DNA of 64,000 nt from Candidatus Woesearchaeota archaeon (GTDB lineage Archaea; Nanobdellota; Nanobdellia; Woesearchaeales; JAFCFN01). Positions 1 through 64,000 of this stretch are shown piece after piece. The notes under the pieces are model-generated. The model had not been told where the DNA came from and ran no database searches. It was given only the letters and a program-made list of their open reading frames with translations. Within the stretch, counting starts at the first letter, position 1. Each line of letters opens with the position of its first letter. Made by a program: the position numbers and the translations under genes. Location of the stretch: positions 295-64,294 of the forward strand of contig JAFCFN010000006.1 in assembly GCA_017608625.1 (NCBI GenBank). The letters are read 5' to 3'.

Positions 1-7
1 TCAAAAT

Positions 8-928
8 TCAAGTAATAATATATTTCCTCCCACTAACTAAACTAATACCAATTCCTCTTCCTATTGCATAAGCTTGTTGGGAAAGAGCTTTTGTAAAAAC
101 ATCTAACAAACTCTTTTTTTCTTCATACTTTACTGTGTTGATATGGCTTAAATCAAGTTTGTGTTTTATGAGCTCTAAAGCATCATCTTTGTTTCCTATA
201 TAATCTATTAGACCTAGTTCAAGTGCTTCTTCTCCTAAGTAGAACATGCCTGTTGAAATATTTCTTACTTTTTCAATTGACAGATTTCTGTTTGATGCTA
301 TTTCTGCTATAAAATATTCATGAATTCTATCAAGCTGTGACTGAAATAATGCCTTTTCTTCTTCTGTTAGGTTTTTATAAGGTGAACCTATATCTTTGTA
401 TTTGCCTGCAACTAATCTTTGATAGGTTATATTATAATCTTTTAATAATCCTGAAAATTCTAGATAAGATGCAATAACTCCTATTGAGCCAGTAATAGAC
501 ATTCTATTTGCCATAACAATATTACATGAAGAAGCTACCCAATAAGCTCCTGATGTTCCTATTTCTCTGATTAAAGCTAGTGTTAGTTTATCAACAGATT
601 TTATTTTTTTAGCTATTTCATCTGATGCAACTGCACTGCCACCAGGAGAATTTATCTCAAATAGAATTGCTTTGATATTTGGATTCTCTTCTGCTTTTTC
701 TATTTGTTTGATAACTTCATCAGCAGAGGTTGTTGTTTCAAAAAAACCATCTCCACCTTCAGCAACTATTGTTCCTTTGATTGGTATAATGGCAATTGAA
801 TTAGGTAAAATTATATTTATGCTAACAACAGAAAAAAGAATATTAAGGAAAAAAATGATTAGAACTACAATGATCAGGGTGTTAAAGACTTTTTTAAAAG
901 TATCCTGTTTTTTACCTCTTTTTTGCAT
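8..928 (-). CDS. sppA: signal peptide peptidase SppA (S49 family, 36K type)
   Basis: N-terminal TM helix; S49 motifs 'EINSPGG' and 'GSIGVIA' in translation. Confidence 0.75.
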   Translation of the reverse strand: MQKRGKKQDTFKKVFNTLIIVVLIIFFLNILFSVVSINIILPNSIAIIPIKGTIVAEGGDGFFETTTSADEVIKQIEKAEENPNIKAILFEINSPGGSAVASDEIAKKIKSVDKLTLALIREIGTSGAYWVASSCNIVMANRMSITGSIGVIASYLEFSGLLKDYNITYQRLVAGKYKDIGSPYKNLTEEEKALFQSQLDRIHEYFIAEIASNRNLSIEKVRNISTGMFYLGEEALELGLIDYIGNKDDALELIKHKLDLSHINTVKYEEKKSLLDVFTKALSQQAYAIGRGIGISLVSGRKYIIT

Positions 929-1024
929 ATTTGTTTAAGAAAGTGCTTTTGTTTAAATATTTAATGGAAAATTATTTAAACTATGTAATTATGTTTAAAT
1001 TATAAAAACCAAAAGAGGTGAAAA

Positions 1025-1306
1025 ATGAAGGTTCTGAAGAAGATTGATTTGTTATCAGCAGGAGGAGTGTTTGCTTTGATAGGAGTTATTTGGGGTTTAG
1101 TTACAGCACTATTAGCAATAGCACTTGGTTCTTTTGCAACATCAGTATTGCCAGGGATAGGAGCAACAGTGGGAGTTGGTCTTATATCAATAATAGTGTT
1201 TCCAGTAACTTATGGAATCATAGGATTCATGTCAGGAATAATTAGTGCACTGCTTTATAACATAGTTGCTAATTGGATTGGCGGAATAAAGATTGATCTA
1301 AAATAA
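1025..1306 (+). CDS. small Gly-rich membrane protein, unknown function
   Basis: 93 aa, two hydrophobic helices, SD 'agaggtg' upstream. Confidence 0.4.
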   Translation: MKVLKKIDLLSAGGVFALIGVIWGLVTALLAIALGSFATSVLPGIGATVGVGLISIIVFPVTYGIIGFMSGIISALLYNIVANWIGGIKIDLK

Positions 1307-1310
1307 CAAA

Positions 1311-1385
1311 AACTCGCTTAAGCGAGTTTTTGGGATTAAAAATTTTCGGTGTAATACCTTGGACTTTAGTCCGAAAATTTTTAAT
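1311..1385. terminator. bidirectional terminator-like hairpins between convergent genes
   Basis: perfect palindrome ctcgcttaagcgag (1313-1326) followed by T-run; second inverted repeat aaaaattttcgg...ccgaaaatttt (1338-1382). Confidence 0.45.
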
Positions 1386-1389
1386 AATT

Positions 1390-2604
1390 TTATATTTTTT
1401 CTTCTATTCTTAACAATCTATTGTACTTGGCCAACCTCTCTCCTCTGCAAGGAGCACCTGCTTTGATAAACTCTGCTTCTAGTGCAACAGCCAAATCAGC
1501 TATAAAAGGATCATTTGTTTCTCCTGATCTATGACTTATCATTATTTTCCAGCCTGCTTTTTTTGCTAGTTTTCCAGCATTAATAGCTTCTGTTACTGTT
1601 CCTATTTGATTAGGCTTTAACAACAAACAAGAGCAAGATTTCAGCTTTATTGCTTTTTTAATCCTCTTAGGATTTGTTGCTAATAAATCATCTCCAACAA
1701 TCATTACTTCTTTGCCAATTTTTTTTCTCAAAGCTGCAAAGGCCTTGAATTCATCTTGTGCAAAAGGATCCTCTATGCTTATTATTGGATATTTATTTGT
1801 TAGTTCAACATAAAAATCAATTAATTGGTTTGTTGTAAAGCTTTTATTGTCAATAATATATCTGCCATTTTTGAAAAATTCATTTGCAGCACAATCCAAG
1901 CCAATTTTAACTTTGTTTTCATAGCCTGCTTCTTTTATTGCTTGAAATAGTAATTTTAAAGGCATTTCAACTTTTGCTAAAGGTGGTGCAAATCCTCCTT
2001 CATCACCAACATTTATTGCCTTTTTTCCATATTTTTTCTCAAGAATTTTTTTAAGAGTATAGTAGATTTCTGATCCTGCTTGTAACCTGTCCTTGAAGCA
2101 GGGGAATCTGATGGGAATTATCATATACTCTTGAAAAGCTAGATTATTTCCAGCATGTTTGCCACCATTTATTATATTGAAACAAGGAATAGGTAATTTT
2201 TTTCCTTTACCTAAATATTCATACAATTCTTTTCCAGATGCCAAAGCACCAATTCTTGCTGTTGCAATACTCACAGCTAAAATTGCATTAGCACCTAATC
2301 TGGATTTGTTTTCTGTTCCATCCAATTTTATTAGTTTATTATCAATCCTACTTTGTTTTCTACAATCTATTCCAACTAAATTTCTAGCAATCACCCCATT
2401 TATATTAGCAACAGCTTTTAAAACACCTTTTCCAAGAAATCTTTTTTCATTATCTCTTAATTCAACTGCCTCATACTTGCCTCTGCTTTTTCCTGATGGA
2501 ACAGATGCTCTGCCAATTCCTATTTTAGTCCAGACATCTGCTTCTATTGTTGGTATGCCTCTAGAATCTAGAATTTCTCTTGCTTTAATTTTCAGGATTT
2601 TCAT
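1390..2604 (-). CDS. eno: enolase
   Basis: 404 aa; 'SIEDPF', 'DDLLATNP', 'SHRSGET' enolase signatures. Confidence 0.9.
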   Translation of the reverse strand: MKILKIKAREILDSRGIPTIEADVWTKIGIGRASVPSGKSRGKYEAVELRDNEKRFLGKGVLKAVANINGVIARNLVGIDCRKQSRIDNKLIKLDGTENKSRLGANAILAVSIATARIGALASGKELYEYLGKGKKLPIPCFNIINGGKHAGNNLAFQEYMIIPIRFPCFKDRLQAGSEIYYTLKKILEKKYGKKAINVGDEGGFAPPLAKVEMPLKLLFQAIKEAGYENKVKIGLDCAANEFFKNGRYIIDNKSFTTNQLIDFYVELTNKYPIISIEDPFAQDEFKAFAALRKKIGKEVMIVGDDLLATNPKRIKKAIKLKSCSCLLLKPNQIGTVTEAINAGKLAKKAGWKIMISHRSGETNDPFIADLAVALEAEFIKAGAPCRGERLAKYNRLLRIEEKI

Positions 2605-2682
2605 TCTTCACCTATCATACCTTCTTTTATATAAGCACTAGTAAGAATCAGAAGGATAAATACCAAAATCTGCTTTCTCATC

Positions 2683-3468
2683 TTAACCAATATAGTTTGT
2701 TTCTTTTCTTTTGCTTAATTTTTTGAAAGCAAGCTGTTTTGATACAGTTGAAATATCTCTTGTTCTTCTTATTAGTTCTGATTCTATCTCTTTTATTTCT
2801 TTGTCTAATTTAGTAAGATTCAGTTTTAGATTTAATTTTTTATTTAAGATTTTCAGCTCTTCTCTTGCTCCTTTGATACCCAAATAAAGGGGATGACCAA
2901 GTGTTTCTGCTAGTAATGCAATTGCTTTTATTTTTCTTTTCTCTGCTAATCCTAGCAATAGACCAGTTACACCAATTATCGGTCCTACAACTCCATAAAT
3001 TTTATCATTAAGCTCTGTGTCTTTTTTATATTTGTTAATAATTTCCTTGTTGTTTGCTGTGCAAAATACTCTTGGTTTTTTTGGCATCTCTGCCAAGCCA
3101 ATTCCCCCAAGGGTTATTATTTCTTTTCCTTTGTAACTTTGGAAAATATCTAGAATTTTCTCACAAAATTCATAAGAACTAACCTCATCAACAGGTTGGA
3201 TATCTCCTGCTAAAAGCAATAGATCGTTTTTTGGCATTTTTTTGTAATAGAGCTCTATTTTTGGTAGATCTACTAAATTATTCTCATTAACAAAAACAGA
3301 ATGAGGAAAAGTATATGAGAAGATGTTGTATATTTTTTTAGCTTTTAACTCAGATATCAAAAAATCAACAGCTATTTTTCCAACATTTCCTATACCAGGT
3401 AAACCCTCTATTAAAATAGGGCTCTTGGGTTTGACTTTCATTAATTTGGTTATCTTCCACATACTCAT
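2683..3468 (-). CDS. PAC2-family (proteasome assembly chaperone-like) protein
   Basis: 'ILIEGLPGIGNVGKIAVDFL' N-terminal motif typical of archaeal PAC2/COG1938 proteins. Confidence 0.5.
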   Translation of the reverse strand: MSMWKITKLMKVKPKSPILIEGLPGIGNVGKIAVDFLISELKAKKIYNIFSYTFPHSVFVNENNLVDLPKIELYYKKMPKNDLLLLAGDIQPVDEVSSYEFCEKILDIFQSYKGKEIITLGGIGLAEMPKKPRVFCTANNKEIINKYKKDTELNDKIYGVVGPIIGVTGLLLGLAEKRKIKAIALLAETLGHPLYLGIKGAREELKILNKKLNLKLNLTKLDKEIKEIESELIRRTRDISTVSKQLAFKKLSKRKETNYIG

Positions 3469-3641
3469 AATAGCCCTCTTTTAATTAACTCTTCTCTTTT
3501 AGCAGCTCTTCTGTATCTTGCATACTTATCCTCAACGCTAAATTTTGCTGGCTTAGCAGAAACACATTTTGCTTTACAGTTAGGACAAATTTCATGCATT
3601 GTGTAATTGTTGCAGTTTGTGCATTTCAGAATATGTTTCAT
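3465..3641 (-). CDS. nop10: H/ACA RNP protein Nop10 (not in ORF track, 58 aa)
   Basis: translation MKHILKCTNCNNYTMHEICPNCKAKCVSAKPAKFSVEDKYARYRRAAKREELIKRGLL; start overlaps aIF2-alpha stop (ATGA), stop overlaps next gene start; conserved aIF2alpha-Nop10 linkage. Confidence 0.8.
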   Translation of the reverse strand: MKHILKCTNCNNYTMHEICPNCKAKCVSAKPAKFSVEDKYARYRRAAKREELIKRGLL

Positions 3642-4408
3642 CTTTTTAGCAGTTCAACATGAGCTTTTTGTTTTTCCATGTTCTCAACTATAAAAGCTGT
3701 TTTTTGAGCAAGTTCTTTTTCTGCATCTTTATAGTTATGAGCTGTAATTGTTAATGTGTATTTACCACCACCCTTATACAAGACATTCACTTTAGTAGTT
3801 TGTATTTTTTTTAGAATATCTTTAATTATTTCTACACCATTTGGAGCATAGCTTTGTAAGATTATATCTTGCTTAACTTCAACTTCTTTTAGTTTTATTC
3901 TTTGTTTTATTGTTTCTGCTAGAATTTTAGTATCTTTTTCTGACAGTTTTAATTCCTTTAACACATCTTCATTTATAAGAGATTCTTCAAAAACAGAATA
4001 AATACTTGTATATTTGTCTTTTATTCTTTCATAGATGTCATTGCATAATTTTTTTGCATCCTGATTTGTTTGTTGCGCAATATATTTTATTATTTTTTCA
4101 GCAATTTGCTGCTGTTTTATTTCATTGTTTTTGATTTTTCTCTGATTTTCGTTAACTCTTCTTAAACTTAAATCAATATGGCCTTTTTCTTTATCCACAT
4201 TTAATACTTTACAAATAATTTTTTTGTTAGGAGTAACATAGTCTCTTATGTTTCTTATTCTTCCAGGTGAGATTTCAGAAATATGAATCATGCCTGTTTT
4301 GCCATACTCATCGAGTAAAGCAAAAACAGAATTATGGTATATCTGCGTTACAGTACAAAGTACAAATTCTCCTTCTTCAGGAAACCCTTTTTTTTGCAAG
4401 AGAAGCAT
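3638..4408 (-). CDS. eif2a: translation initiation factor aIF2 alpha subunit
   Basis: N-terminal S1 domain 'GEFVLCTVTQI...GMIHISEI', 256 aa. Confidence 0.9.
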   Translation of the reverse strand: MLLLQKKGFPEEGEFVLCTVTQIYHNSVFALLDEYGKTGMIHISEISPGRIRNIRDYVTPNKKIICKVLNVDKEKGHIDLSLRRVNENQRKIKNNEIKQQQIAEKIIKYIAQQTNQDAKKLCNDIYERIKDKYTSIYSVFEESLINEDVLKELKLSEKDTKILAETIKQRIKLKEVEVKQDIILQSYAPNGVEIIKDILKKIQTTKVNVLYKGGGKYTLTITAHNYKDAEKELAQKTAFIVENMEKQKAHVELLKR

Positions 4409-4593
4409 TAATCTAATACCTCCAGAACTCTTGCTTTTATTTTTGACTTACCTCCTGATGGAACAGCTAATTGCTTACCACAAACAAGGCATTTTATTTC
4501 AGTAGAGGCTTTTCCAAATATTATCTGCTCATTCTTGCACTTAGGACATCTTATTTTGATAAATTTGCTTGTTGGTTCTCTTATCTCTCTCAT
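4408..4593 (-). CDS. rps27e: 30S ribosomal protein S27e
   Basis: 61 aa C4 zinc ribbon 'CPKCKNEQIIFGKASTEIKCLVCGKQL'. Confidence 0.85.
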   Translation of the reverse strand: MREIREPTSKFIKIRCPKCKNEQIIFGKASTEIKCLVCGKQLAVPSGGKSKIKARVLEVLD

Positions 4594-4651
4594 AATTTAT
4601 ACCCCCTATTTAAAAACAAATTATTTATAGTATATAAGATTTACTGATGAT

Positions 4652-4885
4652 ATGCCTACTATAAAAAGTTTACTAAATAGGATAAAATGGGATAAGAATC
4701 TTGATCCCGATGATTTCATCATTGTTTATGATGACAAAGGCAGCAGCAAAGAGATTGCTTATTCTGAGATTAAAGAAATTGAGGGCAGGTTTATGAGAAT
4801 AGAGAAAGATGGTAGAGATGTTGAGATTCCGATTTATAGGATTGTGGAGATAAGGCAAAAGGATAAGGTTGTATTTAGGAGGTAG
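4652..4885 (+). CDS. DUF504/UPF0248-like small protein
   Basis: 77 aa, 'IPIYRIVEI' C-terminal motif typical of UPF0248. Confidence 0.45.
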   Translation: MPTIKSLLNRIKWDKNLDPDDFIIVYDDKGSSKEIAYSEIKEIEGRFMRIEKDGRDVEIPIYRIVEIRQKDKVVFRR

Positions 4886-5036
4886 TTCTAGAGTCTAAAA
4901 ATACCGAAACATTTATATACTAGTTATGAATATTTATTCATTATCGATTATGAATAATAATTCAAAATAAATTTTTGGAGGCAGCGCAAATTAAAATTTG
5001 CTGGTCTCCAAAAATAAAATTTTTGGAGGTGAAAAA

Positions 5037-5372
5037 ATGCCATTTGGAGATAGAACTGGACCATTGGGATTAGGGCCAATGACTGGAAGAGCAATGGGAT
5101 ATTGTGCAGGCTATGCTGTGCCAGGATTTATGAATCCTTGGCCTGGATTTGGAAGAGGTAGAGGATTTTGGGGAAGAGGCAGAGGTTGGAGAAGATTTGC
5201 TTTTGTAGCACCAGCTGCAGTAACACCAGTATATCAGCAACCATACCAACTAACAAAGGAAGAAGAACTTAGAATGTTGGAAAATGAGGCAAAAGCAATT
5301 GAAGAAGAGCAGAAACTATTGAAGCAGGAACTTGAGAGCATAAAGAAACAAATAAATGAACTTAAGAAATAA
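5037..5372 (+). CDS. DUF5320-like protein (start moved to second Met)
   Basis: 'MPFGDRTGPLGLGPMTGRAMGYCAGY' Gly/Pro-rich N-terminus plus coiled-coil tail; SD ggaggtg 8 nt upstream of 5037. Confidence 0.5.
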   Translation: MPFGDRTGPLGLGPMTGRAMGYCAGYAVPGFMNPWPGFGRGRGFWGRGRGWRRFAFVAPAAVTPVYQQPYQLTKEEELRMLENEAKAIEEEQKLLKQELESIKKQINELKK

Positions 5373-5375
5373 AGC

Positions 5376-5792
5376 ATGGAACTAAAACAAGCAATAACAA
5401 AATCAGCAAAAGCCATGTACAGGAGTTTGCCTGTAATAGCAGCAGTTATATTACTTGTTAGTCTGGTGAATGGGGTTTTGCCAAAAACAGTGTATTCAGC
5501 ATTGTTCTTCAAAAACATGCTGCTGGACTCATTTATTGGTAGCTTAATAGGAAGCATTTTAGCAGGCAACCCAATCACCAGTTACATTATTGGAGGAGAA
5601 TTACTTAAACAAGGAATCAGCTTGGTTGCTGTGACAGCATTTTTAGTGGCATGGGTAACAGTGGGAGTTGTTCAACTTCCTGCTGAGGCAGTTCTCCTTG
5701 GAAAAAGATTTGCAATAACAAGAAACATAACAGCATTTTTATTCACAATTATTGTTGCAATAATAACAGTTTCTATATTAAGTATACTATGA
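5376..5792 (+). CDS. permease subunit (COG0701-like, first half)
   Basis: polytopic membrane protein; translationally coupled to next ORF (ATGA). Confidence 0.4.
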   Translation: MELKQAITKSAKAMYRSLPVIAAVILLVSLVNGVLPKTVYSALFFKNMLLDSFIGSLIGSILAGNPITSYIIGGELLKQGISLVAVTAFLVAWVTVGVVQLPAEAVLLGKRFAITRNITAFLFTIIVAIITVSILSIL

Positions 5793-6295
5793 GAAAAACA
5801 GAACAAAACTATTTTGGATTGTACTTTTTGCTAGCTGTGATTACAGTTTACATAATCATAGCTATTTTCAAACCAACTGTTCTGACACCAATTTTTAAGT
5901 TTTTAATTTTAATGTTGAAAAGAATAATTCCAATACTTTTTGTAGTTTTTGTATTAATGATTTTAGTGAATTACTTTGTAAGCCCTAAAAATTTGCTTAA
6001 TTATCTTGGTAAAAATGCAGGAATGAAAGGATGGCTAATTGCTATTATAGGAGGAATACTCTCAACAGGACTAATATATGCATGGTACCCTATGCTTAAT
6101 GATTTACAGAAACAAGGTGTTAGAAATAGATTTATAGCGACTTTTCTGTATAATAGAGCAGTAAAACCTGCTTTGTTACCATTGCTCATTTTTTATTTTG
6201 GTTTAATGTACACTCTTGTGCTTACAGTTGTGATGGTAGTTGTCTCAATATTTCAAGGCATTATTGTTGAAAAATTTAGTGAGGCGAAAACATGA
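5789..6295 (+). CDS. permease subunit (COG0701-like, second half)
   Basis: polytopic membrane protein. Confidence 0.4.
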   Translation: MRKTEQNYFGLYFLLAVITVYIIIAIFKPTVLTPIFKFLILMLKRIIPILFVVFVLMILVNYFVSPKNLLNYLGKNAGMKGWLIAIIGGILSTGLIYAWYPMLNDLQKQGVRNRFIATFLYNRAVKPALLPLLIFYFGLMYTLVLTVVMVVVSIFQGIIVEKFSEAKT

Positions 6296-6594
6296 AAATT
6301 GCAGTTGCTTCAACAGGAAAGGATCTTTCAGCACAAGTTAGCTCAATTACTGGAAGAGCACCTTATTATCTACTTTTTGAGAATAAGAAATTAATTAAAA
6401 CAATAAAAAACCCTTTTCAGTATGGTGGAGGAGGAGCTGGATTTGGAGTTGCGCAGATGCTAGCAAATGAAAAAGTTGAGTTAGTGATAGGTGGAAGGTT
6501 TGGGCCAAATGTACAGTCTTTTTTTGATTCAAAAGGAATTAAAACAAAAACTATATTAAACAAAACTGTTGAACAAGTAATAAAAGAGCTTTGA
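6292..6594 (+). CDS. dinitrogenase FeMo-cofactor-binding (NifX/NafY-like) domain protein
   Basis: 'MKIAVASTG...[10 protein letters not shown]...GGGGAG' pattern of Nitro_FeMo-Co family. Confidence 0.6.
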
Positions 6595-7043
6595 AAATGC
6601 CAAGACCATTTGTTTGCAGAAGAGTTTGGTTTAGACCAGGAATAACCTATTTTAAACCAGCAGGAGCCAGATTGACCGGTTTGGTTGAGGTGGTATTGAC
6701 TGTGGATGAGTTTGAGGCAGTGAGATTAAAAGATTTTTTAGGTATTGGACAGGAAGAAGCAGCAAAAAAGATGAATGTTTCTCAGCCAACATTCTCAAGA
6801 ATCTTAGAGTCAGCAAGAAAAAAGATTGCAGATGCATTGGTTAATGGCAAAGCAATTAGAATAGAAGGAGGTACATATAAAATGGCTGGTCCAATTGTAA
6901 GAGGAAGAGGCAGAGGTTTTGGAGGTCCTGCTATGATCTGCATGTGCCCTAGCTGTGGTCATCAAGAAGCAAAACAAAGAGGAGTTCCATGCTCTACTTT
7001 AAGATGCCCTAAATGTGGAGCACCTATGGTAAGAGGACAATAG
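6591..7043 (+). CDS. DUF134/UPF0251 putative DNA-binding protein with C-terminal Cys cluster
   Basis: '[29 protein letters not shown]' DUF134 core; C-terminal CPSCG...CPKCG. Confidence 0.55.
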
Positions 7044-7094
7044 ACTGTATTAAGGGTTGCATTTTTATAAATTCAAAGAGGGGTGGTAAACAAA

Positions 7095-7259
7095 ATGGTA
7101 AAAATAAACAAAAATAAATGCATAGGGTGTGGCGCTTGTGCAGCTGCATGTCCAGAAGGCTTTATGGTTGTTGGAGGAAAAGCAATAATAAAAAATCCTA
7201 AAGCCGAATGTATCAAAGAAACAATCAGCATATGCCCGGTAGGTGCAATTGAAAAATAA
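7095..7259 (+). CDS. small 4Fe-4S ferredoxin (54 aa, not in ORF track)
   Basis: 'CIGCGACAAACP' and 'CPVGAI' cluster motifs; lies inside antisense ORF 7065..7316. Confidence 0.6.
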   Translation: MVKINKNKCIGCGACAAACPEGFMVVGGKAIIKNPKAECIKETISICPVGAIEK

Positions 7260-7272
7260 AAAAGGAGGTAAA

Positions 7273-7653
7273 ATGAAAATAGCTATAAGTTCAACTGGAA
7301 AAAGAATAGAAGACAATGTAGACGTAAGGTTTGGAAGATGTCCTTATTTTTTAATTGTAGAAATTGAAGATAAAAAAATAAAAAACATAAAAGCAGTAGA
7401 AAATACAGCAGCAATGCAAGCAGGTGGAGCTGGAATCACAGCAGCACAGATTGTTGCAAATGAAAGAGTAGAAGCAGTTATTACAGTAAATACGGGACCG
7501 AGAGCCTTTGATGTTTTCGCTCAATTAGGAATTAAAGTCTATCAAGGGCAAGGAAAAATAAAAGATGTTGTTCAGCAGTTTGTTGACGGAAAACTAACAG
7601 AAATAACAACACCAACAGGACCAATGCATATGAGTATGGGAAAGAGATTTTAG
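7273..7653 (+). CDS. NifX/NafY-like FeMo-cofactor-binding domain protein (paralog)
   Basis: 'MKIAISSTG...GRCPYFLIVE...QAGGAG'; strong SD aaggaggt before Met at 7273. Confidence 0.6.
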   Translation: MKIAISSTGKRIEDNVDVRFGRCPYFLIVEIEDKKIKNIKAVENTAAMQAGGAGITAAQIVANERVEAVITVNTGPRAFDVFAQLGIKVYQGQGKIKDVVQQFVDGKLTEITTPTGPMHMSMGKRF

Positions 7654-7668
7654 TAAATATAAATAAAG

Positions 7669-8010
7669 ATGAGATGGTATCTTAGAAGCAAAATTCACAA
7701 TGCAACTGTTACAGAAGCAAAAGTAGATTATATGGGAAGCATAACAATAGATAGGGAATTAATTGATAAAGCAGGATTTGATAAAGGAGAAAAAGTATCT
7801 GTCTGGGATATTACAAATGGTGAAAGACTTGAAACTTACATTATTCCAGGAGAAAGAAATTCAGGAATAATCTGCATAAATGGAGCAGCAGCAAAGAGGA
7901 TTAAAAAAAGAGATATCATAATTATAGCTGGATTTGAGCTTTCAGACAAGCCAATAAAACCAAAAATTATCTTAGTTGACGAAAAAAATAAATTTGTTAG
8001 ATATTTGTAG
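7669..8010 (+). CDS. panD: aspartate 1-decarboxylase (pyruvoyl-dependent, bacterial type)
   Basis: 'SKIHNATVTEAKVDYMGSITID' PanD signature including Gly-Ser self-cleavage site. Confidence 0.8.
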   Translation: MRWYLRSKIHNATVTEAKVDYMGSITIDRELIDKAGFDKGEKVSVWDITNGERLETYIIPGERNSGIICINGAAAKRIKKRDIIIIAGFELSDKPIKPKIILVDEKNKFVRYL

Positions 8011-8800
8011 AATAGCTTTTATTTTTATTTTTTTATTGACTGGCTGTAAGTTAGAAGAACAAATAATTGAAAAAGAGGTGTCTATTATGGAAGAGAACAT
8101 AACATTATCCGACATAACAATCATAAACATTTATGATAATGTTGAATTTGATTCTAAATTTAAAACAGGTTTTGGGTTTGGATGCCTTGTAAAACTAAAA
8201 AATAAAACAATTCTCTTTGATACAGGGGGAGATTCTCCTACCTTATTAACAAACCTAGAAACAGCAGGAGTCAAACCAGAGGAGATTGATATTATTGTTT
8301 TATCCCATGTCCATGGAGATCATGTTGGAGGTTTGCTAGGTTTTTTAGAAGAAAATCCTAATGTTAAGGTTTATATTCCAAGCTCTTTTCCTTCTTCATT
8401 TAAAAATGATATAACTTCGACAGGAGCAGAGATAATAGAAATAAGTAACTCAGCTAAAATAGCTAATGGAGTTTATTCAACAGGAGAACTTGGAACATGG
8501 ATCAAAGAACAATCATTGGTAATTAATTCAAATAAAGGCTTGATTGTGATAACAGGTTGTGCGCATCCTGGAATTGTTAATATAATTAAAAAAGCAAAGG
8601 AATTATTTGATAAAAATATTTATCTTGTTATGGGCGGGTTTCATCATCCTCCACTATCTATAGTAAAAGAATTTAAAGAACTTGGTGTAGAAAAGGTTGC
8701 ACCCGGTCATTGTACAGGCGATCCAGTAATAGAAGCATTTGTAGAAAAATATGGGGATGATTTTATAGAAAGCGGAGTCGGAAAGGTTACCAAGGTGTAG
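7976..8800 (+). CDS. MBL-fold metallo-hydrolase, probable lipoprotein
   Basis: 'LSHVHGDHVGG' HxHxDH motif; N-terminal 'FLLTGC' lipobox-like. Confidence 0.6.
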   Translation: MTKKINLLDICRIAFIFIFLLTGCKLEEQIIEKEVSIMEENITLSDITIINIYDNVEFDSKFKTGFGFGCLVKLKNKTILFDTGGDSPTLLTNLETAGVKPEEIDIIVLSHVHGDHVGGLLGFLEENPNVKVYIPSSFPSSFKNDITSTGAEIIEISNSAKIANGVYSTGELGTWIKEQSLVINSNKGLIVITGCAHPGIVNIIKKAKELFDKNIYLVMGGFHHPPLSIVKEFKELGVEKVAPGHCTGDPVIEAFVEKYGDDFIESGVGKVTKV

Positions 8801-8805
8801 GGGAT

Positions 8806-9393
8806 ATGGAGAAATCTAAAAAAAGATTGATGCAAGGATTAAGTGTTGAAATAAATAACTGCAAAAAATGCGAGTTATGGAAAACAAGAACAAATCCTGT
8901 TATTGGGGAAGGGTCAGTTGATGCAAGAATAATGTTTATCGGAGAAGCTCCAGGTTATAATGAGGATAAAACAGGACATCCTTTTTGTGGAGCAGCTGGA
9001 AAAATTTTGGATAAAATTTTAGTGTCTATTGGATTTAAAAGAGAAGAGATTTATATCACAAATATTTTAAAATGCAGGCCTCCAGGAAATAGAAATCCTA
9101 CGAAAGAAGAGATAGATGCCTGCAGCTCTTACCTTGATATGCAAATTGAGATTATTAAGCCTAAGATAATCTGTTCTTTAGGCAATTTTGCAACTGCCTA
9201 TGTAATGGAAAAATTCGGTTTAAAAGAGAAAGTACAAGGAATAAGCAGGATTCATGGAAAGGTTTTTTTACATAACACCCTTTTTGGCCCTATAAAAATT
9301 ATTCCTTTCTATCATCCTGCTGTTGCTGTTTATAATATGAATATGTTAGATGTGCTTAAAAAGGATTTTGCTGTTTTAAAACAAGTAAGATGA
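8806..9393 (+). CDS. udg: uracil-DNA glycosylase family 4
   Basis: 'GEGSVDARIMFIGEAPG' and 'HPFCGAAG' family-4 UDG motifs. Confidence 0.8.
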   Translation: MEKSKKRLMQGLSVEINNCKKCELWKTRTNPVIGEGSVDARIMFIGEAPGYNEDKTGHPFCGAAGKILDKILVSIGFKREEIYITNILKCRPPGNRNPTKEEIDACSSYLDMQIEIIKPKIICSLGNFATAYVMEKFGLKEKVQGISRIHGKVFLHNTLFGPIKIIPFYHPAVAVYNMNMLDVLKKDFAVLKQVR

Positions 9394-9508
9394 GAATAGC
9401 TGTAACAGGCGGGAAAAAAATAAAAATTCAAAACTTTGTTTTGAATTTTATCCTCCCCACTAGTACACAACTGGGTGAGTGTCCCGCCCCGACACAAGAT
9501 GTTTTAAG

Positions 9509-10339
9509 ATGAAGATCGCTATAACGGGTGGGAAAGGAGGAACAGGCAAAAGTACAGTAGCAACAGCACTGGCGGTTGAGCTAGCGAAATCTAAAAAAGT
9601 TCTTCTAATGGATGCAGATACAGACTGCCCAAATGATCACTTAATTCTTTCAATAAAAAGAAAAAAGGAAAATGATATTTTTCAATTAATGCCAAAATGG
9701 GATTTCAGAAAATGCGTCAAATGTGGCAAATGTGCCCAAGTATGTAAAGAAAATGCCATTCTATTTGTAAAAGGAAAATATCCTATATTTGTTCCGGATT
9801 TATGCACTGGCTGTGGAGCTTGTATTTTGGCTTGTCCAACAAAAGCAATAAGCAAAGATAAACAAATAATAGGAACAATCTATTCTGGAACTGGTTATGG
9901 AGTTGATTTATTGACAGCAGAAATGAGAATTGGTTATGAGGAAGCCTCTCCAATTGTGAATGCCTTGAAGAAATTTTCTTCAAAAAAAGAAAAGAAATAT
10001 GATTATATCATTGTTGATACAGCAGCTGGAACTCACTGCAATGTGATCTCTGCTTTATTAGGATGTAATCTAGCAATAGTTGTTACAGAACCAACACCCT
10101 TAGCAGCAGCTGATTTGAATTTAATACTTCAGTTATGCAAAGTATTGAAAGTTCCCACTACTGTTGTTCTAAACAGATCAAATATTGGCAATAAACAACT
10201 CATTGAAAAGATAATTAGAAAATACAAAACAAAAATAATAGCAGAAATTCCATATAAAAAAGAAATCTTAGAAGCGTACTCAAGAGGGAAACCAATTAAA
10301 GATAAATCAATAACTCAAATTATAGAATCAATAAAATGA
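9509..10339 (+). CDS. MinD/ParA-superfamily P-loop ATPase with 4Fe-4S ferredoxin insert
   Basis: 'KIAITGGKGGTGKST' deviant Walker A; CxxCxxCxxxC clusters; ATG at 9509 preferred over track GTG 9479. Confidence 0.7.
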   Translation: MKIAITGGKGGTGKSTVATALAVELAKSKKVLLMDADTDCPNDHLILSIKRKKENDIFQLMPKWDFRKCVKCGKCAQVCKENAILFVKGKYPIFVPDLCTGCGACILACPTKAISKDKQIIGTIYSGTGYGVDLLTAEMRIGYEEASPIVNALKKFSSKKEKKYDYIIVDTAAGTHCNVISALLGCNLAIVVTEPTPLAAADLNLILQLCKVLKVPTTVVLNRSNIGNKQLIEKIIRKYKTKIIAEIPYKKEILEAYSRGKPIKDKSITQIIESIK

Positions 10340-10725
10340 AAGGGGTATACTGTTTAATAATGACTGTAAACGAAAACATTAATCCAAAAATAGGAGCACT
10401 AGGTAAAATAAAATTCAAAAAAGGAAACTATGTTTATGTGGGTTCTGCTCAAAATAATGTTGAAAAAAGAATAGCAAGACATAAAAGGAAAAACAAAAAG
10501 ATAAAGTGGCACATAGATCATTTACTCGCAAATCCAAATGTAAAAATAGAAAAAACTGTTTATAAGAAAGCAAATAAGCAAGAAGAATGCAGGATTGCTG
10601 GCTTGCTTAATAAATTCGGACAACCTATAAAAAATTTCGGTAGCTCTGATTGCTCTTGCTATTCCCATCTCTTCAAATTAAAATCATTAAAAGACCTAAA
10701 CAAACTAAAATTAAAGGAGATATAA
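10336..10725 (+). CDS. DUF123 (GIY-YIG-like) domain protein
   Basis: 'GNYVYVGSAQNN...RIARHKRK...KWHIDHL' DUF123 pattern. Confidence 0.5.
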   Translation: MKGVYCLIMTVNENINPKIGALGKIKFKKGNYVYVGSAQNNVEKRIARHKRKNKKIKWHIDHLLANPNVKIEKTVYKKANKQEECRIAGLLNKFGQPIKNFGSSDCSCYSHLFKLKSLKDLNKLKLKEI

Positions 10726-10923
10726 ATGGCATGTAAATGGATCGCTCTTTGTCCTTTGAGAAGGTTTGAAGAACAAGGAAAATTAGATAACAAATGGAAA
10801 AAACAATATTGTGAAAGTAGGAATAATTGGAAAAATTGTAAAAGATATCAGATGGAAGAGAAAGGAATAACCCATTCGGATAATATGCTTCCAGACGGGA
10901 CAATTGATGAAAATTTGAAGTGA
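10726..10923 (+). CDS. small Cys/Trp-rich protein, unknown
   Basis: 65 aa, coupled between DUF123 and MinD-ferredoxin genes. Confidence 0.3.
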   Translation: MACKWIALCPLRRFEEQGKLDNKWKKQYCESRNNWKNCKRYQMEEKGITHSDNMLPDGTIDENLK

Positions 10924-10927
10924 AAAG

Positions 10928-11803
10928 ATGAAAACAATCACAATACTTTCAGGAAAAGGAGGAGTTGGTAAAAGCAGTTTAACAGCTTCGCTAGCTGTGC
11001 TGCTAGCTAAAAAAAAGAAAATCATTACTGTTGACTGTGATGTTGATGCTCCTAATTTAGCTTTGGTTTTAGGAGTTAAGAAATTCAAAACAAAAGAAAA
11101 AATACAAACAAGTGAAAAAGCAAGGGTGATTACAAAAACATGCCCTGAATGTAAAAAAAATATTGATGTTTGTATTTTTGGAGCAATAGATTGGGATCAA
11201 AGAAATAGAAGGCCAATCATTAATAAATTTCTTTGTGAAGGTTGTGGAGCTTGTGAATTAGTATTTCCAAAAGGTACTGTAAAACTAGAAAAGGTGCAGA
11301 ATGCAACTATCAACACAGCAAAAACAAGCTATGGATTTCCAATTGTATCTGGCCAATTAAAAATGGGAGAATCAGGGAGTGGAAAAGTGGTTACTGCTGT
11401 AAAACAGAAGGCAGAAAAAATAGCAAAAAAAGAAAAAGCAGAGATAATGCTTGTTGATTCCTCCCCAGGAATAGGCTGTCCAGTGATTGCTTCTATTCAA
11501 GGTTCTGATTATGTTATTGCAATAACAGAACCAACACCAGCTGCATTAAATGATCTTCAAAGAGTACTCCAGGTTGTAGAGCATTTTAATATTCCTTATG
11601 GACTCGTTATTAATAAATGGGATGTTAATAAGGCATTTACAAAAAAGATAGAAAGGTTTGCTAAGGAATGCAAAATCCCGATACTTGGAAAATTACCTTA
11701 TGACAAAGCATTTGTTAATGCTTTGGTTAATTTGAAACCTGTTGTTGTTTATGATAAAAAATATCAGGATATCTTTTGTGAGATTTTTAAAAAATTAATT
11801 TAG
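10928..11803 (+). CDS. MinD/ParA-superfamily ATPase with 4Fe-4S ferredoxin insert (paralog)
   Basis: 'ILSGKGGVGKSS' Walker A; Cys clusters CPECKK...C, CEGCGAC. Confidence 0.7.
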   Translation: MKTITILSGKGGVGKSSLTASLAVLLAKKKKIITVDCDVDAPNLALVLGVKKFKTKEKIQTSEKARVITKTCPECKKNIDVCIFGAIDWDQRNRRPIINKFLCEGCGACELVFPKGTVKLEKVQNATINTAKTSYGFPIVSGQLKMGESGSGKVVTAVKQKAEKIAKKEKAEIMLVDSSPGIGCPVIASIQGSDYVIAITEPTPAALNDLQRVLQVVEHFNIPYGLVINKWDVNKAFTKKIERFAKECKIPILGKLPYDKAFVNALVNLKPVVVYDKKYQDIFCEIFKKLI

Positions 11804-11862
11804 AAGATAAATTTATAAACAACATAAAACGGATATAAATAAAAGATATCCAAAAAAAGAGA

Positions 11863-12687
11863 ATGATTCAAAAAGTAGTTATTGAGACAATCAGAATAAT
11901 CCTTATAGTTACTATTTTGATGACTCTTGTTGAGTGGCTTCAGATAAAATTCAAAGACAAGATAGAAAAGAATATTACTAGAAATAAAAAAAATCAAATA
12001 ATTGGTGCAAGCTTGCTGGGAGCTATTCCTGGATGTCTTGATGCCTTTTTCATAGTCAATTTATATTCTCATGGAGTGGTTGGTTTTGGCGCTTTAGTGG
12101 CTGTTATGCTTTCAACAGCAGGAGATGAAGCCTTTGTTATGTTAGCAATGATTCCAAAAAGCGCTTTTCTAATTTTTGCTGTATGCGCTGTTCTGGGAAT
12201 TGGGGGAGGGTTTCTTGCTGATATGATAGCCAAAAAAATTAAATTAAAAAGAGCAAAACCCTGTACTGTTATAATTCATAAAAAAGAAAAAACCAAACAC
12301 TTTTTGAAAGAACACGTATTAAATCATATACTCAAAAAACATATACCCAATCTTTTTCTGTGGGTGTTCTTTACTTTATTGATTGTTGAGATTGCAATGC
12401 AGCATTTTGATCTAACTGCAATCCTGCCTCAAAATAAACTGCTGTTGATTATGCTAGCTGCTTTGATTGGAATTATCCCAGAATCAGGCCCTCACTTGAT
12501 CTTCCTCACTCTATTTGCTCAAGGCTTAATTCCCTTTTCGGTTTTGCTGGTTTCCTCTCTTAGCCAGGATGGTCACGGCTTATTGCCCCTACTTTCGTAT
12601 TCTGTTAAAGATACCCTTAATGTTCAAATCTTTACAACTCTGTTTGCCTTAGTAATAGGGGGAATATTGTTTTTTATAGGATTATAA
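11863..12687 (+). CDS. polytopic membrane protein (possible metal/ion transporter)
   Basis: 8+ hydrophobic helices, no recognisable signature. Confidence 0.35.
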   Translation: MIQKVVIETIRIILIVTILMTLVEWLQIKFKDKIEKNITRNKKNQIIGASLLGAIPGCLDAFFIVNLYSHGVVGFGALVAVMLSTAGDEAFVMLAMIPKSAFLIFAVCAVLGIGGGFLADMIAKKIKLKRAKPCTVIIHKKEKTKHFLKEHVLNHILKKHIPNLFLWVFFTLLIVEIAMQHFDLTAILPQNKLLLIMLAALIGIIPESGPHLIFLTLFAQGLIPFSVLLVSSLSQDGHGLLPLLSYSVKDTLNVQIFTTLFALVIGGILFFIGL

Positions 12688-12703
12688 AAAAGGAGGTTAA
12701 AAA

Positions 12704-12988
12704 ATGTTGTCTCAAATACCAATTGATCTGAAGAAATTAGATAAAAAGAATATTGATAGAGAGATTTTGAGAGTAGGAATGATAGCAGAGTTGGATGCAG
12801 TAAATCTTTATGAACAGCTAGCAGCAATGACTCAGGATAAAAAAATAAAAGCAATTCTTTTAGATATTGCAAAAGAAGAGAAAACACATGTAGGAGAGTT
12901 TCAGGCATTATTATTAAAGAGAGATAAGGAACAAATCAAGGAATTAGAAGCTGGTAAAAAGGAAGTCGAAGATAAAGTTAAAGAGTAA
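12704..12988 (+). CDS. ferritin-like/rubrerythrin-like small protein
   Basis: 'ELDAVNLYEQLA' and 'EEKTHVGEF' diiron-type ExxH-like motifs. Confidence 0.45.
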   Translation: MLSQIPIDLKKLDKKNIDREILRVGMIAELDAVNLYEQLAAMTQDKKIKAILLDIAKEEKTHVGEFQALLLKRDKEQIKELEAGKKEVEDKVKE

Positions 12989-13024
12989 TCACAACTTTTA
13001 AATATTTTTGTTAATTTCCAAGGA

Positions 13025-14140
13025 ATGATGAAAAAGCAGTTAATCTTTGGATTATTGCTTCTATTTTTAATTAGTTTAATCCCTGTTACAGCTCAAGAAA
13101 CAAACGAGACAGACAAAATATGTATTTATTTTTTCTATGGGATTGGATGTCCTCACTGCGCTAGAGTTGAACCCTACATTGATGAATTAGAGAAAAATAC
13201 TAATGTTCATATACATAGATATGAAATCTATCAAAATAGATCGAATCTTTTACTTTTATTGCAATATTTTGAAAACTATAATGTTCCTGAAAATCAGAGA
13301 GGAGTGCCTGCTGTTTTTGTGGGAGACACATATTATGTTGGGGATAAGCCAATATTAGATAATTTACCAGCCAAGATCAAGGAGTTGGAAGAGGTATTAT
13401 GTGTTGCTGGAAAAATAAATGCAACAGGTGTCAGTGGAAATACAGCTCCTTTAGGCACACTAGCAACAATTCCTCTGTTAACTGTTATAGGTGCTGCTTT
13501 GGTTGATTCAATAAATCCATGTGCAATTGCAGTTTTATTAATACTATTAGCTGGTCTGATGGCAATAGGAAGCAAGAAAAAAGCAATAAAAGCAGGGTTG
13601 GCGTTCACTTTATCCATTTATATTGTTTATTTTTTATTTGGTTTAGGATTGTTTTCTGCTTTGCAGATAACTGGAATTGCTTATTATTTTTACAAGGTAA
13701 TTGGATTCTTGGCTATTTTCATTGGTTTAGCAAACATCAAAGATTACTTCTGGTATGGAAAAGGATTTTTGATGGAAATTCCAAGAACATGGAGGCCAAC
13801 ATTAAAGAAATTATTGAAATCAGTAACATCTGTATGGGGAGCGTTCTTAATTGGTTTTGTGGTTTGTTTGTTTGAACTTCCTTGTACAGGAGGCCCTTAT
13901 CTGTTTGTTCTTGGCTTGTTAGCTCAAAAAACAACTCAGCTACAAGCAATTCCAATATTGTTGTTGTATAATGTGTTCTTTATCCTTCCTTTGATTATAA
14001 TTAATCTTAGTGTTTACTATGGTTTGACATCAATAGAGAAAACAGAAGAATGGAAGGAAAAGAATATTAAAAAACTGCATTTATTTGCTGGAATTGTTAT
14101 GTTGACTTTAGGAGTTCTTGTGTTTAGTGGTTTGGTTTAA
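13025..14140 (+). CDS. thioredoxin-fold domain fused to CcdA/DsbD-type disulfide-transfer membrane domain
   Basis: signal peptide, 'GCPHC' thioredoxin motif, 'INPCAIAVLL' CcdA motif, 6 TM. Confidence 0.6.
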   Translation: MMKKQLIFGLLLLFLISLIPVTAQETNETDKICIYFFYGIGCPHCARVEPYIDELEKNTNVHIHRYEIYQNRSNLLLLLQYFENYNVPENQRGVPAVFVGDTYYVGDKPILDNLPAKIKELEEVLCVAGKINATGVSGNTAPLGTLATIPLLTVIGAALVDSINPCAIAVLLILLAGLMAIGSKKKAIKAGLAFTLSIYIVYFLFGLGLFSALQITGIAYYFYKVIGFLAIFIGLANIKDYFWYGKGFLMEIPRTWRPTLKKLLKSVTSVWGAFLIGFVVCLFELPCTGGPYLFVLGLLAQKTTQLQAIPILLLYNVFFILPLIIINLSVYYGLTSIEKTEEWKEKNIKKLHLFAGIVMLTLGVLVFSGLV

Positions 14141-14178
14141 ACACAAACTATATAAATTTCCCAATATAAAATTCTGTT

Positions 14179-14754
14179 ATGCGAGAGTTTATTTATTTTT
14201 CCAAAAGTGCAAGAACCAGTGGAAATTTTAAGGATTTGATGAAAGCTGGAAGAATGGATATTATGTGTCATGTTGTGATTGCTTCATTTTTTCTTTCTCA
14301 TAAATTAAGAGAGGATGTAAAATTACATCTTGTTTTCAATGGTCCTCCTGATCCTCCAAAGCATTTAGAGTTAGTTTCAAATTCTGCTATGAGAGAGTTT
14401 ATTAGCAAGAAAGATGTTGCTGGATTAATAAAAAGAATGCTTTTTAAGTATAAAAAAGGCAGGAAAGTTGAGGCATTTCCAGGATGTTTTATAGAAAAAA
14501 AGAGTTTTGGTGACTTAATTAGTGATCTAATTAAAGAAGGAAAAACAGTTTATTTGCTTGATGCCAAAGGAAAAGATATAAGACAAACTGAACTAAAAAA
14601 TGCTGTGTTTGTTTTTGGAGATCATGAAGGCTTGCCAAAAGCAGAGAAAAAGCTTTTGAAAAAGATAGCAAAGAAAATAAGCTTAGGAAAAGAAACATAT
14701 TTTGCATCTCAGGCCGTTGTTATCATGCACAATGAGTTGGATAGAAGGATTTAA
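14179..14754 (+). CDS. trmY: tRNA (pseudouridine54-N1)-methyltransferase TrmY (DUF358/SPOUT)
   Basis: 'MREFIYFSKSARTSGNF' N-terminus typical of archaeal TrmY. Confidence 0.65.
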   Translation: MREFIYFSKSARTSGNFKDLMKAGRMDIMCHVVIASFFLSHKLREDVKLHLVFNGPPDPPKHLELVSNSAMREFISKKDVAGLIKRMLFKYKKGRKVEAFPGCFIEKKSFGDLISDLIKEGKTVYLLDAKGKDIRQTELKNAVFVFGDHEGLPKAEKKLLKKIAKKISLGKETYFASQAVVIMHNELDRRI

Positions 14755-14779
14755 AAAAAGAGGTTGATTTATTTAGATT

Positions 14780-16198
14780 ATGGAAATAGATTATAAAAAA
14801 ATAGGCCTAAAAGCAGGTTTGGAAATTCATCAGCAGCTTGATACAAATAAATTATTCTGTTCGTGTCCTTCTGAATTAAGAGATGACAGACCAGATATAA
14901 TTGTCAAAAGAAAACTAAGGCCTGTTGCAGGAGAACTAGGTAGAGTAGATGTTGCTGCTGCGTATGAAAAATCTAAGAAAAAAACATTCATCTATGAGGC
15001 TTATTCTGATAGCACTTGTTTAGTTGAGTTGGATGAAGAACCACCACATCCTTTAAACAAAGAAGCTTTACAAATAGCTTTACAAATAGCTTTAATGTTG
15101 AATGCAAAACCTGTTGATATTATTCAGGTTATGAGAAAAACTGTTATTGATGGTAGCAATACTACTGGTTTTCAAAGAACAGCATTAATTGCAAGGAATG
15201 GTTATATTGAAACCTCTTCTGGTAGAGTTAGTATTCCAACTATTTGCTTGGAAGAGGATGCTGCAAGAAGAATAACTGAAACAAAAAGCACAGTGACATT
15301 TAGGTTAGATAGATTAGGAATTCCTTTAGTTGAGATAGCTACTGCTCCAGAAATACATTCTCCTGAGCAAGCAAAAGAGGTAGCTTCTTATATAGGCATG
15401 GTTTTAAGAAGTACAGGGAAAGTTAAAAGAGGAATAGGTACAATAAGACAAGATCTTAATTTATCAATAAAAGGAGGAGCAAGAGTTGAGATAAAAGGTG
15501 TTCAAGATTTAAATTCTATACCAAAAGTTATTGAGAAAGAGGTTTTAAGGCAATTAAATTTAATCAAAGCAGGTAAAAAAATAAAGCAGGAAGTAAGAAA
15601 GGCAAATGTTGATAATACTACTTCTTTCTTAAGACCAATGCCTGGAGCAGCAAGGATGTATCCTGAAACAGATATACCTCTTGTTAAGCCAGATATTAAG
15701 AATATTAAATTGCCAAAATTATTAACCGAGGAAGTAAAAGATATAGAAAAAAAATATGGATTAAGTAAAGAGCTTGCCCAACAAATAATAAAACACAGAA
15801 TTGATTTAGAAGAATATATTAGAAAATTTAAAAACATTCCTGCTAAGTTTATAGCAATAACTTTAATAGAAACTCCAAAAGAAATCAAAGCAAGATATGG
15901 TTTGGAGATTAAAGAGTTAGAAAAAAATTTAGAAATAATTTTTGATAAACTGAATAAGAATCAAATACCAAAAGATGCTGTTTTTGAGATTTTAGTTGAG
16001 ATAGCAAAAGGCAAAAAGGTAGATTATAGCAAATACAAAACCCTTTCTATAACAGATATCGAAAAAGAGATTAAAAAATTGGTAGAAGAGAAACCAGATT
16101 TAACAATAGGTGCATTAATGGGAATTATAATGGGGAGGTATAGGGGCAAGATTGATGGAAAGACTGCTATGGAGATCTTAAAGAGGTATAAAAAATGA
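14780..16198 (+). CDS. gatE: Glu-tRNA(Gln) amidotransferase subunit E-like (GatB/E family), compact
   Basis: 'GLKAGLEIHQQLDTNKLFCSCP' GatE N-terminal signature; only 472 aa. Confidence 0.6.
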   Translation: MEIDYKKIGLKAGLEIHQQLDTNKLFCSCPSELRDDRPDIIVKRKLRPVAGELGRVDVAAAYEKSKKKTFIYEAYSDSTCLVELDEEPPHPLNKEALQIALQIALMLNAKPVDIIQVMRKTVIDGSNTTGFQRTALIARNGYIETSSGRVSIPTICLEEDAARRITETKSTVTFRLDRLGIPLVEIATAPEIHSPEQAKEVASYIGMVLRSTGKVKRGIGTIRQDLNLSIKGGARVEIKGVQDLNSIPKVIEKEVLRQLNLIKAGKKIKQEVRKANVDNTTSFLRPMPGAARMYPETDIPLVKPDIKNIKLPKLLTEEVKDIEKKYGLSKELAQQIIKHRIDLEEYIRKFKNIPAKFIAITLIETPKEIKARYGLEIKELEKNLEIIFDKLNKNQIPKDAVFEILVEIAKGKKVDYSKYKTLSITDIEKEIKKLVEEKPDLTIGALMGIIMGRYRGKIDGKTAMEILKRYKK

Positions 16199-16695
16199 AA
16201 TTTAAACTAAATATTCCAAATTTACTGTCCTTAATAAGAATACTCTCTACGCCATTGTTTATTTTAGCCATTTTTCATTTGCCTAAACATCTGCTTGCAT
16301 GGATATTTTTAGTTATAGCAATAACAGATTTCTTAGATGGTTATATGGCAAGAAATCTTAAGCAAGTTACAAAATTTGGAAAAGTTTTGGATCCAGTAGC
16401 AGACAGGATATTTATGATAAGTTCTGTTATATTTTTATCTTTGGTTTTTGATACAAGACTTTTTATATTGCTTGGGAGAGAGTTAGTGGCTTTGCCAGGT
16501 TTTATAATTTTTCTTATTAAGAAAGCGTCAGTTGCAAGAATAAGTATCATAGGAAAAATAACAACATTTTTGCAGTCAATAACAGTCCCTGCTTTCTTAT
16601 TAGGATTTGATTTTGCTGGCTTGTTAATGATTATTACTGCTATTGTTGGTTCTTTTTCAGGTATTAAGTACACAATAAAAGCTATTAGAATTTGA
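16195..16695 (+). CDS. CDP-alcohol phosphatidyltransferase family protein
   Basis: 'DFLDGYMARNL...GKVLDPVADRI' D-G-x2-AR...G...D...D motif; membrane. Confidence 0.7.
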   Translation: MKFKLNIPNLLSLIRILSTPLFILAIFHLPKHLLAWIFLVIAITDFLDGYMARNLKQVTKFGKVLDPVADRIFMISSVIFLSLVFDTRLFILLGRELVALPGFIIFLIKKASVARISIIGKITTFLQSITVPAFLLGFDFAGLLMIITAIVGSFSGIKYTIKAIRI

Positions 16696-16696
16696 A

Positions 16697-16786
16697 CGGG
16701 CCTGAGGAGATTCGAACTCCTGACCTTTACCTATCTTCTATTTAAAGTAGGAGGGTACTGCTCTATCCAGACTGAGCTACAGGCCC
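16697..16786 (-). tRNA. tRNA-Arg(CCU) with 15-nt canonical anticodon-loop intron
   Basis: rc gives GGGCCTG-TA-GCTCAGTCTGGATAGAGC-A-GTACC-CTCCTA[intron]A-GGTAA-AGGTC-AGGAGTTCGAATCTCCT-CAGGCCC-G. Confidence 0.7.
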
Positions 16787-16819
16787 TTAAAGAAGAAGTG
16801 GGCTTTTGAATTTAAAAAT

Positions 16820-17458
16820 TTATTGAATTAAATTAATGATCTCATCAACAACAACATCAATTGGTCTATTTCCATCCAAGTTTTTTATCAAACCTCTCTG
16901 CTCATAAAACTCAATTAAAGGAGCTGTTTTTTTAGCATAAACCTTTAATCTTTCTTTAATAACTTTTGGTTTTTCATCCTCTCTTTGTATAAGCTCTCCA
17001 CCACATTTATCACAAATACCTTCTTGTTTTGGTTTTAGATTTATAATATGATATATTGCTCCACATTTTTTGCATGTTCTTCTCCCAGACATCCTTTCAA
17101 TTAAAACTTGCTCAGGAACAAGAAAATTAAGCACAAGGTCAATTTTTATTCCTGCTTTTTCCAATCCTTCTGCTTGAGCAATTGTTCTTGGAAAACCATC
17201 TAAAATAAAGCCTTTTTCGCAGTCAGGTTGTCTTAATCTTTCTAGAGTCATTTTTATTGTAATCTCATCAGGCACTAGCTCTCCTTTGTTTATGTATTGT
17301 TCTGCTAGTTTTCCTAGTTCTGTCTGTTTTTTAATATTCTCTCTAAAGATATCACCAGTAGAAATATGAGCTATGCCTAATTTGGCAGCAACTCTAGATG
17401 CATAAGTTCCTTTTCCAGCTCCCGGTGGACCCAGAAATATTAAGTTCATTTTATTCAC
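16820..17458 (-). CDS. adk: adenylate kinase (long, Zn-finger lid)
   Basis: 'GPPGAGKGT' P-loop, lid CKKCG...CDKCG. Confidence 0.9.
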   Translation of the reverse strand: MNKMNLIFLGPPGAGKGTYASRVAAKLGIAHISTGDIFRENIKKQTELGKLAEQYINKGELVPDEITIKMTLERLRQPDCEKGFILDGFPRTIAQAEGLEKAGIKIDLVLNFLVPEQVLIERMSGRRTCKKCGAIYHIINLKPKQEGICDKCGGELIQREDEKPKVIKERLKVYAKKTAPLIEFYEQRGLIKNLDGNRPIDVVVDEIINLIQ

Positions 17459-17969
17459 TTTTCATTGGCAGTGGAAAAATGTCTATAATTTTAGATTCTC
17501 TTAATATATCTTCAAGATCCTCTTCTACAGACTTGCTTTCTAATCTTGAGTTTTGAAGAAGTGTTAGATGATCCATAATGTACTGGTAATTTTCCTTGTA
17601 TTTTTTGTAGTATTTTTCATCTTTTCTAACAAAACCTTGTGATTTTGTAATTAAATCTGCTAGATGAGGTATTCTTTCTGTTTTGCGTATTCTCCCAAGA
17701 AAAGCTCCAATCTCTTTAGCTCCTATTACATACTTTTTCTTTTTGCCGAATTGTTGTTTATAATAATTTAAAACAGTATTAGCTATCATTTGAACATCCT
17801 CACCCCAATAGCCAGAAAAACACTGTGATAATTTCTCACATTTTTGATAGATAAGTTCAAGATTCTCTTTTGTTGGTTTTGCTAAAAAAGTTTTTTCAGC
17901 ATCTAAAAGGTTATCATAACGATATGAGATCTCTTCAGATCTTGCGAGATCTGTAAGTGCATCTGACAT
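17451..17969 (-). CDS. hypothetical protein
   Basis: 172 aa ORF overlapping adk start; no recognisable motif. Confidence 0.3.
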   Translation of the reverse strand: MSDALTDLARSEEISYRYDNLLDAEKTFLAKPTKENLELIYQKCEKLSQCFSGYWGEDVQMIANTVLNYYKQQFGKKKKYVIGAKEIGAFLGRIRKTERIPHLADLITKSQGFVRKDEKYYKKYKENYQYIMDHLTLLQNSRLESKSVEEDLEDILRESKIIDIFPLPMKSE

Positions 17970-17993
17970 TTTCCACCCCCTCTTAAAAAAATA

Positions 17994-18078
17994 AGCCTCA
18001 GGAGGGATTTGAACCCTCGACCTGCTGATTTCTAGCAGAGCTACAAGTCAGCTGCTCTGGCCACTGAGCTACTGAGGC
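17994..18078 (-). tRNA. tRNA-Thr(UGU) with ~12-nt anticodon-loop intron
   Basis: rc gives GCCTCAG-TA-GCTCAGTGGCCAGAGC-A-GCTGA-CTTGTA[GCTCTGCTAGAA]A-TCAGC-AGGTC-GAGGGTTCAAATCCCTC-CTGAGGC-T. Confidence 0.75.
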
Positions 18079-18119
18079 ATAAAGACATTATAAAAAGAAA
18101 AAGATATTCTTTATAAAGT

Positions 18120-18680
18120 TTACCAAGTTGAAGGATGTATTGTGTCAGCTGCTTGTGCCCAAAGTTTTAGACCTAAATATTTCTTAATTGTTCCTTGAAG
18201 TCTCATAAGATCTCTATAAAAATCTCTTTCCATTGCTTCTAATTGTTTTTTGAGTAATCTCTCTCTTAGGAATTTTTCAAACAAACCTAGAATAGGATGT
18301 TTTTCAATTTTGTTTAGATAATCTGTTTCAATTGTACCAGTAACCATTACTTCAACTTCACCTGAATTAATCTCAACTTTTTTGCCTTTATAGATTGTTT
18401 CTGCAGATTTTAGACCAAGGCAATGATATTTTATTTCAATTTTTTTCTTGTAATATTTGGAACCAAAAGGAATGTTCTCTGTTTCCCACCAAATCCAAAT
18501 TTCTTTTCCAGCAGGAGTTTCTTTTTCAAGATAAAGTTTTTCAATATACTCTTCTCCTCCTAAAGAATCAGTGAATCCCTCTTCAATTAACCACTCATGC
18601 AATAATTTATAAAGACCTTCCATTGAGAAATATTTTTTATATTTAACACTAAAATCTGCTACCACTATTTCTTTTCCCAT
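18120..18680 (-). CDS. hypothetical protein
   Basis: 186 aa, no recognisable motif. Confidence 0.3.
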   Translation of the reverse strand: MGKEIVVADFSVKYKKYFSMEGLYKLLHEWLIEEGFTDSLGGEEYIEKLYLEKETPAGKEIWIWWETENIPFGSKYYKKKIEIKYHCLGLKSAETIYKGKKVEINSGEVEVMVTGTIETDYLNKIEKHPILGLFEKFLRERLLKKQLEAMERDFYRDLMRLQGTIKKYLGLKLWAQAADTIHPSTW

Positions 18681-18757
18681 ATTTTTAGATTTGTTTTATT
18701 TATTTATAAATATTTCGTATAGAAAGGTTTTTAAAATATGGAAACTTCAAAAAGGAA

Positions 18758-19957
18758 ATGTTAATTGGTGTTGTTGGTAAACCAAATTGTGGGAAAAGCA
18801 CATTCTTTAAAGCTTTAACATTGGCAGAGGTAGCTATAGCTAATTACCCTTTTACAACAATTGAGAAGAATGAAGGAGTTGGTTTTGTTAAAGTAGAGTG
18901 TGTTGAAAAGGAATTTGATGTTAAATGCAATCCAAGATTTGGTTATTGTGTAAATGGAGAACGATTTGTTCCTGTAAAATTAATTGATGTTGCTGGTTTG
19001 GTTCCAGGAGCGCATTTAGGAAAAGGAAGAGGTAATGAATTCTTGGATGATTTAAGGCAGGCAGATGTTTTAATTCATGTTGTTGATATAAGCGGAAGCA
19101 CAAATGCTCAGGGAGAGCCAGTAGATCCGTTAAGTTATGATCCTGCAAGTGATGTAAGATTTTTGGAAGAGGAAATTGATATGTGGTTTTTAGGTATAAT
19201 GAAGAAGAATTGGGATAAATTTACAAGACAAGTTATGCAGGAAAAAAAGCCAGCAATAAAAGAATTAGCAGAACAGTTTTCTGGTTTAGGAATAAATGAG
19301 AACATGATCAAAGAGGTTGTTAAGAAACTAAATCTTAATGCAGAGGATTTAACAAAATGGTCTGAGCAAGATTTGAATAATTTTGCAACTGAGCTAAGAA
19401 AAAGATCAAAGCCCATTATTATTGCAGCTAATAAAATAGATGTTTTAGGAGCAGAGAAGAATTTAGAAAGATTGCAAAAAGAATTTCCTGATTATATTAT
19501 TATTCCTTGTTCAGCTGAATCTGAGTTAGCTTTAAAAGAAGCAGCAAAGCATGAGTTGATTGATTATACAGCAGGTGATAGTGATTTTATAATAAAATCA
19601 GAAGACAAACTTTCAGAAAAACAGAGAAAAGCATTAGAATTTATTAAAGAAAATGTTTTGAAAAAATATGGTTCAACAGGAGTTGAGAATGTTTTGAATG
19701 ATGCTGTTTTTAAGTTATTAAAATATATTGCTGTTTATCCTGTTGCAACAAACAGACTAGCAGACAAGGATGGGAATATACTGCCTGATTGTTTTCTTGT
19801 TCCTGCTGGAACAACAGCTTTAGAATTAGCTTATAAAATTCATTCTGATATTGGTGATAATTTTATTAGAGCAATTGACCAAAAAACAAAGCAAGTTATT
19901 GGTAAAGACCATGTTTTGAAGGATGGAGATGTGGTGGAGATTGTGGTGAGTAAATAG
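18758..19957 (+). CDS. Obg/YchF-like GTPase with C-terminal TGS domain
   Basis: 'GVVGKPNCGKSTFFKALT' G1, 'DVAGLVPGA' G3, TGS-like C-terminus. Confidence 0.7.
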   Translation: MLIGVVGKPNCGKSTFFKALTLAEVAIANYPFTTIEKNEGVGFVKVECVEKEFDVKCNPRFGYCVNGERFVPVKLIDVAGLVPGAHLGKGRGNEFLDDLRQADVLIHVVDISGSTNAQGEPVDPLSYDPASDVRFLEEEIDMWFLGIMKKNWDKFTRQVMQEKKPAIKELAEQFSGLGINENMIKEVVKKLNLNAEDLTKWSEQDLNNFATELRKRSKPIIIAANKIDVLGAEKNLERLQKEFPDYIIIPCSAESELALKEAAKHELIDYTAGDSDFIIKSEDKLSEKQRKALEFIKENVLKKYGSTGVENVLNDAVFKLLKYIAVYPVATNRLADKDGNILPDCFLVPAGTTALELAYKIHSDIGDNFIRAIDQKTKQVIGKDHVLKDGDVVEIVVSK

Positions 19958-19959
19958 TT

Positions 19960-21234
19960 TCATTTACATATTCTGCTTAATTCGTCATAACTTATTCCAA
20001 TATTCTTTTTATAAAAATCATTATATAATTCCGTTATTAAATCTAAATTTTTAACTACATCCAATTTACATTGGGCATCTATGTCAATGCCCTTCTGGTG
20101 CAGTTTTGTGTTAATTTTGTTTTCAAGTATGGTTTTGGCTGAGCTGTGAGGTCTTGTTTTTCCTTCAATGAACTCCCTTAGCCGCCTTGCACCAGCACTG
20201 CCCCAGGAATCCCACAATCTTTGAGGATCATCACCAAATATCAACGATCCTAAGAAGGCACCATATTCTCTTTGTATTTCGTTATACTTTATTTTCATAT
20301 TAAGACTATCCTGAATAAAGTGTTCAAGTTCATGTTGAATAGTATTCTTCATTTCTTTATCTTCCATAACTGCCACAAATAATTGTTTAGTAGAAAGATG
20401 ATAAAATCCCCCAATTCCAGATTCAGGAGATTTATTTATTATATAGACTGGGAGAACATTATTTATTTGAAATATAGAATTAACATTAGCAACAAAATCT
20501 TTGTCTTTGTATTTTACAATTAAGAAACCTTTATCTTTTAATAACTTATACTCAGTACCTTCTTCATCTTGGTGGTTTGTCAGAATTGCCCTGAGATAAG
20601 ATTCTGGATTTTGTTCATAAAATACATCAAATTTGGGATTTATTTTTATTTTTGCTAATTTAACTAATTTCTTTGCACTTCCTTTTACTTTATTTAAAAC
20701 ATTATATATGTTTCTCTCTATCTTGTCTCTTTTTTTAGAGGATTTGTATTTTTTTACCAAATGAACATTTTTTCTTCCTTTGATTAATTGGGGCAATAAA
20801 AGTGCTGTTTCAACAGAATCTGCTCTTGTGAATATTTTAATGTATTCAAAAGGATTTTCTGATTGCGAAGCTTTATTTACAAATTTATTAACGAGCTTTT
20901 TCTGAGAATCGATTTTTTCTAAAATGTTATCCAATCCACTACAACTTAGTTCTAAATATACAAAATCACTATCATATTCCATATCTTTGAGAAATAAATC
21001 TAAAGTTAAGTCAAAGAATCTTTTTTGACCCATGCCTTTTAAGTTTAATTTTTTGGTTGAACTATAAAGGTTAAAGTATGTTTCTTCAAGCTTTTTGTCA
21101 ATCTTTGATTTATCTCTCTGGTTTATCTTCAGACTTTTTTCTTTACCTTTGAAGAAATTCCCCATATTTTTGTCTTTTTCAATCCATTTGTAAAAATTAT
21201 TTTTGAATTCTTTAACTTTGTTTGTTGAGCTCAT
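19960..21234 (-). CDS. hypothetical protein with HExxH motif
   Basis: 424 aa, 'IQHELEHFIQ' putative zinc-metallopeptidase motif; otherwise unrecognised. Confidence 0.35.
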   Translation of the reverse strand: MSSTNKVKEFKNNFYKWIEKDKNMGNFFKGKEKSLKINQRDKSKIDKKLEETYFNLYSSTKKLNLKGMGQKRFFDLTLDLFLKDMEYDSDFVYLELSCSGLDNILEKIDSQKKLVNKFVNKASQSENPFEYIKIFTRADSVETALLLPQLIKGRKNVHLVKKYKSSKKRDKIERNIYNVLNKVKGSAKKLVKLAKIKINPKFDVFYEQNPESYLRAILTNHQDEEGTEYKLLKDKGFLIVKYKDKDFVANVNSIFQINNVLPVYIINKSPESGIGGFYHLSTKQLFVAVMEDKEMKNTIQHELEHFIQDSLNMKIKYNEIQREYGAFLGSLIFGDDPQRLWDSWGSAGARRLREFIEGKTRPHSSAKTILENKINTKLHQKGIDIDAQCKLDVVKNLDLITELYNDFYKKNIGISYDELSRICK

Positions 21235-21558
21235 TTTGAATCCTTAGTATTCTCTTCCTGCAAAATTTTTTCTATTTGTTTATTTTATCTATTTTTAATA
21301 TGCTTACTTTAAACTACTTTTTTATATTTTATAAATCTTTCTATATTGTAATTATGTATTAGTAGTGACTATTAATACTTTGCCTTTTGTTGTATCTAGT
21401 TTCATTTATTTTTCTTGTGAATATAGTTCTTTGCTTCTAAGTGCCGATTGTCATTTTATGATATTCAAACTAATCAAACTATGCTGCAAAAAAATGTGAG
21501 TATGTATTGTTAATCAGATTGTTAAAGCAAATTAAAAAGAAGTTGTTGAAGTATGAAA

Positions 21559-21936
21559 CTACTTCTTCTTCATAGCATCAAAAGTAGCTGGCAAATCAAT
21601 TATATATTTGCCATCAGCTAGCTTGAAAACCAAAGGTTCTTTTTTGAATAAATGAACTAAATCCAGTTCATACTTTCCTGGTTTAAGGACTCTTATACTC
21701 TCAAAGTCGAGAACAACTGGCTTTTCTTCATGCTCTTCCTTTCCTATTAGATCAAGAACATCCTTCTCTAGTTCTTGTTTTTGCTTTTCTGTTAGATTAA
21801 TAGTTATTTCTTTGGCTTGCTCTAGTTTTTCTTTTTTAATAAAAAAGAAGAGTCTTGATCCGCAAGAACAGCCTTTGAGAATTTCATTAGCTGTATCATC
21901 ATACAACTTTCCGCATCTTACACACTGGTGTGGCAT
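21559..21936 (-). CDS. Zn-ribbon protein (DUF2072-like)
   Basis: N-terminal 'CVRCG...CSCGS' C4 ribbon, 125 aa. Confidence 0.5.
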   Translation of the reverse strand: MPHQCVRCGKLYDDTANEILKGCSCGSRLFFFIKKEKLEQAKEITINLTEKQKQELEKDVLDLIGKEEHEEKPVVLDFESIRVLKPGKYELDLVHLFKKEPLVFKLADGKYIIDLPATFDAMKKK

Positions 21937-22066
21937 AACCGTAGCCGGTTAACGTCTAGGCGATATTCGATTGCTTCGCAATCGAAATCCCCTGGCCTCG
22001 CTTTGACTTGTCTGCGAGCAAGCGAGCAGACTCGCTTGCAAGTCAGCTCGGCTGTTAACCTCCTCC
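21937..22066 (-). ncRNA. GC-rich structured element between GGAGG and ATG (copy 1, ~130 nt)
   Basis: ~60% GC in 30% GC genome; nested hairpins (GACTTG/CAAGTC, CAAGCGAG/CTCGCTTG, TTCGATTGC/GCAATCGAA); flanking GTTAAC palindromes; 3' 27-mer shared with copy at 43643. Confidence 0.5.
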
Positions 22067-22067
22067 A

Positions 22068-22472
22068 TTATTTCCTCTTTTTCTTAATTTTTCTTCTCTT
22101 TTTTACTTCTTTTGTTAGTAACTCTATTTTCTTTGGATCTTTTTTAATTGATTTGACAACATTTGCAGGTCCAATAATAGTCAACCCTGTTCTATCTCCT
22201 AGTAATGAATTAATTAAACCTTCCTTAAATCTGCTGAACCAAGGAGTATCTTTACTAATGTTAGGATAGATGACACTTAGTTCAATTCCTTTAAATTCTT
22301 TATTTATTTCTTCCATTGTTGCTTTTATTAATTCTGCTTCTTCCTCTTTTTTTAGCCTTCCTTGTAACAACACTATTTTGTTCTCTTTTGCTATATTAAG
22401 CAATTTTCTTATTCTCCCTACAGATGTCAAATCTGCAATTTCATTATAAGGCACAACTTGTAGAGTTACCAT
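22068..22472 (-). CDS. conserved archaeal protein (DUF2073-like), Lys-rich tail
   Basis: 134 aa; sits between small GTPase and Zn-ribbon gene, as in the conserved archaeal triplet. Confidence 0.4.
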   Translation of the reverse strand: MVTLQVVPYNEIADLTSVGRIRKLLNIAKENKIVLLQGRLKKEEEAELIKATMEEINKEFKGIELSVIYPNISKDTPWFSRFKEGLINSLLGDRTGLTIIGPANVVKSIKKDPKKIELLTKEVKKRRKIKKKRK

Positions 22473-22473
22473 G

Positions 22474-23109
22474 TTATTTCACCAATTTGAATAGTTCATC
22501 GTATAATTCTTCAATATTGTTGCCATATTTGGCAGAGATCCCAATAACATTATATTGAGGGAATGCTGATTTTATTTTTCTTATGTTGGCTCTTTTTAGA
22601 TCAATCTTGTTACCAGCAATCAAAACAGGAATTTTCCTTGCTGCTAGATTACCAATTGTTGTGATGTTAACTTGTGAATAAGGATCCTTTGTTGCATCTA
22701 AAACAACAATGACTGCTTCCATTTCATCAAGCCATTTTATAGCTTCAATAACACCTTTTGTTGCTTCTTTTGCTCTTCTTTTGGCTACTGATTTACTTAG
22801 ACCAGCTTTAAGAAAATCTTCATAGTCAATCTTTGTGGCTATTCCAGGTGTGTCAACAACATTAAAGCTCAGCTCTCTGCCATCAGAATTCTTTATAACA
22901 ACATTTTCTTTTATTTTTATCTCTCTTGTCTCATGAGCAATTTTACTGACTTTGCTTAGCTCTTCTCCTAGCCAGTCTTTACAGATTCTATTGGCTAGAG
23001 TTGATTTTCCTCCATTAGGAGGACCATATAATCCTAGTTTAATAGCTCCTCTTCTTTTGAACAGCTTTGCTACAAATTTCTTAAAAAAGTTCTTTAAAAA
23101 AGCAACCAC
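22474..23109 (-). CDS. small P-loop GTPase
   Basis: 'GLYGPPNGGKSTLANRI' Walker A, 'VVDTPG' G3, 'GNKID' G4. Confidence 0.6.
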   Translation of the reverse strand: MVAFLKNFFKKFVAKLFKRRGAIKLGLYGPPNGGKSTLANRICKDWLGEELSKVSKIAHETREIKIKENVVIKNSDGRELSFNVVDTPGIATKIDYEDFLKAGLSKSVAKRRAKEATKGVIEAIKWLDEMEAVIVVLDATKDPYSQVNITTIGNLAARKIPVLIAGNKIDLKRANIRKIKSAFPQYNVIGISAKYGNNIEELYDELFKLVK

Positions 23110-23144
23110 TTTACACCCTTATTCCTGAATATTTTAATTATTGT

Positions 23145-23858
23145 TTATATAATTTTCTCTATTTGTTCAGCCTCTTTATATTTGGTTAAAAACAAGTCCT
23201 TCATTAGTTTAATAAAAGACTTGTCTTTAATTAATAAAGTGGTATTTGATTTTATTAGGGCCAACATCATCACACTATCATCAATTATACTCATTGCAAT
23301 TCCCTCATTTTCTATTTTTTTAATGTTTTTATGAATCTCTAACCATTTTTTGATATTGTTCTCTGTTTCTCTGTCAAATCTAACCAATTCTTTTATTATA
23401 ACTCCTTTTTTCAAACTCTCTCTTTTTTCTCTTACCCAAACTGGCTGATACTCTGCAGTGTATTTAATGTTATACTCTGATTTTTTCGGTTTTGGCAGCT
23501 CTCTTTCTATTTTATAAAATGCTTTTTTTCCTCTCGTAATTATAACTGGCTCTTCTTCTTTGCTTGCATAAAGTTTTTCCAGTTTTTTGATATCCTCTTT
23601 TATTTTATCTAACTCTGCTTTTTTGGCTTCAACTAGCTTCATTAAATTTTCAGGATCAGAAGCAATGAATTTTTTTGTTTTTTCTGGAATTATTTTGACC
23701 AAGCCCTTTCTTTCTAAAGAAGTCAATACTTCGTAGATTCTCCCATAAGAAACATCAGCTTCTGCTGCTATCTGGGATGCTGTTGCTTTGACTAGTTTGA
23801 TTAATGCTTCATATGCTTTTGCTTCATATTCTGTTAAACCCAATTCTCTTAAATTCAT
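23145..23858 (-). CDS. TrmB-family transcriptional regulator
   Basis: N-terminal wHTH 'LTEYEAKAYEALIKL...SYGRIYEVLTSLERKGLV'. Confidence 0.7.
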   Translation of the reverse strand: MNLRELGLTEYEAKAYEALIKLVKATASQIAAEADVSYGRIYEVLTSLERKGLVKIIPEKTKKFIASDPENLMKLVEAKKAELDKIKEDIKKLEKLYASKEEEPVIITRGKKAFYKIERELPKPKKSEYNIKYTAEYQPVWVREKRESLKKGVIIKELVRFDRETENNIKKWLEIHKNIKKIENEGIAMSIIDDSVMMLALIKSNTTLLIKDKSFIKLMKDLFLTKYKEAEQIEKII

Positions 23859-23933
23859 ACAGATTATAAATTGCTTTTGCTATATAAATCTTTCTATTTA
23901 CAACACCTTGAGGTGGGGCAAATAAGAAATCGA

Positions 23934-25097
23934 TTAAACACTCCTCTTCACAATCAAACTAGTTTTAATGATCTCTTTAGCTTTCTCCAAATCTTTTTTC
24001 TCAACTTTGTTTCTTAACTCTAATCTTGCAGCTGCTTTTGCCAATCTAATTAAACCAATAATCATTCTAGGAGAAACCTCAACTAAGAAATTATTCTCCT
24101 TTTCTTTAAGTTCTTTGCTAAATTCTACAACATCTTTTTGAAAATCTCTTGGAAACTCTACTTTTATTTGTTGAGCATGATCAATATATTCTTTTATGAA
24201 ATTTAAGTCCATCTTATTTACTTTTTTTCTGTCTTGTTCAACAATCTTTTTTGCTATTTCTGAGAATTGAGTTACACCAGGTGTTTTGATTAAGAACACT
24301 AAATGAAACCTTGTTAACAAGGCAGGGTCAAAAGGTATCTGTTTTTTTAGATCCTCAATTCTTACTCCAATGAACTTATCTTTTTTTGGATTAGCAGAAG
24401 CAAGAACATTTACTTTTGCTTCAAATGTATAGTGCTTTCCTCCTTTATTATATGATATAAAACCTTTTTCCATTGCGTTATACAAACTTGCTCTGTCTTC
24501 TTGCTTCATCAGATTTAACTCATCTATTACAGCAATTCCATTATTTGCCATCGGTAATAAACCAGGGATTACATCATTCCCTTTTACTGTAACAGCTAAG
24601 CCTGCTGAGGATGTTCCTGAGCCTAGACCAAATGAAGAGATAGGAGCTAGATCTGTTACTGATTTTATTATATCTGATTTGCCAATCCCTGGATCTCCTA
24701 ATAGTAAGATATGTAGCTGTTCTGCAAATAACTGCAATAACACTGCTTCTTTTACTGTATCTAAACCAGTTATATTTGGTGCAATTAAGTTTAAAATAGT
24801 TGATCTTGCTTTTTTGCTGAAATCCTCAAAAGCCTTTCTTTTATAATGATAATCTATTGTTTTGTTCATTAAATCAACAAAATCAGCAACTCTTTTGTCC
24901 ATAACAGATAACTCAAGAATAGGAAATATCTCATCATAAACAAGGGTTGTGCCTAATCTTGATTGAGAAAAAGATATACTGCCTTCTTTTAGCAGTTTTT
25001 TAACTTTTTTTGCATCTTCTTTATCTAAGATTTCTTTTATTATTTTGAAATTTGCTCTTTTTGTGCCTAACAAAGGCAATAGTTGTTTCCACCCCAT
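23934..25097 (-). CDS. MCM-family AAA+ ATPase lacking canonical N-terminal domain (mini-MCM)
   Basis: Walker A 'LLLGDPGIGKS', Walker B 'IAVIDELNLM', MCM-specific 'YNAMEKGFISYNKGG...VLASANP', Arg finger 'LLTRF'; only 387 aa. Confidence 0.65.
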   Translation of the reverse strand: MGWKQLLPLLGTKRANFKIIKEILDKEDAKKVKKLLKEGSISFSQSRLGTTLVYDEIFPILELSVMDKRVADFVDLMNKTIDYHYKRKAFEDFSKKARSTILNLIAPNITGLDTVKEAVLLQLFAEQLHILLLGDPGIGKSDIIKSVTDLAPISSFGLGSGTSSAGLAVTVKGNDVIPGLLPMANNGIAVIDELNLMKQEDRASLYNAMEKGFISYNKGGKHYTFEAKVNVLASANPKKDKFIGVRIEDLKKQIPFDPALLTRFHLVFLIKTPGVTQFSEIAKKIVEQDRKKVNKMDLNFIKEYIDHAQQIKVEFPRDFQKDVVEFSKELKEKENNFLVEVSPRMIIGLIRLAKAAARLELRNKVEKKDLEKAKEIIKTSLIVKRSV

Positions 25098-25378
25098 ATT
25101 TGCTATTAGAAAGCAGATAAATATAAAGTTTTTGGTGAAAATTTAGTCACTGGTCACTGGACAGGTTTGCGCGTAGGGTATTTAAAGCAGAATAGTTGTT
25201 TTTTTGCTTTGAAAAGCCAAGTTTTGCCTCTTTTTCCTTGGCTTTTTGAGGTGAATAAGATGTACTATGAAAAATTTGATACAGATTATGTAAAGGATTT
25301 GTTTTTGGAGCAGGTTGGGAAGCTGACAACTAGAACAGTTGAGAAACAACTAGTTTTAGAAACATTTATTAATTAAGA

Positions 25379-25406
25379 GCTACACGCGTAATATTATGTG
25401 GGTAGC
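25379..25406. promoter_or_regulatory. imperfect palindrome GCTACACGCGTAATATTATGTGGGTAGC overlapping regulator start codon
   Basis: shares GCGTAATATTA core with perfect palindrome at 26045. Confidence 0.4.
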
Positions 25407-26043
25407 CAAGCTGAGAATTTTTAATGAGAAAAATATTTTAATACAATTGGCAAAGAAGCATGATGTAGTATTGACAGGCTATCCTTTGTCTTATTTTAAG
25501 GAAAAAGGCAAAATTTATTTGTTTGTAACAGGGAATATCTTTGGAGAGGATAAAAACAAAAGACTTTTTCTTCAGGATTTCAAAAAAGATAAAAGAATAA
25601 GAAAAGCAGAAATAAAAAATGATTTTATTATTGCAGAAATGGAGCAACCTTTATTAGTGGAGCCATTCTATGATCCGGAAATTATTCATTTAAAACCTGT
25701 TTTTGTTTCTAATACAGGATATCAGGATTGGGAGATTGCAAGTTGGAGCAGAGATAAATTGGCTAAAGTAGTTGAGGTTTCAAAAAAGATACAAGGAAAG
25801 CTTTTGAAGTTAAAGCAAGAGAAGATTTCTAATATTTCTGTTAGATCTATCTTCCCAGAGCTTACAGCAAAGCAGAAGAAAGCTTTTGAAATAGCTCTGA
25901 AAAATGGCTATTACGAATTTCCAAGAAAAACAGAGCTAAAGGAGTTAGCCAAAATAATGAAAGTTTCTCTTTCTACTTATCAGGCTCATCTAAGAAAGGC
26001 TGAGAAAAAGATTATGACTTTTTCTGCTGGATATCTTAAGTAA
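25396..26043 (+). CDS. DNA-binding protein with C-terminal HTH_10 (Bat-type) domain
   Basis: C-terminal 'KKAFEIALKNGYYEFPRKTELKELAKIMKVSLSTYQAHLRKAEKKI'. Confidence 0.55.
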   Translation: MWVAKLRIFNEKNILIQLAKKHDVVLTGYPLSYFKEKGKIYLFVTGNIFGEDKNKRLFLQDFKKDKRIRKAEIKNDFIIAEMEQPLLVEPFYDPEIIHLKPVFVSNTGYQDWEIASWSRDKLAKVVEVSKKIQGKLLKLKQEKISNISVRSIFPELTAKQKKAFEIALKNGYYEFPRKTELKELAKIMKVSLSTYQAHLRKAEKKIMTFSAGYLK

Positions 26044-26044
26044 A

Positions 26045-26060
26045 GGCGTAATATTACGCC
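26045..26060. promoter_or_regulatory. perfect 16-bp palindrome GGCGTAATATTACGCC directly after regulator stop
   Basis: seen in sequence; terminator and/or operator. Confidence 0.45.
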
Positions 26061-26080
26061 TAAAATTAAAAATATTTGTT

Positions 26081-26563
26081 ATGTTTTACTACGTGATAAT
26101 GACAAATAGAGGTTATAAAATGAAAACAAACTGGAATAATTATGAGTCTGAACTTGAATATATATTAGAAGAAGCACTGCAGAATGTAGGTGTGAAGTTA
26201 AGTGAAGCTAAAATAGATAAAAACCATGATGACTTCAATTATACAAGAATTGCAGAAGCAGGGGATCTTAGGATTGAACATAAAAAATTATTTGATGGTA
26301 GATGTATGTATGAACAATTGGAGTTAGGTAATAAAGAGTATGATGACGGTAAGATTGGTTACATAGTAATGTTTATTAATAACAGTAAGATTGAAGGTAT
26401 ATTTAGTGACGGAGAGGAGGAAAGTGACATATTTAAGGATCAACTTAAAAAGGATTTTATTGAGCAATATCACAGGGCTCCAGAAAACCATGTTGATGCA
26501 GTTATGCTTACAAAATTGGCTGTGAAGAATTTTGCTAAGTATAAGAAAGAGATAGAGAAATGA
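26081..26563 (+). CDS. hypothetical protein (operon gene 1)
   Basis: 160 aa acidic protein; overlaps next ORF by 4 nt. Confidence 0.35.
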   Translation: MFYYVIMTNRGYKMKTNWNNYESELEYILEEALQNVGVKLSEAKIDKNHDDFNYTRIAEAGDLRIEHKKLFDGRCMYEQLELGNKEYDDGKIGYIVMFINNSKIEGIFSDGEEESDIFKDQLKKDFIEQYHRAPENHVDAVMLTKLAVKNFAKYKKEIEK

Positions 26564-27036
26564 AAAAATCACTAAAAGACCTAATACTCGTAGGAGGTTT
26601 GGTTAGTTTACTGAGTGGAACAATTGTAGCTAAAAATGCAACATTGGAGCAGGCAATAAAATATTTTGATCCAGATCAAGAATATGTTGACATATTTTAT
26701 GCTCCAGGAAAACCAAATAAAAAATATCAGTCTTGTGATGAAATTGAATTAAGAATAGGAGATAAAGCATTTATGCTTTATCAAAACCCAAAAACAGGTG
26801 AGATAATCTCAGCATATTTAAGTGAATTTGAACAGTCCTCTGTTCCAGGAATTAAAAAAGCTGAAGGCTGGCTTCCAAAAGATACATTTGTATCAGAAAA
26901 TAAAAAGAAGAAATTTTTAGAGAGGTTTAGTGAAGAAGAACTTAAAAAGGCAAAATATCATTTTTTATCAAGAGAAGAGATGCTAAAGCTAAAGAAACTC
27001 TATGAAAAAGCAAAGAAAAAGATTCTGCTGTGGTAA
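26560..27036 (+). CDS. hypothetical secreted/membrane-anchored protein (operon gene 2)
   Basis: N-terminal hydrophobic segment 'LILVGGLVSLLSGTIVA'. Confidence 0.35.
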   Translation: MKKSLKDLILVGGLVSLLSGTIVAKNATLEQAIKYFDPDQEYVDIFYAPGKPNKKYQSCDEIELRIGDKAFMLYQNPKTGEIISAYLSEFEQSSVPGIKKAEGWLPKDTFVSENKKKKFLERFSEEELKKAKYHFLSREEMLKLKKLYEKAKKKILLW

Positions 27037-27076
27037 ATAAGTAAATATTATAAATATAATTGACTTCTTTATAGTA

Positions 27077-27640
27077 ATGCAACCCAAAATAAAAGAGGAT
27101 CTGCTCTATATTCTGAATGAAGCAATCATTATACTGAAAAGTAAAGAAGAAAGTGATATCTATAAACTAAAAGAGCTTTCTAATCACACTATCCATAATG
27201 CTTCTATTTTTCAAGACCAAGATTCTATTTCAATGGCTGTGATTATTTATTCTGTTTATAAAATTGTGGAAAGGTATGGTTTAACAAGCAGAATTTATGA
27301 AGTAGTTGATGCATACTTAAAAAGAGCAAAAAGATTATTAGACAGAGATGACATAAAAGGATACAGAAAAGCAATCCATGATACATTTAAATATATTTCA
27401 AAGATTGACAAAAGGCTAAAAACATTTATAGAAGAGGTTATAGAAAAAGCAAAGATAACAAAAGGCAGCAAGGTGTTTGAACATGGGATATCTCTAACAA
27501 AAGCTGCTTCTTTGCTAGGAATTTCTGAATGGGACTTAATGAGATATATTGGTAAGACAAATATTATGGATGTGCAATTACCAGCAACAGATGTTAGAAG
27601 AAGATTGATATTTGTAAGGAGGTTATTTGGTTTGAAATGA
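27077..27640 (+). CDS. hypothetical protein with C-terminal HTH-like segment (operon gene 3)
   Basis: 'ISLTKAASLLGISEWDLMRYIG' HTH-like. Confidence 0.35.
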   Translation: MQPKIKEDLLYILNEAIIILKSKEESDIYKLKELSNHTIHNASIFQDQDSISMAVIIYSVYKIVERYGLTSRIYEVVDAYLKRAKRLLDRDDIKGYRKAIHDTFKYISKIDKRLKTFIEEVIEKAKITKGSKVFEHGISLTKAASLLGISEWDLMRYIGKTNIMDVQLPATDVRRRLIFVRRLFGLK

Positions 27641-27987
27641 GCAAATTAAAATTATACGGCATAAGCAAACAAGAGAATAGAGTCCACTTTAGGCTTGGAA
27701 AAAAACAAGCATTTCTTGATGTATTTAGAAAAATTTTGTTAAGATTTGGTTTTTGGGATGCAAGGTATTGGCATTATGACGAAATAAAAGATAAAGATGA
27801 TAAAATAAATAATTTAACTGATTTTTGTGATCATCTTCAGAATGAAAAATATGACATCGATATAATTTTTGGTAAGAAAAGAATCATTGTTATAGTAAGA
27901 GCCAAACAAAAAGACAAAGATAAGTTTATTAAAGAATTAAATAAATTCTGCGAGTGGGCAAAAATTAGGAGAAGATTAAAATGGTGA
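27637..27987 (+). CDS. hypothetical protein (operon gene 4)
   Basis: 116 aa, Trp-rich, overlaps neighbours. Confidence 0.3.
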   Translation: MSKLKLYGISKQENRVHFRLGKKQAFLDVFRKILLRFGFWDARYWHYDEIKDKDDKINNLTDFCDHLQNEKYDIDIIFGKKRIIVIVRAKQKDKDKFIKELNKFCEWAKIRRRLKW

Positions 27988-28673
27988 ACAAGATCTTAAT
28001 CTTTAATACAGGACCGATAATTAGTCTAACAATGAATAATTTGCTTTGGCTATTAAAACCTCTTAAAAGACAATTTCAAGGCAAATTCGTAATTCCAAAA
28101 GCAGTTAAAAGAGAATTGATAGACAAACCATTTAAAATAAAACGTTTCAAATTTGAAGCATTGCAAGTGTTGCATTACATCAATAATAATACTTTAGAAG
28201 TAGTGGATAAAAGAGAAATAACAAAAAAAGCTGAAAAGATTCTAAGTATAGCTAACAAGTGCTTTAGGGCTCATGGTAAGAATATAGAGATAATACACTA
28301 TGCAGAAGCATCAACACTTGCAACTGCTTTGGTTTTGGGAGCAGATGCTTTGTGTGTGGATGAAAGAACAACAAGACTATTAATAGAAGATCCAGCAAGA
28401 TTATCAAAAATCTTAAGTAAAAAATTACATACAAAAATAAAAGTGAACAGTAAAAATCTAAAAGAGATTAAAAAAGAAGTAAAGGGGATTAAATTAATCA
28501 GATCAGCAGAATTAGTTGTAATTGCTTATGAGTTGGGTTTATTGGATAATTATGTAAAACATACATCAATATCAAAAAATGAATTGCTTGATTCAGTTCT
28601 GTGGGGAGTTAAGTTGGATGGCTGTGCTATATCTGAGAAAGAGATAGAACAGATAATCAAGCTAGAGAAATAA
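27981..28673 (+). CDS. PIN-like domain protein with C-terminal extension (operon gene 5)
   Basis: 'KILIFNTGPII' first strand (Asn in place of first Asp), 'KFVIPKAVKRELID', 'ATALVLGADALCVDERT' VapC-like C motif. Confidence 0.45.
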   Translation: MVNKILIFNTGPIISLTMNNLLWLLKPLKRQFQGKFVIPKAVKRELIDKPFKIKRFKFEALQVLHYINNNTLEVVDKREITKKAEKILSIANKCFRAHGKNIEIIHYAEASTLATALVLGADALCVDERTTRLLIEDPARLSKILSKKLHTKIKVNSKNLKEIKKEVKGIKLIRSAELVVIAYELGLLDNYVKHTSISKNELLDSVLWGVKLDGCAISEKEIEQIIKLEK

Positions 28674-28710
28674 AAAGTTTTTTATAGTTGAAAAATTAGA
28701 ATAAGATAAA

Positions 28711-28974
28711 ATGGGTTTATTTGGACCAAGCGTAAAAGCTGTAATTAAGGAAAGCAAAGAATTTTATGCTGAATTAGCAAGAATGCCTTATCAGTTAAGA
28801 CAGATTGAAAGAACAAATTTTGCTCAATATAAAGAAATAAAAACAAAATTGAAACATATGATAAATAAATGTGCAGAGATGTTAAAGAGATTAGCAATAA
28901 AAGAGAGTGAAATTGAAGAATTAACAAAATATTTGAGAATATTTCATAATATATATAAAAGAAATTTTACTTAA
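28711..28974 (+). CDS. hypothetical small protein (operon gene 6)
   Basis: 87 aa helical. Confidence 0.3.
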   Translation: MGLFGPSVKAVIKESKEFYAELARMPYQLRQIERTNFAQYKEIKTKLKHMINKCAEMLKRLAIKESEIEELTKYLRIFHNIYKRNFT

Positions 28975-29657
28975 ATTTCACCTAAAAGCAAATAATTCAT
29001 GCCACCATAAAGTGGGCGGTTAATTTTTACAATATTCTCTTTTATATTCGCTATTTTTAAGTATATATTAATTGCAGTATTTGATTCATGAGAAATAACT
29101 TTACTATTAATAGATTTAGCTTTTCTTATTTTATAAGGCAATCCAAGTTCTCTGATATGTGCTTGTCCGACAATTACTATATTTAACTTTCCATTAAGAT
29201 CTAGACCATTGACTATGTTCTCAAATAATTTATTCTCATTTGCATGTAATCCTTCCTCATAGGAAACATATTTTTTTTCTTCATCATTTCCAATAGGTAT
29301 AGCTTCTCCATTTTTTGATTTGATTGTCTTTAAAATGGGCAATAAATCCTTCATATATTCTTTATCATAAATATCTTTTATTGAAGATAATTTTTGACAT
29401 AATTGTTTTTCATTTAATTGACCTGAAAAATAGGATTTGAATATTGATGATAGTTTATAGTCAAAATGTTCTAAAAAAACTTTGAGAGGTTTTTTATCAG
29501 CCAATGCATCAATTAATTTGAGTTCATTATGTCTATTATATTTGTTCCTGTCAGAATGCAAATCACCTATAAATACTAATTTTTCAGAACTTAGATCTTG
29601 CACCAACCTGTCTAATGAAATTGCTTGCATGCTCTCATTTACAGCATTACCTAGCAT
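28971..29657 (-). CDS. hypothetical protein, possible hydrolase
   Basis: 'LVFIGDLHSD' metal-hydrolase-like motif; convergent with operon. Confidence 0.3.
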   Translation of the reverse strand: MLGNAVNESMQAISLDRLVQDLSSEKLVFIGDLHSDRNKYNRHNELKLIDALADKKPLKVFLEHFDYKLSSIFKSYFSGQLNEKQLCQKLSSIKDIYDKEYMKDLLPILKTIKSKNGEAIPIGNDEEKKYVSYEEGLHANENKLFENIVNGLDLNGKLNIVIVGQAHIRELGLPYKIRKAKSINSKVISHESNTAINIYLKIANIKENIVKINRPLYGGMNYLLLGEI

Positions 29658-29791
29658 TTTGAACCCCTATATACTCAAAAATACTTAACCAATATTTAAA
29701 TTTTTCTGTTATTTATCCACTAAGTAGTAATAAAATTTTATTTAGTAAGCTATTTATATAGTAATTAATTCTTATTATAAGAGAGGGTAAA

Positions 29792-31082
29792 ATGTTGTTT
29801 GCACATCTAGCAGATTGTCATATAGGATCTTGGAGAGATGAAAAACTAAAGCATTTGAATACAGAGGCGTTTCTTAAAGCAACTCAAATGTGCATGGATA
29901 AAAAGGTTGATTTTATTCTTATATCAGGAGACTTGTTTAATACTTCTCTGCCTTCTGTTGATAATCTAAAAACAATTGTTGGAAGATTAAAGGAATTAAA
30001 AGACAATAATATTCCAGTTTATATTATTGCTGGCTCTCATGATTTTTCTCCATCAGGCAAAACAATTCTAGATGTTCTGGAAAAAGCTGATTTAGTAAGG
30101 AATGTATTTCAAGGAGAAGTTGAGGAAGGTAAACTAAAGCTAAAATTCACAATTGATGAAAAAACAGGAGCAAAAATAACAGGAATAATAGGCAAGAAAG
30201 GAATGTTGGACAGAACATATTATGAACAATTAGATAAAACCGATCTAGAAAAAGAAGATGGCTACAAGATTTTTATGTTTCATACTGCTTTGAGTGAATT
30301 CAAACCAAAAAATCTTGAACAAATGGAGTCTGCTCCACTATCATTTTTACCAAAAAACTTTAATTATTATGCAGGAACCAAAAAATCTTGAACAAATGGA
30401 GTCTGCTCCACTATCATTTTTACCAAAAAACTTTAATTATTATGCAGGGGGGCATGTTCATTATATTTTTAATAAAAAAGAACCTAATTATGGTATGATA
30501 GCTTATCCAGGTTCTTTAAGTCCAACTAATTTTAAGGAGCTAGAAGAAGGTACTCATGGTTTTTATTTTGTTGATAATGACAAAATAGAGTTTGAGAACA
30601 TACAAGTTTATAATGTTTTTTCTATAAATATTGATTGTGAGAACAAAACTCCTCAAGAGGTTGAGGAGGAAATCAAAAAGGAAATAGAAGATAAAGAGTT
30701 CATAAATACAATAGTAACCATAAGGTTACAAGGTTGTCTAAAACAAGGAAAGCCTTCTGACATTAACTTTAAAGAAATATTTTCTATGCTTTATGATAAA
30801 TCAGCTTATTTTGTTATGAGAAACACATCTGCTTTAACATCAAAAGAATTTCAGGAAGTTGAGATTAATGTAGAGCCAAGTGAAAATATGGAAGAGGATT
30901 TAATCAAAGAGCATGTTGGACAGGTGCCTCTATTTGGATTAGATAAAGAAAAAGAGACAGAGTTAACAAAAAGATTAATGAGGATACTTCAGCAGGAAAA
31001 ACAAGAAGGAGAAACAAGAGCTGTTTTTGAAGAAAGAATCAAAAAAGATTTAAATATAATATTAAAACAACTAGGGATCTGA
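29792..31082 (+). pseudogene. mre11: Mre11-like DNA repair nuclease, reading frame broken by 73-bp tandem duplication
   Basis: phosphoesterase motifs 'HLADCHIG', 'GDLFN', 'AGSHD', 'GGHVH'; ORFs 29792..30391 and 30294..31082 join if one repeat copy removed. Confidence 0.65.
30303..30448. repeat. perfect 73-bp tandem duplication (2 copies) inside mre11
   Basis: aaccaaaaaatcttgaacaaatggagtctgctccactatcatttttaccaaaaaactttaattattatgcagg x2. Confidence 0.9.
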
Positions 31083-31083
31083 A

Positions 31084-31476
31084 ATGATTGACCTATCAAA
31101 ACTAGAGCAAATATTGAAAGATTCTTGGAGTAAAGAAACTAGCTCTGACCCAGATAATTGGTCACCAGAAAATCCTGCTTGGGGACAATGCGCAGTTACA
31201 TCATTAATTGTTAATGATTGTTTAGGAGGAGAAATTGTTTGGGCTCCAGCCATTCTTCCTAATGGAAAGGAGATATCACACTATTTTAATAAAATAAATG
31301 GAAAAGAAATTGATCTAACAAGGGAACAATTCCCATCTGGAACAAAGATTCCTCTAGGCATTCCGAAATCAAAACAATTTTCAACAACAAGGGAGTATAT
31401 TCTTTCTTATCCTGAAACTCAAAGAAGATATGAAATATTAAAACAAAAGGTCCAAAAGGCTTTAGAACTCACTTAA
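31084..31476 (+). CDS. hypothetical protein
   Basis: 130 aa; not Rad50. Confidence 0.3.
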   Translation: MIDLSKLEQILKDSWSKETSSDPDNWSPENPAWGQCAVTSLIVNDCLGGEIVWAPAILPNGKEISHYFNKINGKEIDLTREQFPSGTKIPLGIPKSKQFSTTREYILSYPETQRRYEILKQKVQKALELT

Positions 31477-32532
31477 TGTCTTAACCTTACTATATCTTAC
31501 AATTGTTGTAGTACCTTCTTTACCACCTGTTATTTTTTCTAAAGAAACAAATCTTCCTTTTTCTAGTTTATCTATCTTTCTCTGGAATGTTTTGTAGCTG
31601 CTTTTGCCACCTTGTTTTTGGTATATTGTAAATAACTCTCCAATTTTTAATCCACTATTTACTTTTATTAAATCAAGCAGTGCATGTAATTCATCATCCA
31701 AATCAGTACTTTTTTTGATTGAGAAATCATCTAATTTTTTGATAGCATTCTGAACATGTTTTATTGTTATCTTTTTGCTGCTTTCATCTTCTGCTAAATT
31801 TCCTGCTTCTCTCATTAAATATAAACCAGACCTTATGTCTTCTAATTCTGCTGTTTTTTTAACAACAAGCTCAAATGCATCATCTTGCCATACACCAGGA
31901 ACAAATGCATACTGCATTCTCTGCTTTAGTATGTCTCTTGTTTCAGCCTCAGAATATGGTCTAAAATGCAGGGTTTCTGCAATTAATCTTGATTTTAATC
32001 TTGAATCTAAGTTAAAAATCCAGTCTTTGTGATTTGTTATCATAAGAATTGTTTTTCTGTAGATTTCTTCCAAGATAGAATAAAGAAAATCTAAGTCCTC
32101 TGCTTTGTCTATTTCATCAAAACAGAAAACAACTGATTTCTTGTTTAATTGCTCTTTTATTACCTTAAAAAGCTCGTTTGATTTTTTGTTTTGGGTAAAT
32201 CTATACTCAAGCTGATCGCATAACTCAAGCATTATTTTATATGTAGTATTTTTTTGCCAACAATTGACATAAATTGGAATTACTGAATCTGTTTTTTCTT
32301 CTAATTCCTGAAAAATATGTTTGCATGCAACTGTTTTTCCAACTCCTGATGAGCCATAAATCAATAAATTTTTGCCATTTCTTTTTGAGAACAAAGGTTT
32401 TATACAGCTGGCAATATAATGCTGTTCATTTTCTCTATGAGGAATTAATTTAGGGATATAATCATAATCTAGTGCAACAGTGTCTCTAAAAAGACTTTCC
32501 TCAGAACCTAGCATGTTGTCAAATATTCCCAT
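31462..32532 (-). CDS. cdc6: Orc1/Cdc6 replication initiator
   Basis: 'LLIYGSSGVGKT' Walker A, 'VFCFDEID' Walker B, C-terminal winged helix. Confidence 0.85.
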   Translation of the reverse strand: MGIFDNMLGSEESLFRDTVALDYDYIPKLIPHRENEQHYIASCIKPLFSKRNGKNLLIYGSSGVGKTVACKHIFQELEEKTDSVIPIYVNCWQKNTTYKIMLELCDQLEYRFTQNKKSNELFKVIKEQLNKKSVVFCFDEIDKAEDLDFLYSILEEIYRKTILMITNHKDWIFNLDSRLKSRLIAETLHFRPYSEAETRDILKQRMQYAFVPGVWQDDAFELVVKKTAELEDIRSGLYLMREAGNLAEDESSKKITIKHVQNAIKKLDDFSIKKSTDLDDELHALLDLIKVNSGLKIGELFTIYQKQGGKSSYKTFQRKIDKLEKGRFVSLEKITGGKEGTTTIVRYSKVKTLSEF

Positions 32533-32562
32533 AGTCCACTTTAATTTAGAACAAGGCTTTAT

Positions 32563-33849
32563 TTAAACCTTTCTACAAATCTTCTTTAAACCATTCATAT
32601 AGGGTTGTAAAACAGCAGGAATTTTTATTGAGCCGTCTTTTTGTTGATAATTTTCTAAAATAGCTAACATTGCTCTTGAAGTAGCTAGTGCTGTATTATT
32701 CAAAGTGTGAACAAAGCCTTTTGCAGGAAGGCCTTCTTTTTCTCTATACTTAATGTTTAATCTTCTTGCTTGATAATCAGTGCAATTAGAATTAGATCCA
32801 ATCTCTCTATATTTGCCATCTGCCATATAAACCTCTACATCATATTGTTTTGCAGCTCTTTTGCCTACTTCTGCAGAACACATCTCAACAACTCTATATG
32901 GCAGTTTTAGAGCTTTGTAAATATCTTCACAATTTTTTTGCAATTCTTCAAAATATTTCCAGCTGTCTTCTGGTCTGCAGAAAATGAACTGTTCAACTTT
33001 ATTGAATTGGTGCATTCTAAAGAGTCCTTTTGTATATTTACCATGAGAGCCAACTTCTTTTCTAAAACAAGGTGAGAAAGCAACAATCTTTAACGGCAGA
33101 TCTGCTTCATTAAATGTTTCATTCATAAACATTGCTGCAATAGGATGTTCTGCTGTTGCTATTAAGTAAAGATCCTCCCCATCTATTTTGTACATTACCT
33201 CTTCAAAATCCTCTAAAGAAGTGGCGCCTTCGTAGGCTTTTTTGTTCATCATAAAAGGAGGCTCTATTAATCTGTAACCTCTCTTCATAAGAAAATCAAT
33301 TGCAAACCTCTGTAAAGCATGATCTAATAAGGCTAATTCATCTCTCAAATAAACAAAACCTGATCCAGCAACTTTAGCTGCCTTCTGCCTATCAATTAAC
33401 CCTAAATTTTCTGCTAATTCTAGATGATCCTTTGGCTTGAATTTGAACTCAGGTATTTTGCCATCTTTGTATATCACTTTATTATCTGATTCTGATTTGC
33501 CCAAAGGCACGCTTTTATCCAGAATATTTGGAAAGCTTAACAAATAGAATCTGATTTTCTCTTTTAGAAGATTTATCCTTTCTTCTGCTTCTTTGATTTT
33601 TATGGGGAGGTCTTTTGCTTCCTTGATTTTAGCTTTAATATCTTTGCCTTGTTTTTTTAGCTTATTTATCTCCAGTGCAATTATATTTCTTTTGTGTCTT
33701 AAATCTTGAAGCTTTTGTAATAATGCTCTGTATTCTTTGTCTTTTTTAAGAAGATCATCTACCCAGCTTAGTTTTTCTTTTTCCCCTCTTTTTTTGAGGC
33801 TCTCCTTAACTATCCTAGGACTCTGCCTCACCAGGTTGATATCAAGCAT
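32563..33849 (-). CDS. serS: seryl-tRNA synthetase
   Basis: class II motifs; N-terminal coiled-coil arm; start moved to 'MLDINLVRQ'. Confidence 0.85.
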   Translation of the reverse strand: MLDINLVRQSPRIVKESLKKRGEKEKLSWVDDLLKKDKEYRALLQKLQDLRHKRNIIALEINKLKKQGKDIKAKIKEAKDLPIKIKEAEERINLLKEKIRFYLLSFPNILDKSVPLGKSESDNKVIYKDGKIPEFKFKPKDHLELAENLGLIDRQKAAKVAGSGFVYLRDELALLDHALQRFAIDFLMKRGYRLIEPPFMMNKKAYEGATSLEDFEEVMYKIDGEDLYLIATAEHPIAAMFMNETFNEADLPLKIVAFSPCFRKEVGSHGKYTKGLFRMHQFNKVEQFIFCRPEDSWKYFEELQKNCEDIYKALKLPYRVVEMCSAEVGKRAAKQYDVEVYMADGKYREIGSNSNCTDYQARRLNIKYREKEGLPAKGFVHTLNNTALATSRAMLAILENYQQKDGSIKIPAVLQPYMNGLKKICRKV

Positions 33850-34426
33850 ACTGAAATTAAAACAAAGAGAATTTATAAAGCTTTTGGCATCTCCTAAAAA
33901 CAGAGTTTTTGAGGTGATGAGAAATCCGATGTTAAATAAAGTGACCAAGCATTATTTCTGCTAATCCCTGTTATGCGTTTTTTCTGTAAGAAAAAATGCT
34001 GAAGCGAAGCAGAGGCAGTGTGGCGCAGGGCAAAGTTTAATATCTATATGATTCTGGAATAGTATATGGTGGAGAAGGCAGTGGTGATTGCATTGGTTTA
34101 ATAGGATATTTTCTTACTAACTTCATTATCTCTTCAAAATTAGCTAAAGTTTCTTGTGCCTTTTTCCAGCTTTGAGAATCTTTTAATTTTTCTTCTATTG
34201 TTTTCATAAATCCTATTAGACACAGCTAATATAAAAAAATTTTGCCCCAGTAATTTATAATCTAAAAGAGTTATTAATAAAAATCCAAAACCCTGAAACT
34301 GCCAAATTTTGGCTCTAGAAGCCTTCTCCCCTTAAAATTTAATAGAAAACTATTTAAATAAAGCCAGTTTTCTTTTTAATAAAGAAAAGAGCTTTTTCTG
34401 CTCTGATTAAACTAAAAATAGCCTAA

Positions 34427-37349
<2,923 letters not shown>

Positions 37350-37350
37350 A

Positions 37351-37827
37351 ATGTATCCTCATACACATTTTATCTTTGCTTTAATAGCTGCTCTGATTGG
37401 TTTAAAATTGGATTTAATTAACTTATATTTGGCAGTTGTTTTAGTCTTATTTTCTGTATTATTAGATATTGATCATTTATTATTATATCATTCTATAAAG
37501 AAAGACTGGAATCTAAAAAGGTGTTGGAACACTTGCATAGCAGAAGACTATAAGAGAGAAAGAATGGTGTTCCATTGCATATATTTTGTTATTTTGTTAA
37601 TTATGATTTCAGCAATACTTTATTTGATGAAATCTAGTTGGAGTTATGTTTTAGTAGCAGGATATTTTCCACATTATTTTTTAGACCATTTACATCTTCA
37701 TTTAAGAAGAAAAAAATATAAGTTTTCTAAAATTAAGATATTTGGTTTGATTATGCATTTACATAAGTTTGAATTATTGCTTGATTTTCTCAGTTTAATT
37801 GTCTTAATATTGATATTGCTCTGGTAA
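37351..37827 (+). CDS. DUF457-like membrane-bound metal-dependent hydrolase
   Basis: 'MYPHTHFIFA', 'LLDIDHLLLY' motifs, 4 TM. Confidence 0.45.
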   Translation: MYPHTHFIFALIAALIGLKLDLINLYLAVVLVLFSVLLDIDHLLLYHSIKKDWNLKRCWNTCIAEDYKRERMVFHCIYFVILLIMISAILYLMKSSWSYVLVAGYFPHYFLDHLHLHLRRKKYKFSKIKIFGLIMHLHKFELLLDFLSLIVLILILLW

Positions 37828-37861
37828 ATTTTATAAATCAATTGTTATATCCTTTTAATGT

Positions 37862-38010
37862 GCGCAGATGGTCTAATGGCATGACAATGGCCTTCCATTT
37901 CGAAAGCAGGCTTGTGTAATGCTCTAAAAAGCTTTGCTTTTCGAAGCAAGCCATTTATCCGGGTTCGAATTAGCAAAGTAAGCTTTGCTTTGAAAGTCCC
38001 GGTCTGCGCA
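37862..38010 (+). tRNA. tRNA-Gly(UCC)-like with two introns (anticodon loop ~51 nt; T-loop ~27 nt)
   Basis: acceptor GCGCAGA/TCTGCGC+A; anticodon stem ATGGC/GCCAT, loop CTTCCA[intron]A; T arm CCGGG-TTCGAA[intron]T-CCCGG. Confidence 0.6.
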
Positions 38011-38094
38011 TAACCCTTTTCAAAGCCATGATCATTTAAAGAATCTTTAGTAAAATTTATATAACATCACTCTCCTCATAGAAGGGTCAAGAAT

Positions 38095-38265
38095 ATGAAG
38101 AAAAATCTTGAAGATATATGTGAATTTGCCAAGCCATTAAAAGATAGTGGCAAATACTATTGCTCTTTTTCAGGAATTATTTGCCACAGGGCACATGAGT
38201 ATGAAACCTGTGGATTTAGGCTAAGAGCTATTTACTTAAAAACGCAAAAACAAATTAAATTATAG
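38095..38265 (+). CDS. small Cys/His-rich protein (56 aa, not in ORF track)
   Basis: MKKNLEDICEFAKPLKDSGKYYCSFSGIICHRAHEYETCGFRLRAIYLKTQKQIKL; start context aagggtcaagaatATG. Confidence 0.25.
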   Translation: MKKNLEDICEFAKPLKDSGKYYCSFSGIICHRAHEYETCGFRLRAIYLKTQKQIKL

Positions 38266-38313
38266 AATTATATAAGAAAAGATATATAAACTAAATCCTA
38301 TTTTCTCTAGAGC

Positions 38314-39747
38314 ATGGCAGAAAATATTGAGTTAAAAAAAATTTCTGATGTAATTTGGGAAATACCTAAAACAGGCAATATGAATGTCCCTACAAGAATT
38401 TTTGCTTCTGAAAAATTATTAGAAAAGATGAAGCTGGATAGAACTTTAGAACAAGGGAGAAATGTTGCTTGTTTGCCAGGAATTTACAAACATGCTATTA
38501 TTTTGCCAGATGGTCATGAGGGATATGGATTTCCTATTGGAGGAGTTGCTGCACTAGATTATGAAAAAGGAGGAATATCTCCAGGCGGTATTGGTTATGA
38601 TATTAATTGTGGTATGAGACTATTAAGAACTAATCTTAAAAAAGAGGATATTTATCCCAGGATTAAAGAACTGTTAGAGAGCTTGTTTCAGCATGTTCCT
38701 GCAGGATTAGGTAGCTCAAATATCAGAGTTACAAAAGATGTATTGCTTGGTGTTCTTAATAAAGGAGCTAAATGGGCTGTTGAAAATGGTTATGGTAATG
38801 AGGATGATCTAGAATTTTGTGAGGAAAATGGGAGTATGTCAACTGCTGATGCATCAGCTGTTTCTGAAAAAGCCAAAAGCAGAGGACTTAAACAGCTTGC
38901 TACTCTTGGTAGTGGAAACCATTTTCTTGAGGTTCAGTATGTTGATAAAATATTTGATAAAGAAGTAGCAAAGGTTTTTGGAATAAAAGAGGAAGGACAA
39001 GTAACTTTAATGATCCATTGTGGAAGCAGAGGCTTAGGACATCAGGTTTGCTCAGATTATTTAAGAGAAATGGAAAGAAGATTGCCTGAAATTGTTGCTA
39101 AAATACCTGACAAAGAGCTAATTTATGCGCCTTCTGGGCATGAACTTTGTGAAAAATATCTAAAAGCAATGTCAGCTGCTGCTAATTTTGCATGGTGCAA
39201 TAGACATATTATTGGTCATCAGTGTAGACTAGCTTTTTCAAATATTTTTTCTGATGTAAAACTTGAAACTGTTTATGATGTTGCTCATAATATTGCAAAA
39301 ATAGAAGAACATAAGATAGATGGAGAAGTTAAAAAAGTGTTTATGCATAGAAAAGGAGGAACAAGGGCATTTGGTCCTGGAGGAAAAGAAATTCCTGAAA
39401 AATATAGAGATGTTGGCCAGCCGATTATTATTCCTGGCTCTATGGGAACTGCCTCTTATGTTTTAGTTGGTACAAAAGAAGGAATGGAGATCAGTTTTGG
39501 TAGTACAGCTCATGGTGCTGGAAGAACAATGTCAAGACATCAAGCACTAAAGCAATACAGAGGAGAGAAATTAAAAAGAGAATTAGAGGAAAGAAAAATT
39601 TTTGTTAGATCTGCTTCTTGGAAAGGTATTGCAGAAGAAGCTCCTGGTGCTTATAAGGATATTGAAGAGGTTGTTGATGTAAGCCATAAAGCAAATATTG
39701 GTAAAAAGGTAGTTAGATTAAAGCCAATAGGTGTTATTAAAGGATGA
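38314..39747 (+). CDS. rtcB: RNA-splicing ligase RtcB
   Basis: 'GYDINCGMRLL', 'GSGNHFLEVQ', 'HCGSRGLGHQ', 'AHGAGR' motifs. Confidence 0.9.
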   Translation: MAENIELKKISDVIWEIPKTGNMNVPTRIFASEKLLEKMKLDRTLEQGRNVACLPGIYKHAIILPDGHEGYGFPIGGVAALDYEKGGISPGGIGYDINCGMRLLRTNLKKEDIYPRIKELLESLFQHVPAGLGSSNIRVTKDVLLGVLNKGAKWAVENGYGNEDDLEFCEENGSMSTADASAVSEKAKSRGLKQLATLGSGNHFLEVQYVDKIFDKEVAKVFGIKEEGQVTLMIHCGSRGLGHQVCSDYLREMERRLPEIVAKIPDKELIYAPSGHELCEKYLKAMSAAANFAWCNRHIIGHQCRLAFSNIFSDVKLETVYDVAHNIAKIEEHKIDGEVKKVFMHRKGGTRAFGPGGKEIPEKYRDVGQPIIIPGSMGTASYVLVGTKEGMEISFGSTAHGAGRTMSRHQALKQYRGEKLKRELEERKIFVRSASWKGIAEEAPGAYKDIEEVVDVSHKANIGKKVVRLKPIGVIKG

Positions 39748-40157
39748 AACCTTATGAATTTTTAGAGCATACAGCTGATGCAAAATTTAGAGCTTATGGC
39801 AAAACTTTAGAGGAAGCATTTCAGAATGCAGCTTATGCTATGACAGATGTTATAACTGATCATACAAAAATCAAGCCTGTTATAGAGAAAACAATTTCTG
39901 TAGAATCAGAAAATAAAGAAGCATTGCTTTATGATTTTTTAGAGCAGTTTCTTATTCTGCTTGACAGCGAGGGTTTTATATTGAACAAAATAGAGGAGGT
40001 AAAGATGCAAAATAATAAAATTACAGCAAAAATTATTGGGGACAACCATCCAGAAGAATATAATATAGAAACTCACATTAAAGCAGTTACTTATGAAGAG
40101 ATGTTTATTAAAAAAGAAAAAGATCAGTGGATTGTGCAGGTTATTGTTGATATTTAG
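39744..40157 (+). CDS. archease
   Basis: 'YEFLEHTADAKFRAYGKTLEEAF' archease N-terminus; overlaps rtcB stop. Confidence 0.8.
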   Translation: MKPYEFLEHTADAKFRAYGKTLEEAFQNAAYAMTDVITDHTKIKPVIEKTISVESENKEALLYDFLEQFLILLDSEGFILNKIEEVKMQNNKITAKIIGDNHPEEYNIETHIKAVTYEEMFIKKEKDQWIVQVIVDI

Positions 40158-43100
40158 ATCTTTAAGCTCACAACTTTACTAATGCCATGGTCTGTCATAC
40201 TGATTCCATAAAGAGAATCAGCTTCTGATATAACTGCATCATTATGGCTTATTAAGATGTATTGAGCTTTTTGGCAGTATTTTCTTATCAATAATGCAAA
40301 TTTTTCTGAGTTGTGTTTATCAAGAGCTGCATCCACTTCATCCAAAATATAGAATGAAGCTGGCTGATATTCTTGTATAGCAAATATAAAAGCAAGTGTT
40401 GTAAGTGTTTTTTCTCCTCCTGACAGGCTTCTTAAATCAATATATTTATTAGAAGTAATTTTAACTTTGATTGTCATTCCTCCTTCAAATGGATTTTGAG
40501 GATTTTCTAGTTGCAAGTATGCATTTCCTTTTTTTGTTAGTGTTGAGAATATTCTCTGGAAATTTTCATTTACTGCGTTGAAAGTCTGCATAAATAAACC
40601 AGATTTCTTTTTCTCAAGTTCCTCCATCATTTTGAGAATATCTTGTTTTTCTTTTTCTATTTTCTCTTTCTTTTCAAGTAATGCATCATACTCTTTAACA
40701 ACCGCGTCATATATTTCTAGTGACTTTAAGTTAACAGAGCCTAGCTGTTCTTTTAATTTTTCAAATTTTGTTATCTCCCTTTTTAACTCATCTTCTGATT
40801 TATTTGTTATTAGTCTTACTCCTTTGTATTGCTCGAAATCCTGCTCAAGTCCTGCTAACTCAGCATTAATCTTTGCCAAATCTAATGAAATGAGATTGTT
40901 TTTGCTTTCTATTTTCCTCATTTCTTCTAATATTGAATCTGTCTTAATCTCGTTCTTTTGTATTATTTCATTTTCTTTTGTTCTTTTATTGAATAATTCC
41001 TTAAATTTAGAATAAAACATTGCTGCTTTTTTCTCTTTTTCAGCAAGCTGTTTGTTCTCATTTGAGATTTTTTTATTTAACTGAGAAATCTCTTCTTCAA
41101 ATTCTTGTTTATATTTTTCATTTTGTTTGATGATTTTTTCTGTATTTAATTTCTCAGCCAGAAGCATGTCATTTATTTGTATGTCAATATTCTTTATTTC
41201 AGCATCCATTTTTATTATCTCCTCTGTTATTGTTGTTTTCTGCTGTTCAAAAGTATTTAACTCAGCCAATAATGCAGGATCTCTTAGTTGAGCAATTTGG
41301 TTTCTTAACTCCTGTTTTTTTATTTTTAGATTTGCTAACTCTTTGTTTTGTTCAAGAATTCTTTCTTTTATTTTCTCAAATTCTTTATCTACATCATTAA
41401 GCTTACTTTTTAGTCTTTGTTTTTCTTGAGTAGAAGCTTCTATGTCAGCACTATCAAGATGCAAGCTTTTTTCTGTTTTGATTATTTCTCCCTCTAAGTT
41501 AGCCTTTTTTTGCCTTAATTCATTTATTTTTTGTTCATTCTCTAGTTTTCTCTTTTCTAATGTATCAATTAGTTTTTGAATTTGACTTATTTTTGATCTT
41601 TGTTGTTCTAATTCTTTGAGTGTATCTTGTTCTTTAAAACCAGATGCTTTTATTTTTCTAAAACCACCATGCATCACTCCTGATATCTCTGCTACATCTC
41701 CATCTAAAGTAACATATTTTGCTTTGTTTATTCCTAGTTTTCTCGCTGTTTCAATATTTTTTACAATAATTGTATTTGCAAACACATAAGAAAATGCTTT
41801 TTTGAATTTTGGATCAAAGCTTACTAAATCAAGAGCCAAGCCATAAACTGAGTTGGTTTTTTTGGCTAAATTCTTAATATTTTGAGGAGTTTCTTTTGCC
41901 TGTATTTTGTTTAAAGGGATAAATGTTGCTGTTCCTAGTTTGTTCTTTTTTAAGTAATTTATGCACTGGTTTGCTGTTTTGTCATCCTCTACTATAATGC
42001 TGTTTAATCTTTGTCCAGCTGCTACTGATAAAGCTGTGCTGAACTGAGAGTCTACTTTTCCTAAGCTGGAGAGTGTTCCATATATGCCTTTTATTCCTGA
42101 TTTTAGCAATGCTCTTATAGGGGCAGGTCCTAAAGATGTTTGCTCTGCTGTCATTGCTCTTGCTTCTAATTTAGCTAGGACCTCATTTAATTTTAGAAGT
42201 TGTTTTCTATTATTAACAAGCTGTAAAGCTAAAGAAGAATCTTCATTTAATAGCTTATTCAGTTCTGAAGTAAGTTCTTTGAATAATTGCTTTTTCTTTT
42301 TTAGCTCATTTAACTGGCTAGAGTGCTCTTTTTCAATTAGTTTCACTTTTGCTATTTTTGAATCAATGCTGTTTATTTCAAATTCTAGTTTATCTTTCTC
42401 TCTTAAGAGATTCTGCTGTTGTTCTATTAGAGAATTAACGTATTTTTGTTTTTCTTCTATTTTCTTATCTAAGTTTTCAACCTCAGCTTCAATAGTAGAT
42501 GTTGCATCAAGCTTATTGTCTGCTTTAAATTTAGCTAGCTTGTTTTCAAGCTCTTTCTTTTGCTTTAGTTTCTTGTTTTTATCTTTAATTAATTCTGCTT
42601 TTTGAGAATTCAGATTTTCGATTTTTTCATCTATTTCTTTTAAGCTTAATTTAAGTTGCTCTTTTCTTTGTTCAATTTTTGCTATCTCGTTTTTGCAAGA
42701 ATTTAATCTTGTTTTCGCAGATGCAATACTTACTTTAAGATTCTCTATTTCTTTTCTGAGGTTAAGCTGTTCTACTTCTCCTTTTTCCTCTATTTCTTTT
42801 GTTATACTATCAATTATTTCCTTTCTTTTTGCTATATCTTCTTTTAACTTGTTTATTTGCGACTGCTGCTTATTTATTAATTCCTTATTTTTGTTTAATT
42901 TTGCTTGCAGTTCATTTTTTGATTTTAGTCTTTTTTGAATTTGTAAATTCAGGTAAGAAGCTCTATTTTGTGTGATTGCATCACTCATCTCTTTATATTT
43001 TAATGCTTGGTCCCTGTCTTTTTTCAATTCTTTAAGATATGTTTTTCTTTCTGTTAAAATGATTTCTGCTTCTTTTAATTTAGCATCTGTTTTTTCTAAT

Positions 43101-43642
43101 TCATGTAAGGCTTTTTGTTTTTTTTCTTCATAAACTGCTATATCTGAGATTTCTTCTAAAATCATTCTTTTTTGCAAAGGAGATAGTTCAACAAATTTTG
43201 TAACATCTCCTTGCAGAACAATATTATGACCATCAGGGTCAATCCTTGCTAGTGCTAATAAGTCTAAAACTTGTTGTCTTGTTCTTACTTTGTCGTTTAT
43301 TTTATATGTGCTTTGTCCATTTTGTTTCACTATTCTTGTTATTTTAACTACATCATCATCTGTTGGAAATATTTTTTGGCTATTGTCAAAGAAGATAGAT
43401 ACTTCTGCTTTTTTTGCTGGCTCTTTATGCTTGCCTCCATTGTATATTAAACCAGAACCTTTCTCTGCTCTTAGACTTTTTGTTGAGCTTTTACCCAGAA
43501 CAAAGCATATAGCATCTCCTATGTTGGATTTTCCTGATCCATTTGGTCCTAGGATGCAGTTAAATCCTCTGTCAAATATCAATTCAGTGTGGTTGGCAAA
43601 GGATTTAAAACCATGCATCACTATTTTCTTAATGTAAGTCAT
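40154..43642 (-). CDS. smc: chromosome segregation protein SMC
   Basis: 1162 aa; N-terminal 'GPNGSGKSN' Walker A, coiled coils, central hinge, C-terminal 'LSGGEKTLTTLAF' signature and 'ILDEVDAALD' Walker B. Confidence 0.85.
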   Translation of the reverse strand: MTYIKKIVMHGFKSFANHTELIFDRGFNCILGPNGSGKSNIGDAICFVLGKSSTKSLRAEKGSGLIYNGGKHKEPAKKAEVSIFFDNSQKIFPTDDDVVKITRIVKQNGQSTYKINDKVRTRQQVLDLLALARIDPDGHNIVLQGDVTKFVELSPLQKRMILEEISDIAVYEEKKQKALHELEKTDAKLKEAEIILTERKTYLKELKKDRDQALKYKEMSDAITQNRASYLNLQIQKRLKSKNELQAKLNKNKELINKQQSQINKLKEDIAKRKEIIDSITKEIEEKGEVEQLNLRKEIENLKVSIASAKTRLNSCKNEIAKIEQRKEQLKLSLKEIDEKIENLNSQKAELIKDKNKKLKQKKELENKLAKFKADNKLDATSTIEAEVENLDKKIEEKQKYVNSLIEQQQNLLREKDKLEFEINSIDSKIAKVKLIEKEHSSQLNELKKKKQLFKELTSELNKLLNEDSSLALQLVNNRKQLLKLNEVLAKLEARAMTAEQTSLGPAPIRALLKSGIKGIYGTLSSLGKVDSQFSTALSVAAGQRLNSIIVEDDKTANQCINYLKKNKLGTATFIPLNKIQAKETPQNIKNLAKKTNSVYGLALDLVSFDPKFKKAFSYVFANTIIVKNIETARKLGINKAKYVTLDGDVAEISGVMHGGFRKIKASGFKEQDTLKELEQQRSKISQIQKLIDTLEKRKLENEQKINELRQKKANLEGEIIKTEKSLHLDSADIEASTQEKQRLKSKLNDVDKEFEKIKERILEQNKELANLKIKKQELRNQIAQLRDPALLAELNTFEQQKTTITEEIIKMDAEIKNIDIQINDMLLAEKLNTEKIIKQNEKYKQEFEEEISQLNKKISNENKQLAEKEKKAAMFYSKFKELFNKRTKENEIIQKNEIKTDSILEEMRKIESKNNLISLDLAKINAELAGLEQDFEQYKGVRLITNKSEDELKREITKFEKLKEQLGSVNLKSLEIYDAVVKEYDALLEKKEKIEKEKQDILKMMEELEKKKSGLFMQTFNAVNENFQRIFSTLTKKGNAYLQLENPQNPFEGGMTIKVKITSNKYIDLRSLSGGEKTLTTLAFIFAIQEYQPASFYILDEVDAALDKHNSEKFALLIRKYCQKAQYILISHNDAVISEADSLYGISMTDHGISKVVSLKI

Positions 43643-43723
43643 AACCGTAGCCAGTTAACGTCTAAGGGAGATGCGCTCGCAACAGAGTTGCTCGTTTAGT
43701 CCCCCTGGTTAACCTTTACCTCC
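43643..43723 (-). ncRNA. GC-rich structured element between GGAGG and smc ATG (copy 2, ~80 nt)
   Basis: shares 27-nt 3' segment and flanking GTTAAC with copy 1; GGGGGA/UCUCCC stem enclosing GCAAC-UCU-GUUGC hairpin. Confidence 0.5.
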
Positions 43724-43896
43724 ATTTCTTTTAGTCTGTCCATAAGTGTTAAAGAAGCATTTAGTGTGTTTATTTCATTTATATCTATTTTGTATTTTCC
43801 ATAATCTAGTCTAGCTTTACACCTAGGGCATACTTTTGGCAGTTTTTCATCCCTTGTCAGCCAACTATACTGGCATTTTTTACATTTTATTAACAT
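43696..43896 (-). CDS. Zn-ribbon small protein; C-terminal codons read from the GC-rich element
   Basis: 'CKKCQY...CPRCKARL'; last 9 codons (MEVKVNQGD) lie in element copy 2. Confidence 0.35.
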   Translation of the reverse strand: MLIKCKKCQYSWLTRDEKLPKVCPRCKARLDYGKYKIDINEINTLNASLTLMDRLKEMEVKVNQGD

Positions 43897-44082
43897 TTTG
43901 GTATAGTAGGTATAATAATAAGTATAGTAAGTGATTTATAAAGATTTATTTTAATTGTAGAGTGGTGGTTAAAATGAATATACTTTTTAGTTAGCCATTA
44001 TTCAACCCTTTTAGTCTAGAACATAGCTTATAAATAACAAAAAGGAAAAAAATTAATTAAAAAATAGATAGAATGCTTTTTC

Positions 44083-44304
44083 TTATCCTTCTTTAACTAT
44101 CTCGCTACCCTTTTGAAGCAAGGTTACATTTCTGGCTTGTTTTCCTCGCTCTGTTTCAGCAGGATCAAATAATACCCTATCATTTTCACGTATAAATTTG
44201 CCTTGTCCTACAGCAGAGCTATGCACAAAATAATCTGCTCCGTCTTCTCCTTTAATAAAGCCGTAACCTTTCCTCATATTAAACCATTTTACTGTTCCTT
44301 CCAT
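44083..44304 (-). CDS. csp: cold-shock protein (CspA family)
   Basis: 'GTVKWFNMRKGYGFI'. Confidence 0.8.
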   Translation of the reverse strand: MEGTVKWFNMRKGYGFIKGEDGADYFVHSSAVGQGKFIRENDRVLFDPAETERGKQARNVTLLQKGSEIVKEG

Positions 44305-44429
44305 TTAATCCTCCTCTAAAATAATACAATAAAGAAAGAGCTTAACTCTTACTTATGTATTATTTTGAATCTAATAAGCTATATTAAACTAATGATATAT
44401 AAAACTTCCTATATAACAAGTTTTTTGAT

Positions 44430-45086
44430 TTAAAACTCACCCAATTTTCTTTGCTTTTTCTTCTCTGCAATTGCTTTATAACAACTCCAACTATGTCTGA
44501 AAATATTAGAGTATTTTTTGTAATTTTTCTTGAGAAATTCTTGAGTAATGGGATCTGCAGGATATCCTGAACCAATTGACTCTTTTATCTTTTCCTGAAT
44601 TTTCTTTATCTCCTTGTCTCTGATAACTTTGGCAATAATAGATGCAGCAGAAACAATTACATACTTTAAATCTGCTTTATGTTCAGCTTTAACAATAACA
44701 TCTTTATTGCTTAGATACTTTTTAAGATAAGATGTATATGCTTTAATATTTGGAGATGGACAGTCAAGCATTACTCTATCAGGTTTTAAAGCATTAATTA
44801 ATTCAGCTGATTTTCTTGCTTCAAGCCAATTTAAATTTAAACCATCATGACCCTGAACTGCTTTGTCAATCTCTTGAGGCGGAACAACAATTACTTTGTA
44901 TTTTTTGATTACTTTTTTTAATTTGCCAAAGAATTCTGCTCTTCGCTTTGGTGTCAATAGCTTAGAATCTTTAAGCTTTAATCTAGTTAATTTATCCAAC
45001 TCCTTTTCATCTATTAAAACAGCACAGATTACTAAAGGACCAATACATGGACCTCTTCCTGCCTCATCTATACCTAATACTTTCAT
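44430..45086 (-). CDS. rnhB: ribonuclease HII
   Basis: 'GIDEAGRGPCIGPLVI' N-terminal catalytic motif. Confidence 0.85.
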   Translation of the reverse strand: MKVLGIDEAGRGPCIGPLVICAVLIDEKELDKLTRLKLKDSKLLTPKRRAEFFGKLKKVIKKYKVIVVPPQEIDKAVQGHDGLNLNWLEARKSAELINALKPDRVMLDCPSPNIKAYTSYLKKYLSNKDVIVKAEHKADLKYVIVSAASIIAKVIRDKEIKKIQEKIKESIGSGYPADPITQEFLKKNYKKYSNIFRHSWSCYKAIAEKKKQRKLGEF

Positions 45087-45166
45087 TTTAGTTAGAATAT
45101 TATTTAATATTAAAAACTTTACTCAAAAACAATAATTTTATAAATCCTATTTTTCTCCATCTGCTT

Positions 45167-45889
45167 ATGCCCAAGGAAAGATTACTAAAAAGCAAGAAAA
45201 AGCAATGGCACCAAATACTAGCTCCAAAACTCTTTGGTAACCAGGTTTTGGGTGAGAGTTTGGTATATGATGTGAATCTATTGATAGGAAAAAACATAAA
45301 AGTCAATTTAATGAATTTAACAAAAGATCCAAAGAGATCAAATGTTAATCTTACATTTAAGGTGGAGAGTGTAAAGGAGAACAAAGGAATTACAAAAATA
45401 ATTGGCTATGAAATCATACCTGCCACTGTCAAGAGACTAGTTAAAAGAAACAGAAATAAAATAAATCTCTCATTTGTATGTTCAACATCTGACAATATGC
45501 AGATAAGAATAAAGCCTTTAGTGATAACAAAAGCTAAAACAAAAGGCTCTGTGTTAACATCTTTAAGAAAAGCTATTATTGATGAACTGTCAAAACTTGT
45601 AAATTTACTAAACTTTGAAGAGTTTATGATGCAGGTAATTGCTCATAAACTGCAGACAAATCTGAAAAAACAATTAAAAAAGATCTACCCTATTAAAAAT
45701 TTTGAAATAATATATATCAAACTGGAGAAAGAAAGCAAAGAGGTCAAAAAAGAGACAAAAACTGCTGCTAAAGAAGAGAAAGAAAAGACAAAAACAGAAG
45801 AAAAATCTGAAAAAACTGAAACAAAAAAAGAATCTGTTGAAAAACAGGAAGTTAAAGAAGAAAAAGTTGAAGAAGTTAAGAAGGAATAA
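45167..45889 (+). CDS. rps3ae: 30S ribosomal protein S3Ae, Lys/Glu-rich tail
   Basis: 'KKKQWHQILAPKLFGNQ' S3Ae N-terminus. Confidence 0.8.
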   Translation: MPKERLLKSKKKQWHQILAPKLFGNQVLGESLVYDVNLLIGKNIKVNLMNLTKDPKRSNVNLTFKVESVKENKGITKIIGYEIIPATVKRLVKRNRNKINLSFVCSTSDNMQIRIKPLVITKAKTKGSVLTSLRKAIIDELSKLVNLLNFEEFMMQVIAHKLQTNLKKQLKKIYPIKNFEIIYIKLEKESKEVKKETKTAAKEEKEKTKTEEKSEKTETKKESVEKQEVKEEKVEEVKKE

Positions 45890-45920
45890 ATTTTTAAAAA
45901 AAGAGTTCTTTTTTCATAAT

Positions 45921-46532
45921 ATGCAAAAGGTAATTGGAAGAGGTGCAGAAGCTATCATATACAAAGATGGCTCTGCTGTAATAAAAAGCAGGATAGAGAA
46001 AAATTATAGGCTGGCTGAGATAGACAAAAGGCTAAGAAAATATAGGACAAGAAGAGAGGCAAAGATATTGGATAAATTAAAAGCAATTAATTTTCCTGCA
46101 CCTAAATTATTAAGTTTTTGTGATAAAGAGATGTTAATTGAGATGGAACATGTAGAGGGAGAAAAACTAAGAGATATTTTAAATGAAGGAAATTGTATCA
46201 ATCTGTCTAAAGATTTAGGAAAGAAAATAGCCATTCTACATAATAATGGAATAATACATGGTGATCTAACAACTTCAAACATGATTTTAAGGAACAATGA
46301 TCTGCATTTTATTGATTTTGGATTAAGCTTTTTCTCAGATAAAATAGAGGATAAAGCAGTTGATTTGCATTTATTGAGGCAAGCTTTGGAAAGCAAACAC
46401 TACCTAATATGGAAAAAGTGTTTTGATGCTATTTTGGATGAATATAGTAAAAATAATCCCCAATATAATGAGATTTTCAACAGGTTAAAAAAAGTTGAAT
46501 CGAGGGGAAGGTACAAGAAAAAAGCTATTTAA
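45921..46532 (+). CDS. bud32: Kae1-associated kinase Bud32
   Basis: 'IGRGAEAIIYK', 'HGDLTTSNMIL', 'IDFGLS' kinase motifs; start moved to Met at 45921 (track start overlaps rps3ae by 53 nt). Confidence 0.7.
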   Translation: MQKVIGRGAEAIIYKDGSAVIKSRIEKNYRLAEIDKRLRKYRTRREAKILDKLKAINFPAPKLLSFCDKEMLIEMEHVEGEKLRDILNEGNCINLSKDLGKKIAILHNNGIIHGDLTTSNMILRNNDLHFIDFGLSFFSDKIEDKAVDLHLLRQALESKHYLIWKKCFDAILDEYSKNNPQYNEIFNRLKKVESRGRYKKKAI

Positions 46533-46632
46533 TCGAGGAGTTGTGACAAAAGATTTATATACTCTTATGTTTTTCTTTTATAAATTGCCTCGATAACAGG
46601 GGCATTTTAAAGATAAAGGGGTGGAAAATAAA

Positions 46633-46764
46633 ATGGGAAAAATAATTGCAAAAGGAGTTGTTAAAAGAAAGCCAGGCTACCTTTACTATGTAGATGCTAA
46701 AGGTAATGTCTGCGAAGCTAAGATGGCTAGAGGCGGTAAGAAAAAGAAGAAGAAAAAGAAATAA
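46633..46764 (+). CDS. small basic protein with poly-Lys tail (43 aa, not in ORF track)
   Basis: MGKIIAKGVVKRKPGYLYYVDAKGNVCEAKMARGGKKKKKKKK; SD ggggtggaaa upstream. Confidence 0.3.
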   Translation: MGKIIAKGVVKRKPGYLYYVDAKGNVCEAKMARGGKKKKKKKK

Positions 46765-46798
46765 GTGGAGCTGTTTCTTTTTTATTTTATTTTTTATT

Positions 46799-48736
46799 TC
46801 ACAATTCCAACAACCTTCTAAAAAACAAATAAATTTTCTGGAAAATATTCACATTTACAAGAGAAAGCTCAAAACTCTTGCTAACAGAATATTCTTTGTT
46901 GTTCTCATCTAAATATCTTATTGTTAGATTGAAAATATTTTTGCCTGGTTTGAGATCATTAGCTTTAAGATTGAATATTATGTTTTGTGTTTTATTAAGT
47001 TCAGCTAAGTTTAGTTTTTTGTTTCCAAGATTAATTGTAATGTTTTTAGGAATTGATTTTGATTCTTTTTCTAAAGTAAATGAAATTGTATATTTTTGAT
47101 TAAAACTTACATTTAAAGGAAAATTAAGATCAGTAATATTGATTTTTGGAATATCCAAAATTTCTAGATCAGGAAAGATTGTTTTTGATATTTCTTTGTT
47201 TATTGCTATTATTCTTACTCTCTTTAGTTGTTCTGTAATATTAAAGCTGAATGTCTTTTCTTGGGCTATGCCTAAATTAAATATTTTACAATCTTTTTCT
47301 AGACATACACTGATGTTTTCCAGATAGATGTTTCCTTTATTTTTAATTTCGCAATTAAGAACTGGTTTTTCATATAAATACTGCCTTTTTTTATCTGAGC
47401 TGCAGTTAAGATAAATTTCTTTGCTATAAACCTTTTTCTCTTCTTCTTGTAGCTGCTTAAATAATTTATTTATTTCTTCAAAACTAAAAACATCATCTTT
47501 TGCAGAAGATTTGAACTCAGTTTTAGCTGTTGCATTTCTTTCTGAAAATAATTGTAAAGGAAAGGTATATATGTAGTTCTTTTGTAGATTTTTTGTTAAA
47601 TTAATTATCCAATAAACCTGTTTTTTTGATTTAGGAGGTAATAAGATTCTTTTTTCTTTATTTAACACACTTATTTGGGATGGGGCTGCAAGAGTTAGTG
47701 TGGTTGCTATATAATAATTATTAGGATTTGTTATTGTTGCTTTTACTAAATTAAATGAACCAAAACCAACACTGTCCTCTATCATCTCCAAATTCAGATC
47801 CAACAAAGGTTTCACATTCCCAATTTGTTCTGTTACATCTGCCTTCATTTCCAAAGATGATGCTACTAAGTTAATATTCCTGCCTGTCCATTCATATCTT
47901 GTACTACTCTCATTACCTGATAGACCATAGTTTAGCAAAACATGAGAAGCATCTATGCTGTTAAACTCGCCATAAGTTGGATCTACATCTATCCAGCCAT
48001 AATCAGGAAAATAAACTCTTGCCCAAGCATGCCAATTAAAACCTTTTAGTTGAGGTAAATTTGAATAAGAGATTCCTGAAATATATTGAGCAGGAATTCC
48101 TAATGCTCTTACTAATGCTACAAACAGATTTGTAAATTCATCACATGTTCCTTTTTTATTTTCCAAGACCCCACTTGCTTTTTCTATTCTTTCTGCACAA
48201 GATAAATCATAATCAACATTGCTTTTAACAAAATCAAATAATTTGAAAACAACTTGATAAAGATCATCAGAACCTGCTGCTAACTGAGAGGCTGTTGAGA
48301 TTATTTTAGCATTATCAGAATCAATGAGTGCAGAGGGTTTGGTGTATTGAACATATTCTTCTGGGATATCCTGCAGTGGAAATGGAATTTTAGTTCTTAT
48401 TTTTTTAATTTTGTTTTCTGTTCTTATTCTGGCTGTTAAATACATTTGGAGTTCCTTTTCTTCTGGAGACTGCCATTCAAATCTCAAAATATTATCTTGT
48501 TCTGTTGCTTCAGGAAATGTTTCTAAGAGAATGACTTCTTGTTTGTCTGTATCTTGTGGAAAGAAGTAGAGGTCAGATATTACTTTGTCTATTGAATAAC
48601 TGCTCTTTGTAGGTGTTAGTGTGATGGTTGAGGATAAGTTAAGATTTAACTCAAGCTGTTTTGCTAGAGAGTAGTCTTCTGCTGATACTAGTTGTAATGA
48701 TATTAGAATTAACAAGATAGTGATCAATTTTTTCAT
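46799..48736 (-). CDS. secreted transglutaminase-like cysteine protease domain protein
   Basis: signal peptide; 'GTCDEFTNLF', 'WHAWARVY', 'DPT' Cys-His-Asp core. Confidence 0.6.
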   Translation of the reverse strand: MKKLITILLILISLQLVSAEDYSLAKQLELNLNLSSTITLTPTKSSYSIDKVISDLYFFPQDTDKQEVILLETFPEATEQDNILRFEWQSPEEKELQMYLTARIRTENKIKKIRTKIPFPLQDIPEEYVQYTKPSALIDSDNAKIISTASQLAAGSDDLYQVVFKLFDFVKSNVDYDLSCAERIEKASGVLENKKGTCDEFTNLFVALVRALGIPAQYISGISYSNLPQLKGFNWHAWARVYFPDYGWIDVDPTYGEFNSIDASHVLLNYGLSGNESSTRYEWTGRNINLVASSLEMKADVTEQIGNVKPLLDLNLEMIEDSVGFGSFNLVKATITNPNNYYIATTLTLAAPSQISVLNKEKRILLPPKSKKQVYWIINLTKNLQKNYIYTFPLQLFSERNATAKTEFKSSAKDDVFSFEEINKLFKQLQEEEKKVYSKEIYLNCSSDKKRQYLYEKPVLNCEIKNKGNIYLENISVCLEKDCKIFNLGIAQEKTFSFNITEQLKRVRIIAINKEISKTIFPDLEILDIPKINITDLNFPLNVSFNQKYTISFTLEKESKSIPKNITINLGNKKLNLAELNKTQNIIFNLKANDLKPGKNIFNLTIRYLDENNKEYSVSKSFELSLVNVNIFQKIYLFFRRLLEL

Positions 48737-48825
48737 ATTGAATGTGAAAATAGTTTTATTTAAATAGTTTATCAGAATTGTTAAACGAAATGTTTAAAAA
48801 AACTCTAAGAATATCTATATTTTAA

Positions 48826-49024
48826 GCCGCCGTGGCACAACCTGGTATCACTAAATGTGACAGGAAACTGCGCGGGATTGCTATGAGAAATTGTCTATTC
48901 TCACTAAGATCCCGTTCCCTTCGGGGTATCTGGGTTCAAAAAAGTGAAGTGTAGACAGAGGGGCAGTTACTACAGAGCTGCTTGCTTTGTTTACATCCGG
49001 CTTTTGAAAGTCCCAGCGGCGGCG
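48826..49024 (+). tRNA. tRNA-Ser(GCU)-like, probably three introns (D-loop ~17 nt, anticodon loop ~25 nt, T-loop ~70 nt)
   Basis: acceptor GCCGCCG/CGGCGGC+G; anticodon stem CGGGA/TCCCG with loop TTGCTA[intron]A; variable hairpin TCCC-TTCG-GGGG; T arm CTGGG-TTCAAA[intron]T-CCCAG; exon sum ~87 nt. Confidence 0.5.
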
Positions 49025-49070
49025 TTTATTTTAGTAACTTTTATAAACAATCTTTAATCTAATTCTATTT

Positions 49071-49145
49071 AGCGGGGTGGGGCAGTCTGGAGTGCCCGGA
49101 GGGCCCATAACCCTCAGGTCAGAGGTTCAAATCCTCTCCCCGCTA
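49071..49145 (+). tRNA. initiator tRNA-Met(CAU)
   Basis: AGCGGGG-TG-GGGC-AGTCTGGAGT-GCCC-G-GAGGG-CCCATAA-CCCTC-AGGTC-AGAGG-TTCAAAT-CCTCT-CCCCGCT-A; A1:U72 and three G-C pairs in anticodon stem. Confidence 0.85.
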
Positions 49146-49160
49146 TTTTCCAAAAAAAAG

Positions 49161-50387
49161 GTGAGAAAAATCAAGCTCTATCTAAAACAATTCAAAGGAA
49201 TTGTTCCTGATAAAGATCTTGAAGCACTGGAAAGATATGGTGATGAATTTTTTGATCTGCATGTTCTAAATATTAATTCTACTCATTTAGGCGGAGGTGT
49301 TGCAGAACTTCTTTCAGCCATTGTTCCTTTATTTGATAGAATCGGATTAGAGGCTCAGTGGGAGGTTATGAGTGGGGGAATTGAGTTTTTTAACACAACA
49401 AAATATTTCTACAATGGTTTACAAGGACAAGATATCTCACTTGATCAAAGAATAAAACAAAAATTTAAATCTGTAAACAAGCTCAATGCAGTGAGAATGC
49501 AAGATATTATAAAAAATGCAGACATTGTCATTATTCATGATCATCAACCTGTTGCTATGATTAATTATGTTGAAAAAAAGCAACCCTGGATTTGGAGATG
49601 TCATGCTGATATACATACTCCTGATAGAGATGTATGGAACTTTCTTTTGCCATACATAAATTGTTATGATAAAGTTATTCTTTCAATGGAAAAATACAAG
49701 AAAAAAGGTATAAAACCTGTACAAAATATTGTTCATCCTTCAATTGATCCGACTAATGAAAAGAACATGGATATAAGTGAAAAACAGATCAACAAAATGC
49801 TCTCAAAACACGGCATTGATAGGGATAGTAAACCAATTATTTCTCAAATTTCTAGATTTGATAAATGGAAGGATCCAATAGGTGTGATCAAAACATTTAG
49901 AAAAGTTAGAGAAAAAATTAAATGCAAACTTGTTTTGTTGGGAGAGACTGCTTTAGATGACCCTGAGGGACCTGATATGTACAATTATATTATGAAAGAA
50001 ACTGCGGATGATCCTGATATTTATGTTATTTCAGAGCACAGCCCATTATTAGTTAATGTTCTACAAAGAGCATCTTCTGTTGTTCTGCAAAAAAGTTTGA
50101 AAGAGGGTTTTGCTTTAACTGTTGCTGAAGCACTTTGGAAAGGAACTCCTGTTGTAGGAACACCTCATGGAGGAATTCCTTTGCAAATTATTGACGGTAA
50201 GACAGGTTATTTGGCAGAAACAATTGATGAAACAGCTAAAAGAGTAATCAAACTGCTTGAAAATAGAAAGTTAGCAGCAAAACTTGGCAAACAGGGAAAA
50301 GAGCATATTAGAAAACATTTCTTAATAACAAGACATGCTTTGGATTATTTGAAGATTTTTAAAGAGGTGTTAAAGAAAAAGGTTTAA
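49161..50387 (+). CDS. GT4-family glycosyltransferase (trehalose synthase TreT-like)
   Basis: 'VLLGETALDDPEG', 'EGFALTVAEALWKGTPVV' GT4 C-terminal motifs; track start 49077 lies inside tRNA, GTG 49161 proposed. Confidence 0.6.
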   Translation: MRKIKLYLKQFKGIVPDKDLEALERYGDEFFDLHVLNINSTHLGGGVAELLSAIVPLFDRIGLEAQWEVMSGGIEFFNTTKYFYNGLQGQDISLDQRIKQKFKSVNKLNAVRMQDIIKNADIVIIHDHQPVAMINYVEKKQPWIWRCHADIHTPDRDVWNFLLPYINCYDKVILSMEKYKKKGIKPVQNIVHPSIDPTNEKNMDISEKQINKMLSKHGIDRDSKPIISQISRFDKWKDPIGVIKTFRKVREKIKCKLVLLGETALDDPEGPDMYNYIMKETADDPDIYVISEHSPLLVNVLQRASSVVLQKSLKEGFALTVAEALWKGTPVVGTPHGGIPLQIIDGKTGYLAETIDETAKRVIKLLENRKLAAKLGKQGKEHIRKHFLITRHALDYLKIFKEVLKKKV

Positions 50388-51418
50388 TCCTTTATCATAT
50401 GCACATCCATCTGGGGAAATGGAATAACAATGCCTTCTTTCTTGTATCTTTCTTTTAATGCTTTGATGAATTCATGAGCTAATAAATATTTATCAACAAA
50501 TGTTTTTGCTCTTAAAATAACAGTAAATTTTATAGAAGAATCTCCAAATGTATGATATCTTATAAAGGGTTCAAAATCATGTATTGCTCCTTCAACTGTT
50601 TTCTGGCAGTGTTTTGCAACATCTATTGTTACTTTCTCAACTTTGTCTAAGTCTGAGTCATAGCTAACTCCTACCTGAACTAAAACAGCCATTTCTGGCT
50701 GAGGAGCATTAAAGTTTGTTATGATTGTTTGGGCAAGTTTTGAGTTTGGAACTACAACAATGTTATTTGGCAAGGTTCTTATTCTTGTTGATCTCCAACC
50801 TATGTCCTCAACATATCCTTCCTCACCTGATTCAAGTTTAACATAGTCGCCTATTTTCACTGGTCTGTCAGCTGCAATGTAAACTGCTGAGAAAAAGTTT
50901 GATAATGTGTCTTGCAAAGCTAGTGCAATTGCTAAGCCTGCTATTCCTAAACCAGCTAACATTGGTCCAATCTCTATTCCTAGTTTGTCTAAGATAACAA
51001 GAATTGCTATTGCATATATTATTAATGCTGAAATTCTGTTTATGAACTTGAATATTGTTTCATCAACAGGTATTTTTGTTTTGTGAGAGATTTCTGTTAC
51101 ATACCAATGCAGAATGGCTTTGATGATTCTTACCAAGATATAGGCTACTACAAGAATAGAGATCATAACAAAAATTTGGTCTATTGAGATACTTGCTATT
51201 GTTAAGTCTGATTTTATATATTTTAGAGCATAATAAAGACCTGCCAAAATAATGATCAATCTTAAAGGCCTTTTGAGATGCCTTACTATTTCATCATCAA
51301 GTTTTGTAGTTGTGTTTGCTGCTAATTTAGCAATTTTATCCAAAAAGAAGACAAGAATTTGTGCGATTATAAAGGATGAAATTAGAATTATTATTGGAGT
51401 AATAAAATCCGCTGTCAT
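50384..51418 (-). CDS. mscS: small-conductance mechanosensitive channel MscS
   Basis: 3 TM + 'PVKIGDYVKL...GYVEDIGWRSTRIRT' MscS beta domain. Confidence 0.8.
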   Translation of the reverse strand: MTADFITPIIILISSFIIAQILVFFLDKIAKLAANTTTKLDDEIVRHLKRPLRLIIILAGLYYALKYIKSDLTIASISIDQIFVMISILVVAYILVRIIKAILHWYVTEISHKTKIPVDETIFKFINRISALIIYAIAILVILDKLGIEIGPMLAGLGIAGLAIALALQDTLSNFFSAVYIAADRPVKIGDYVKLESGEEGYVEDIGWRSTRIRTLPNNIVVVPNSKLAQTIITNFNAPQPEMAVLVQVGVSYDSDLDKVEKVTIDVAKHCQKTVEGAIHDFEPFIRYHTFGDSSIKFTVILRAKTFVDKYLLAHEFIKALKERYKKEGIVIPFPQMDVHMIKD

Positions 51419-51730
51419 AATAACTAAAAAAAATTAGTGATATTTATTTGTTTTGGTTAGGAGCTCTTAGATTCTTATATTAGAATAAAGAGAATCCTCT
51501 CTCCACCTCTTAAGCTTTTGGAGTATTGGCTCTATTTCTTTTAAGACATTATCAAAAGATTTTCTCATTTCTTCCTGTTGCTTTTTTGACAGATAAATTT
51601 CTTTTATTTTTGATTTATGTATTTCCATGAAAATGTTTTAATCATTTTAATATATAAATCTTTCTATTTTTACCACCTAATAGTAATCATAACCGAAAGA
51701 TTTATAAATAATTAACCACTACTAAGTAGT

Positions 51731-52231
51731 ATGAAAATAGCTGATATATTAAGTTTAATGATTGTATTTGTAGCTGGAATACTAACATCTTTTACAGTTA
51801 GTCAGCTTCCTGTTTTTTCTGATGAAAAACCTTTGGCTTTTGGTTCATTCTTCTCAGAAGGAACATTAGAAAGACCCTCTCCTTATGACTGGGTCAAAGA
51901 AGAACAAATACATATTTATGATGATAAAGTTGTTATTGATCTAGAAGATGCTCAATTAACTGAATTTGCCAACACAAATTCAATGGATCCTTTAATTGAT
52001 GAGAACTCTAATGGAATTGAGATTATTCCAGAATCAATAGCTGACATCCACATAGGTGATGTTGTTTCTTACAAGTCAGGAGAGGATATCATAATTCACA
52101 GAGTTGTTTTTATTGGAGCAGATGAACAGGGATGGTATGCTTTGATGAAAGGAGATAATAATAATGTGAAGGATCCTGAAAAAGTAAGGTTTGAACAAAT
52201 AGAAAGAATACTAGTTGGGGTGATTTATTAA
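51731..52231 (+). CDS. signal peptidase I (archaeal Sec11 type)
   Basis: N-terminal TM, 'NSMDP' Ser motif, 'GDNN' box. Confidence 0.6.
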   Translation: MKIADILSLMIVFVAGILTSFTVSQLPVFSDEKPLAFGSFFSEGTLERPSPYDWVKEEQIHIYDDKVVIDLEDAQLTEFANTNSMDPLIDENSNGIEIIPESIADIHIGDVVSYKSGEDIIIHRVVFIGADEQGWYALMKGDNNNVKDPEKVRFEQIERILVGVIY

Positions 52232-52232
52232 A

Positions 52233-52451
52233 ATGGAAGATAAAAAAATATTGTTTTGTCAAGAAACAATAGATTTAGAAGAAACAGCAAGAAATACTAC
52301 AGGCATTGTAAGAGAATTCTTGGAAGATCAAATAAAAAAAGAAACATCATATGAGTTATATCTGATGCAGAATCCAGCATTAAGGAAATCAGAGGATGAA
52401 TGCAACGATGATCCATTGTATCATTTAGCATATAAGAGAGTATTTGATTAA
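52233..52451 (+). CDS. hypothetical small protein
   Basis: 72 aa acidic. Confidence 0.25.
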   Translation: MEDKKILFCQETIDLEETARNTTGIVREFLEDQIKKETSYELYLMQNPALRKSEDECNDDPLYHLAYKRVFD

Positions 52452-52502
52452 AGAAAGAGTTTTGAGTTAAATTTAAATAAATGCTTTTTCTTTTTTATTT
52501 TA

Positions 52503-53387
52503 ATGGATCAATTAGAACTAGACAATTATATAAAAGCAGGTAAAATAGCAGCACAAGCTCTAGAGTATGGTAAGAGCTTAATTAAACCAGGAGTTTTATT
52601 AGTTGATATAGCTGAGAAGGTAGAAGCTAAAATAAAGGAACTTGGTGGGGAGCCTGCATTTCCTGTTCAGATTTCTTTGAATGAAACAGCTGCCCACTAT
52701 TGCCCTGAACAAGATGATAAAACTATTTTAAATGACCAATTAGTTTGCTTAGATGTAGGTGGTAGTGTTGATGGTTTTATAGGGGATAATGCGTGTACAG
52801 TTGATTTAAGTGGGAAAAATAATGAGCTAGTAAAAGCAAGTGAAGAAGCTCTAAAAAATGCAATTGCAATAATTAAACCAGGAGTGAGTTTAGGAGAAAT
52901 AGGTAAAGTTATAGAAGAAACAATAACAAAATATGGTTTTAGGCCTGTTAAAAATCTTTCTGGTCATGGTTTAGAAAGGTATAATATCCACTCTGAACCA
53001 ACCATTCCTAATTATAACACAGGAGATGATACTCAATTAGAAGATGGACAAGTAATTGCAATTGAGCCATTCGCAACTAATGGTGTTGGTATGATAGGAG
53101 AGAAAGGCTTGCCTAATGTTTTTCAATTAATACAAAAGAAGCCAGTAAGAAGTGCAATAACAAGAGAAGTTTTGAAAGAGATAGAAAATTATAAAGGAAC
53201 GCCTTTCACAATGAGATGGCTTATTAAAAAATTTGGATTAAAAGCAAGATTTGCATTAAAAGAATTAAAAAATTTAGAGTGCATTAAAGAATATCCTCCT
53301 CTAGTTGAGAGAAGCAACGGTTTGGTTAGTCAGGCAGAACACACAATTTTGGTGAGAGAAAAACCAGTTATATTAACTAAAGCATAG
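52503..53387 (+). CDS. map: methionine aminopeptidase type 2
   Basis: 'CLDVGGSVDGFIGD' metal site, 'GHGL', 'IEPF'. Confidence 0.85.
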   Translation: MDQLELDNYIKAGKIAAQALEYGKSLIKPGVLLVDIAEKVEAKIKELGGEPAFPVQISLNETAAHYCPEQDDKTILNDQLVCLDVGGSVDGFIGDNACTVDLSGKNNELVKASEEALKNAIAIIKPGVSLGEIGKVIEETITKYGFRPVKNLSGHGLERYNIHSEPTIPNYNTGDDTQLEDGQVIAIEPFATNGVGMIGEKGLPNVFQLIQKKPVRSAITREVLKEIENYKGTPFTMRWLIKKFGLKARFALKELKNLECIKEYPPLVERSNGLVSQAEHTILVREKPVILTKA

Positions 53388-53388
53388 A

Positions 53389-53706
53389 TTATTCTCCAAC
53401 TATAATTCTAAAATATTCATTATCATCAATGTCTTTATTATTATTTTTATCTGCTTCTTTGCAAATTTCTTCTAGTGTCTTGCCTTGATCTTCGGCCAAT
53501 ATTGATAATACATTTATATGAGTTCTAAATGTTTCATCTATCAATTTTACATTTTCAGGTTTTTTTGTACTAAGTGTATATTTTGTGTTAGGTATTTTGT
53601 GATAAATCCGATTAGAATTATATATGGCCTTAGTCATAGCACATCCACTAAATAAAACAGTAAATGGTACAGCATAAATCGCTGACTTTTTTATTTTAAA
53701 ATTCAT
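53389..53706 (-). CDS. small lipoprotein with EF-hand-like Ca-binding loop
   Basis: 'LFSGC' lipobox; 'DKNNNKDIDDNEY'. Confidence 0.4.
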   Translation of the reverse strand: MNFKIKKSAIYAVPFTVLFSGCAMTKAIYNSNRIYHKIPNTKYTLSTKKPENVKLIDETFRTHINVLSILAEDQGKTLEEICKEADKNNNKDIDDNEYFRIIVGE

Positions 53707-53707
53707 T

Positions 53708-54025
53708 TTATTTCTCTAATGGATATAATTTTCCCATTATCATCATATACTCTCTCTGATCAATTCTCTTATCTTTATTTATATCGGCCTCATTACAAAT
53801 ATCTTCTAAAGTTATACTATGATATTTAGCCAAATTCAATAATATATTTATCTCGGATTGTAATAAATTATAATCTTTTTTTCTGTCTCCAGTATTCTTT
53901 TTTATAAAGACATATTTTGTACCAGGGATTCTCTTTTTGGCATAATTAGAATTTTTACAGCCATCCAAATATAAAATACTAACAAAAGCAAGAACAGGAA
54001 GTGCATAAGCAGCTAGTTTTTTCAT
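53708..54025 (-). CDS. small lipoprotein with EF-hand-like loop (paralog)
   Basis: 'YLDGC' lipobox; 'DINKDKRIDQREY'. Confidence 0.4.
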   Translation of the reverse strand: MKKLAAYALPVLAFVSILYLDGCKNSNYAKKRIPGTKYVFIKKNTGDRKKDYNLLQSEINILLNLAKYHSITLEDICNEADINKDKRIDQREYMMIMGKLYPLEK

Positions 54026-54033
54026 ATAAATAA

Positions 54034-55296
54034 CTATAATTTGTCAATATTTATCTTTTTCTCTTTTCCAGTCAACATATCTCTCAAAGTTACTTGTTTC
54101 TTTTCAAGATCTCTTTCACCAACAATTATCGTTTTTTTTGCTTTTATTGCATTTGCATAGTCTAATTGTCTTGAGAGATTTCTTTGCATCAAGTCAAGGT
54201 CTACTTTGTATTTTTTTCTTAATTTGTTTGCAATTTTTATTGCCTCTTTCCTTAATTTTTCATTAACTGGAGCTATGTAATAATCAGGATTAATATCTAC
54301 AACAGGAAGCAGAGCTTTTTCTTTTAACAGTAATTCTGTTGTTGTATCTCCTAAAGCAAAACCTGTTGCTCCCTCTGGAGTGCCACCAAATTGTTTTATT
54401 AGATTGTCATATCTGCCGCCTGCTAATAGGCTTCTTAGTTTTTCCTTTTTATCAAAAGCCTCATAAACAATTCCTGTATAATATGCTAAACCTCTAGCTA
54501 TTGATAAATCTAACTCAACGAATTTATCCTTACCGTACTCCTTCAGAATATCCAGAACATCTTTTATCTCTTTTAAACCAGAAGAAGCAGGATTATTTAG
54601 CTCAAATTTTAAGATATCATTAATACTTTTAATTTTTATTATGTTTCTGATCTCAGCTATTTGTTCATCTGTTAATTTTAATTTTTTTAATTCCTGGGTA
54701 AACTCTTTTTCAGTTATTTTTCTTGATTTATCAATAATTCTGATTATATCTTCTGTTTTTGCTTTGTTTACACCTAAACCGTAAAGTAAACCTTGCAATA
54801 GTTTTCTATTATTTAGTTTTATTACAAAATCCTTCTTAGTTAAACCTAATGCCAATAAAGAATCAATTGCCAGTGCAATACATTCTGCATCAGCTTCAGC
54901 CTTATAGCTGCCAAAAACCTCAACTCCGAATTGGTAAAACTCTCTTAATCTGCCTTTCTGAGGATTTTCATATCTCCACATTCTTGTTATATAATACCAT
55001 TTAACTGGTTTTGGAAGCTGTTTTTGCTTTGCTATAAACATTCTTGCCAAAGGAACTGTCAAATCAAATCTTAAGCCATATTCTTCTTGACCTCTTTTTG
55101 TTAAAGTAAAAATTTGCTCTTTTATTTCTTCTCCTTCTTTTTCTGTCAGAAGTTTTAGAGTTTCAAAAGCTGGTGTTTCAACTTGTTTAAAACCGTATTT
55201 TTCTGCAATAGTTTTTAGTCTATTGAAAATTGCTTGTTTTATTGCAAAATCTTCTGGATAAAAGTCCCTTGTCCCTTTTGGTTTTTGAAATGCCAT
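54034..55296 (-). CDS. hisS: histidyl-tRNA synthetase
   Basis: class II motifs 'FRYENPQKGRLREFYQ', 'GGGRYDNL'. Confidence 0.9.
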   Translation of the reverse strand: MAFQKPKGTRDFYPEDFAIKQAIFNRLKTIAEKYGFKQVETPAFETLKLLTEKEGEEIKEQIFTLTKRGQEEYGLRFDLTVPLARMFIAKQKQLPKPVKWYYITRMWRYENPQKGRLREFYQFGVEVFGSYKAEADAECIALAIDSLLALGLTKKDFVIKLNNRKLLQGLLYGLGVNKAKTEDIIRIIDKSRKITEKEFTQELKKLKLTDEQIAEIRNIIKIKSINDILKFELNNPASSGLKEIKDVLDILKEYGKDKFVELDLSIARGLAYYTGIVYEAFDKKEKLRSLLAGGRYDNLIKQFGGTPEGATGFALGDTTTELLLKEKALLPVVDINPDYYIAPVNEKLRKEAIKIANKLRKKYKVDLDLMQRNLSRQLDYANAIKAKKTIIVGERDLEKKQVTLRDMLTGKEKKINIDKL

Positions 55297-55671
55297 ATTT
55301 ATTCTCTTTATTTATGACATTTAAATAGTTTTCGTGTAGTCCGAAAATCCTATAAAACTTCCTAGATATTTAATTAATATGAAGTATAAAGTATTTAATG
55401 ATTAATAAAAGAAATTTTATAATGTATAGCCTAAATAATAATTTCTCCATCAGAATAATAAAATTTACATATGGCCTTTCTTTTTTGTTTATAAAAAATA
55501 CGTAGAATTTAAATTGATCAAAAAAGCAAAAAACAAAGGTTCAGTTTTAATAGTTGCTGATACAAAGGAACTGGATCAAATAATTGATAACTGTGTTGCT
55601 TCATATATTTTCAGAACATTTTTATCTTGTGCATTAAGAATTAAATAAAAATATTTTCCTTATGTTTATCT

Positions 55672-56268
55672 TTAAGGTACTTCTACATAGATCACTTGAG
55701 GGTCTCCATAATTATCTGGATAACTTTGATAACAAGGAGAAGAAGGATTATTGTGTGGATTACCATCGTCGTAACATATATTAATTACGAAAGAATATAG
55801 GCCTGTTGTTGGTTTTTGTAGGTTAATAAGAATAGCTATCTTTTTGTCTTGATTTGGTCCTAAATCAAACTGCCATTTATTATCATTTAATTCTGTTAGT
55901 GTTGTTGTAATCTCATATTTGTCATTGATACAGACGCTACTATCTGTAGTTCCATTTGCATTATACTTTGTGATACAATCTGCTTTCACAACAAAAGTTT
56001 GTTGATTATCATAAACATTCAACACACCCAAACCAAATACAGCTCCTCCTTTTTCAATAGTTTTTTTTGTTATTGGAATAATAACTCTTTCTCCTGCAGC
56101 AAGATAGGATTCTATTTGAGCTTCTGTCTGTGCATCTAACTGTGCTTTCATTGTTTCTGCTTTTTTGAGAAATCTATAAGATAAACTAATTCCAACACTA
56201 AGAACAGCTAGAGCAAGAATAAGAATAACAATAAAGCTAATGCTTATCATGAATGCTTTTCTGCTCAT
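55672..56268 (-). CDS. archaeal type IV pilin-like protein (class III signal peptide)
   Basis: 'MSRKAFMISISFIVILILALAVL' then beta-rich domain. Confidence 0.4.
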   Translation of the reverse strand: MSRKAFMISISFIVILILALAVLSVGISLSYRFLKKAETMKAQLDAQTEAQIESYLAAGERVIIPITKKTIEKGGAVFGLGVLNVYDNQQTFVVKADCITKYNANGTTDSSVCINDKYEITTTLTELNDNKWQFDLGPNQDKKIAILINLQKPTTGLYSFVINICYDDGNPHNNPSSPCYQSYPDNYGDPQVIYVEVP

Positions 56269-56392
56269 TTTTAAGCTGCTACAAGAAGATCTGAGTTATT
56301 TTTCAACTCTTTTCTTGCTAATTTTCTTGCTGTTCTATTATTTTGTAAAGCTAAATTTATAAAAAGCTTGTACTTATTATCTTCAAAAATAT

Positions 56393-56605
56393 TCATCTTA
56401 AAAACTCATACTCTTTTATAATCAAAATCATGAAGAGCACAAACACTATTGCTCCTGCTAATACTATATAAATTCCTTCTGTAAATTCTCCAGAATAAAG
56501 TTTCCAGAATCCAAAACCACATATAACAATAGCTACCCACAAAAATTTGTCCAAAACTAGCTTCATGATTTCAAATTCTTGAGCTTGAGTTAAGCGTTTT
56601 TTCAT
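56393..56605 (-). CDS. small two-TM membrane protein
   Basis: 70 aa. Confidence 0.25.
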   Translation of the reverse strand: MKKRLTQAQEFEIMKLVLDKFLWVAIVICGFGFWKLYSGEFTEGIYIVLAGAIVFVLFMILIIKEYEFLR

Positions 56606-56615
56606 TTTTTATCTT

Positions 56616-57089
56616 TTATGTTACAATTATTCTGACATCTTCTGATATATCTCCCACAGTTAATGAACAGAGATATTGTCCTTTAGAAATTCCTGAAGGT
56701 ATCTTTACAATTGCTGTCCATTTCATAGGTGTACCTGCTGTTACAGTTTTTTTACTAACTGTAAAATCTGGCGTTATTTCTGTACAATTTAATGAAGGGG
56801 ACACATCTCCTCCCTTGATAGGATAAAATGAAAATTTAATTCCTCTACTATCTCCAGGAGCACCTGTTACTGGCTCTCCTGACAAAGTCAATCTCTCACC
56901 AGGAGTTGCTGTTGTTGGTTCAGGAACTTCTGCTTCCCATTTGGTTAACTCAGTTTCAGCTTTTTTAGCAACCATTCTGATAACTCCTAAACCGACTCCT
57001 AACATTGCTATTGCCATGATTAAAATAACAATTGCATTCATAGAAAGAGCTAAGCTACTTTTTCTTTCTTTTCTCAGCATGAAAAACAC
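56616..57089 (-). CDS. archaeal type IV pilin-like protein
   Basis: 'RKSSLALSMNAIVILIMAIAMLGVGLGVI' N-terminus. Confidence 0.4.
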   Translation of the reverse strand: MFFMLRKERKSSLALSMNAIVILIMAIAMLGVGLGVIRMVAKKAETELTKWEAEVPEPTTATPGERLTLSGEPVTGAPGDSRGIKFSFYPIKGGDVSPSLNCTEITPDFTVSKKTVTAGTPMKWTAIVKIPSGISKGQYLCSLTVGDISEDVRIIVT

Positions 57090-57232
57090 CTCTTTTTATT
57101 GTTTATGAATATAATATAGGTTTAAAATAGTAATGCTATTTATAAATGTTTTGGTTAATATAAAGATAAAATCAGTTCTGCAAGAGTGATAAAATATCAG
57201 AAAGCTTTATAAAAATAAAAAGTGTAAAATTA

Positions 57233-57288
57233 TACAGGAGGGGGCTGTGAGCAAACAATATACAGGAGGGGGCTGTGAGCAAACAATA
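57233..57288. repeat. perfect 28-bp tandem duplication (tacaggagggggctgtgagcaaacaata x2)
   Basis: seen in sequence; overlaps predicted start of downstream ORF. Confidence 0.9.
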
Positions 57289-58032
57289 GATGTTCTAGTT
57301 GAGTTTATAAAATCAAATGCATTAGAAAATAACAATGGAAGTCAAAATGAAAATGCATCTGAAAGCATCAATATAACTGATATTTCACATCCAGATCAAA
57401 ACCTAACAATTAATGAAGGAGAAGATTTAGTAATAATTGTGAACTTTTCTAGAGTAACTGATTATAGCTGGATTATTAATAATCAAACAGTTGTATCTGG
57501 AACAGGAGATTCAGCAAGCTATAATTTTAGTGCAGATTTTAGTTCATCTGGCAATTACACTTTAAGATTAATAGCTGGAAATTTAACAAGAGAGTGGAAC
57601 ATTACAGTCAAAGAAGCAGGTGATCTAGTATTTGAGTTTAGAACAGCTGTTCTTGATTATAATACAGAGGCGTATATACCTAATAATACAGTGACAATCA
57701 ACGGAGTAACAAAACAAAACCCTAATCGTTCTTCTCATTACAAAACAATATTCAATGTCAGCTCTGATACTTTAACTGAAACTTGTTATTCAGCTGACAA
57801 TTATTTGCCAGATTGTGATGATGTTTATTTTGATATGAGACTAACAACTTGTACAGCAGGAAGTGATTGTAATTTAGGAACTAATAAAGGGGGCTACACA
57901 ACTAATTGTGTATGGAACAGTGATTGGGGTGATTTTACATGCACAGTTACAAAAGCAGATTACAAATCTGTTTTTATCTATAATCCTAATCAAAATGCTG
58001 TAAAAAGGGTTAATTACTTGGAGAAGAAATAA
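57247..58032 (+). CDS. Asn/Thr-rich putative surface glycoprotein (many NxS/T sequons), start uncertain
   Basis: >15 N-x-S/T sequons, Cys-rich C-terminus; no signal peptide at predicted start. Confidence 0.35.
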   Translation: MSKQYTGGGCEQTIDVLVEFIKSNALENNNGSQNENASESINITDISHPDQNLTINEGEDLVIIVNFSRVTDYSWIINNQTVVSGTGDSASYNFSADFSSSGNYTLRLIAGNLTREWNITVKEAGDLVFEFRTAVLDYNTEAYIPNNTVTINGVTKQNPNRSSHYKTIFNVSSDTLTETCYSADNYLPDCDDVYFDMRLTTCTAGSDCNLGTNKGGYTTNCVWNSDWGDFTCTVTKADYKSVFIYNPNQNAVKRVNYLEKK

Positions 58033-58035
58033 AAG

Positions 58036-58722
58036 ATGATTTATAGAAGATTAGCGCCATATGTTGCAGCTGTTCAGTTGTTTAGTGCTGTGCTCTGTTA
58101 CAGCCAGGATAATAAAAACACAACACATTATTTGCAAACACCAATAAAAGAGAAAGCAGATAATAATCTGAAACAAGGAGTGGCAGATCATTCTCTGCAG
58201 AATTTGGAAGAAAGAGCAATGCCCTTTTTTACAATAAAAGAAAAAGATGCTGACCAGCAACAAATACAAGAAGGAACAATAATTTATACCAAAAAGCCAG
58301 CCATTTTGAAGAAGAAAACCACCTCTTTCTATAACATCTTTCTTTTAGAAAAAGTAGAAACAGATTATTTACAACAAAAACAAGAAAAAACAGATGATTA
58401 TCAGCCAACATTCAAAAAAGAAAAAACAATTTATCCTCAAATGTTACCTAGAAAATTAAAATTAAATCTTAAAAATGTTCAAAAATCTGGACTAGAAAAA
58501 AAGATTGAAACTAATTCTCAAGAAGCTAAAATAAAAACCAAAAAGTTTTATCAAAAATGGTGGTTTTGGACTGGTCTAGGTTTATTAGCAGCAGGGATAT
58601 ATTATTACAATCAAAATAAAGAATCTAAAAAATTAAATGAACCAACAACAAGTTCTGACGATAAGGATGAGGAACAGGATCCAGCGCATGAGTTAAGCTT
58701 AAGATTGAATAAAAGGTTTTAG
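58036..58722 (+). CDS. hypothetical protein with signal peptide and C-terminal TM anchor
   Basis: 'WWFWTGLGLLAAGIYYY' near C-terminus. Confidence 0.3.
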   Translation: MIYRRLAPYVAAVQLFSAVLCYSQDNKNTTHYLQTPIKEKADNNLKQGVADHSLQNLEERAMPFFTIKEKDADQQQIQEGTIIYTKKPAILKKKTTSFYNIFLLEKVETDYLQQKQEKTDDYQPTFKKEKTIYPQMLPRKLKLNLKNVQKSGLEKKIETNSQEAKIKTKKFYQKWWFWTGLGLLAAGIYYYNQNKESKKLNEPTTSSDDKDEEQDPAHELSLRLNKRF

Positions 58723-58769
58723 TAACCTTTATAAATAAGTAGGTTCCCTTTTTCAAACATTATAGAAGA

Positions 58770-59261
58770 ATGGAACCTAGAGCTTATACTAGGATAAGTA
58801 AGTTTAAGAAGCAGTCTTATGTTAGTACTAGGCCTCATATAAAGATAACTAAGTATGAAACAGGTGCTACAAATAAAAAATTCTCATATAAGGTAACGCT
58901 TGTTTCAAAGTCTGATTTGCAGATAAGGCATGATGCTATAGAAAGCGCAAGGCAGACATGTAACAGAACACTGGAAAAAACTGCTGGACAAACTGCTTAT
59001 CATCTAAAAGTAATGCTCTTCCCTCATCATATTCTAAGGGAAAATCCAACTGCAACAGGTGCTGGAGCAGACAGAATGTCTACTGGAATGAAACTAGCTT
59101 TTGGTAAACCGATAGGTGCTGCTGCAAGAGTTAGAAAAGGTCAGACTATATTTACTGTTTTTGTTAATAAACAGCACCTAAATCTTGCAAAAGAAGCTCT
59201 TAGCAAGGCTAAAAAGAAATTGCCTAATTCTTACACTATTTTAATTGAAGAGAATAAATGA
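58770..59261 (+). CDS. rpl10e: 50S ribosomal protein L10e (uL16)
   Basis: 'RAYTRISKFKKQSYV...' L10e N-terminus. Confidence 0.85.
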   Translation: MEPRAYTRISKFKKQSYVSTRPHIKITKYETGATNKKFSYKVTLVSKSDLQIRHDAIESARQTCNRTLEKTAGQTAYHLKVMLFPHHILRENPTATGAGADRMSTGMKLAFGKPIGAAARVRKGQTIFTVFVNKQHLNLAKEALSKAKKKLPNSYTILIEENK

Positions 59262-60415
59262 GAAAAATAATAATAGAAAAAGCAAAAAAGAGGTTGATTG
59301 AGAAACAAAGAGCAGAAATAGTAGAAAGGAAAGGCATTGGTCATCCTGATTTTATTTGTGATTCTGTTTGTGAAACTGGTAGCAGAGCATTAAGTCAATA
59401 TTATTTAAAAAATTTTAAAGCTGTTTTGCATCACAATATTGATAAGGGTTTGTTAGTTGCTGGCAAATCAAAGCCAAGATTTGGTGGAGGCAAAGTTCTG
59501 GAACCAATTAAAGTAATAATTGCAGGAAGAGCTACTGCTAAATTAGAAAATAAGAAAATTCCTGTTTCTAAAATTTTATTAAATGCTGCTAAAAAAGAAA
59601 TGAGCAAATTTAGATATCTTAAACCACAGCATTACAAATTGATGGTTGATGTTAAAGAGGGTGCTGCTAATCTGAAACAGGTTTTTGAGAAAATTGTTGC
59701 TAATGATTCTAGTTTTGGAGTTGGTTTTGCTCCTTTGTCCAAAACTGAAAAGTTGTGTTTAAATATTTGTAATTTTTTAAATTCTCCTCAGTTTTTGAAA
59801 AAATTTCCTTGTGTTGGAGAAGACGTTAAAGTAATGGTTCTGAGAAACAAAGATAAAATGAAAGTTATTTCTGCAATTGCTTTTGTTGACAAATTTATAT
59901 CTGGAATGAAAGATTATATTGAAAACAAAGAAAAAATTAAAGACATTATCTTAAGAAAATTTGAAGTTGACTCTATTGATATTAATGCTTTGGATAATGT
60001 TAAAGGAGATGAGAGCAGAGTTTATTTAACAGTAACTGGTCTTTCTGCAGAACATGGGGATGATGGAAATACAGGAAGAGGAAACAAGCCTTCTGGCTTA
60101 ATAACTCCGTGCAGAGAAGTAAGCCTGGAAGCTTGTGCTGGTAAGAATATTAATCATCCTGGAAAGTTATATCAAGTTTTAGCTCAGATAATTGCTGATA
60201 AAATAGCAAAAATAAATGATGTTAAAGAAGTTACAGTCAAACTGATGAGTGAGATCGGTAAACCCTTGGATCAACCACAGGTTGTGAGCATTAATTTGAT
60301 TGCTGATAATTTCAAGGAGGTTAGAAAAGAGGCTAGGGAAGTTGCAGACAGGGTGTTTGATAATATTAAGAATGTACAGAAAGGAATCATAAAGGGAAAA
60401 TATAATCTATTTTAA
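59258..60415 (+). CDS. metK: S-adenosylmethionine synthetase, archaeal type
   Basis: 'ERKGIGHPDFICDSV' archaeal MAT signature. Confidence 0.85.
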   Translation: MRKIIIEKAKKRLIEKQRAEIVERKGIGHPDFICDSVCETGSRALSQYYLKNFKAVLHHNIDKGLLVAGKSKPRFGGGKVLEPIKVIIAGRATAKLENKKIPVSKILLNAAKKEMSKFRYLKPQHYKLMVDVKEGAANLKQVFEKIVANDSSFGVGFAPLSKTEKLCLNICNFLNSPQFLKKFPCVGEDVKVMVLRNKDKMKVISAIAFVDKFISGMKDYIENKEKIKDIILRKFEVDSIDINALDNVKGDESRVYLTVTGLSAEHGDDGNTGRGNKPSGLITPCREVSLEACAGKNINHPGKLYQVLAQIIADKIAKINDVKEVTVKLMSEIGKPLDQPQVVSINLIADNFKEVRKEAREVADRVFDNIKNVQKGIIKGKYNLF

Positions 60416-60419
60416 CAAT

Positions 60420-62852
60420 TTAGAGTAGCTCTAACTGTTCTTTTAAAAGCAAGGAATAATCATCTGCTTTAGCTGTTCTATCAATTATCCTACATAAAGC
60501 TTCTTTTTTTTCAGGAACAAGTTTGCCGTTTTCAAAACAAAATGTAGAATAAATGATTTCTCCTAATGATCCTTCTTCAAGTGATCTGCCTGACTTTATT
60601 TTATGACCATAAAACTTATTTATGTATCTTGCTTTATCAAGAATATATTTATCATCAAAGAAATTTTCTTTTGGAGGATTTTCTAATTCTCCTTCATGAT
60701 AAGCTAGAATAGGATGCTCAAAACCCAAGGCATACCCATATCTTATTATATTCCCCTCTCTTAAACCATACAAATTCTTGACTTGTATCCACTCTCTTGA
60801 CTGAGCTTTCGCTGAATAAAAATCTTGTTTTATTTCTTTTTCATAAACTAACTCTTTTTTATCATGTAGGCTGTTTAAGCTTTCATCAATTAACTGAAGC
60901 AGTTTAGATTTATCGTTCTTAAACAAAATTATTTCATATAATTCTTTAATCAATTTTGTTTCTAGTTTTGTTTTGTCTCCTTTGGAACCACTTAAATCAA
61001 TACCTTGCGAGATCAATTGACCATCAATGTTTATTGCAAATCTGGATTTTTCAAGTGAAATTGCTTTTCCATACCCCAAGTTTATTGCTAAATTTTTTTC
61101 TTCTAGTTCTTTTGCATCAATATTTCCTTTTAATAACAAAAATTTATTTGAATAATTAATACAATATTTGTCTTTCAAGAAGTTTTTTATAACTAAAATT
61201 TTTTTTATTATATTATTATTTGCCTTGATTATACTAGTATTATATTCTTCTGGTTTTATTCCATAAAGCCTGCTGAAGATGAAATCTTTTGTCCTTTTCC
61301 AAAAAGGTACATCAAGATGCTTTTCTAGGCCAGTATCTCTTTTCAAGAAATACAAAGCTCTTCTTAAGTAAGCATCCAAAGCTTGTGCAAGGATTATTTT
61401 GTGTTTTTTTGTTGTTGTTTTGAATTCTTTATAAACCTCATCAGCATATGGATCATCTTTTATAGTCTCCAAAAGACCTTCAATAAAGGGAGTTGGATAT
61501 ATCAAACAGCAATTGTGAATTCCTTTTTTTATTTTTATCTTGTTTAATTCAAGCAGTCTTATTTTTTCTTTATTTACATCAAACTTTTTTAGATCTTCCT
61601 TTTCTTGAGGTTGAGGATTAGAGTAAGTATGTAATTTCTTAAATTGTTGTTCCTCATGCAACTGATTGCTTAACTCATTTTTTGCTGTTAAAGCAACTCG
61701 TGAAGGCTTTTGTCTAAACATATAACTAAGCAATAAAAGATCCTTAAGAAATTCGTCACCCAATTTAAAATGCAAAATTGTGTCTTTCACATTATATTCT
61801 GCACATATTTTAGTGTATTTTTGATTAGTCCTAGATAACTGGGCGTATTTTTCTAGTGTTTCATAATCCAAATCTTTCTCTAAATGAGTATTAAAAACAT
61901 AGTTTGCAACTGTTATTAGTTTGTTGTCAGGTGTCCAGAGCCAGTGTTGGGCAAAAGGATATGTATCTATTAATAATTTGCCTCTGCCAAAATCCCATCT
62001 TTTAAAATAAGATGAACCGGCTTCTATTATTGGTTTAGTAAATCCTATACCTGGCAAAAAGTCTTTTTCTAATTCTCTAGCTGTTTTAACATCAAAATTT
62101 GCATTATGGATAAAAGCAAATAAGAAATCATAACTATGCAATATATCCGTCATTGTTTTACCAATATTTTTTACATTATTTATAACTTTTAATTCTATAT
62201 CTCCAAAGTGTGTGTGAACTGTTAGTTTGTCATTTCCCAGATTGTCCTTGCATAACAAATAATTCCCAAATTTTTCATCATTAGTAATTATTGGACATAA
62301 AAAGATCTCTATACTATTATTATTTTTTCTTGTTTCCAAGTCAATAGCAACCTTTTTTTCATCCAACAATTCTTCCAAAGGAACTTTTTTACTATTATCT
62401 TCAAATAAAGAGAAAGGATAATTTACATTCCATCTCAACATTCTTGCTGTATTGTTCCTTTGATCTCTTGTTATAAAGCTTTTTGTTAAGTATTTTTTCA
62501 TAACAGGATTACCAATTGCCCAGAATACAAAGGCTTTTTTCCATTCGTTTTCCATCTTTTGAAGCATTTTATCAGAATAAGTATTAAGATCAAGATTTTC
62601 CATGGCATAAGGCACTTTTTGAATTTTGATTCCTAGCTCCTTTAGATTTGGGTCCTTAACTATCCAAAAATTCTTGTCATGAGGGTTAGATTCAGCAATT
62701 TTACTTATTTCATCTTTCAAAGGTTTCCATGCTTTTGGCCATGTAGGAATAACATGCTCAAACTCTATGCTTTTAGAAAAAGATTTCTTATTTTCTCTTA
62801 AATAAAAAGTAGCTTTGTTTCCTTTAACTTTAACATCCACTATAAAAGCCAT
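60420..62852 (-). CDS. family-B DNA polymerase homolog, apparently inactivated polymerase domain
   Basis: Exo I 'AIDLET', Exo II 'NANFD', Exo III 'YNVKD'; motif A-like 'NCCLIYPT', motif B-like 'FSRLYG', motif C-like 'KGNIDA'. Confidence 0.5.
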   Translation of the reverse strand: MAFIVDVKVKGNKATFYLRENKKSFSKSIEFEHVIPTWPKAWKPLKDEISKIAESNPHDKNFWIVKDPNLKELGIKIQKVPYAMENLDLNTYSDKMLQKMENEWKKAFVFWAIGNPVMKKYLTKSFITRDQRNNTARMLRWNVNYPFSLFEDNSKKVPLEELLDEKKVAIDLETRKNNNSIEIFLCPIITNDEKFGNYLLCKDNLGNDKLTVHTHFGDIELKVINNVKNIGKTMTDILHSYDFLFAFIHNANFDVKTARELEKDFLPGIGFTKPIIEAGSSYFKRWDFGRGKLLIDTYPFAQHWLWTPDNKLITVANYVFNTHLEKDLDYETLEKYAQLSRTNQKYTKICAEYNVKDTILHFKLGDEFLKDLLLLSYMFRQKPSRVALTAKNELSNQLHEEQQFKKLHTYSNPQPQEKEDLKKFDVNKEKIRLLELNKIKIKKGIHNCCLIYPTPFIEGLLETIKDDPYADEVYKEFKTTTKKHKIILAQALDAYLRRALYFLKRDTGLEKHLDVPFWKRTKDFIFSRLYGIKPEEYNTSIIKANNNIIKKILVIKNFLKDKYCINYSNKFLLLKGNIDAKELEEKNLAINLGYGKAISLEKSRFAINIDGQLISQGIDLSGSKGDKTKLETKLIKELYEIILFKNDKSKLLQLIDESLNSLHDKKELVYEKEIKQDFYSAKAQSREWIQVKNLYGLREGNIIRYGYALGFEHPILAYHEGELENPPKENFFDDKYILDKARYINKFYGHKIKSGRSLEEGSLGEIIYSTFCFENGKLVPEKKEALCRIIDRTAKADDYSLLLKEQLELL

Positions 62853-62902
62853 ATTCCTAAAGAAGCAAAACTTATTTAAATAACTATCGTTTAGTAGTAT
62901 CT

Positions 62903-64000
62903 ATGGCATATCCTCAGGCTATTGGTGATACAAGAAGTCTCTATATTGTATTAGAACCCTTGCTTGACAAAATAGATTTTAAAAGATTAAAGATTAATAA
63001 AAAACGAATTTCTAGCTTAGAATCCAAACTTAATGAGGCAATAAAAGAAGCAAAAAATCCTTATTTGAAAGGAAGACTGAAAAAATATTGTTTAAATAAT
63101 AAGGAAATAAAGAATAATCTAAACAAACTAAAAAAATATGATCCTATTATTTTTATAACAGGTGTTTCTTGCAAGCCAGCAAGATATGGAAACATCCCTA
63201 GAAAAATTGCTATTGATCCTGAGGCTGATGAATTCTTTTTGACGGATAAAATTTTAGAAAGAGTCCAACAAATACCTGAAGCTTACGAGAATATTCTGTT
63301 CTGGCCAGTTTCTCCTGTTATGTGGCCATTTATAGTAAGGAATAATAAAATAGAGCACCCTCTTCCAAAGATTATTAAAAAAATAAACAGGGAACAAGAA
63401 AAGAAAGGGAGTACTACTTTTGGAGCTTTGAGCAAGAGTTTGGAGAGCAGATATAACAAAACAAACTACAAATTTTATGAGTCTCTCTTTGATTATAAAA
63501 AAGCTTTGAATTATTTAATAGATTGGAGTCCTCAGTTAAATGAGTTATTTAAAAAATATGAAAAAATAGAGAGGGTTGAAAAGGAAATAAGGGACATCAG
63601 TTATTTGAACAATATTCTGATGAGTTTTGCACTTGGAAACATAATCAAGTTGTTAGAGCCACATAAGGTGTATGGATATTTCATGGAGACTTCTTACTGT
63701 AACAAAATTTTTTCATTGATCCACAAATCTCACAATATAGAGATTAAAGTTTTGGACTGTATGAGAAATGCTCGTTTAAGTCCTTTTGGTGAATGTGATG
63801 ATTCTGCTATAGACATATTAGATGGACTGATAAGAAGTTTGCATCAGAAAAAAGTTGGAAAAAAACTTAAACCGCCAAAAAGAAAGAAAAAAGAAACAAT
63901 CATAAGAATATCTGCTTTAAAATGCCACCATTATCCTTTTTATTTATGTGCAAACCAAAGAAATTGTGATAAAGTAACAATTCCTTGCGCCAAACATCTT
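62903..64000 (+). CDS. hypothetical protein, 3'-partial at window end (not in ORF track)
   Basis: open frame of 366 codons from ATG 62903 to window end; C-terminal Cys/His-rich segment. Confidence 0.35.
   Translation, partial: MAYPQAIGDTRSLYIVLEPLLDKIDFKRLKINKKRISSLESKLNEAIKEAKNPYLKGRLKKYCLNNKEIKNNLNKLKKYDPIIFITGVSCKPARYGNIPRKIAIDPEADEFFLTDKILERVQQIPEAYENILFWPVSPVMWPFIVRNNKIEHPLPKIIKKINREQEKKGSTTFGALSKSLESRYNKTNYKFYESLFDYKKALNYLIDWSPQLNELFKKYEKIERVEKEIRDISYLNNILMSFALGNIIKLLEPHKVYGYFMETSYCNKIFSLIHKSHNIEIKVLDCMRNARLSPFGECDDSAIDILDGLIRSLHQKKVGKKLKPPKRKKKETIIRISALKCHHYPFYLCANQRNCDKVTIPCAKHL

Follow-up and report, generated by a model that had tools for sequence, protein, structure and literature searches.

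A candidate mobile hairpin element at operon start codons of Woesearchaeota-like archaea

On the minus strand of the 64,000-nucleotide stretch of Candidatus Woesearchaeota DNA analysed here (the window), the smc gene follows a short Zn-ribbon open reading frame (ORF), and a relic ATG (43725-43723) is separated from the smc ATG (43642-43640) by 80 nt. The best named relatives of this SMC come from Candidatus Woesearchaeota and Nanoarchaeota MAGs. A preliminary description had listed for the segment a GGAGG motif, a stem, a GCAAC-UCU-GUUGC hairpin, a 3' tail and the smc ATG, and all of these are present on the minus strand. The insert core has a GC content of 51%, compared with 31% for the window, and its sequence is identical across three independent assemblies (L060-L062), so that the segment, hereafter copy A, is no assembly artefact. 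Its parts and neighbours are as follows.

43723-43725, minus strand: first ATG, a relic or duplicated start codon at the left insert edge, which today encodes a Met inside the lengthened Zn-ribbon ORF
43718-43723, minus strand: GGAGGT, a Shine-Dalgarno (SD)-like sequence at the 5' end of the element
43708-43714, minus strand: GGTTAAC, 5' strand of the long-range helix P1, predicted to pair with 43659-43653
43665-43706, minus strand: variable centre, with a predicted helix P2 (AGGGGGA/TCTCCCT) capped by GCAAC-TCT-GTTGC
43698-43696, minus strand: Zn-ribbon stop TAA, inside the variable centre
43643-43664, minus strand: conserved 3' module TAGAC-GTTAACT-GGCTACGGTT, holding the P1 3' strand GTTAACT (43659-43653)
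43642-43657, minus strand: predicted alternative local hairpin P3, TAACTG-GCTA-CGGTTA, the last A being the A of the smc ATG
40154-43642, minus strand: smc gene, with its true start at the second ATG (43642-43640), giving MTYIKKIVMHGFKSF
43696-43896, minus strand: Zn-ribbon ORF, 66 aa, weak DUF5817 match, its last 8-9 codons from the element

The 5' end of copy A reads CTAAAAGAA-ATG and then GAGGTAAA, so GGAGGT spans 43723-43718. In the centre, a C precedes AGGGGGA (43706-43700), whose partner TCTCCCT lies at 43671-43665, and the capping hairpin (43691-43679) stands in the context CTAAACGA-GCAAC-TCT-GTTGC-GAGCGCA. Orthologues of smc begin MT(K/R)INK.VM.GF, which matches a start at the second ATG, and an in-frame TAA 15 nt upstream of that codon makes an N-terminal extension impossible. 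The Zn-ribbon ORF reads through the first ATG and ends ...KEMEVKVNQGD at the TAA within copy A. Some SMC homologues are about 1700 aa long and contain inteins (P0086 and P0114).

The closest smc loci retrieved, L004 and L005, encode SMC proteins 80% and 77% identical to that of the window and lack the element. Each has a single ATG at the Zn-ribbon/smc junction, where the filled site has two, and the end of the Zn-ribbon ORF overlaps the smc ATG in both (AAA GAA TGA in L004 and AGA TAA TG in L005). Since the orthologous Zn-ribbon proteins end at ...MDRLKKE and ...IEKLR, whereas that of the window runs on with MEVKVNQGD, the latter residues derive from the element, as had been proposed. The accompanying proposal of an insertion into a pre-existing gene end is supported by the same empty sites, in which the Zn-ribbon stop lies on the smc ATG. 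In GTDB genomes, 44 smc genes of more distant Woesearchaeota also lack the element and have ordinary TATA boxes 25-35 nt upstream. Insertion exactly at the smc start codon postdates the split from the nearest sampled relatives; it placed the old ATG at the left edge and a new one at the right, destroyed the ancestral overlap of the Zn-ribbon stop with the smc start and added 8-9 codons to the Zn-ribbon ORF. A RtcB intein occurs in L004 (15262-18129; 955 aa, with Intein_splicing and LAGLIDADG matches), and none is present in RtcB of the window (38314-39747) or of L005 (476-477 aa).

The window holds a second copy of the element and, at another operon junction, an unoccupied site that is filled elsewhere.

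21934-22068, minus strand: copy B, 129 nt between two ATGs at the oapB/oapC junction, with the same ends as copy A and an extra hairpin
3462-3475, minus strand: empty pac2 target site, where the nop10 stop overlaps the pac2 ATG (CTATTATGAGTATG); filled in L003

Copy A is thus the shorter of the two in the window, as first described (80 nt against 129 nt at 22068-21934). In copy B, the first ATG overlaps the stop of oapB (PF09846) as TAATG, the right edge is the ATG of oapC (PF09845), and a 39-codon ORF runs from the first ATG to a TAA that precedes the oapC ATG by 12 nt; the 39-aa product had no relative among 1.84 billion proteins. Copies A and B lie 21.7 kb apart, both at housekeeping gene junctions. 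A 24-mer at the 3' end of the element occurs twice in the window (the second time at 21957-21934), a count reached by 0 of 100 dinucleotide shuffles. A third copy, C, was found on a 1.2-kb metagenome contig (L003) directly 5' of pac2, a PAC2-family gene, and abuts the start codon although the search pattern that found it did not require an ATG. The recurrence of the 24-mer and the third copy before a third unrelated gene uphold the earlier view that this is a repeated module and not a chance likeness, although the module may be merely tolerated and not, as that description had it, functional. The claim that two unrelated genes share an identical 27-nt leader needs correction in one respect: the repeat is real, but the 27-mers of copies A and B are identical at 25 of 27 positions, with two differences that are both C/T.

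Vacant counterparts were likewise found for the other two copies. The oapB/oapC junction is empty in L058 and L059, where ...GAGGAAATAA runs directly into ATGCCC. The pac2 site is filled only in L003 and is empty in the window, L066, L067 and L068; the PAC2 proteins of the window and L003 are 85% identical. The ancestral state at the three filled operon sites was, on this comparison, a stop/start overlap or abutment. Counting against this reading, the pre-insertion sequence reconstructed for copy A has the Zn-ribbon ORF fused to smc, barring a later 1-nt change. A-run differences at the left flank of the smc and oapC sites blur the insertion boundary. Taken together, we consider a lineage-specific insertion of a repeat family to be very probable.

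Other inserts occupy junctions of the oap operon. In L056, the oapB/oapC junction carries a different 82-nt insert (9917-10000) that is rich in GCGAAGC-type mini-hairpins, has an ATG on both sides, contains a 27-codon ORF from the old ATG to a TAA abutting the new ATG, and has GGAGGG 11 nt before the new ATG. This insert was considered as a family member, gave a marginal alignment to copy B (z = 2.4) and was treated as different or decayed. Between oapA and oapB, L058 (1103-1186) carries an AT-rich insert of 84 nt that contains a perfect 13-bp hairpin and is flanked by GAT(T)AAAA direct repeats; this junction is uninterrupted in L059 and the window (22472-22474), and the L058 insert represents another small operon-junction insertion element. 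It was the one extra lead from an automated comparison of intergenic gaps at syntenic loci, which was noisy owing to antisense ORFs. In the window, the oapA-oapB-oapC operon adjoins a short MCM-like gene (23934-25097), and an Orc1/Cdc6-like gene (31462-32532) lies some 6 kb past it, so that the region of about 21500-32600 is probably a replication-origin neighbourhood. Between these two genes, a perfect 73-nt tandem duplication in coding DNA (30303-30448), where ORFs 29792-30391 and 30294-31082 overlap, could mark a gene split by duplication or an assembly artefact.

Copies A, B and C follow a common plan: ATG, a GGAGG/GGGGG-type SD motif, an A-rich linker, RGTTAAC, a structured centre, AGAC, GTTAACY, GGCTACGGTT and ATG, with 80-129 nt between the two ATGs. 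The SD position is occupied by GGAGGAGG in copy B and GGGGGT in copy C. Over the last 27 nt, identity is 25/27 for A and B, 25/27 for A and C, and 23/27 for B and C, and AGACGTTAACYGGCTACGGTTATG is the same in all three save a single C/T at Y. Aligning the copies, as the preliminary description had advised, gave near-identical ends and unalignable centres (z = 0.3-1.0). All three are in sense orientation, each at the start codon of an unrelated gene (smc, oapC and pac2), and ATG...ATG flanks every insert, including the different element at the oapC site of L056. No further copies were found in the roughly 84 kb of the source genome available (the window, L063 and L064; the genome is incomplete) or in 1.08 Mb of related loci searched with up to 7 mismatches and for GTTAAC pairs. 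Pattern scans gave no match in GTDB genomes, one in metagenomes (copy C) and none in viral contigs, and the three known copies, a very small sample, are the whole basis of the family definition and of the start-codon rule. On this evidence, the 80-nt segment is probably a copy of a low-copy, non-coding insertion element family of Woesearchaeota-like DPANN archaea.

Three helices were predicted for the element. P1 is a 7-bp long-range pairing of RGTTAAC with GTTAACY that is possible in all three copies. P2 is a 6-8-bp helix predicted in each copy, unrelated in sequence between copies and bearing variable hairpin caps, that ends 0-1 nt before AGAC in every copy. P3 (UAACYG-GCUA-CGGUUA) forms within the invariant 3' module and excludes P1. 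The P1 and P3 states have predicted energies of -28.2 and -27.2 kcal/mol in copy A, -64.1 and -58.2 in copy B, and -23.8 and -25.1 in copy C, which makes copy A nearly isoenergetic and favours P1 in copy B and P3 in copy C; with DNA energy parameters, P3 is favoured in all three. Relative to shuffled sequences, copy A folds no better (z = -0.55), copy B better (z about -5) and copy C marginally so (z = -2.2). GTTAAC is itself palindromic, so P1 could equally be a direct repeat instead of a selected helix, and its single variable pair (G.U, G-C or A-U) is weak evidence for a helix, with a chance of about 40% of pairing at random.

We compared the element with established classes of RNA and DNA features. 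Rfam gave no match at gathering score, with only noise among the copies at E<=10, ARAGORN found no tRNA in the element, and BLAST found no similarity in plasmid and phage collections. Inspection by eye revealed no C/D-box, H/ACA or K-turn motif conserved among the copies. For a bulge-helix-bulge intron, the predicted junctions have the wrong geometry (1 nt opposite 4-5 nt), and removal would join the Zn-ribbon ORF and smc in frame; for a tRNA-like minihelix, the junction asymmetry is the wrong way round. Similarity to the ORB boxes of replication origins is slight, and the G-string is missing from copy C. The number of GTTAAC sites (13, with about 22 expected) is unremarkable for a restriction-avoidance signal. 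An 8-bp complementarity of the tail GGCUACGGUU to the 5' strand of helix 45 in the generic archaeal 16S sequence was dropped, as that strand is itself part of a stable rRNA helix. An internal promoter is unlikely, since the GC-rich segment of the element contains no TATA-like sequence, whereas genuine TATA boxes occur elsewhere in the window.

Several other GC-rich, repeated or unusual stretches were recorded. A region of about 200 nt (48823-49025, plus strand; up to 70% GC in 50-nt windows) with complementary ends GCCGCCGTGG...CCAGCGGCGGC lies just upstream of tRNA-Met (49070-49146), gave no Rfam match at E<=1 and is a candidate structured RNA; a similar stretch adjoins a tRNA in L039 (7815-7855). 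A GC-rich stretch (up to 65% GC) at 9441-9510 on the plus strand, between UDG and ParA/Fer4 genes, is annotated elsewhere as a 40-aa ORF whose stop and start codons overlap. L004 carries a 104-nt GC-rich near-perfect palindrome, CCAGCCAGTCATGGCGGCTGACG...CGTCAGCGCCATGGCTGG (7116-7219), upstream of the gene for ribosomal protein S3Ae; the equivalent position in the window has no such palindrome. The mini-hairpin GCGAAGC, with its GAA loop, is over-represented (5 against 1.4 expected in the window; 7 against 1.1 in L020) and recurs in intergenic hairpins such as ATTGCGAAGCAAT, with sites at 20865, 21973, 34004 and 46712 of the window, in L020 and in L064 (7374-7563). A 28-nt unit, AAAATTATACAGGAGGGGGCTGTGAGCA, occurs twice in tandem at 57226-57281 with 93% identity. 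Two over-long tRNAs on the minus strand (16697-16786 and 17994-18078), a 90-nt tRNA-Gly and one to which ARAGORN assigned the 4-nt anticodon 'tgta', probably contain introns.

The combination of conserved ends with a free centre, which also marks attC sites, REP sequences and IS200/IS605 ends, suggests a non-autonomous mobile element in which a recombinase preserves the ends. Such an element would move as DNA, probably through a recombinase that recognises hairpins. The recombinase may target or duplicate ATG, or the element may end in an ATG of its own; flanks of the form ATG...ATG would arise from duplication of a 3-bp target as well as from an ATG-ending element that lands behind an ATG. 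If landing were random among tolerated ATGs and in either orientation, finding 3 of 3 copies in sense at a start codon would be unlikely, with a probability of roughly 1-2% by a crude estimate. Persistence would be expected only where the downstream gene survives the insertion. No transposase or integrase was found in about 84 kb of the source genome or in the annotated flanks of relatives.

Coupling by termination and reinitiation is reportedly lost in H. volcanii and E. coli once the spacing exceeds about 30 nt (PMC12548453), so a spacer of 80-129 nt should abolish it. Insertion may be tolerated since the element carries its own SD. With P1 formed, the variable hairpins would be looped out and the SD would stand some 11-14 nt (plus the end of the helix) ahead of the rebuilt ATG. 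For genes inside operons of the window, the GGAGGT SD lies 5-13 nt upstream of the ATG, which puts the proposed effective distance at the long end of the range of this genome. The 3' module has no SD of its own, and use of the SD of the element with P1 formed would be the simplest way for smc expression to continue. In copy B and the L056 insert, the open frame from the old ATG could instead relay ribosomes by termination and reinitiation. Competition between P1 and P3 could further make initiation depend on structure or on upstream translation. We regard this SD-bridging or relay mechanism, which is a model built on predicted folds, as tentative and slightly less probable than its absence. 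A mechanism akin to programmed bypassing, in which ribosomes that start at the old ATG slide to the identical codon at the new start, is very unlikely.

These considerations lead us to favour a mobile hairpin element that lands at operon start codons and is probably tolerated through its own SD and a regenerated ATG, a reading to which we assign a probability of roughly 0.6. A bolder version, in which an undescribed class of archaeal mobile DNA homes to start codons, especially at operon stop/start overlaps, and acts as a portable, structure-bridged and possibly bistable (P1/P3) initiation cassette, seems to us rather doubtful.

The insertion might also be purely selfish and neutral for translation, with GGAGG and the helices serving only DNA-level mobility through recognition of single-stranded hairpins, and with smc translated by ribosomes that melt or scan through the element or by inefficient SD-independent initiation. 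The preference of DNA parameters for the local 3' hairpin P3 in all copies would fit this, as would the unremarkable RNA fold of copy A; conserved ends around a free centre are the pattern of recombinase-recognised sites, and relatives carry other unrelated small inserts at gene junctions. The SD-like motif nevertheless occupies the same place in sense orientation in all three copies, and smc, oapC and pac2 are conserved housekeeping genes that have lost stop/start coupling of a kind reported to fail beyond 30 nt (PMC12548453). We therefore view a translation-neutral insertion as unlikely.

The P1/P3 alternatives bear on another possibility, that of a domesticated riboregulator, a bistable leader that sets or switches translation of smc, oapC and pac2, with temperature, a protein or upstream ORF translation as the cue. 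Two mutually exclusive helices in the 3' module, near-equal in copy A (-28.2 against -27.2 kcal/mol), would suit such a switch, and the 24-nt 3' module is kept across loci and species with one C/T difference, where neutral DNA should have drifted. The orthologous genes of close relatives manage without the element, however, the P1/P3 balance varies widely between copies, and the unconserved centre offers no evident ligand pocket. A riboregulator is in our judgement quite improbable.

Reports of integrons and attC sites in Archaea, Nanoarchaeota among them (PMC9668308), give some standing to a third alternative, in which the element is an attC-like folded recombination site of the integron type, as a singleton or an ORF-less cassette. 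The likeness extends to the outer inverted repeats (7 bp, with AAC at the end of one and GTT at the start of the other), an AGAC spacer that stays unpaired, a second helix, a variable terminal structure, a comparable length and conserved ends around an unrelated centre. Set against the attC boxes RYYYAAC/GTTRRRY, GGTTAAC and GTTAACY each agree at 6 of 7 positions; the element also has a second helix, a spacer on the 3' side and one of 1-13 nt on the 5' side. The deviation of GTTAACY from GTTRRRY, the asymmetric spacers, ten conserved nucleotides reaching beyond the putative R' site, and ATG...ATG boundaries that do not match a crossover between G and TT all count against it, as do the location of copies 21.7 kb apart at housekeeping junctions, with no cassette arrays and no integrase in annotated flanks. 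We give this alternative only a slim chance. Finally, a vertically inherited smc 5' leader or promoter, or chance similarity, is scarcely credible, even though the element sits immediately before the start codon: the preliminary description had weighed its repeat against an ordinary conserved smc leader in relatives, and we found the opposite, with empty sites in L004, L005 and the 44 other loci, TATA boxes of their own in distant relatives, no TATA-like sequence in the GC-rich segment, and 0 of 100 shuffles reaching two matches.

A family of archaeal elements that insert exactly at start codons would demonstrate that mobile DNA is tolerated in essential operons even by extremely compact DPANN genomes, and by what means. 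It would also provide a natural experiment in archaeal initiation with a stable hairpin between SD and start and with stop/start coupling broken. Start-codon homing, if true, would mean that spread of the element rewires translational coupling of essential genes in reduced DPANN genomes. For annotation, the element is a warning, as it adds spurious codons to an upstream ORF and its kind of GC-rich island mimics RNA genes. To our knowledge, small repeats that bring translation start signals with them are uncommon and have so far come from bacteria alone, and the archaeal start-codon element is apparently undescribed.

Among known mobile elements, a classical MITE would have terminal inverted repeats, and the outer ends of the archaeal element (GAGG... 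and ...GGCTACGGTT) are not complementary; the one inverted repeat it has, GGTTAAC/GTTAACY, is internal and set back 5-13 nt from either boundary. The ATG...ATG flanks of all inserts resemble a target-site duplication, but a terminal ATG belonging to the element could explain the same, and no related autonomous IS with the same ends was found in pattern scans of genome, metagenome and viral collections or in the annotated flanks, the source genome being incomplete. With attC sites and IS200/IS605-derived elements, it shares conserved ends, a free structured centre, asymmetric termini that are not inverted repeats and, probably, recognition as a folded single strand. It differs from them in having one clear terminal hairpin, no cassette arrays, and no integrase or Y1 transposase in the DNA examined. 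Measured against IS200/IS605, it shows a hairpin at the right end (P3) and a constant ATG on the left flank, and no convincing left-end hairpin.

Short GC-rich hairpin inserts also spread in AT-rich compact genomes as the GC clusters and 'byp' elements of yeast mitochondria, which have short direct-repeat flanks and insert in spacers or coding sequence, some of them being bypassed by ribosomes; the archaeal element, by contrast, lies at start codons and needs no bypass. Hairpin-split ribosome-binding sites, in which a stable hairpin joins a distant SD to the start, are known from cases such as phage T4 gene 38. These are fixed features of single genes, whereas the archaeal element is a mobile repeat for which bridging is only predicted.

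In behaviour, the closest analogues are Neisseria REP2 and Borrelia IR, with mycobacterial MIRU also close. REP2 and the Borrelia IR-A and IR-B are intergenic repeats of about 120-180 bp with internal stem-loops and no terminal inverted repeats (TIRs) (Delihas 2011, PMC3184786), and they carry a ribosome-binding site (RBS) and an ATG, lie immediately upstream of unrelated ORFs and are fused to them at the start codon (PMC3184786). The archaeal element likewise lies 5' of three unrelated ORFs, with a GGAGG motif, an ATG at its 3' edge, hairpins and no TIRs. REP2 and IR are bacterial, however, and, compared by description, have no sequence relation to it; their copy number is far higher; and REP2 has a promoter and an RBS adjoining the ATG, whereas the archaeal element has no evident promoter and places its SD at the far 5' end, beyond the hairpins. 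What sets it further apart is that its filled and empty sites show recent, exact insertion at start codons.

MIRU are GC-rich units of 40-100 bp inside operons, between a stop and the next start (Supply 1997, summarised in PMC3184786), with filled/empty-site evidence, short flanking direct repeats, transcription in the polycistron and a small ORF linking the genes (PMC3184786). The archaeal element shares the operon-internal position between stop and start and the filled/empty polymorphism, and the relay ORFs of copy B and of the different L056 insert are comparable to the linking ORF of MIRU. A MIRU ORF spans the unit and overlaps both neighbours, whereas that of copy B ends 12 nt before the ATG and copies A and C have none; the archaeal family also has no tandem units, and its ends differ from those of MIRU. 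On these comparisons, the element at smc is best seen as a variant of the small repeat carrying translation signals that stands outside any named family.

Follow-up and report, generated by a model that had tools for sequence, protein, structure and literature searches.

Positions 48826-49024 on the plus strand of the window, by which we mean the whole 64,000-nt stretch of DNA that was analysed, raise the question of whether a segment of 199 nt can be a tRNA-Ser gene interrupted in the D-loop, the anticodon loop and the T-loop, as an earlier note had proposed, and whether a gene so interrupted can still give a working tRNA. The window is archaeal DNA with 31% GC, and its host lineage is Woesearchaeota-like, within the DPANN. 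Comparison with orthologues, together with the geometry of the inserts, indicates that the segment is very probably a functional gene for tRNA-Ser(GCU), predicted to carry three protein-spliced introns of the bulge-helix-bulge (BHB) type.

The gene is colinear and consists of four exons (21 + 17 + 32 + 14 = 84 nt, including G73) separated by introns of 20 nt (between tRNA positions 20 and 21, or 20/21), 25 nt (37/38) and 70 nt (59/60), with the exact exon-intron junctions set by orthology (Table 1). As the four exons lie in order within 199 nt, a split or permuted tRNA gene is ruled out. The junction of intron 1 may be shifted one base to the right equally well, because an A is repeated there. 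Joining the exons restores a canonical class II tRNA, with acceptor stem GCCGCCG/CGGCGGC, a 3-bp D stem (GCA/UGC), anticodon stem CGGGA/UCCCG and T stem CUGGG/CCCAG, and all 23 of the 23 cloverleaf pairs are standard in the spliced sequence of the window. The conserved bases U8, A14, G18, G19, A21, U33, G53, U54, U55, C56 and A58 are in place in the joined exons, and the anticodon loop (UUGCUA...A) is interrupted by intron 2. Identity as tRNA-Ser is conferred by a long variable arm, the discriminator base G73 and a serine anticodon, and the gene has a variable arm UU-CCC-UUCG-GGG-UAU, G73 at position 49024 and the anticodon GCU with A37. The acceptor stem, T stem, variable hairpin, anticodon stem and GCU anticodon are thus where the earlier note had placed them, and its lengths of ~25 and ~70 nt for the anticodon and T-loop inserts agree with the measured 25 and 70 nt; the D-loop insert, put at ~17 nt, is 20 nt long. 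Its exon total of ~87 nt is reached only once CCA has been added, since CCA is not encoded and the exons themselves sum to 84 nt.

Upstream of the gene, the TATA-box-like element is a putative promoter: a TTTAAAAA(AA) box also stands 22-24 nt 5' of the L106 and L108 orthologues, with just 55% identity in the remainder of the 40-nt upstream region. The T-rich tract that follows the gene directly is likely to act as an archaeal transcription stop, and T-rich tracts are likewise found 3' of the orthologous tRNA-Ser(GCU) genes.

Table 1. Features of the window discussed in the text, with positions counted from its first nucleotide.
Feature	Coordinates	Strand	Description
TATA-box-like element TTTAAAAAAA	48793-48802	+	putative promoter element; 23 to ~28 nt 5' of the mature end
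tRNA-Ser(GCU) exon 1 GCCGCCGTGGCACAACCTGGT	48826-48846	+	21 nt; acceptor 5' strand, U8 G9, D-stem 5' strand, D-loop to U20
Intron 1 ATCACTAAATGTGACAGGAA	48847-48866	+	20 nt; D-loop, 20/21
Exon 2 ACTGCGCGGGATTGCTA	48867-48883	+	17 nt, A21-A37; D-stem 3' strand, anticodon-stem 5' strand, GCU
Intron 2 TGAGAAATTGTCTATTCTCACTAAG	48884-48908	+	25 nt; anticodon loop, canonical 37/38
Exon 3	48909-48940	+	32 nt, A38-A59; anticodon-stem 3' strand, variable arm CCC-UUCG-GGG, T-stem 5' strand, T-loop UUCAAA
Intron 3	48941-49010	+	70 nt; T-loop, 59/60; long hairpin fold
Exon 4	49011-49024	+	14 nt, U60-G73; T-stem 3' strand, acceptor 3' strand, discriminator G73
T-rich tract TTTATTTT	49025-49032	+	putative transcription stop, directly 3' of tRNA-Ser(GCU)
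tRNA-Gly(UCC)	37862-38010	+	two introns; missed by ARAGORN and Rfam
tRNA-Gly(UCC) 37/38 intron	37898-37948		51 nt; strict BHB, CTTC/GAAG
tRNA-Gly(UCC) 59/60 intron	37970-37996		27 nt; TTCG/TGAA
12-mer AAGCTTTGCTTT	37929-37940; 37980-37991		one copy in each tRNA-Gly(UCC) intron
tRNA-Arg(CCU)	16697-16786	-	15-nt 37/38 intron; Rfam register; labelled tRNA-Gly(ccc) by ARAGORN
tRNA-Thr(UGU)	17994-18078	-	12-nt intron; labelled '???(tgta)' by ARAGORN
RtcB tRNA-splicing ligase	38314-39747	+	Pfam PF01139, E = 3e-171
Archease, RtcB activator	39744-40157	+	Pfam PF01951, E = 8.1e-42; overlaps the RtcB stop codon
Seryl-tRNA synthetase (SerRS)	32563-33948	-	Pfam Seryl_tRNA_N and tRNA-synt_2b
GC-rich structured element	43643-43725; 21937-22067	-	two copies
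Zinc-ribbon-like ORF	21559-21936		
Tandem duplication of ATACAGGAGGGGGCTGTGAGCAAACAAT	57230-57290	+	just 5' of ORF 57247-58032

In a scan of one genome per species with the 21-mer of exon 1, we identified 22 loci, of which 20 were archaeal Ser tRNA genes (labelled Woesearchaeota, Nanoarchaeota, Methanosarcinales and, in one case, plain 'archaeon') and two, L001 and L020, were bacterial and were set aside as chance matches. The intronless tRNA-Ser(GCU) of L021, a Woesearchaeota MAG, is identical to the joined exons at 82 of 84 positions (97.6%); the two that differ are the partners of a single compensatory pair within the variable arm. A metagenome scan with the 17-mer of exon 2 returned ~40 distinct orthologous Ser(GCU) genes, mostly intronless, some with an intron at the matching site in the D-loop, the anticodon loop or the T-loop. 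Alignment with MAFFT places gaps exactly at 48847-48866, 48884-48908 and 48941-49010: intron 1 is missing from L021, L108 and most orthologues, intron 2 from L021 and from the syntenic L106 and L108, and intron 3 from L021 and L108. Since the joined exons are canonical and the orthologue gaps coincide with the junctions, the three-intron tRNA-Ser(GCU) of the earlier note is borne out.

Syntenic contigs, which we reached through homologues of RtcB, S3Ae and the transglutaminase, share the order transglutaminase / tRNA-Ser / initiator tRNA-Met. The contig from the same species (L110, transglutaminase 98% identical) carries an identical three-intron tRNA-Ser(GCU), and because L110 belongs to an independent metagenome assembly, the three-intron gene is not an assembly artefact. 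In L106, of which the RtcB is 86% identical to that of the window, the Ser(GCU) gene 5' of the initiator tRNA-Met is interrupted by introns in the D-loop (32 nt) and the T-loop (62 nt) but not in the anticodon loop, and its acceptor stem (GTCGCGA/TCGCGAC) differs from that of the window in three pairs, with both sides changed in each. L108 and L111 have an intronless Ser(GCU) at the syntenic position between the transglutaminase gene and the initiator tRNA-Met. The 42 spliced orthologues have 100% pairing in the cloverleaf, and double-sided changes occur at 14 of the 23 pairs, counts to be read with the reservation that the parser demanded perfect acceptor and T stems, so that helices 1 and 5 were pre-selected for pairing.

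In the canonical BHB register, each strand contributes four nucleotides to the central helix and then a 3-nt bulge, and the cut falls after the second bulge nucleotide. This register fits the two introns of the tRNA-Gly(UCC) in the window, where the junctions are fixed by an intronless orthologue. The T-loop intron of tRNA-Ser(GCU) forms a strict 3-4-3 hBHBh' motif, with the 5-bp T stem as outer helix, a fully paired central helix (UUCA/UGAA, 4/4), AA↓A and AG↓U bulges (the arrow marks the cut) and at least 3 pairs in the inner helix; in an unbiased scan for BHB motifs it was the top match. The proposal that the end of this intron, CTTTTGAAAG↓T, pairs with the exon therefore stands, as TGAA faces the exonic TTCA in the BHB helix. 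Of the ten T-loop introns that we tabulated, seven end in TGAA followed by AG↓T and the others in TGAA followed by AA, TGAC followed by TG, and TGAT followed by AG; a TGAN central strand and a 2-nt bulge are present in all ten. The D-loop intron pairs CCUG with CAGG in its central helix (4/4) and UCAC with GUGA in its inner helix, the bulges being GU↓A and AA↓A, and its BHB belongs to the relaxed class because the outer helix, the D stem, is broken by a 3x1 internal loop. Six of the seven tabulated Ser D-loop introns (that of the window included) end in CAGG followed by AA↓A, and the seventh, from L118, ends in TAAC followed by CA with a central helix of 2/4. The intron interiors are unrelated in both tabulated sets. 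By itself a BHB motif proves little, because loose BHB-like motifs are present in ~68% of random 199-nt segments from the same genome, and for this reason the motif count was dropped as a test of significance.

The anticodon intron is the weakest point of the model, with residual doubt over the efficiency and precision of its removal. Folding each junction as a BHB, a check suggested in the earlier note, gives the strict form for the T-loop and the relaxed form for the D-loop, but at the anticodon the spacing fits while the central helix is weak. The locus could accordingly be read as a real tRNA-Ser(GCU) gene with working D- and T-loop introns, in which the 25-nt anticodon insert is recent and poorly spliceable; its excision may be inefficient or use a shifted site, or the insert may cripple this copy. 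We regard this reading as improbable. In its favour, the insert is missing from the syntenic L106 and L108, and just two of the four positions pair in its central helix (TTGC/ACTA, 2/4), compared to 3-4/4 in seven orthologous anticodon introns of Ser(GCU) genes. The minimum-energy fold of the intron (-15.8 kcal/mol) buries the 3' splice site in a helix, and the BHB-compatible fold (-10.4 to -4.8 kcal/mol) is 5-11 kcal/mol less stable. Conversely, the spacing of exactly 4 + 3 nt on both strands is that of the BHB register, the inner helix (GAGAA/TTCTC) has 5 bp, the outer helix fits as well, and the exon ends rejoin into the invariant UUGCUAA loop. The insert is identical in the independent assembly of the same species, and two other canonical introns of the window, in tRNA-Arg(CCU) and tRNA-Thr(UGU), are also mismatched, with a central helix of 3/4 in each. 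Codon usage speaks against a crippled copy: AGY codons are common (85 of the 256 Ser codons in eight long ORFs), which means that the host needs a tRNA-Ser(GCU), and we saw no second Ser(GCU) gene in the 64 kb.

The tRNA finders did not report the gene. ARAGORN called three other tRNAs within the window but did not call tRNA-Ser(GCU), either on the window or on the region with intron options and a lowered threshold, so that the ARAGORN check suggested in the earlier note, intron mode included, failed to recover it from genomic sequence. In Rfam, 48826-49024 gave no match to RF00005, either at the gathering threshold (bit score 29) or at E <= 10; formally this is the missing covariance hit that the earlier note would have counted against a tRNA. 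Such a miss is expected, because the model cannot bridge three inserts of 20-70 nt, and is uninformative: both programs also missed the two-intron tRNA-Gly(UCC), of which the intronless orthologue is called normally. The result bears on detection and not on tRNA identity. When the exons are joined, ARAGORN reports tRNA-Ser(gct) with stems of 7/3/5/3/5 bp (the call is 85 nt long, that is, the 84-nt exon sum and one flanking T). In trial splicings with variant boundaries, ARAGORN gave a tRNA in 500 of 500 cases, and all variants that keep GCU were tRNA-Ser. Shifted splicing yields the anticodons Leu-UAA, Phe-GAA and Cys-GCA, all accepted by ARAGORN; we rejected them, as the orthologues all read UUGCUAA and the gene has G73 as its discriminator.

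The failure of the tRNA finders and Rfam to call the gene would also fit a tRNA pseudogene in decay, where three insertions have built up and processing to a functional tRNA has ceased, a possibility to which we assign very little weight. Once spliced, all stems and conserved bases are intact, and every insert lies in BHB register; the TATA box and T-tract are conserved. L106 retains the T-loop intron and its motif while its acceptor has undergone the three compensatory pair changes, and introns at the same positions recur across many Ser, Gly and initiator Met genes of the same lineage.

[quoted passage not shown] Although so stable a fold could belong to another structured ncRNA of ~200 nt that is merely tRNA-like, this is extremely improbable, as at E <= 10 the region has only chance, microRNA-like matches in Rfam, and no other RNA would be expected to match intronless tRNA-Ser genes in its exons alone, with clean gaps where the junctions lie.

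Returning to the three-intron tRNA-Ser(GCU) gene, the window also encodes proteins that could process and charge its product. The nearest homologues of the RtcB ligase come from Woesearchaeota, Pacearchaeota and Nanoarchaeota, and the arrangement of RtcB with archease is syntenic in L106. The RtcB of L108 (L108:1-1790) contains an intein with a LAGLIDADG domain in a product of 955 aa; that of the window has no intein. A Pfam scan of 59 ORFs (54 of the 56 ORFs of at least 150 aa, with TreT, archease and an overlapping Bud32-like kinase), covering 64 kb of the genome, found no EndA domain. An exact-protein lookup of the MscS of the window matched no record.

We infer transcription of the gene, cleavage and ligation of its precursor, and the type of EndA involved. 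[quoted passage not shown] At each junction an archaeal EndA would cut the 3-nt bulges flanking the 4-bp helix; RtcB and archease would join the four exons, the introns probably being circularised. RNase P, RNase Z and the CCA-adding enzyme would finish the ends, and SerRS would charge the 84+3-nt product by way of the long variable arm and G73, for the reading of AGY codons.

Among the introns of the gene, that of the T-loop has a homologue at the same site in L106, where 51 of 62 ungapped positions are identical (70 alignment columns). In this comparison of L106 with the window, the exons are 81% identical, a level that the T-loop intron roughly matches, whereas identity is 25% in the D-loop intron and 55% in the upstream spacer. 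The T-loop intron could therefore yield a stable RNA with a function of its own; as this is a single comparison, its conservation could also mean just recent shared ancestry. A box C/D guide RNA was rejected by inspection, which found neither a C box (RUGAUGA) nor a D box (CUGA) in the 70-nt intron. Neither a donor copy of the anticodon intron nor copies of the T-loop intron beyond its orthologues were found in the window or the fetched loci.

The two tRNA-Gly(UCC) introns share an exact 12-mer, AAGCTTTGCTTT, of which these are the only exact copies in the 64 kb, and the 13-mer AAGCTTTGCTTTG recurs in the tRNA-Ser of L106, within its T-loop intron (L106:17164-17176). The 12-13-mer shared by Gly and Ser introns could be left over from duplication or transposition of an intron. 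We think it unlikely that the T-loop intron persists as a stable, possibly circular, functional RNA and/or that the series of zero, two and three introns, together with the shared 12-13-mer, records very recent gain by transposition, in a DPANN lineage for which an EndA of the alpha4 type has been suggested. In five Ser(GCU) loci (L049, L073, L082, L097 and L099) a second copy of the T-stem 3' and acceptor 3' strands lies ~20-60 nt 3' of the gene. These genes are intronless except that of L099, which has a 28-nt anticodon intron, and the spacer can pair with the 3' end of the tRNA. The duplicated ends might be scars of integration at an att site or traces of intron formation.

The tRNA-Gly(UCC) gene lies directly 5' of the RtcB-archease operon, and its joined exons equal the intronless tRNA-Gly(UCC) at L106:6023-6093 save for 1 nt. 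Among distant Woesearchaeota, the initiator tRNA-Met has three inserts in L118 and two in L119, a 59/60 intron of 114 nt interrupts the Ser(GCU) of L113, and that of L118 has introns in the D-loop and the anticodon stem (disrupted loci L118:2088-2248 (-), L119:2158-2272 (-), L113:2233-2430 (+) and L118:2342-2474 (+)). With initiator Met and Ser(GCU) genes disrupted in L113, L118 and L119, heavy tRNA disruption therefore looks lineage-wide. Elsewhere in the window, both copies of a GC-rich structured element end in ...CYTAGACGTTAACYGGCTACGGTT just before an ATG, which is the SMC start in one copy and belongs to the zinc-ribbon-like ORF in the other. The element has no Rfam match and is missing at the SMC junction of L106, though present in the same-species L110. 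The tandem duplication of ATACAGGAGGGGGCTGTGAGCAAACAAT is a further side observation (Table 1).

Interrupted tRNA genes of Archaea have one to at most three introns, which occupy both canonical and non-canonical positions (PMC3239211, PMC4033280), and multi-intron tRNAs, including those with 59/60 introns, have already been described, DPANN included, so that the present gene is another case. The multi-intron tRNAs of Thermoproteales (Sugahara et al. 2008; Fujishima et al. 2010, reviewed in PMC4033280) likewise have up to three BHB introns, which are gained and lost among close relatives and have similar sequences in different tRNAs. Thermoproteales, however, are hyperthermophilic Crenarchaeota with an (alpha-beta)2 EndA, whereas the window comes from a Woesearchaeota-like DPANN archaeon with 31% GC, and the evidence of intron transposition here is just the shared 12-13-mer. 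Closer in lineage, the pre-tRNA-Cys(GCA) and pre-tRNA-Pro(GGG) of ARMAN-2 (Micrarchaeota, also DPANN) have 59/60 T-loop introns too (PMC3239211), and the endonuclease of this archaeon cut a 59/60 intron in vitro (PMC3239211). In ARMAN-2 the Cys intron measures 13 nt, with a relaxed hBH motif and an epsilon2 enzyme, compared to 70 nt and a strict hBHBh' in the window. The pre-tRNA-Glu(UUC) of Methanopyrus kandleri has a D-loop intron of the likewise relaxed HBh' form, with exon 2 starting from A21, and a 37/38 intron (PMC5829648), but it is a class I tRNA of a euryarchaeon with two introns, not three. In a eukaryotic nuclear tRNA gene introns are likewise spread over three arms, although recognition by the splicing enzyme differs and there is no homology. 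The box C/D intron of euryarchaeal tRNA-Trp is also longer than 60 nt, structured and kept between relatives, but it sits at 37/38 and carries C/D boxes, whereas that of the window lies in the T-loop and has none.

A survey that included one Woesearchaeota and one Pacearchaeota genome linked the L3-loop EndAs of DPANN to more tRNA disruption, suggested an alpha4-type EndA with an L3 loop for Woesearchaeota and Pacearchaeota, and took the incomplete predicted tRNA sets of DPANN to imply undetected disrupted genes (PMC5829648). The current understanding of archaeal tRNA splicing is left unchanged by the tRNA-Ser(GCU) gene. What our findings add is a three-intron tRNA-Ser and a two-intron tRNA-Gly in a Woesearchaeota-like genome, both invisible to ARAGORN and Rfam, and these hidden genes illustrate why DPANN tRNA sets look incomplete (PMC5829648). 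The locus also supplies strict and relaxed BHB substrates for tests of the specificity of DPANN splicing endonucleases, and its series of zero, two and three introns at one syntenic position is useful for the study of intron gain and loss in archaeal tRNAs.

Follow-up and report, generated by a model that had tools for sequence, protein, structure and literature searches.

The window (the whole 64-kb stretch of DNA that was analysed) carries on its minus strand an intact open reading frame for an 810-aa protein that is a homologue of the family B DNA polymerases (PolBs), with an N-terminal domain, an exonuclease domain and palm, fingers and thumb. A second gene, of which the window holds the first 366 codons, diverges from it across a short intergenic region. 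The features of the locus, with residue numbers of the 810-aa protein, are as follows.

60420..62852, minus strand: PolB-like gene, 810 aa, intact open reading frame, stop codon at 60420-60422
62373..62852, minus strand: N-terminal domain, residues ~1-160 (model aligned to PolBs over ~850 columns including the N terminus; limits approximate)
61713..62372, minus strand: DEDDy 3'-5' exonuclease domain, residues ~161-380 (HMM alignment to Pfu 116-378, 114 bits)
62331..62348, minus strand: Exo I, AIDLET, residues 169-174 (D171 and E173, invariant in 93/93 relatives)
62091..62105, minus strand: Exo II, NANFD, residues 250-254 (D254 in 93/93, N250 in 87/93, F/Y253 in 89/93)
61782..61796, minus strand: Exo III, YNVKD, residues 353-357 (Y353 and D357, invariant in 93/93)
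61476..61523, minus strand: putative remnant of the motif A strand and helix, residues 444-459, GIHNCCLIYPTPFIEG (DSSP strand 444-453, helix 455-459)
61128..61163, minus strand: putative remnant of the motif C beta-hairpin, residues 564-575, CINY-SNKF-LLLK, CINYSNKFLLLK (DSSP strands 564-567 and 572-575)
61038..61049, minus strand: KSRF, residues 602-605, counterpart of the PolB primer-binding KKRY (HMM alignment to Pfu 592-732)
60423..60977, minus strand: thumb domain, residues ~626-810 (HMM alignment to the Pfu thumb; high model pLDDT)
60423..60440, minus strand: extreme C-terminal EQLELL, residues 805-810, resembling a clamp-binding motif, Q-x-x-L-[FL]
62853..62902, no strand: divergent intergenic region, 50 bp, between the PolB-like and partner genes
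62875-62882: central palindromic TATA-like element, TTTAAATA, ~24-26 nt from both start codons
62903..64000, plus strand: partner gene, first 366 codons (685 aa in full, L001:7893-9950)

The 810-aa protein belongs to a family of PolB homologues

As a single sequence, the 810-aa protein had no match in Pfam, NCBIfam (no PolB family even at E <= 10) or the PDB (phmmer); it reached neither the gathering thresholds of Pfam DNA_pol_B_exo1 and DNA_pol_B nor those of the NCBIfam PolB models, and its precomputed Pfam field is empty. Used as a single query, it likewise found nothing in PADLOC, PHROGs or GenBank phages (tblastn) and no related loci in GTDB genomes or IMG/VR. A word-indexed homologue search returned the query only, and the route to the family was an exhaustive search of representatives, through which we obtained 114 representatives of clusters at 50% identity. 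Conservation was counted over 93 aligned relatives, which show pairwise identities of 17 to 25%, and regular-expression scans covered 115 sequences. All members with names come from DPANN archaea (Nanoarchaeota and Woesearchaeota), and wherever a source annotates a member, it does so as “hypothetical protein.”

The first-pass annotation had assigned the protein to the PolB family, an assignment that both profile and structure bore out. The profile of the 93 relatives matched the Pfu, KOD and Tgo PolBs with E values of 1e-43 to 1e-33, covering the exonuclease and KKRY/thumb regions, and against solved structures it scored best with archaeal PolB (151 bits, versus 77 for Pol delta and 59 for Pol II). 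A word-indexed search with the family alignment returned four canonical PolBs and nothing else. The AlphaFold2 model of the protein (pLDDT 95.5, pTM 0.94) gave full-length Foldseek matches to ~50 archaeal PolB structures (KOD, Tgo, P. abyssi) at E values of 1e-24 to 1e-19, with the best TM-scores, 0.57 to 0.59, for the P. abyssi PolB in “edition mode” and the Tgo uracil/hypoxanthine complexes and with scores of 0.44 to 0.56 for polymerising and apo PolB structures. Every domain is kept across the family (occupancy, 0.74 to 0.95), which indicates that the fold is under selection.

Profile alignment to PolB, which the first-pass annotation had suggested as a check, succeeded for the exonuclease and KKRY/thumb regions and failed for the palm and fingers: when the family was compared with canonical PolBs by hhalign, the exonuclease domain alone aligned (probability 99%), and the palm and fingers showed no significant profile similarity to real PolBs (hhalign probability 0.06). 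The conserved P146-F147 aligns near P115-F116 of Pfu, and KSRFA aligns with KKKYA at a posterior probability of 9 (hmmalign). The QGID...KG segment that follows KSRF (residues 616-625; G617, D619, K/R624 and G625 conserved) is the counterpart of RGLE..RRD.

The exonuclease motifs are invariant

All three exonuclease motifs read as intact in the first-pass annotation are present, and D171, E173, D254, Y353 and D357 do not vary in any of the 93 relatives; N250, D296 and K326 are kept in at least 90% of them. Judged from the alignment, invariance of the five DEDDy residues at 17 to 25% identity is far beyond chance, and such a pattern at ~20% identity looks like the signature of a working exonuclease site. 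The two-metal DEDDy 3'-5' exonuclease site of the PolB-like protein thus appears to be fully intact, and the protein is predicted to be enzymatically active.

The palm lacks conserved catalytic carboxylates

The same cannot be said of the polymerase site. None of the canonical motifs A (DxxSLYPS), B (KxxxNSxYG) and C (YxDTDS) gave a regular-expression match at the right place in the 115 sequences, and no column of the family alignment between residues 358 and 618 is 70% or more acidic. The earlier claim that the catalytic Asp residues of the polymerase are absent therefore holds, there being no conserved acid in the palm strands, and it is the positions assigned to motifs A and C that need to be revised.

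Three sequence-based methods placed motif A at three different positions: column 447 by low-confidence hhalign and by core-only scanning, column 453 by an ungapped alignment starting at G444, and column 425 by hmmalign. Sequence-based placement was dropped for this reason, and because the methods disagree, we placed the palm by the secondary structure of the model and the spacing from the anchored flanks, on which the palm residue equivalences proposed below rest.

By the model, the motif A position would fall at about Y452/P453 in the query, where the residues are Tyr and Pro and those of the family are hydrophobic (L, P, F or I at column 453); only 3 of the 93 members have an acid at 451-454. 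The first-pass annotation had instead taken NCCLIYPT as motif A, with N447 in place of the catalytic Asp. In ungapped profile scoring this segment stayed at chance level (z of 3.2, as against 3.0 for IFSRLYGI, one of the chance runner-ups), with all flanked scores negative, and in the model N447 lies in midstrand (strand 444-453, helix from 455). Column 447 is mixed across the family (D26/N20/E13/Q8), with D or E in 39/93 members.

For motif C, we located the hairpin by DSSP of the model and by the spacing back from the KxRF anchor. It consists of a strand (564-567), a turn (568-571) and a second strand (572-575), without a conserved carboxylate. On this placement the first Asp of DTD would best correspond to N566, which is near-invariant (86/93), and the second position would have no conserved acid. 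An acid occurs anywhere in 566-571 in 36 members and Asp at column 569 in at most 19; the query has no Asp in its hairpin, the tip of which varies greatly or is gapped across the family. The KGNIDA segment (575-580) that had been read as motif C lies past the second hairpin strand and corresponds mostly to gaps in the family, and by sequence this placement, too, is at chance level. The earlier motif A and motif C alignments were thus probably shifted. A single member of the 93 has an acid in both metal-ligand windows.

FSRLYG, which the first-pass annotation read as a degenerate motif B, is a topologically plausible candidate for that motif; the Y/F-G alone is semiconserved in it, and neither the Lys nor the Asn position shows conservation. 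K/R485, on a finger helix, is conserved in 82/93 members. Taken together, the alignment and the model suggest that the PolB-like protein has lost the catalytic carboxylates of the polymerase site along with the residues that bind dNTP.

A C-terminal peptide resembles clamp-binding motifs

At least 35 of the 93 members end in Q..[LIMV][FLYWM], mostly as QLxLF, versus a chance expectation that we roughly estimate at ~1%. The motif is short, more than half of the members do not have it, and it is as similar to the bacterial beta-clamp motif as to the archaeal PIP box, which in archaeal B3 PolBs is of the QxxLxxWL type. The PolB-like protein is probably tethered to PCNA, putatively through this C-terminal peptide.

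The PolB-like gene is linked to a gene for a Cas4-like protein

The partner gene adjoins the PolB-like gene in 11/11 independent loci, at which the other flanking genes differ. Its product is 685 to 897 aa long and may be fused or split in two, and the two genes may be divergent or codirectional. The nuclease motifs lie in its C-terminal domain, which falls past the end of the window. G476, H480, Y510, E512, D529, D542, K544, Q554 and Y558 are invariant in 10 diverse partners, and a 1+3 Cys pattern of the Fe-S type is found in 9 of these 10, including that of this organism (it is absent in L003). Foldseek with the partner model, which is of moderate quality (pLDDT 75), placed Cas4 (4ic1), MGME1 (5zyw), ACE1 and RecE among the top matches (for Cas4, MGME1 and RecE, probability ~1 and E values of 1e-3 to 1e-4). 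Matches to curated HMMs were weak (Pfam PDDEXK_1, under the Pfam threshold, at E 0.028 in one of four partners; PADLOC Cas4 at E 0.0025; phage exonucleases), the best BFVD matches were viral exonucleases, and the partner profile had no match among PDB sequences. A related-locus search with the partner alignment found four metagenome loci and none in IMG/VR. Motifs and model together argue that the C-terminal domain is a Cas4/RecB-like PD-(D/E)xK nuclease, and we predict that it is active.

The N-terminal region of the partner, ~450 aa, has no functional match beyond one weak lead. Foldseek returned SMUG1-type uracil-DNA glycosylases (probability 0.5 to 0.6, E values of 0.1 to 0.6) from a part of the model with low pLDDT and with no HMM support.

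The element TTTAAATA is a putative shared bidirectional promoter for what would be two leaderless genes. By eye, near-palindromic A/T-rich central elements are present in 6/6 orthologous intergenic regions of 50 to 61 bp (L001, L003, L009, L011, L017 and L019), and a TATA regular expression matched in three of the six (L001, L003 and L017).

Across the loci, the genes flanking the pair encode ribosomal proteins, the RNA polymerase operon, aminoacyl-tRNA synthetases and SAM synthetase. The locus context gave no matches to defence systems, phages or viral contigs, and neither integrases nor terminal repeats were seen at the loci. No gene for a small helical protein or RadA is conserved near the PolB-like gene in the 11 loci. 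The 64-kb window has no other open reading frame large enough for a PolB or for PolD DP2, its large open reading frames being those for SMC, GyrB and a transglutaminase-like protein.

Discussion

We think it fairly likely that the PolB-like protein is a derivative of an archaeal B3-type PolB that functions solely as an exonuclease, is probably tethered to PCNA and forms a two-nuclease module with its partner. The thumb and the primer-binding elements (KxRF and QG(I/L)D..(K/R)(K/R)G) would hold the DNA duplex in PolB fashion. In a protein without a polymerase site, the 3' end would then be permanently delivered to the exonuclease site, amounting to a constitutive editing mode. The C-terminal QLxL(F/L) peptide would tether the protein to PCNA, and its partner in action would be the large protein encoded by the divergent neighbour gene, with a putative C-terminal Cas4/MGME1-like PD-(D/E)xK nuclease domain of the Fe-S type; such nucleases typically act on 5' single-stranded DNA ends or flaps. 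Acting at primer termini or at flaps, gaps or DNA ends, the pair could then trim the 3' as well as the 5' strand, and its role might be extrinsic proofreading or 3'-end cleaning, combined with flap or end processing, in replication or repair.

Compared with the archaeal B3 PolBs (Pfu, KOD, Tgo, 9N and P. abyssi), the PolB-like protein has the same five-domain fold (TM up to 0.62) and shares Exo I, II and III, with KxRF in place of KKRY and an RGLE..RRD-like motif at the base of the thumb. It differs from them in that its family is without the motif A Asp, the motif B Lys and Asn and the motif C DTD, in the shortened helix after motif C, and in a C-terminal peptide that is QLxLF in the family and not a PIP box. 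Unlike the B3 PolBs, it is missed by Pfam PF00136 and PF03104 and has an obligate neighbour gene.

PolB folds that were kept after catalysis was lost are also seen in Pol alpha, Pol zeta and the C-terminal module of Pol epsilon, and these invite the alternative that the PolB-like protein is a noncatalytic scaffold comparable to the C-terminal half of Pol epsilon, one that organises the replisome or the partner nuclease and uses its exonuclease motifs only to bind DNA or metal. Some inactivated PolB modules are known to serve as scaffolds (PMC2669801, PMC7544198), and a conserved partner and a possible clamp motif would suit such a role. However, the known scaffold-type PolB derivatives have all lost their exonuclease residues as well, whereas here five are invariant in 93/93 relatives, and we consider a scaffold unlikely. 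The inactivated PolBs described in the literature consulted present the reverse case: Pol alpha, Pol zeta and PolB2 have lost the exonuclease, and the C-terminal half of Pol epsilon has lost both activities, whereas the PolB-like family appears to have lost the polymerase alone, with the proofreader strictly kept and the whole polymerase scaffold retained.

Alternatively, the PolB-like protein could still be a DNA polymerase with a rearranged, noncanonical site, for which PolB2/Dpo2 and the primer-independent PolBs, which are without the first motif C Asp, offer precedents. PolB2 was predicted to be dead and was later shown to be an active, if weak, polymerase that works in translesion synthesis (PMC7544198, PMC8764526). 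The retention of the whole palm, fingers and thumb fold and of K/R485 would fit a polymerase, and the acids found at column 447 in 39 members and in the hairpin in 36 might provide a noncanonical site in a subset of the family. Yet in PolB2 and the primer-independent PolBs the Asp of motif A is retained, as is the distal one of motif C, and the query is acidic at neither position; the palm strands have no conserved acidic column, acids in both windows coincide in 1/93 members, the motif B Lys and Asn are not conserved, and the hairpin tip is variable or gapped. A surviving polymerase is, in our judgement, improbable.

We regard as quite improbable the suggestion that the gene pair is cargo of a mobile element, virus or defence system, such as the PolB and nuclease of a casposon or provirus. 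It draws on the facts that archaeal viruses and mobile elements often carry PolB and Cas4-like genes, that the best BFVD matches of the partner are viral exonucleases, and that solo Cas4 in DPANN archaea has been suggested to serve in defence (PMC5704561). Against it, the flanks are housekeeping genes that differ between loci, the PolB-like protein has no PADLOC match, no integrase or terminal repeat was seen, and no relatives were found in IMG/VR or GenBank phages at the sensitivity used.

The first-pass annotation had placed the protein in the published class of “inactivated” archaeal PolBs; the class so described is PolB2/Dpo2 (Rogozin 2008, PMC2527604; Makarova 2014, PMC4104785; Kazlauskas 2020, PMC7544198). 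In that class, Exo I is disrupted and Exo III is missing (PMC7544198, PMC2527604), the distal motif C Asp and a D(K/R) motif are kept (PMC2527604, PMC4104785, PMC7544198), and the operon includes arCOG07300 (~90 aa) and an inactivated RadA (PMC4104785). PolB2/Dpo2 and bacterial G2 resemble the PolB-like family in being PolB paralogues with noncanonical polymerase motifs and a conserved gene module, but membership is scarcely credible, since an archaeal PolB homologue with substituted polymerase motifs that nonetheless has an invariant exonuclease, a hairpin without Asp and a Cas4-like neighbour at 11/11 loci departs from the class in three defining features, its exonuclease and polymerase motifs showing the opposite pattern.

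If the exonuclease-only reading is true, the PolB-like protein would be a natural PolB in constitutive editing mode and a candidate extrinsic proofreader, and it would offer a testable function for a “solo Cas4-like” protein, a type over-represented in small-genome archaea. No account of an exonuclease-only PolB, or of a PolB-Cas4 module, in DPANN archaea came up in literature searches of incomplete coverage; how these archaea replicate and repair their DNA is poorly understood. Both the PolB-like and the partner families have so far been annotated only as hypothetical, and surveys that collect PolBs by their polymerase domain (PMC7544198) would have overlooked the former. The PolB-like gene and the gene for a large Cas4-like nuclease, being strictly linked, form a two-gene module that lies amid the core information-processing genes of DPANN archaea. 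We offer more tentatively, as a possibility that may well prove wrong, the wider proposal that in Nanoarchaeota and Woesearchaeota the ancestral B3 replicative polymerase was kept as a dedicated PCNA-tethered 3'-5' exonuclease after other polymerases, such as the reported bacterial-type B7 PolB, took over synthesis, and that with a new Cas4-like Fe-S nuclease it forms an obligate two-nuclease machine, a hitherto unrecognised core replication and repair factor (trans-proofreader plus flap and end processor) of these reduced genomes.

Outside family B, prokaryotic PolX combines an active PHP 3'-5' exonuclease with a polymerase site that is inactivated (PMC12926913), and in Trypanosoma brucei POLIB (family A) the exonuclease activity is dominant (PMC9731263). 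The logic is the same as that proposed for the PolB-like family, a polymerase scaffold kept mainly for 3'-5' exonuclease activity, but PolX and POLIB belong to families X and A, the exonuclease fold of PolX is PHP, and neither has a conserved Cas4-like partner. The partner itself shares G..H, Y.E, GH.D, D.K and Q...Y with nucleases of the Cas4/MGME1/RecE/AddB type, its 1+3 Cys pattern resembles that of Cas4 Fe-S clusters, and it differs from Cas4 in being 3-4x larger, with ~450 extra N-terminal aa, and in having no CRISPR association. In mitochondria, MGME1 works with Pol gamma, and the pairing of an MGME1-like nuclease with a polymerase-borne 3'-5' exonuclease may be seen as recalling that arrangement.

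A divergent but full-length PolB homologue

The PolB-like open reading frame (ORF) is real and has an ATG start. The GC content of its surroundings, the 64-kb window, is ~31%, and the window is plainly archaeal chromosome. The features concerned are as follows:

60420-62852, minus strand: PolB-like protein, 810 aa (the query)
62875-62882: TATA-like element TTTAAATA, ~24-26 nt from each of the two flanking start codons
62903-64000, plus strand: partner gene, running off the window end (full length at L001:7893-9950, minus strand, on a longer contig)
Elsewhere in the window, translation and RNA: ribosomal protein L10e, S3Ae, seryl- and histidyl-tRNA synthetases, RtcB
Elsewhere in the window, replication and DNA: SMC, GyrB, Orc1/Cdc6, MCM-like AAA+ protein, DHH/RecJ-like protein, RNase HII
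Elsewhere in the window, metabolism: archaeal-type SAM synthetase

No intact PolB or PolD was found among the ORFs scanned in the window; a bacterial-type B7 PolB has been reported in the literature for Woesearchaeota and Pacearchaeota.

As a single sequence, the protein had no match at E <= 10 in Pfam, NCBIfam or PDB sequences, and a word-indexed homologue search returned the query alone. Exhaustive phmmer comparison with 1.84 billion representatives yielded 114 relatives (76 at E <= 1e-10), mostly 700-1000 aa long, the near-full-length ones being 22-43% identical to the query over the matched stretches. A profile of 93 of these relatives matched PolB structures from Pyrococcus and Thermococcus (E 1e-43 to 1e-33), aligning the query exonuclease domain with Pfu 116-378 and the KKRY/thumb region with Pfu 592-732, whereas Pol delta, Pol II, herpesvirus polymerase and Pol epsilon scored far below archaeal PolB. 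An AlphaFold2 model from the family alignment was very confident (pLDDT 95.5, pTM 0.94), and Foldseek matched it to ~50 archaeal PolB structures over ~850 columns (E 1e-24 to 1e-19, TM 0.45-0.62). We therefore concluded that the query is genuinely a PolB homologue, as the first-pass annotation had proposed, and a full-length one, with the B3 type closest among solved structures. The model's domain arrangement was best matched by "edition mode" P. abyssi PolB and Tgo uracil/hypoxanthine complexes (TM 0.57-0.59), with polymerising and apo structures lower (0.44-0.56), a closeness to the editing mode that is suggestive only.

Family members with source names come from Nanoarchaeota, Woesearchaeota, Nanoarchaeia and "DPANN group" MAGs. 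Six distant members (P0031, P0038, P0054, P0079, P0100 and P0111) have 970-1064 aa; several distant members exceed the query by 150-250 aa, mostly before or inside the exonuclease domain.

The polymerase site is eroded

The first-pass annotation had read NCCLIYPT (at 447) and KGNIDA (at 575) as motifs A and C with Asn in place of the catalytic Asp, and FSRLYG (at 526) as a degenerate motif B. All three strings are present. Canonical motif A, B or C occurred in 0 of 115 sequences, and between residues 358 and 618 the share of acidic residues stayed below 70% in every column of the family alignment. In profile-profile comparison with real PolBs (P0116-P0119), the exonuclease domain alone aligned; confined to palm and fingers, the comparison gave a probability of 0.06. 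NCCLIYPT scored z 3.2 as motif A, beside unrelated runner-ups at 3.0 and 2.9; with flanks added, three offsets tied and every score was negative, and hmmalign gave a further, differing placement. These sequence matches are at chance level, and we therefore used the secondary structure of the model, deriving palm equivalences from it and from spacing rather than from superposition.

In PolBs such as KOD and RB69, the motif A Asp stands at the end of a strand, ~3 residues ahead of a helix. The model has a single strand at 444-453 and a helix from 455, which would put the equivalent position at about Y452/P453; counting onward from where the HMM alignment stops (Pfu ~378, roughly query 424) likewise gives ~451-453. 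The family columns are Y/A/F at 452 and L/P/F/I at 453. N447 lies mid-strand and, if the conserved G444 is set on the Gly of the B3 "G-L-x-E-N", pairs with its Glu; the motif A placement first proposed is probably shifted. The predicted motif C hairpin consists of strand 564-567 (CINY), turn 568-571 (SNKF) and strand 572-575 (LLLK); KGNIDA follows the second strand, in columns that are mostly gaps across the family. In the model, N566, retained in 86 of the 93 sequences, is the strongest candidate for the first Asp of DTD; motif C may therefore really have exchanged Asp for Asn, though not at the residue first proposed. No conserved acid occupies the second, metal-binding position. An acid at 451-454 was present in 3/93 members, and acids in both the motif A and motif C windows in a single one (1/93). 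FSRLYG ends the helix preceding the pre-motif C helix, a predicted position topologically right for motif B, and Y/F-G alone is semi-conserved there, with no conservation of the Lys and Asn positions.

What is conserved in the polymerase half (G444, Y452, P455, K/R485, N566, G593, G595, S599, KxRF as the counterpart of KKRY, and QG(I/L)D..(K/R)(K/R)G..E as that of RGLE..RRD) is structural and duplex-binding, not catalytic. A non-canonical polymerase is an unlikely rival reading, given the paucity of acids at the site; by inference, the polymerase is inactive. The original observation was confirmed in part, and its interpretation partly supported.

The exonuclease site is intact

The exonuclease motifs AIDLET (at 169), NANFD (at 250) and YNVKD (at 353) had been called intact, and this was borne out: D171, E173, D254, Y353 and D357 are invariant (93/93), and N250, D296 and K326 are retained in at least 90% of the 93. 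Pairwise identity is 17-25% in every domain, and invariance at such divergence is the mark of a working DEDDy two-metal exonuclease. A pure scaffold is an unlikely rival reading; the five invariant catalytic residues speak for an exonuclease.

The protein had also been assigned to the known class of inactivated archaeal PolB paralogs. The published class is PolB2/Dpo2, in which Exo I is unconserved and Exo III missing (PMC2527604, PMC7544198); PolB2 keeps the distal Asp of motif C and a D(K/R) motif, shares an operon with arCOG07300 and an inactivated RadA, and has turned out to be a translesion polymerase (PMC2527604, PMC4104785, PMC7544198, PMC8764526). The present family differs in every one of these features, and we therefore rejected PolB2 membership. 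The survey defining groups B1-B10 gathered sequences by polymerase domains, which would be why a family with an eroded one is absent from it.

The C terminus has the form Q-x-x-[LIMV]-[FLYWM] in at least 35 of the 93 members, mostly QLxLF (EQLELL in the query), against a roughly estimated chance expectation of ~1%, and resembles a sliding-clamp-binding peptide.

A linked Cas4-like partner

On longer contigs carrying the identical gene, a divergent 685-aa ORF without Pfam hits begins 50 bp upstream of the PolB-like gene. Two sets of searches, one seeded with nine family members (23-43% identical to the query) and one with the partner, found the two genes adjacent at 11/11 independent loci (L001, L003, L005, L006, L007, L009, L011, L014, L017, L018 and L019), with the remaining flanking genes varying; at L007 and L011 two separate genes make up the partner, and at L018 it is co-directional. 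This conserved partner raises the interest of the PolB-like gene beyond the first estimate. By eye, six intergenic regions of 50-61 bp share a central A/T-rich near-palindromic TATA-like element (a TATA regex matches 3/6), which suggests that a single bidirectional promoter serves both genes and that their transcripts are leaderless. At L019, in a Woesearchaeota MAG, a convergent gene for a 798-aa protein without a Pfam hit (3637-6033, minus strand) overlaps the PolB-like 3' end.

At its C-terminal end the partner has a domain that resembles Cas4-type nucleases. Ten diverse sequences all keep G476, H480, Y510, E512, D529, D542-x-K544 and Q554...Y558, and 9 of them have a 1+3 cysteine pattern like that of Cas4 Fe-S clusters, and residues 507-587 gave weak Cas4 and phage-exonuclease HMM matches. 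The partner's AlphaFold2 model (pLDDT 75 overall, 80-95 across most of the nuclease domain) matched Cas4 SSO0001, MGME1, ACE1, RecE and type I-C Cas4 in the PDB and, among viral structures, 16 PD-(D/E)xK or Cas4-like exonucleases at E < 1e-3. The N-terminal ~450 aa carry strongly conserved motifs (xDPF, PVSPxxFPF, GFGSLEKSL, YxFxExxF, LRN, GExDxSA) and have no detectable family; their weak SMUG1-type uracil-DNA glycosylase matches (Foldseek probability 0.5-0.6, pLDDT low around the DPF motif) are a lead only. In some partners, C-terminal extensions contain QLNLF or KILKLF-like peptides (the tail of L005:5298-7574, minus strand; L006; L014) that resemble the QLxLF end of the PolB-like family, and both proteins may carry clamp-binding peptides.

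Cargo of a mobile element or defence system might be suspected from such viral likenesses, but no relatives were found in searches of viral contigs and phage genomes, and the PolB-like protein matched no defence model. Every source-given name for family members and partners is "hypothetical protein", and neither has a functional name in the databases queried or a description in the literature searched.

The explanation we favor, and hold to be reasonably probable, is an exonuclease-only PolB derivative. The polymerase scaffold would hold duplex DNA and the DEDDy site would permanently receive the 3' end; with a probable PCNA tether, the protein and the adjacent Cas4-like nuclease would form a two-polarity trimming module acting at primer termini, flaps, gaps or ends. 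One functional analogy is the pairing of MGME1 with the exonuclease of Pol gamma. Others are PolX with a dead polymerase and live PHP exonuclease (PMC12926913) and T. brucei POLIB (PMC9731263).

Other features of the window

A 387-aa MCM-like protein (23934-25097, minus strand), adjoining a TrmB-family regulator gene (23145-23858), has the MCM P-loop and lid domains but is too short to hold the N-terminal OB and zinc domain as well, nor is that domain encoded by any ORF upstream. The gene directly after a bacterial-type GyrB gene encodes a DHH/DHHA1 (RecJ/GAN-like) protein and is not gyrA (34433-37349, plus strand); no gyrA was identified among the window ORFs scanned. Four ORFs of 157-261 aa lack a Pfam match (57247-58722, plus strand; 55672-57089, minus strand). 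The plus-strand pair (261 and 228 aa) closely precedes the L10e gene; the 228-aa ORF recurs among the calls for contigs L001 and L002, and that at 57247-58032 is 197 aa as called on L001, its region on L002 being covered by an 852-aa product that the contig end truncates. A 424-aa ORF (19960-21234, minus strand) has no significant Pfam match, its sole hit being a sub-threshold DUF3920 (E 0.004).

Two minus-strand tRNA genes called by ARAGORN are unusually long and may contain introns: one of 85 nt (17994-18078; four-base anticodon call "tgta"; Rfam tRNA, 64.5 bits) and a 90-nt tRNA-Gly(CCC) (16697-16786). A tRNA-Met gene (49070-49146, plus strand) overlaps the mechanically called GTG start of a trehalose-synthase-like glycosyltransferase ORF (49077-50387, plus strand), whose true start must therefore lie further downstream.
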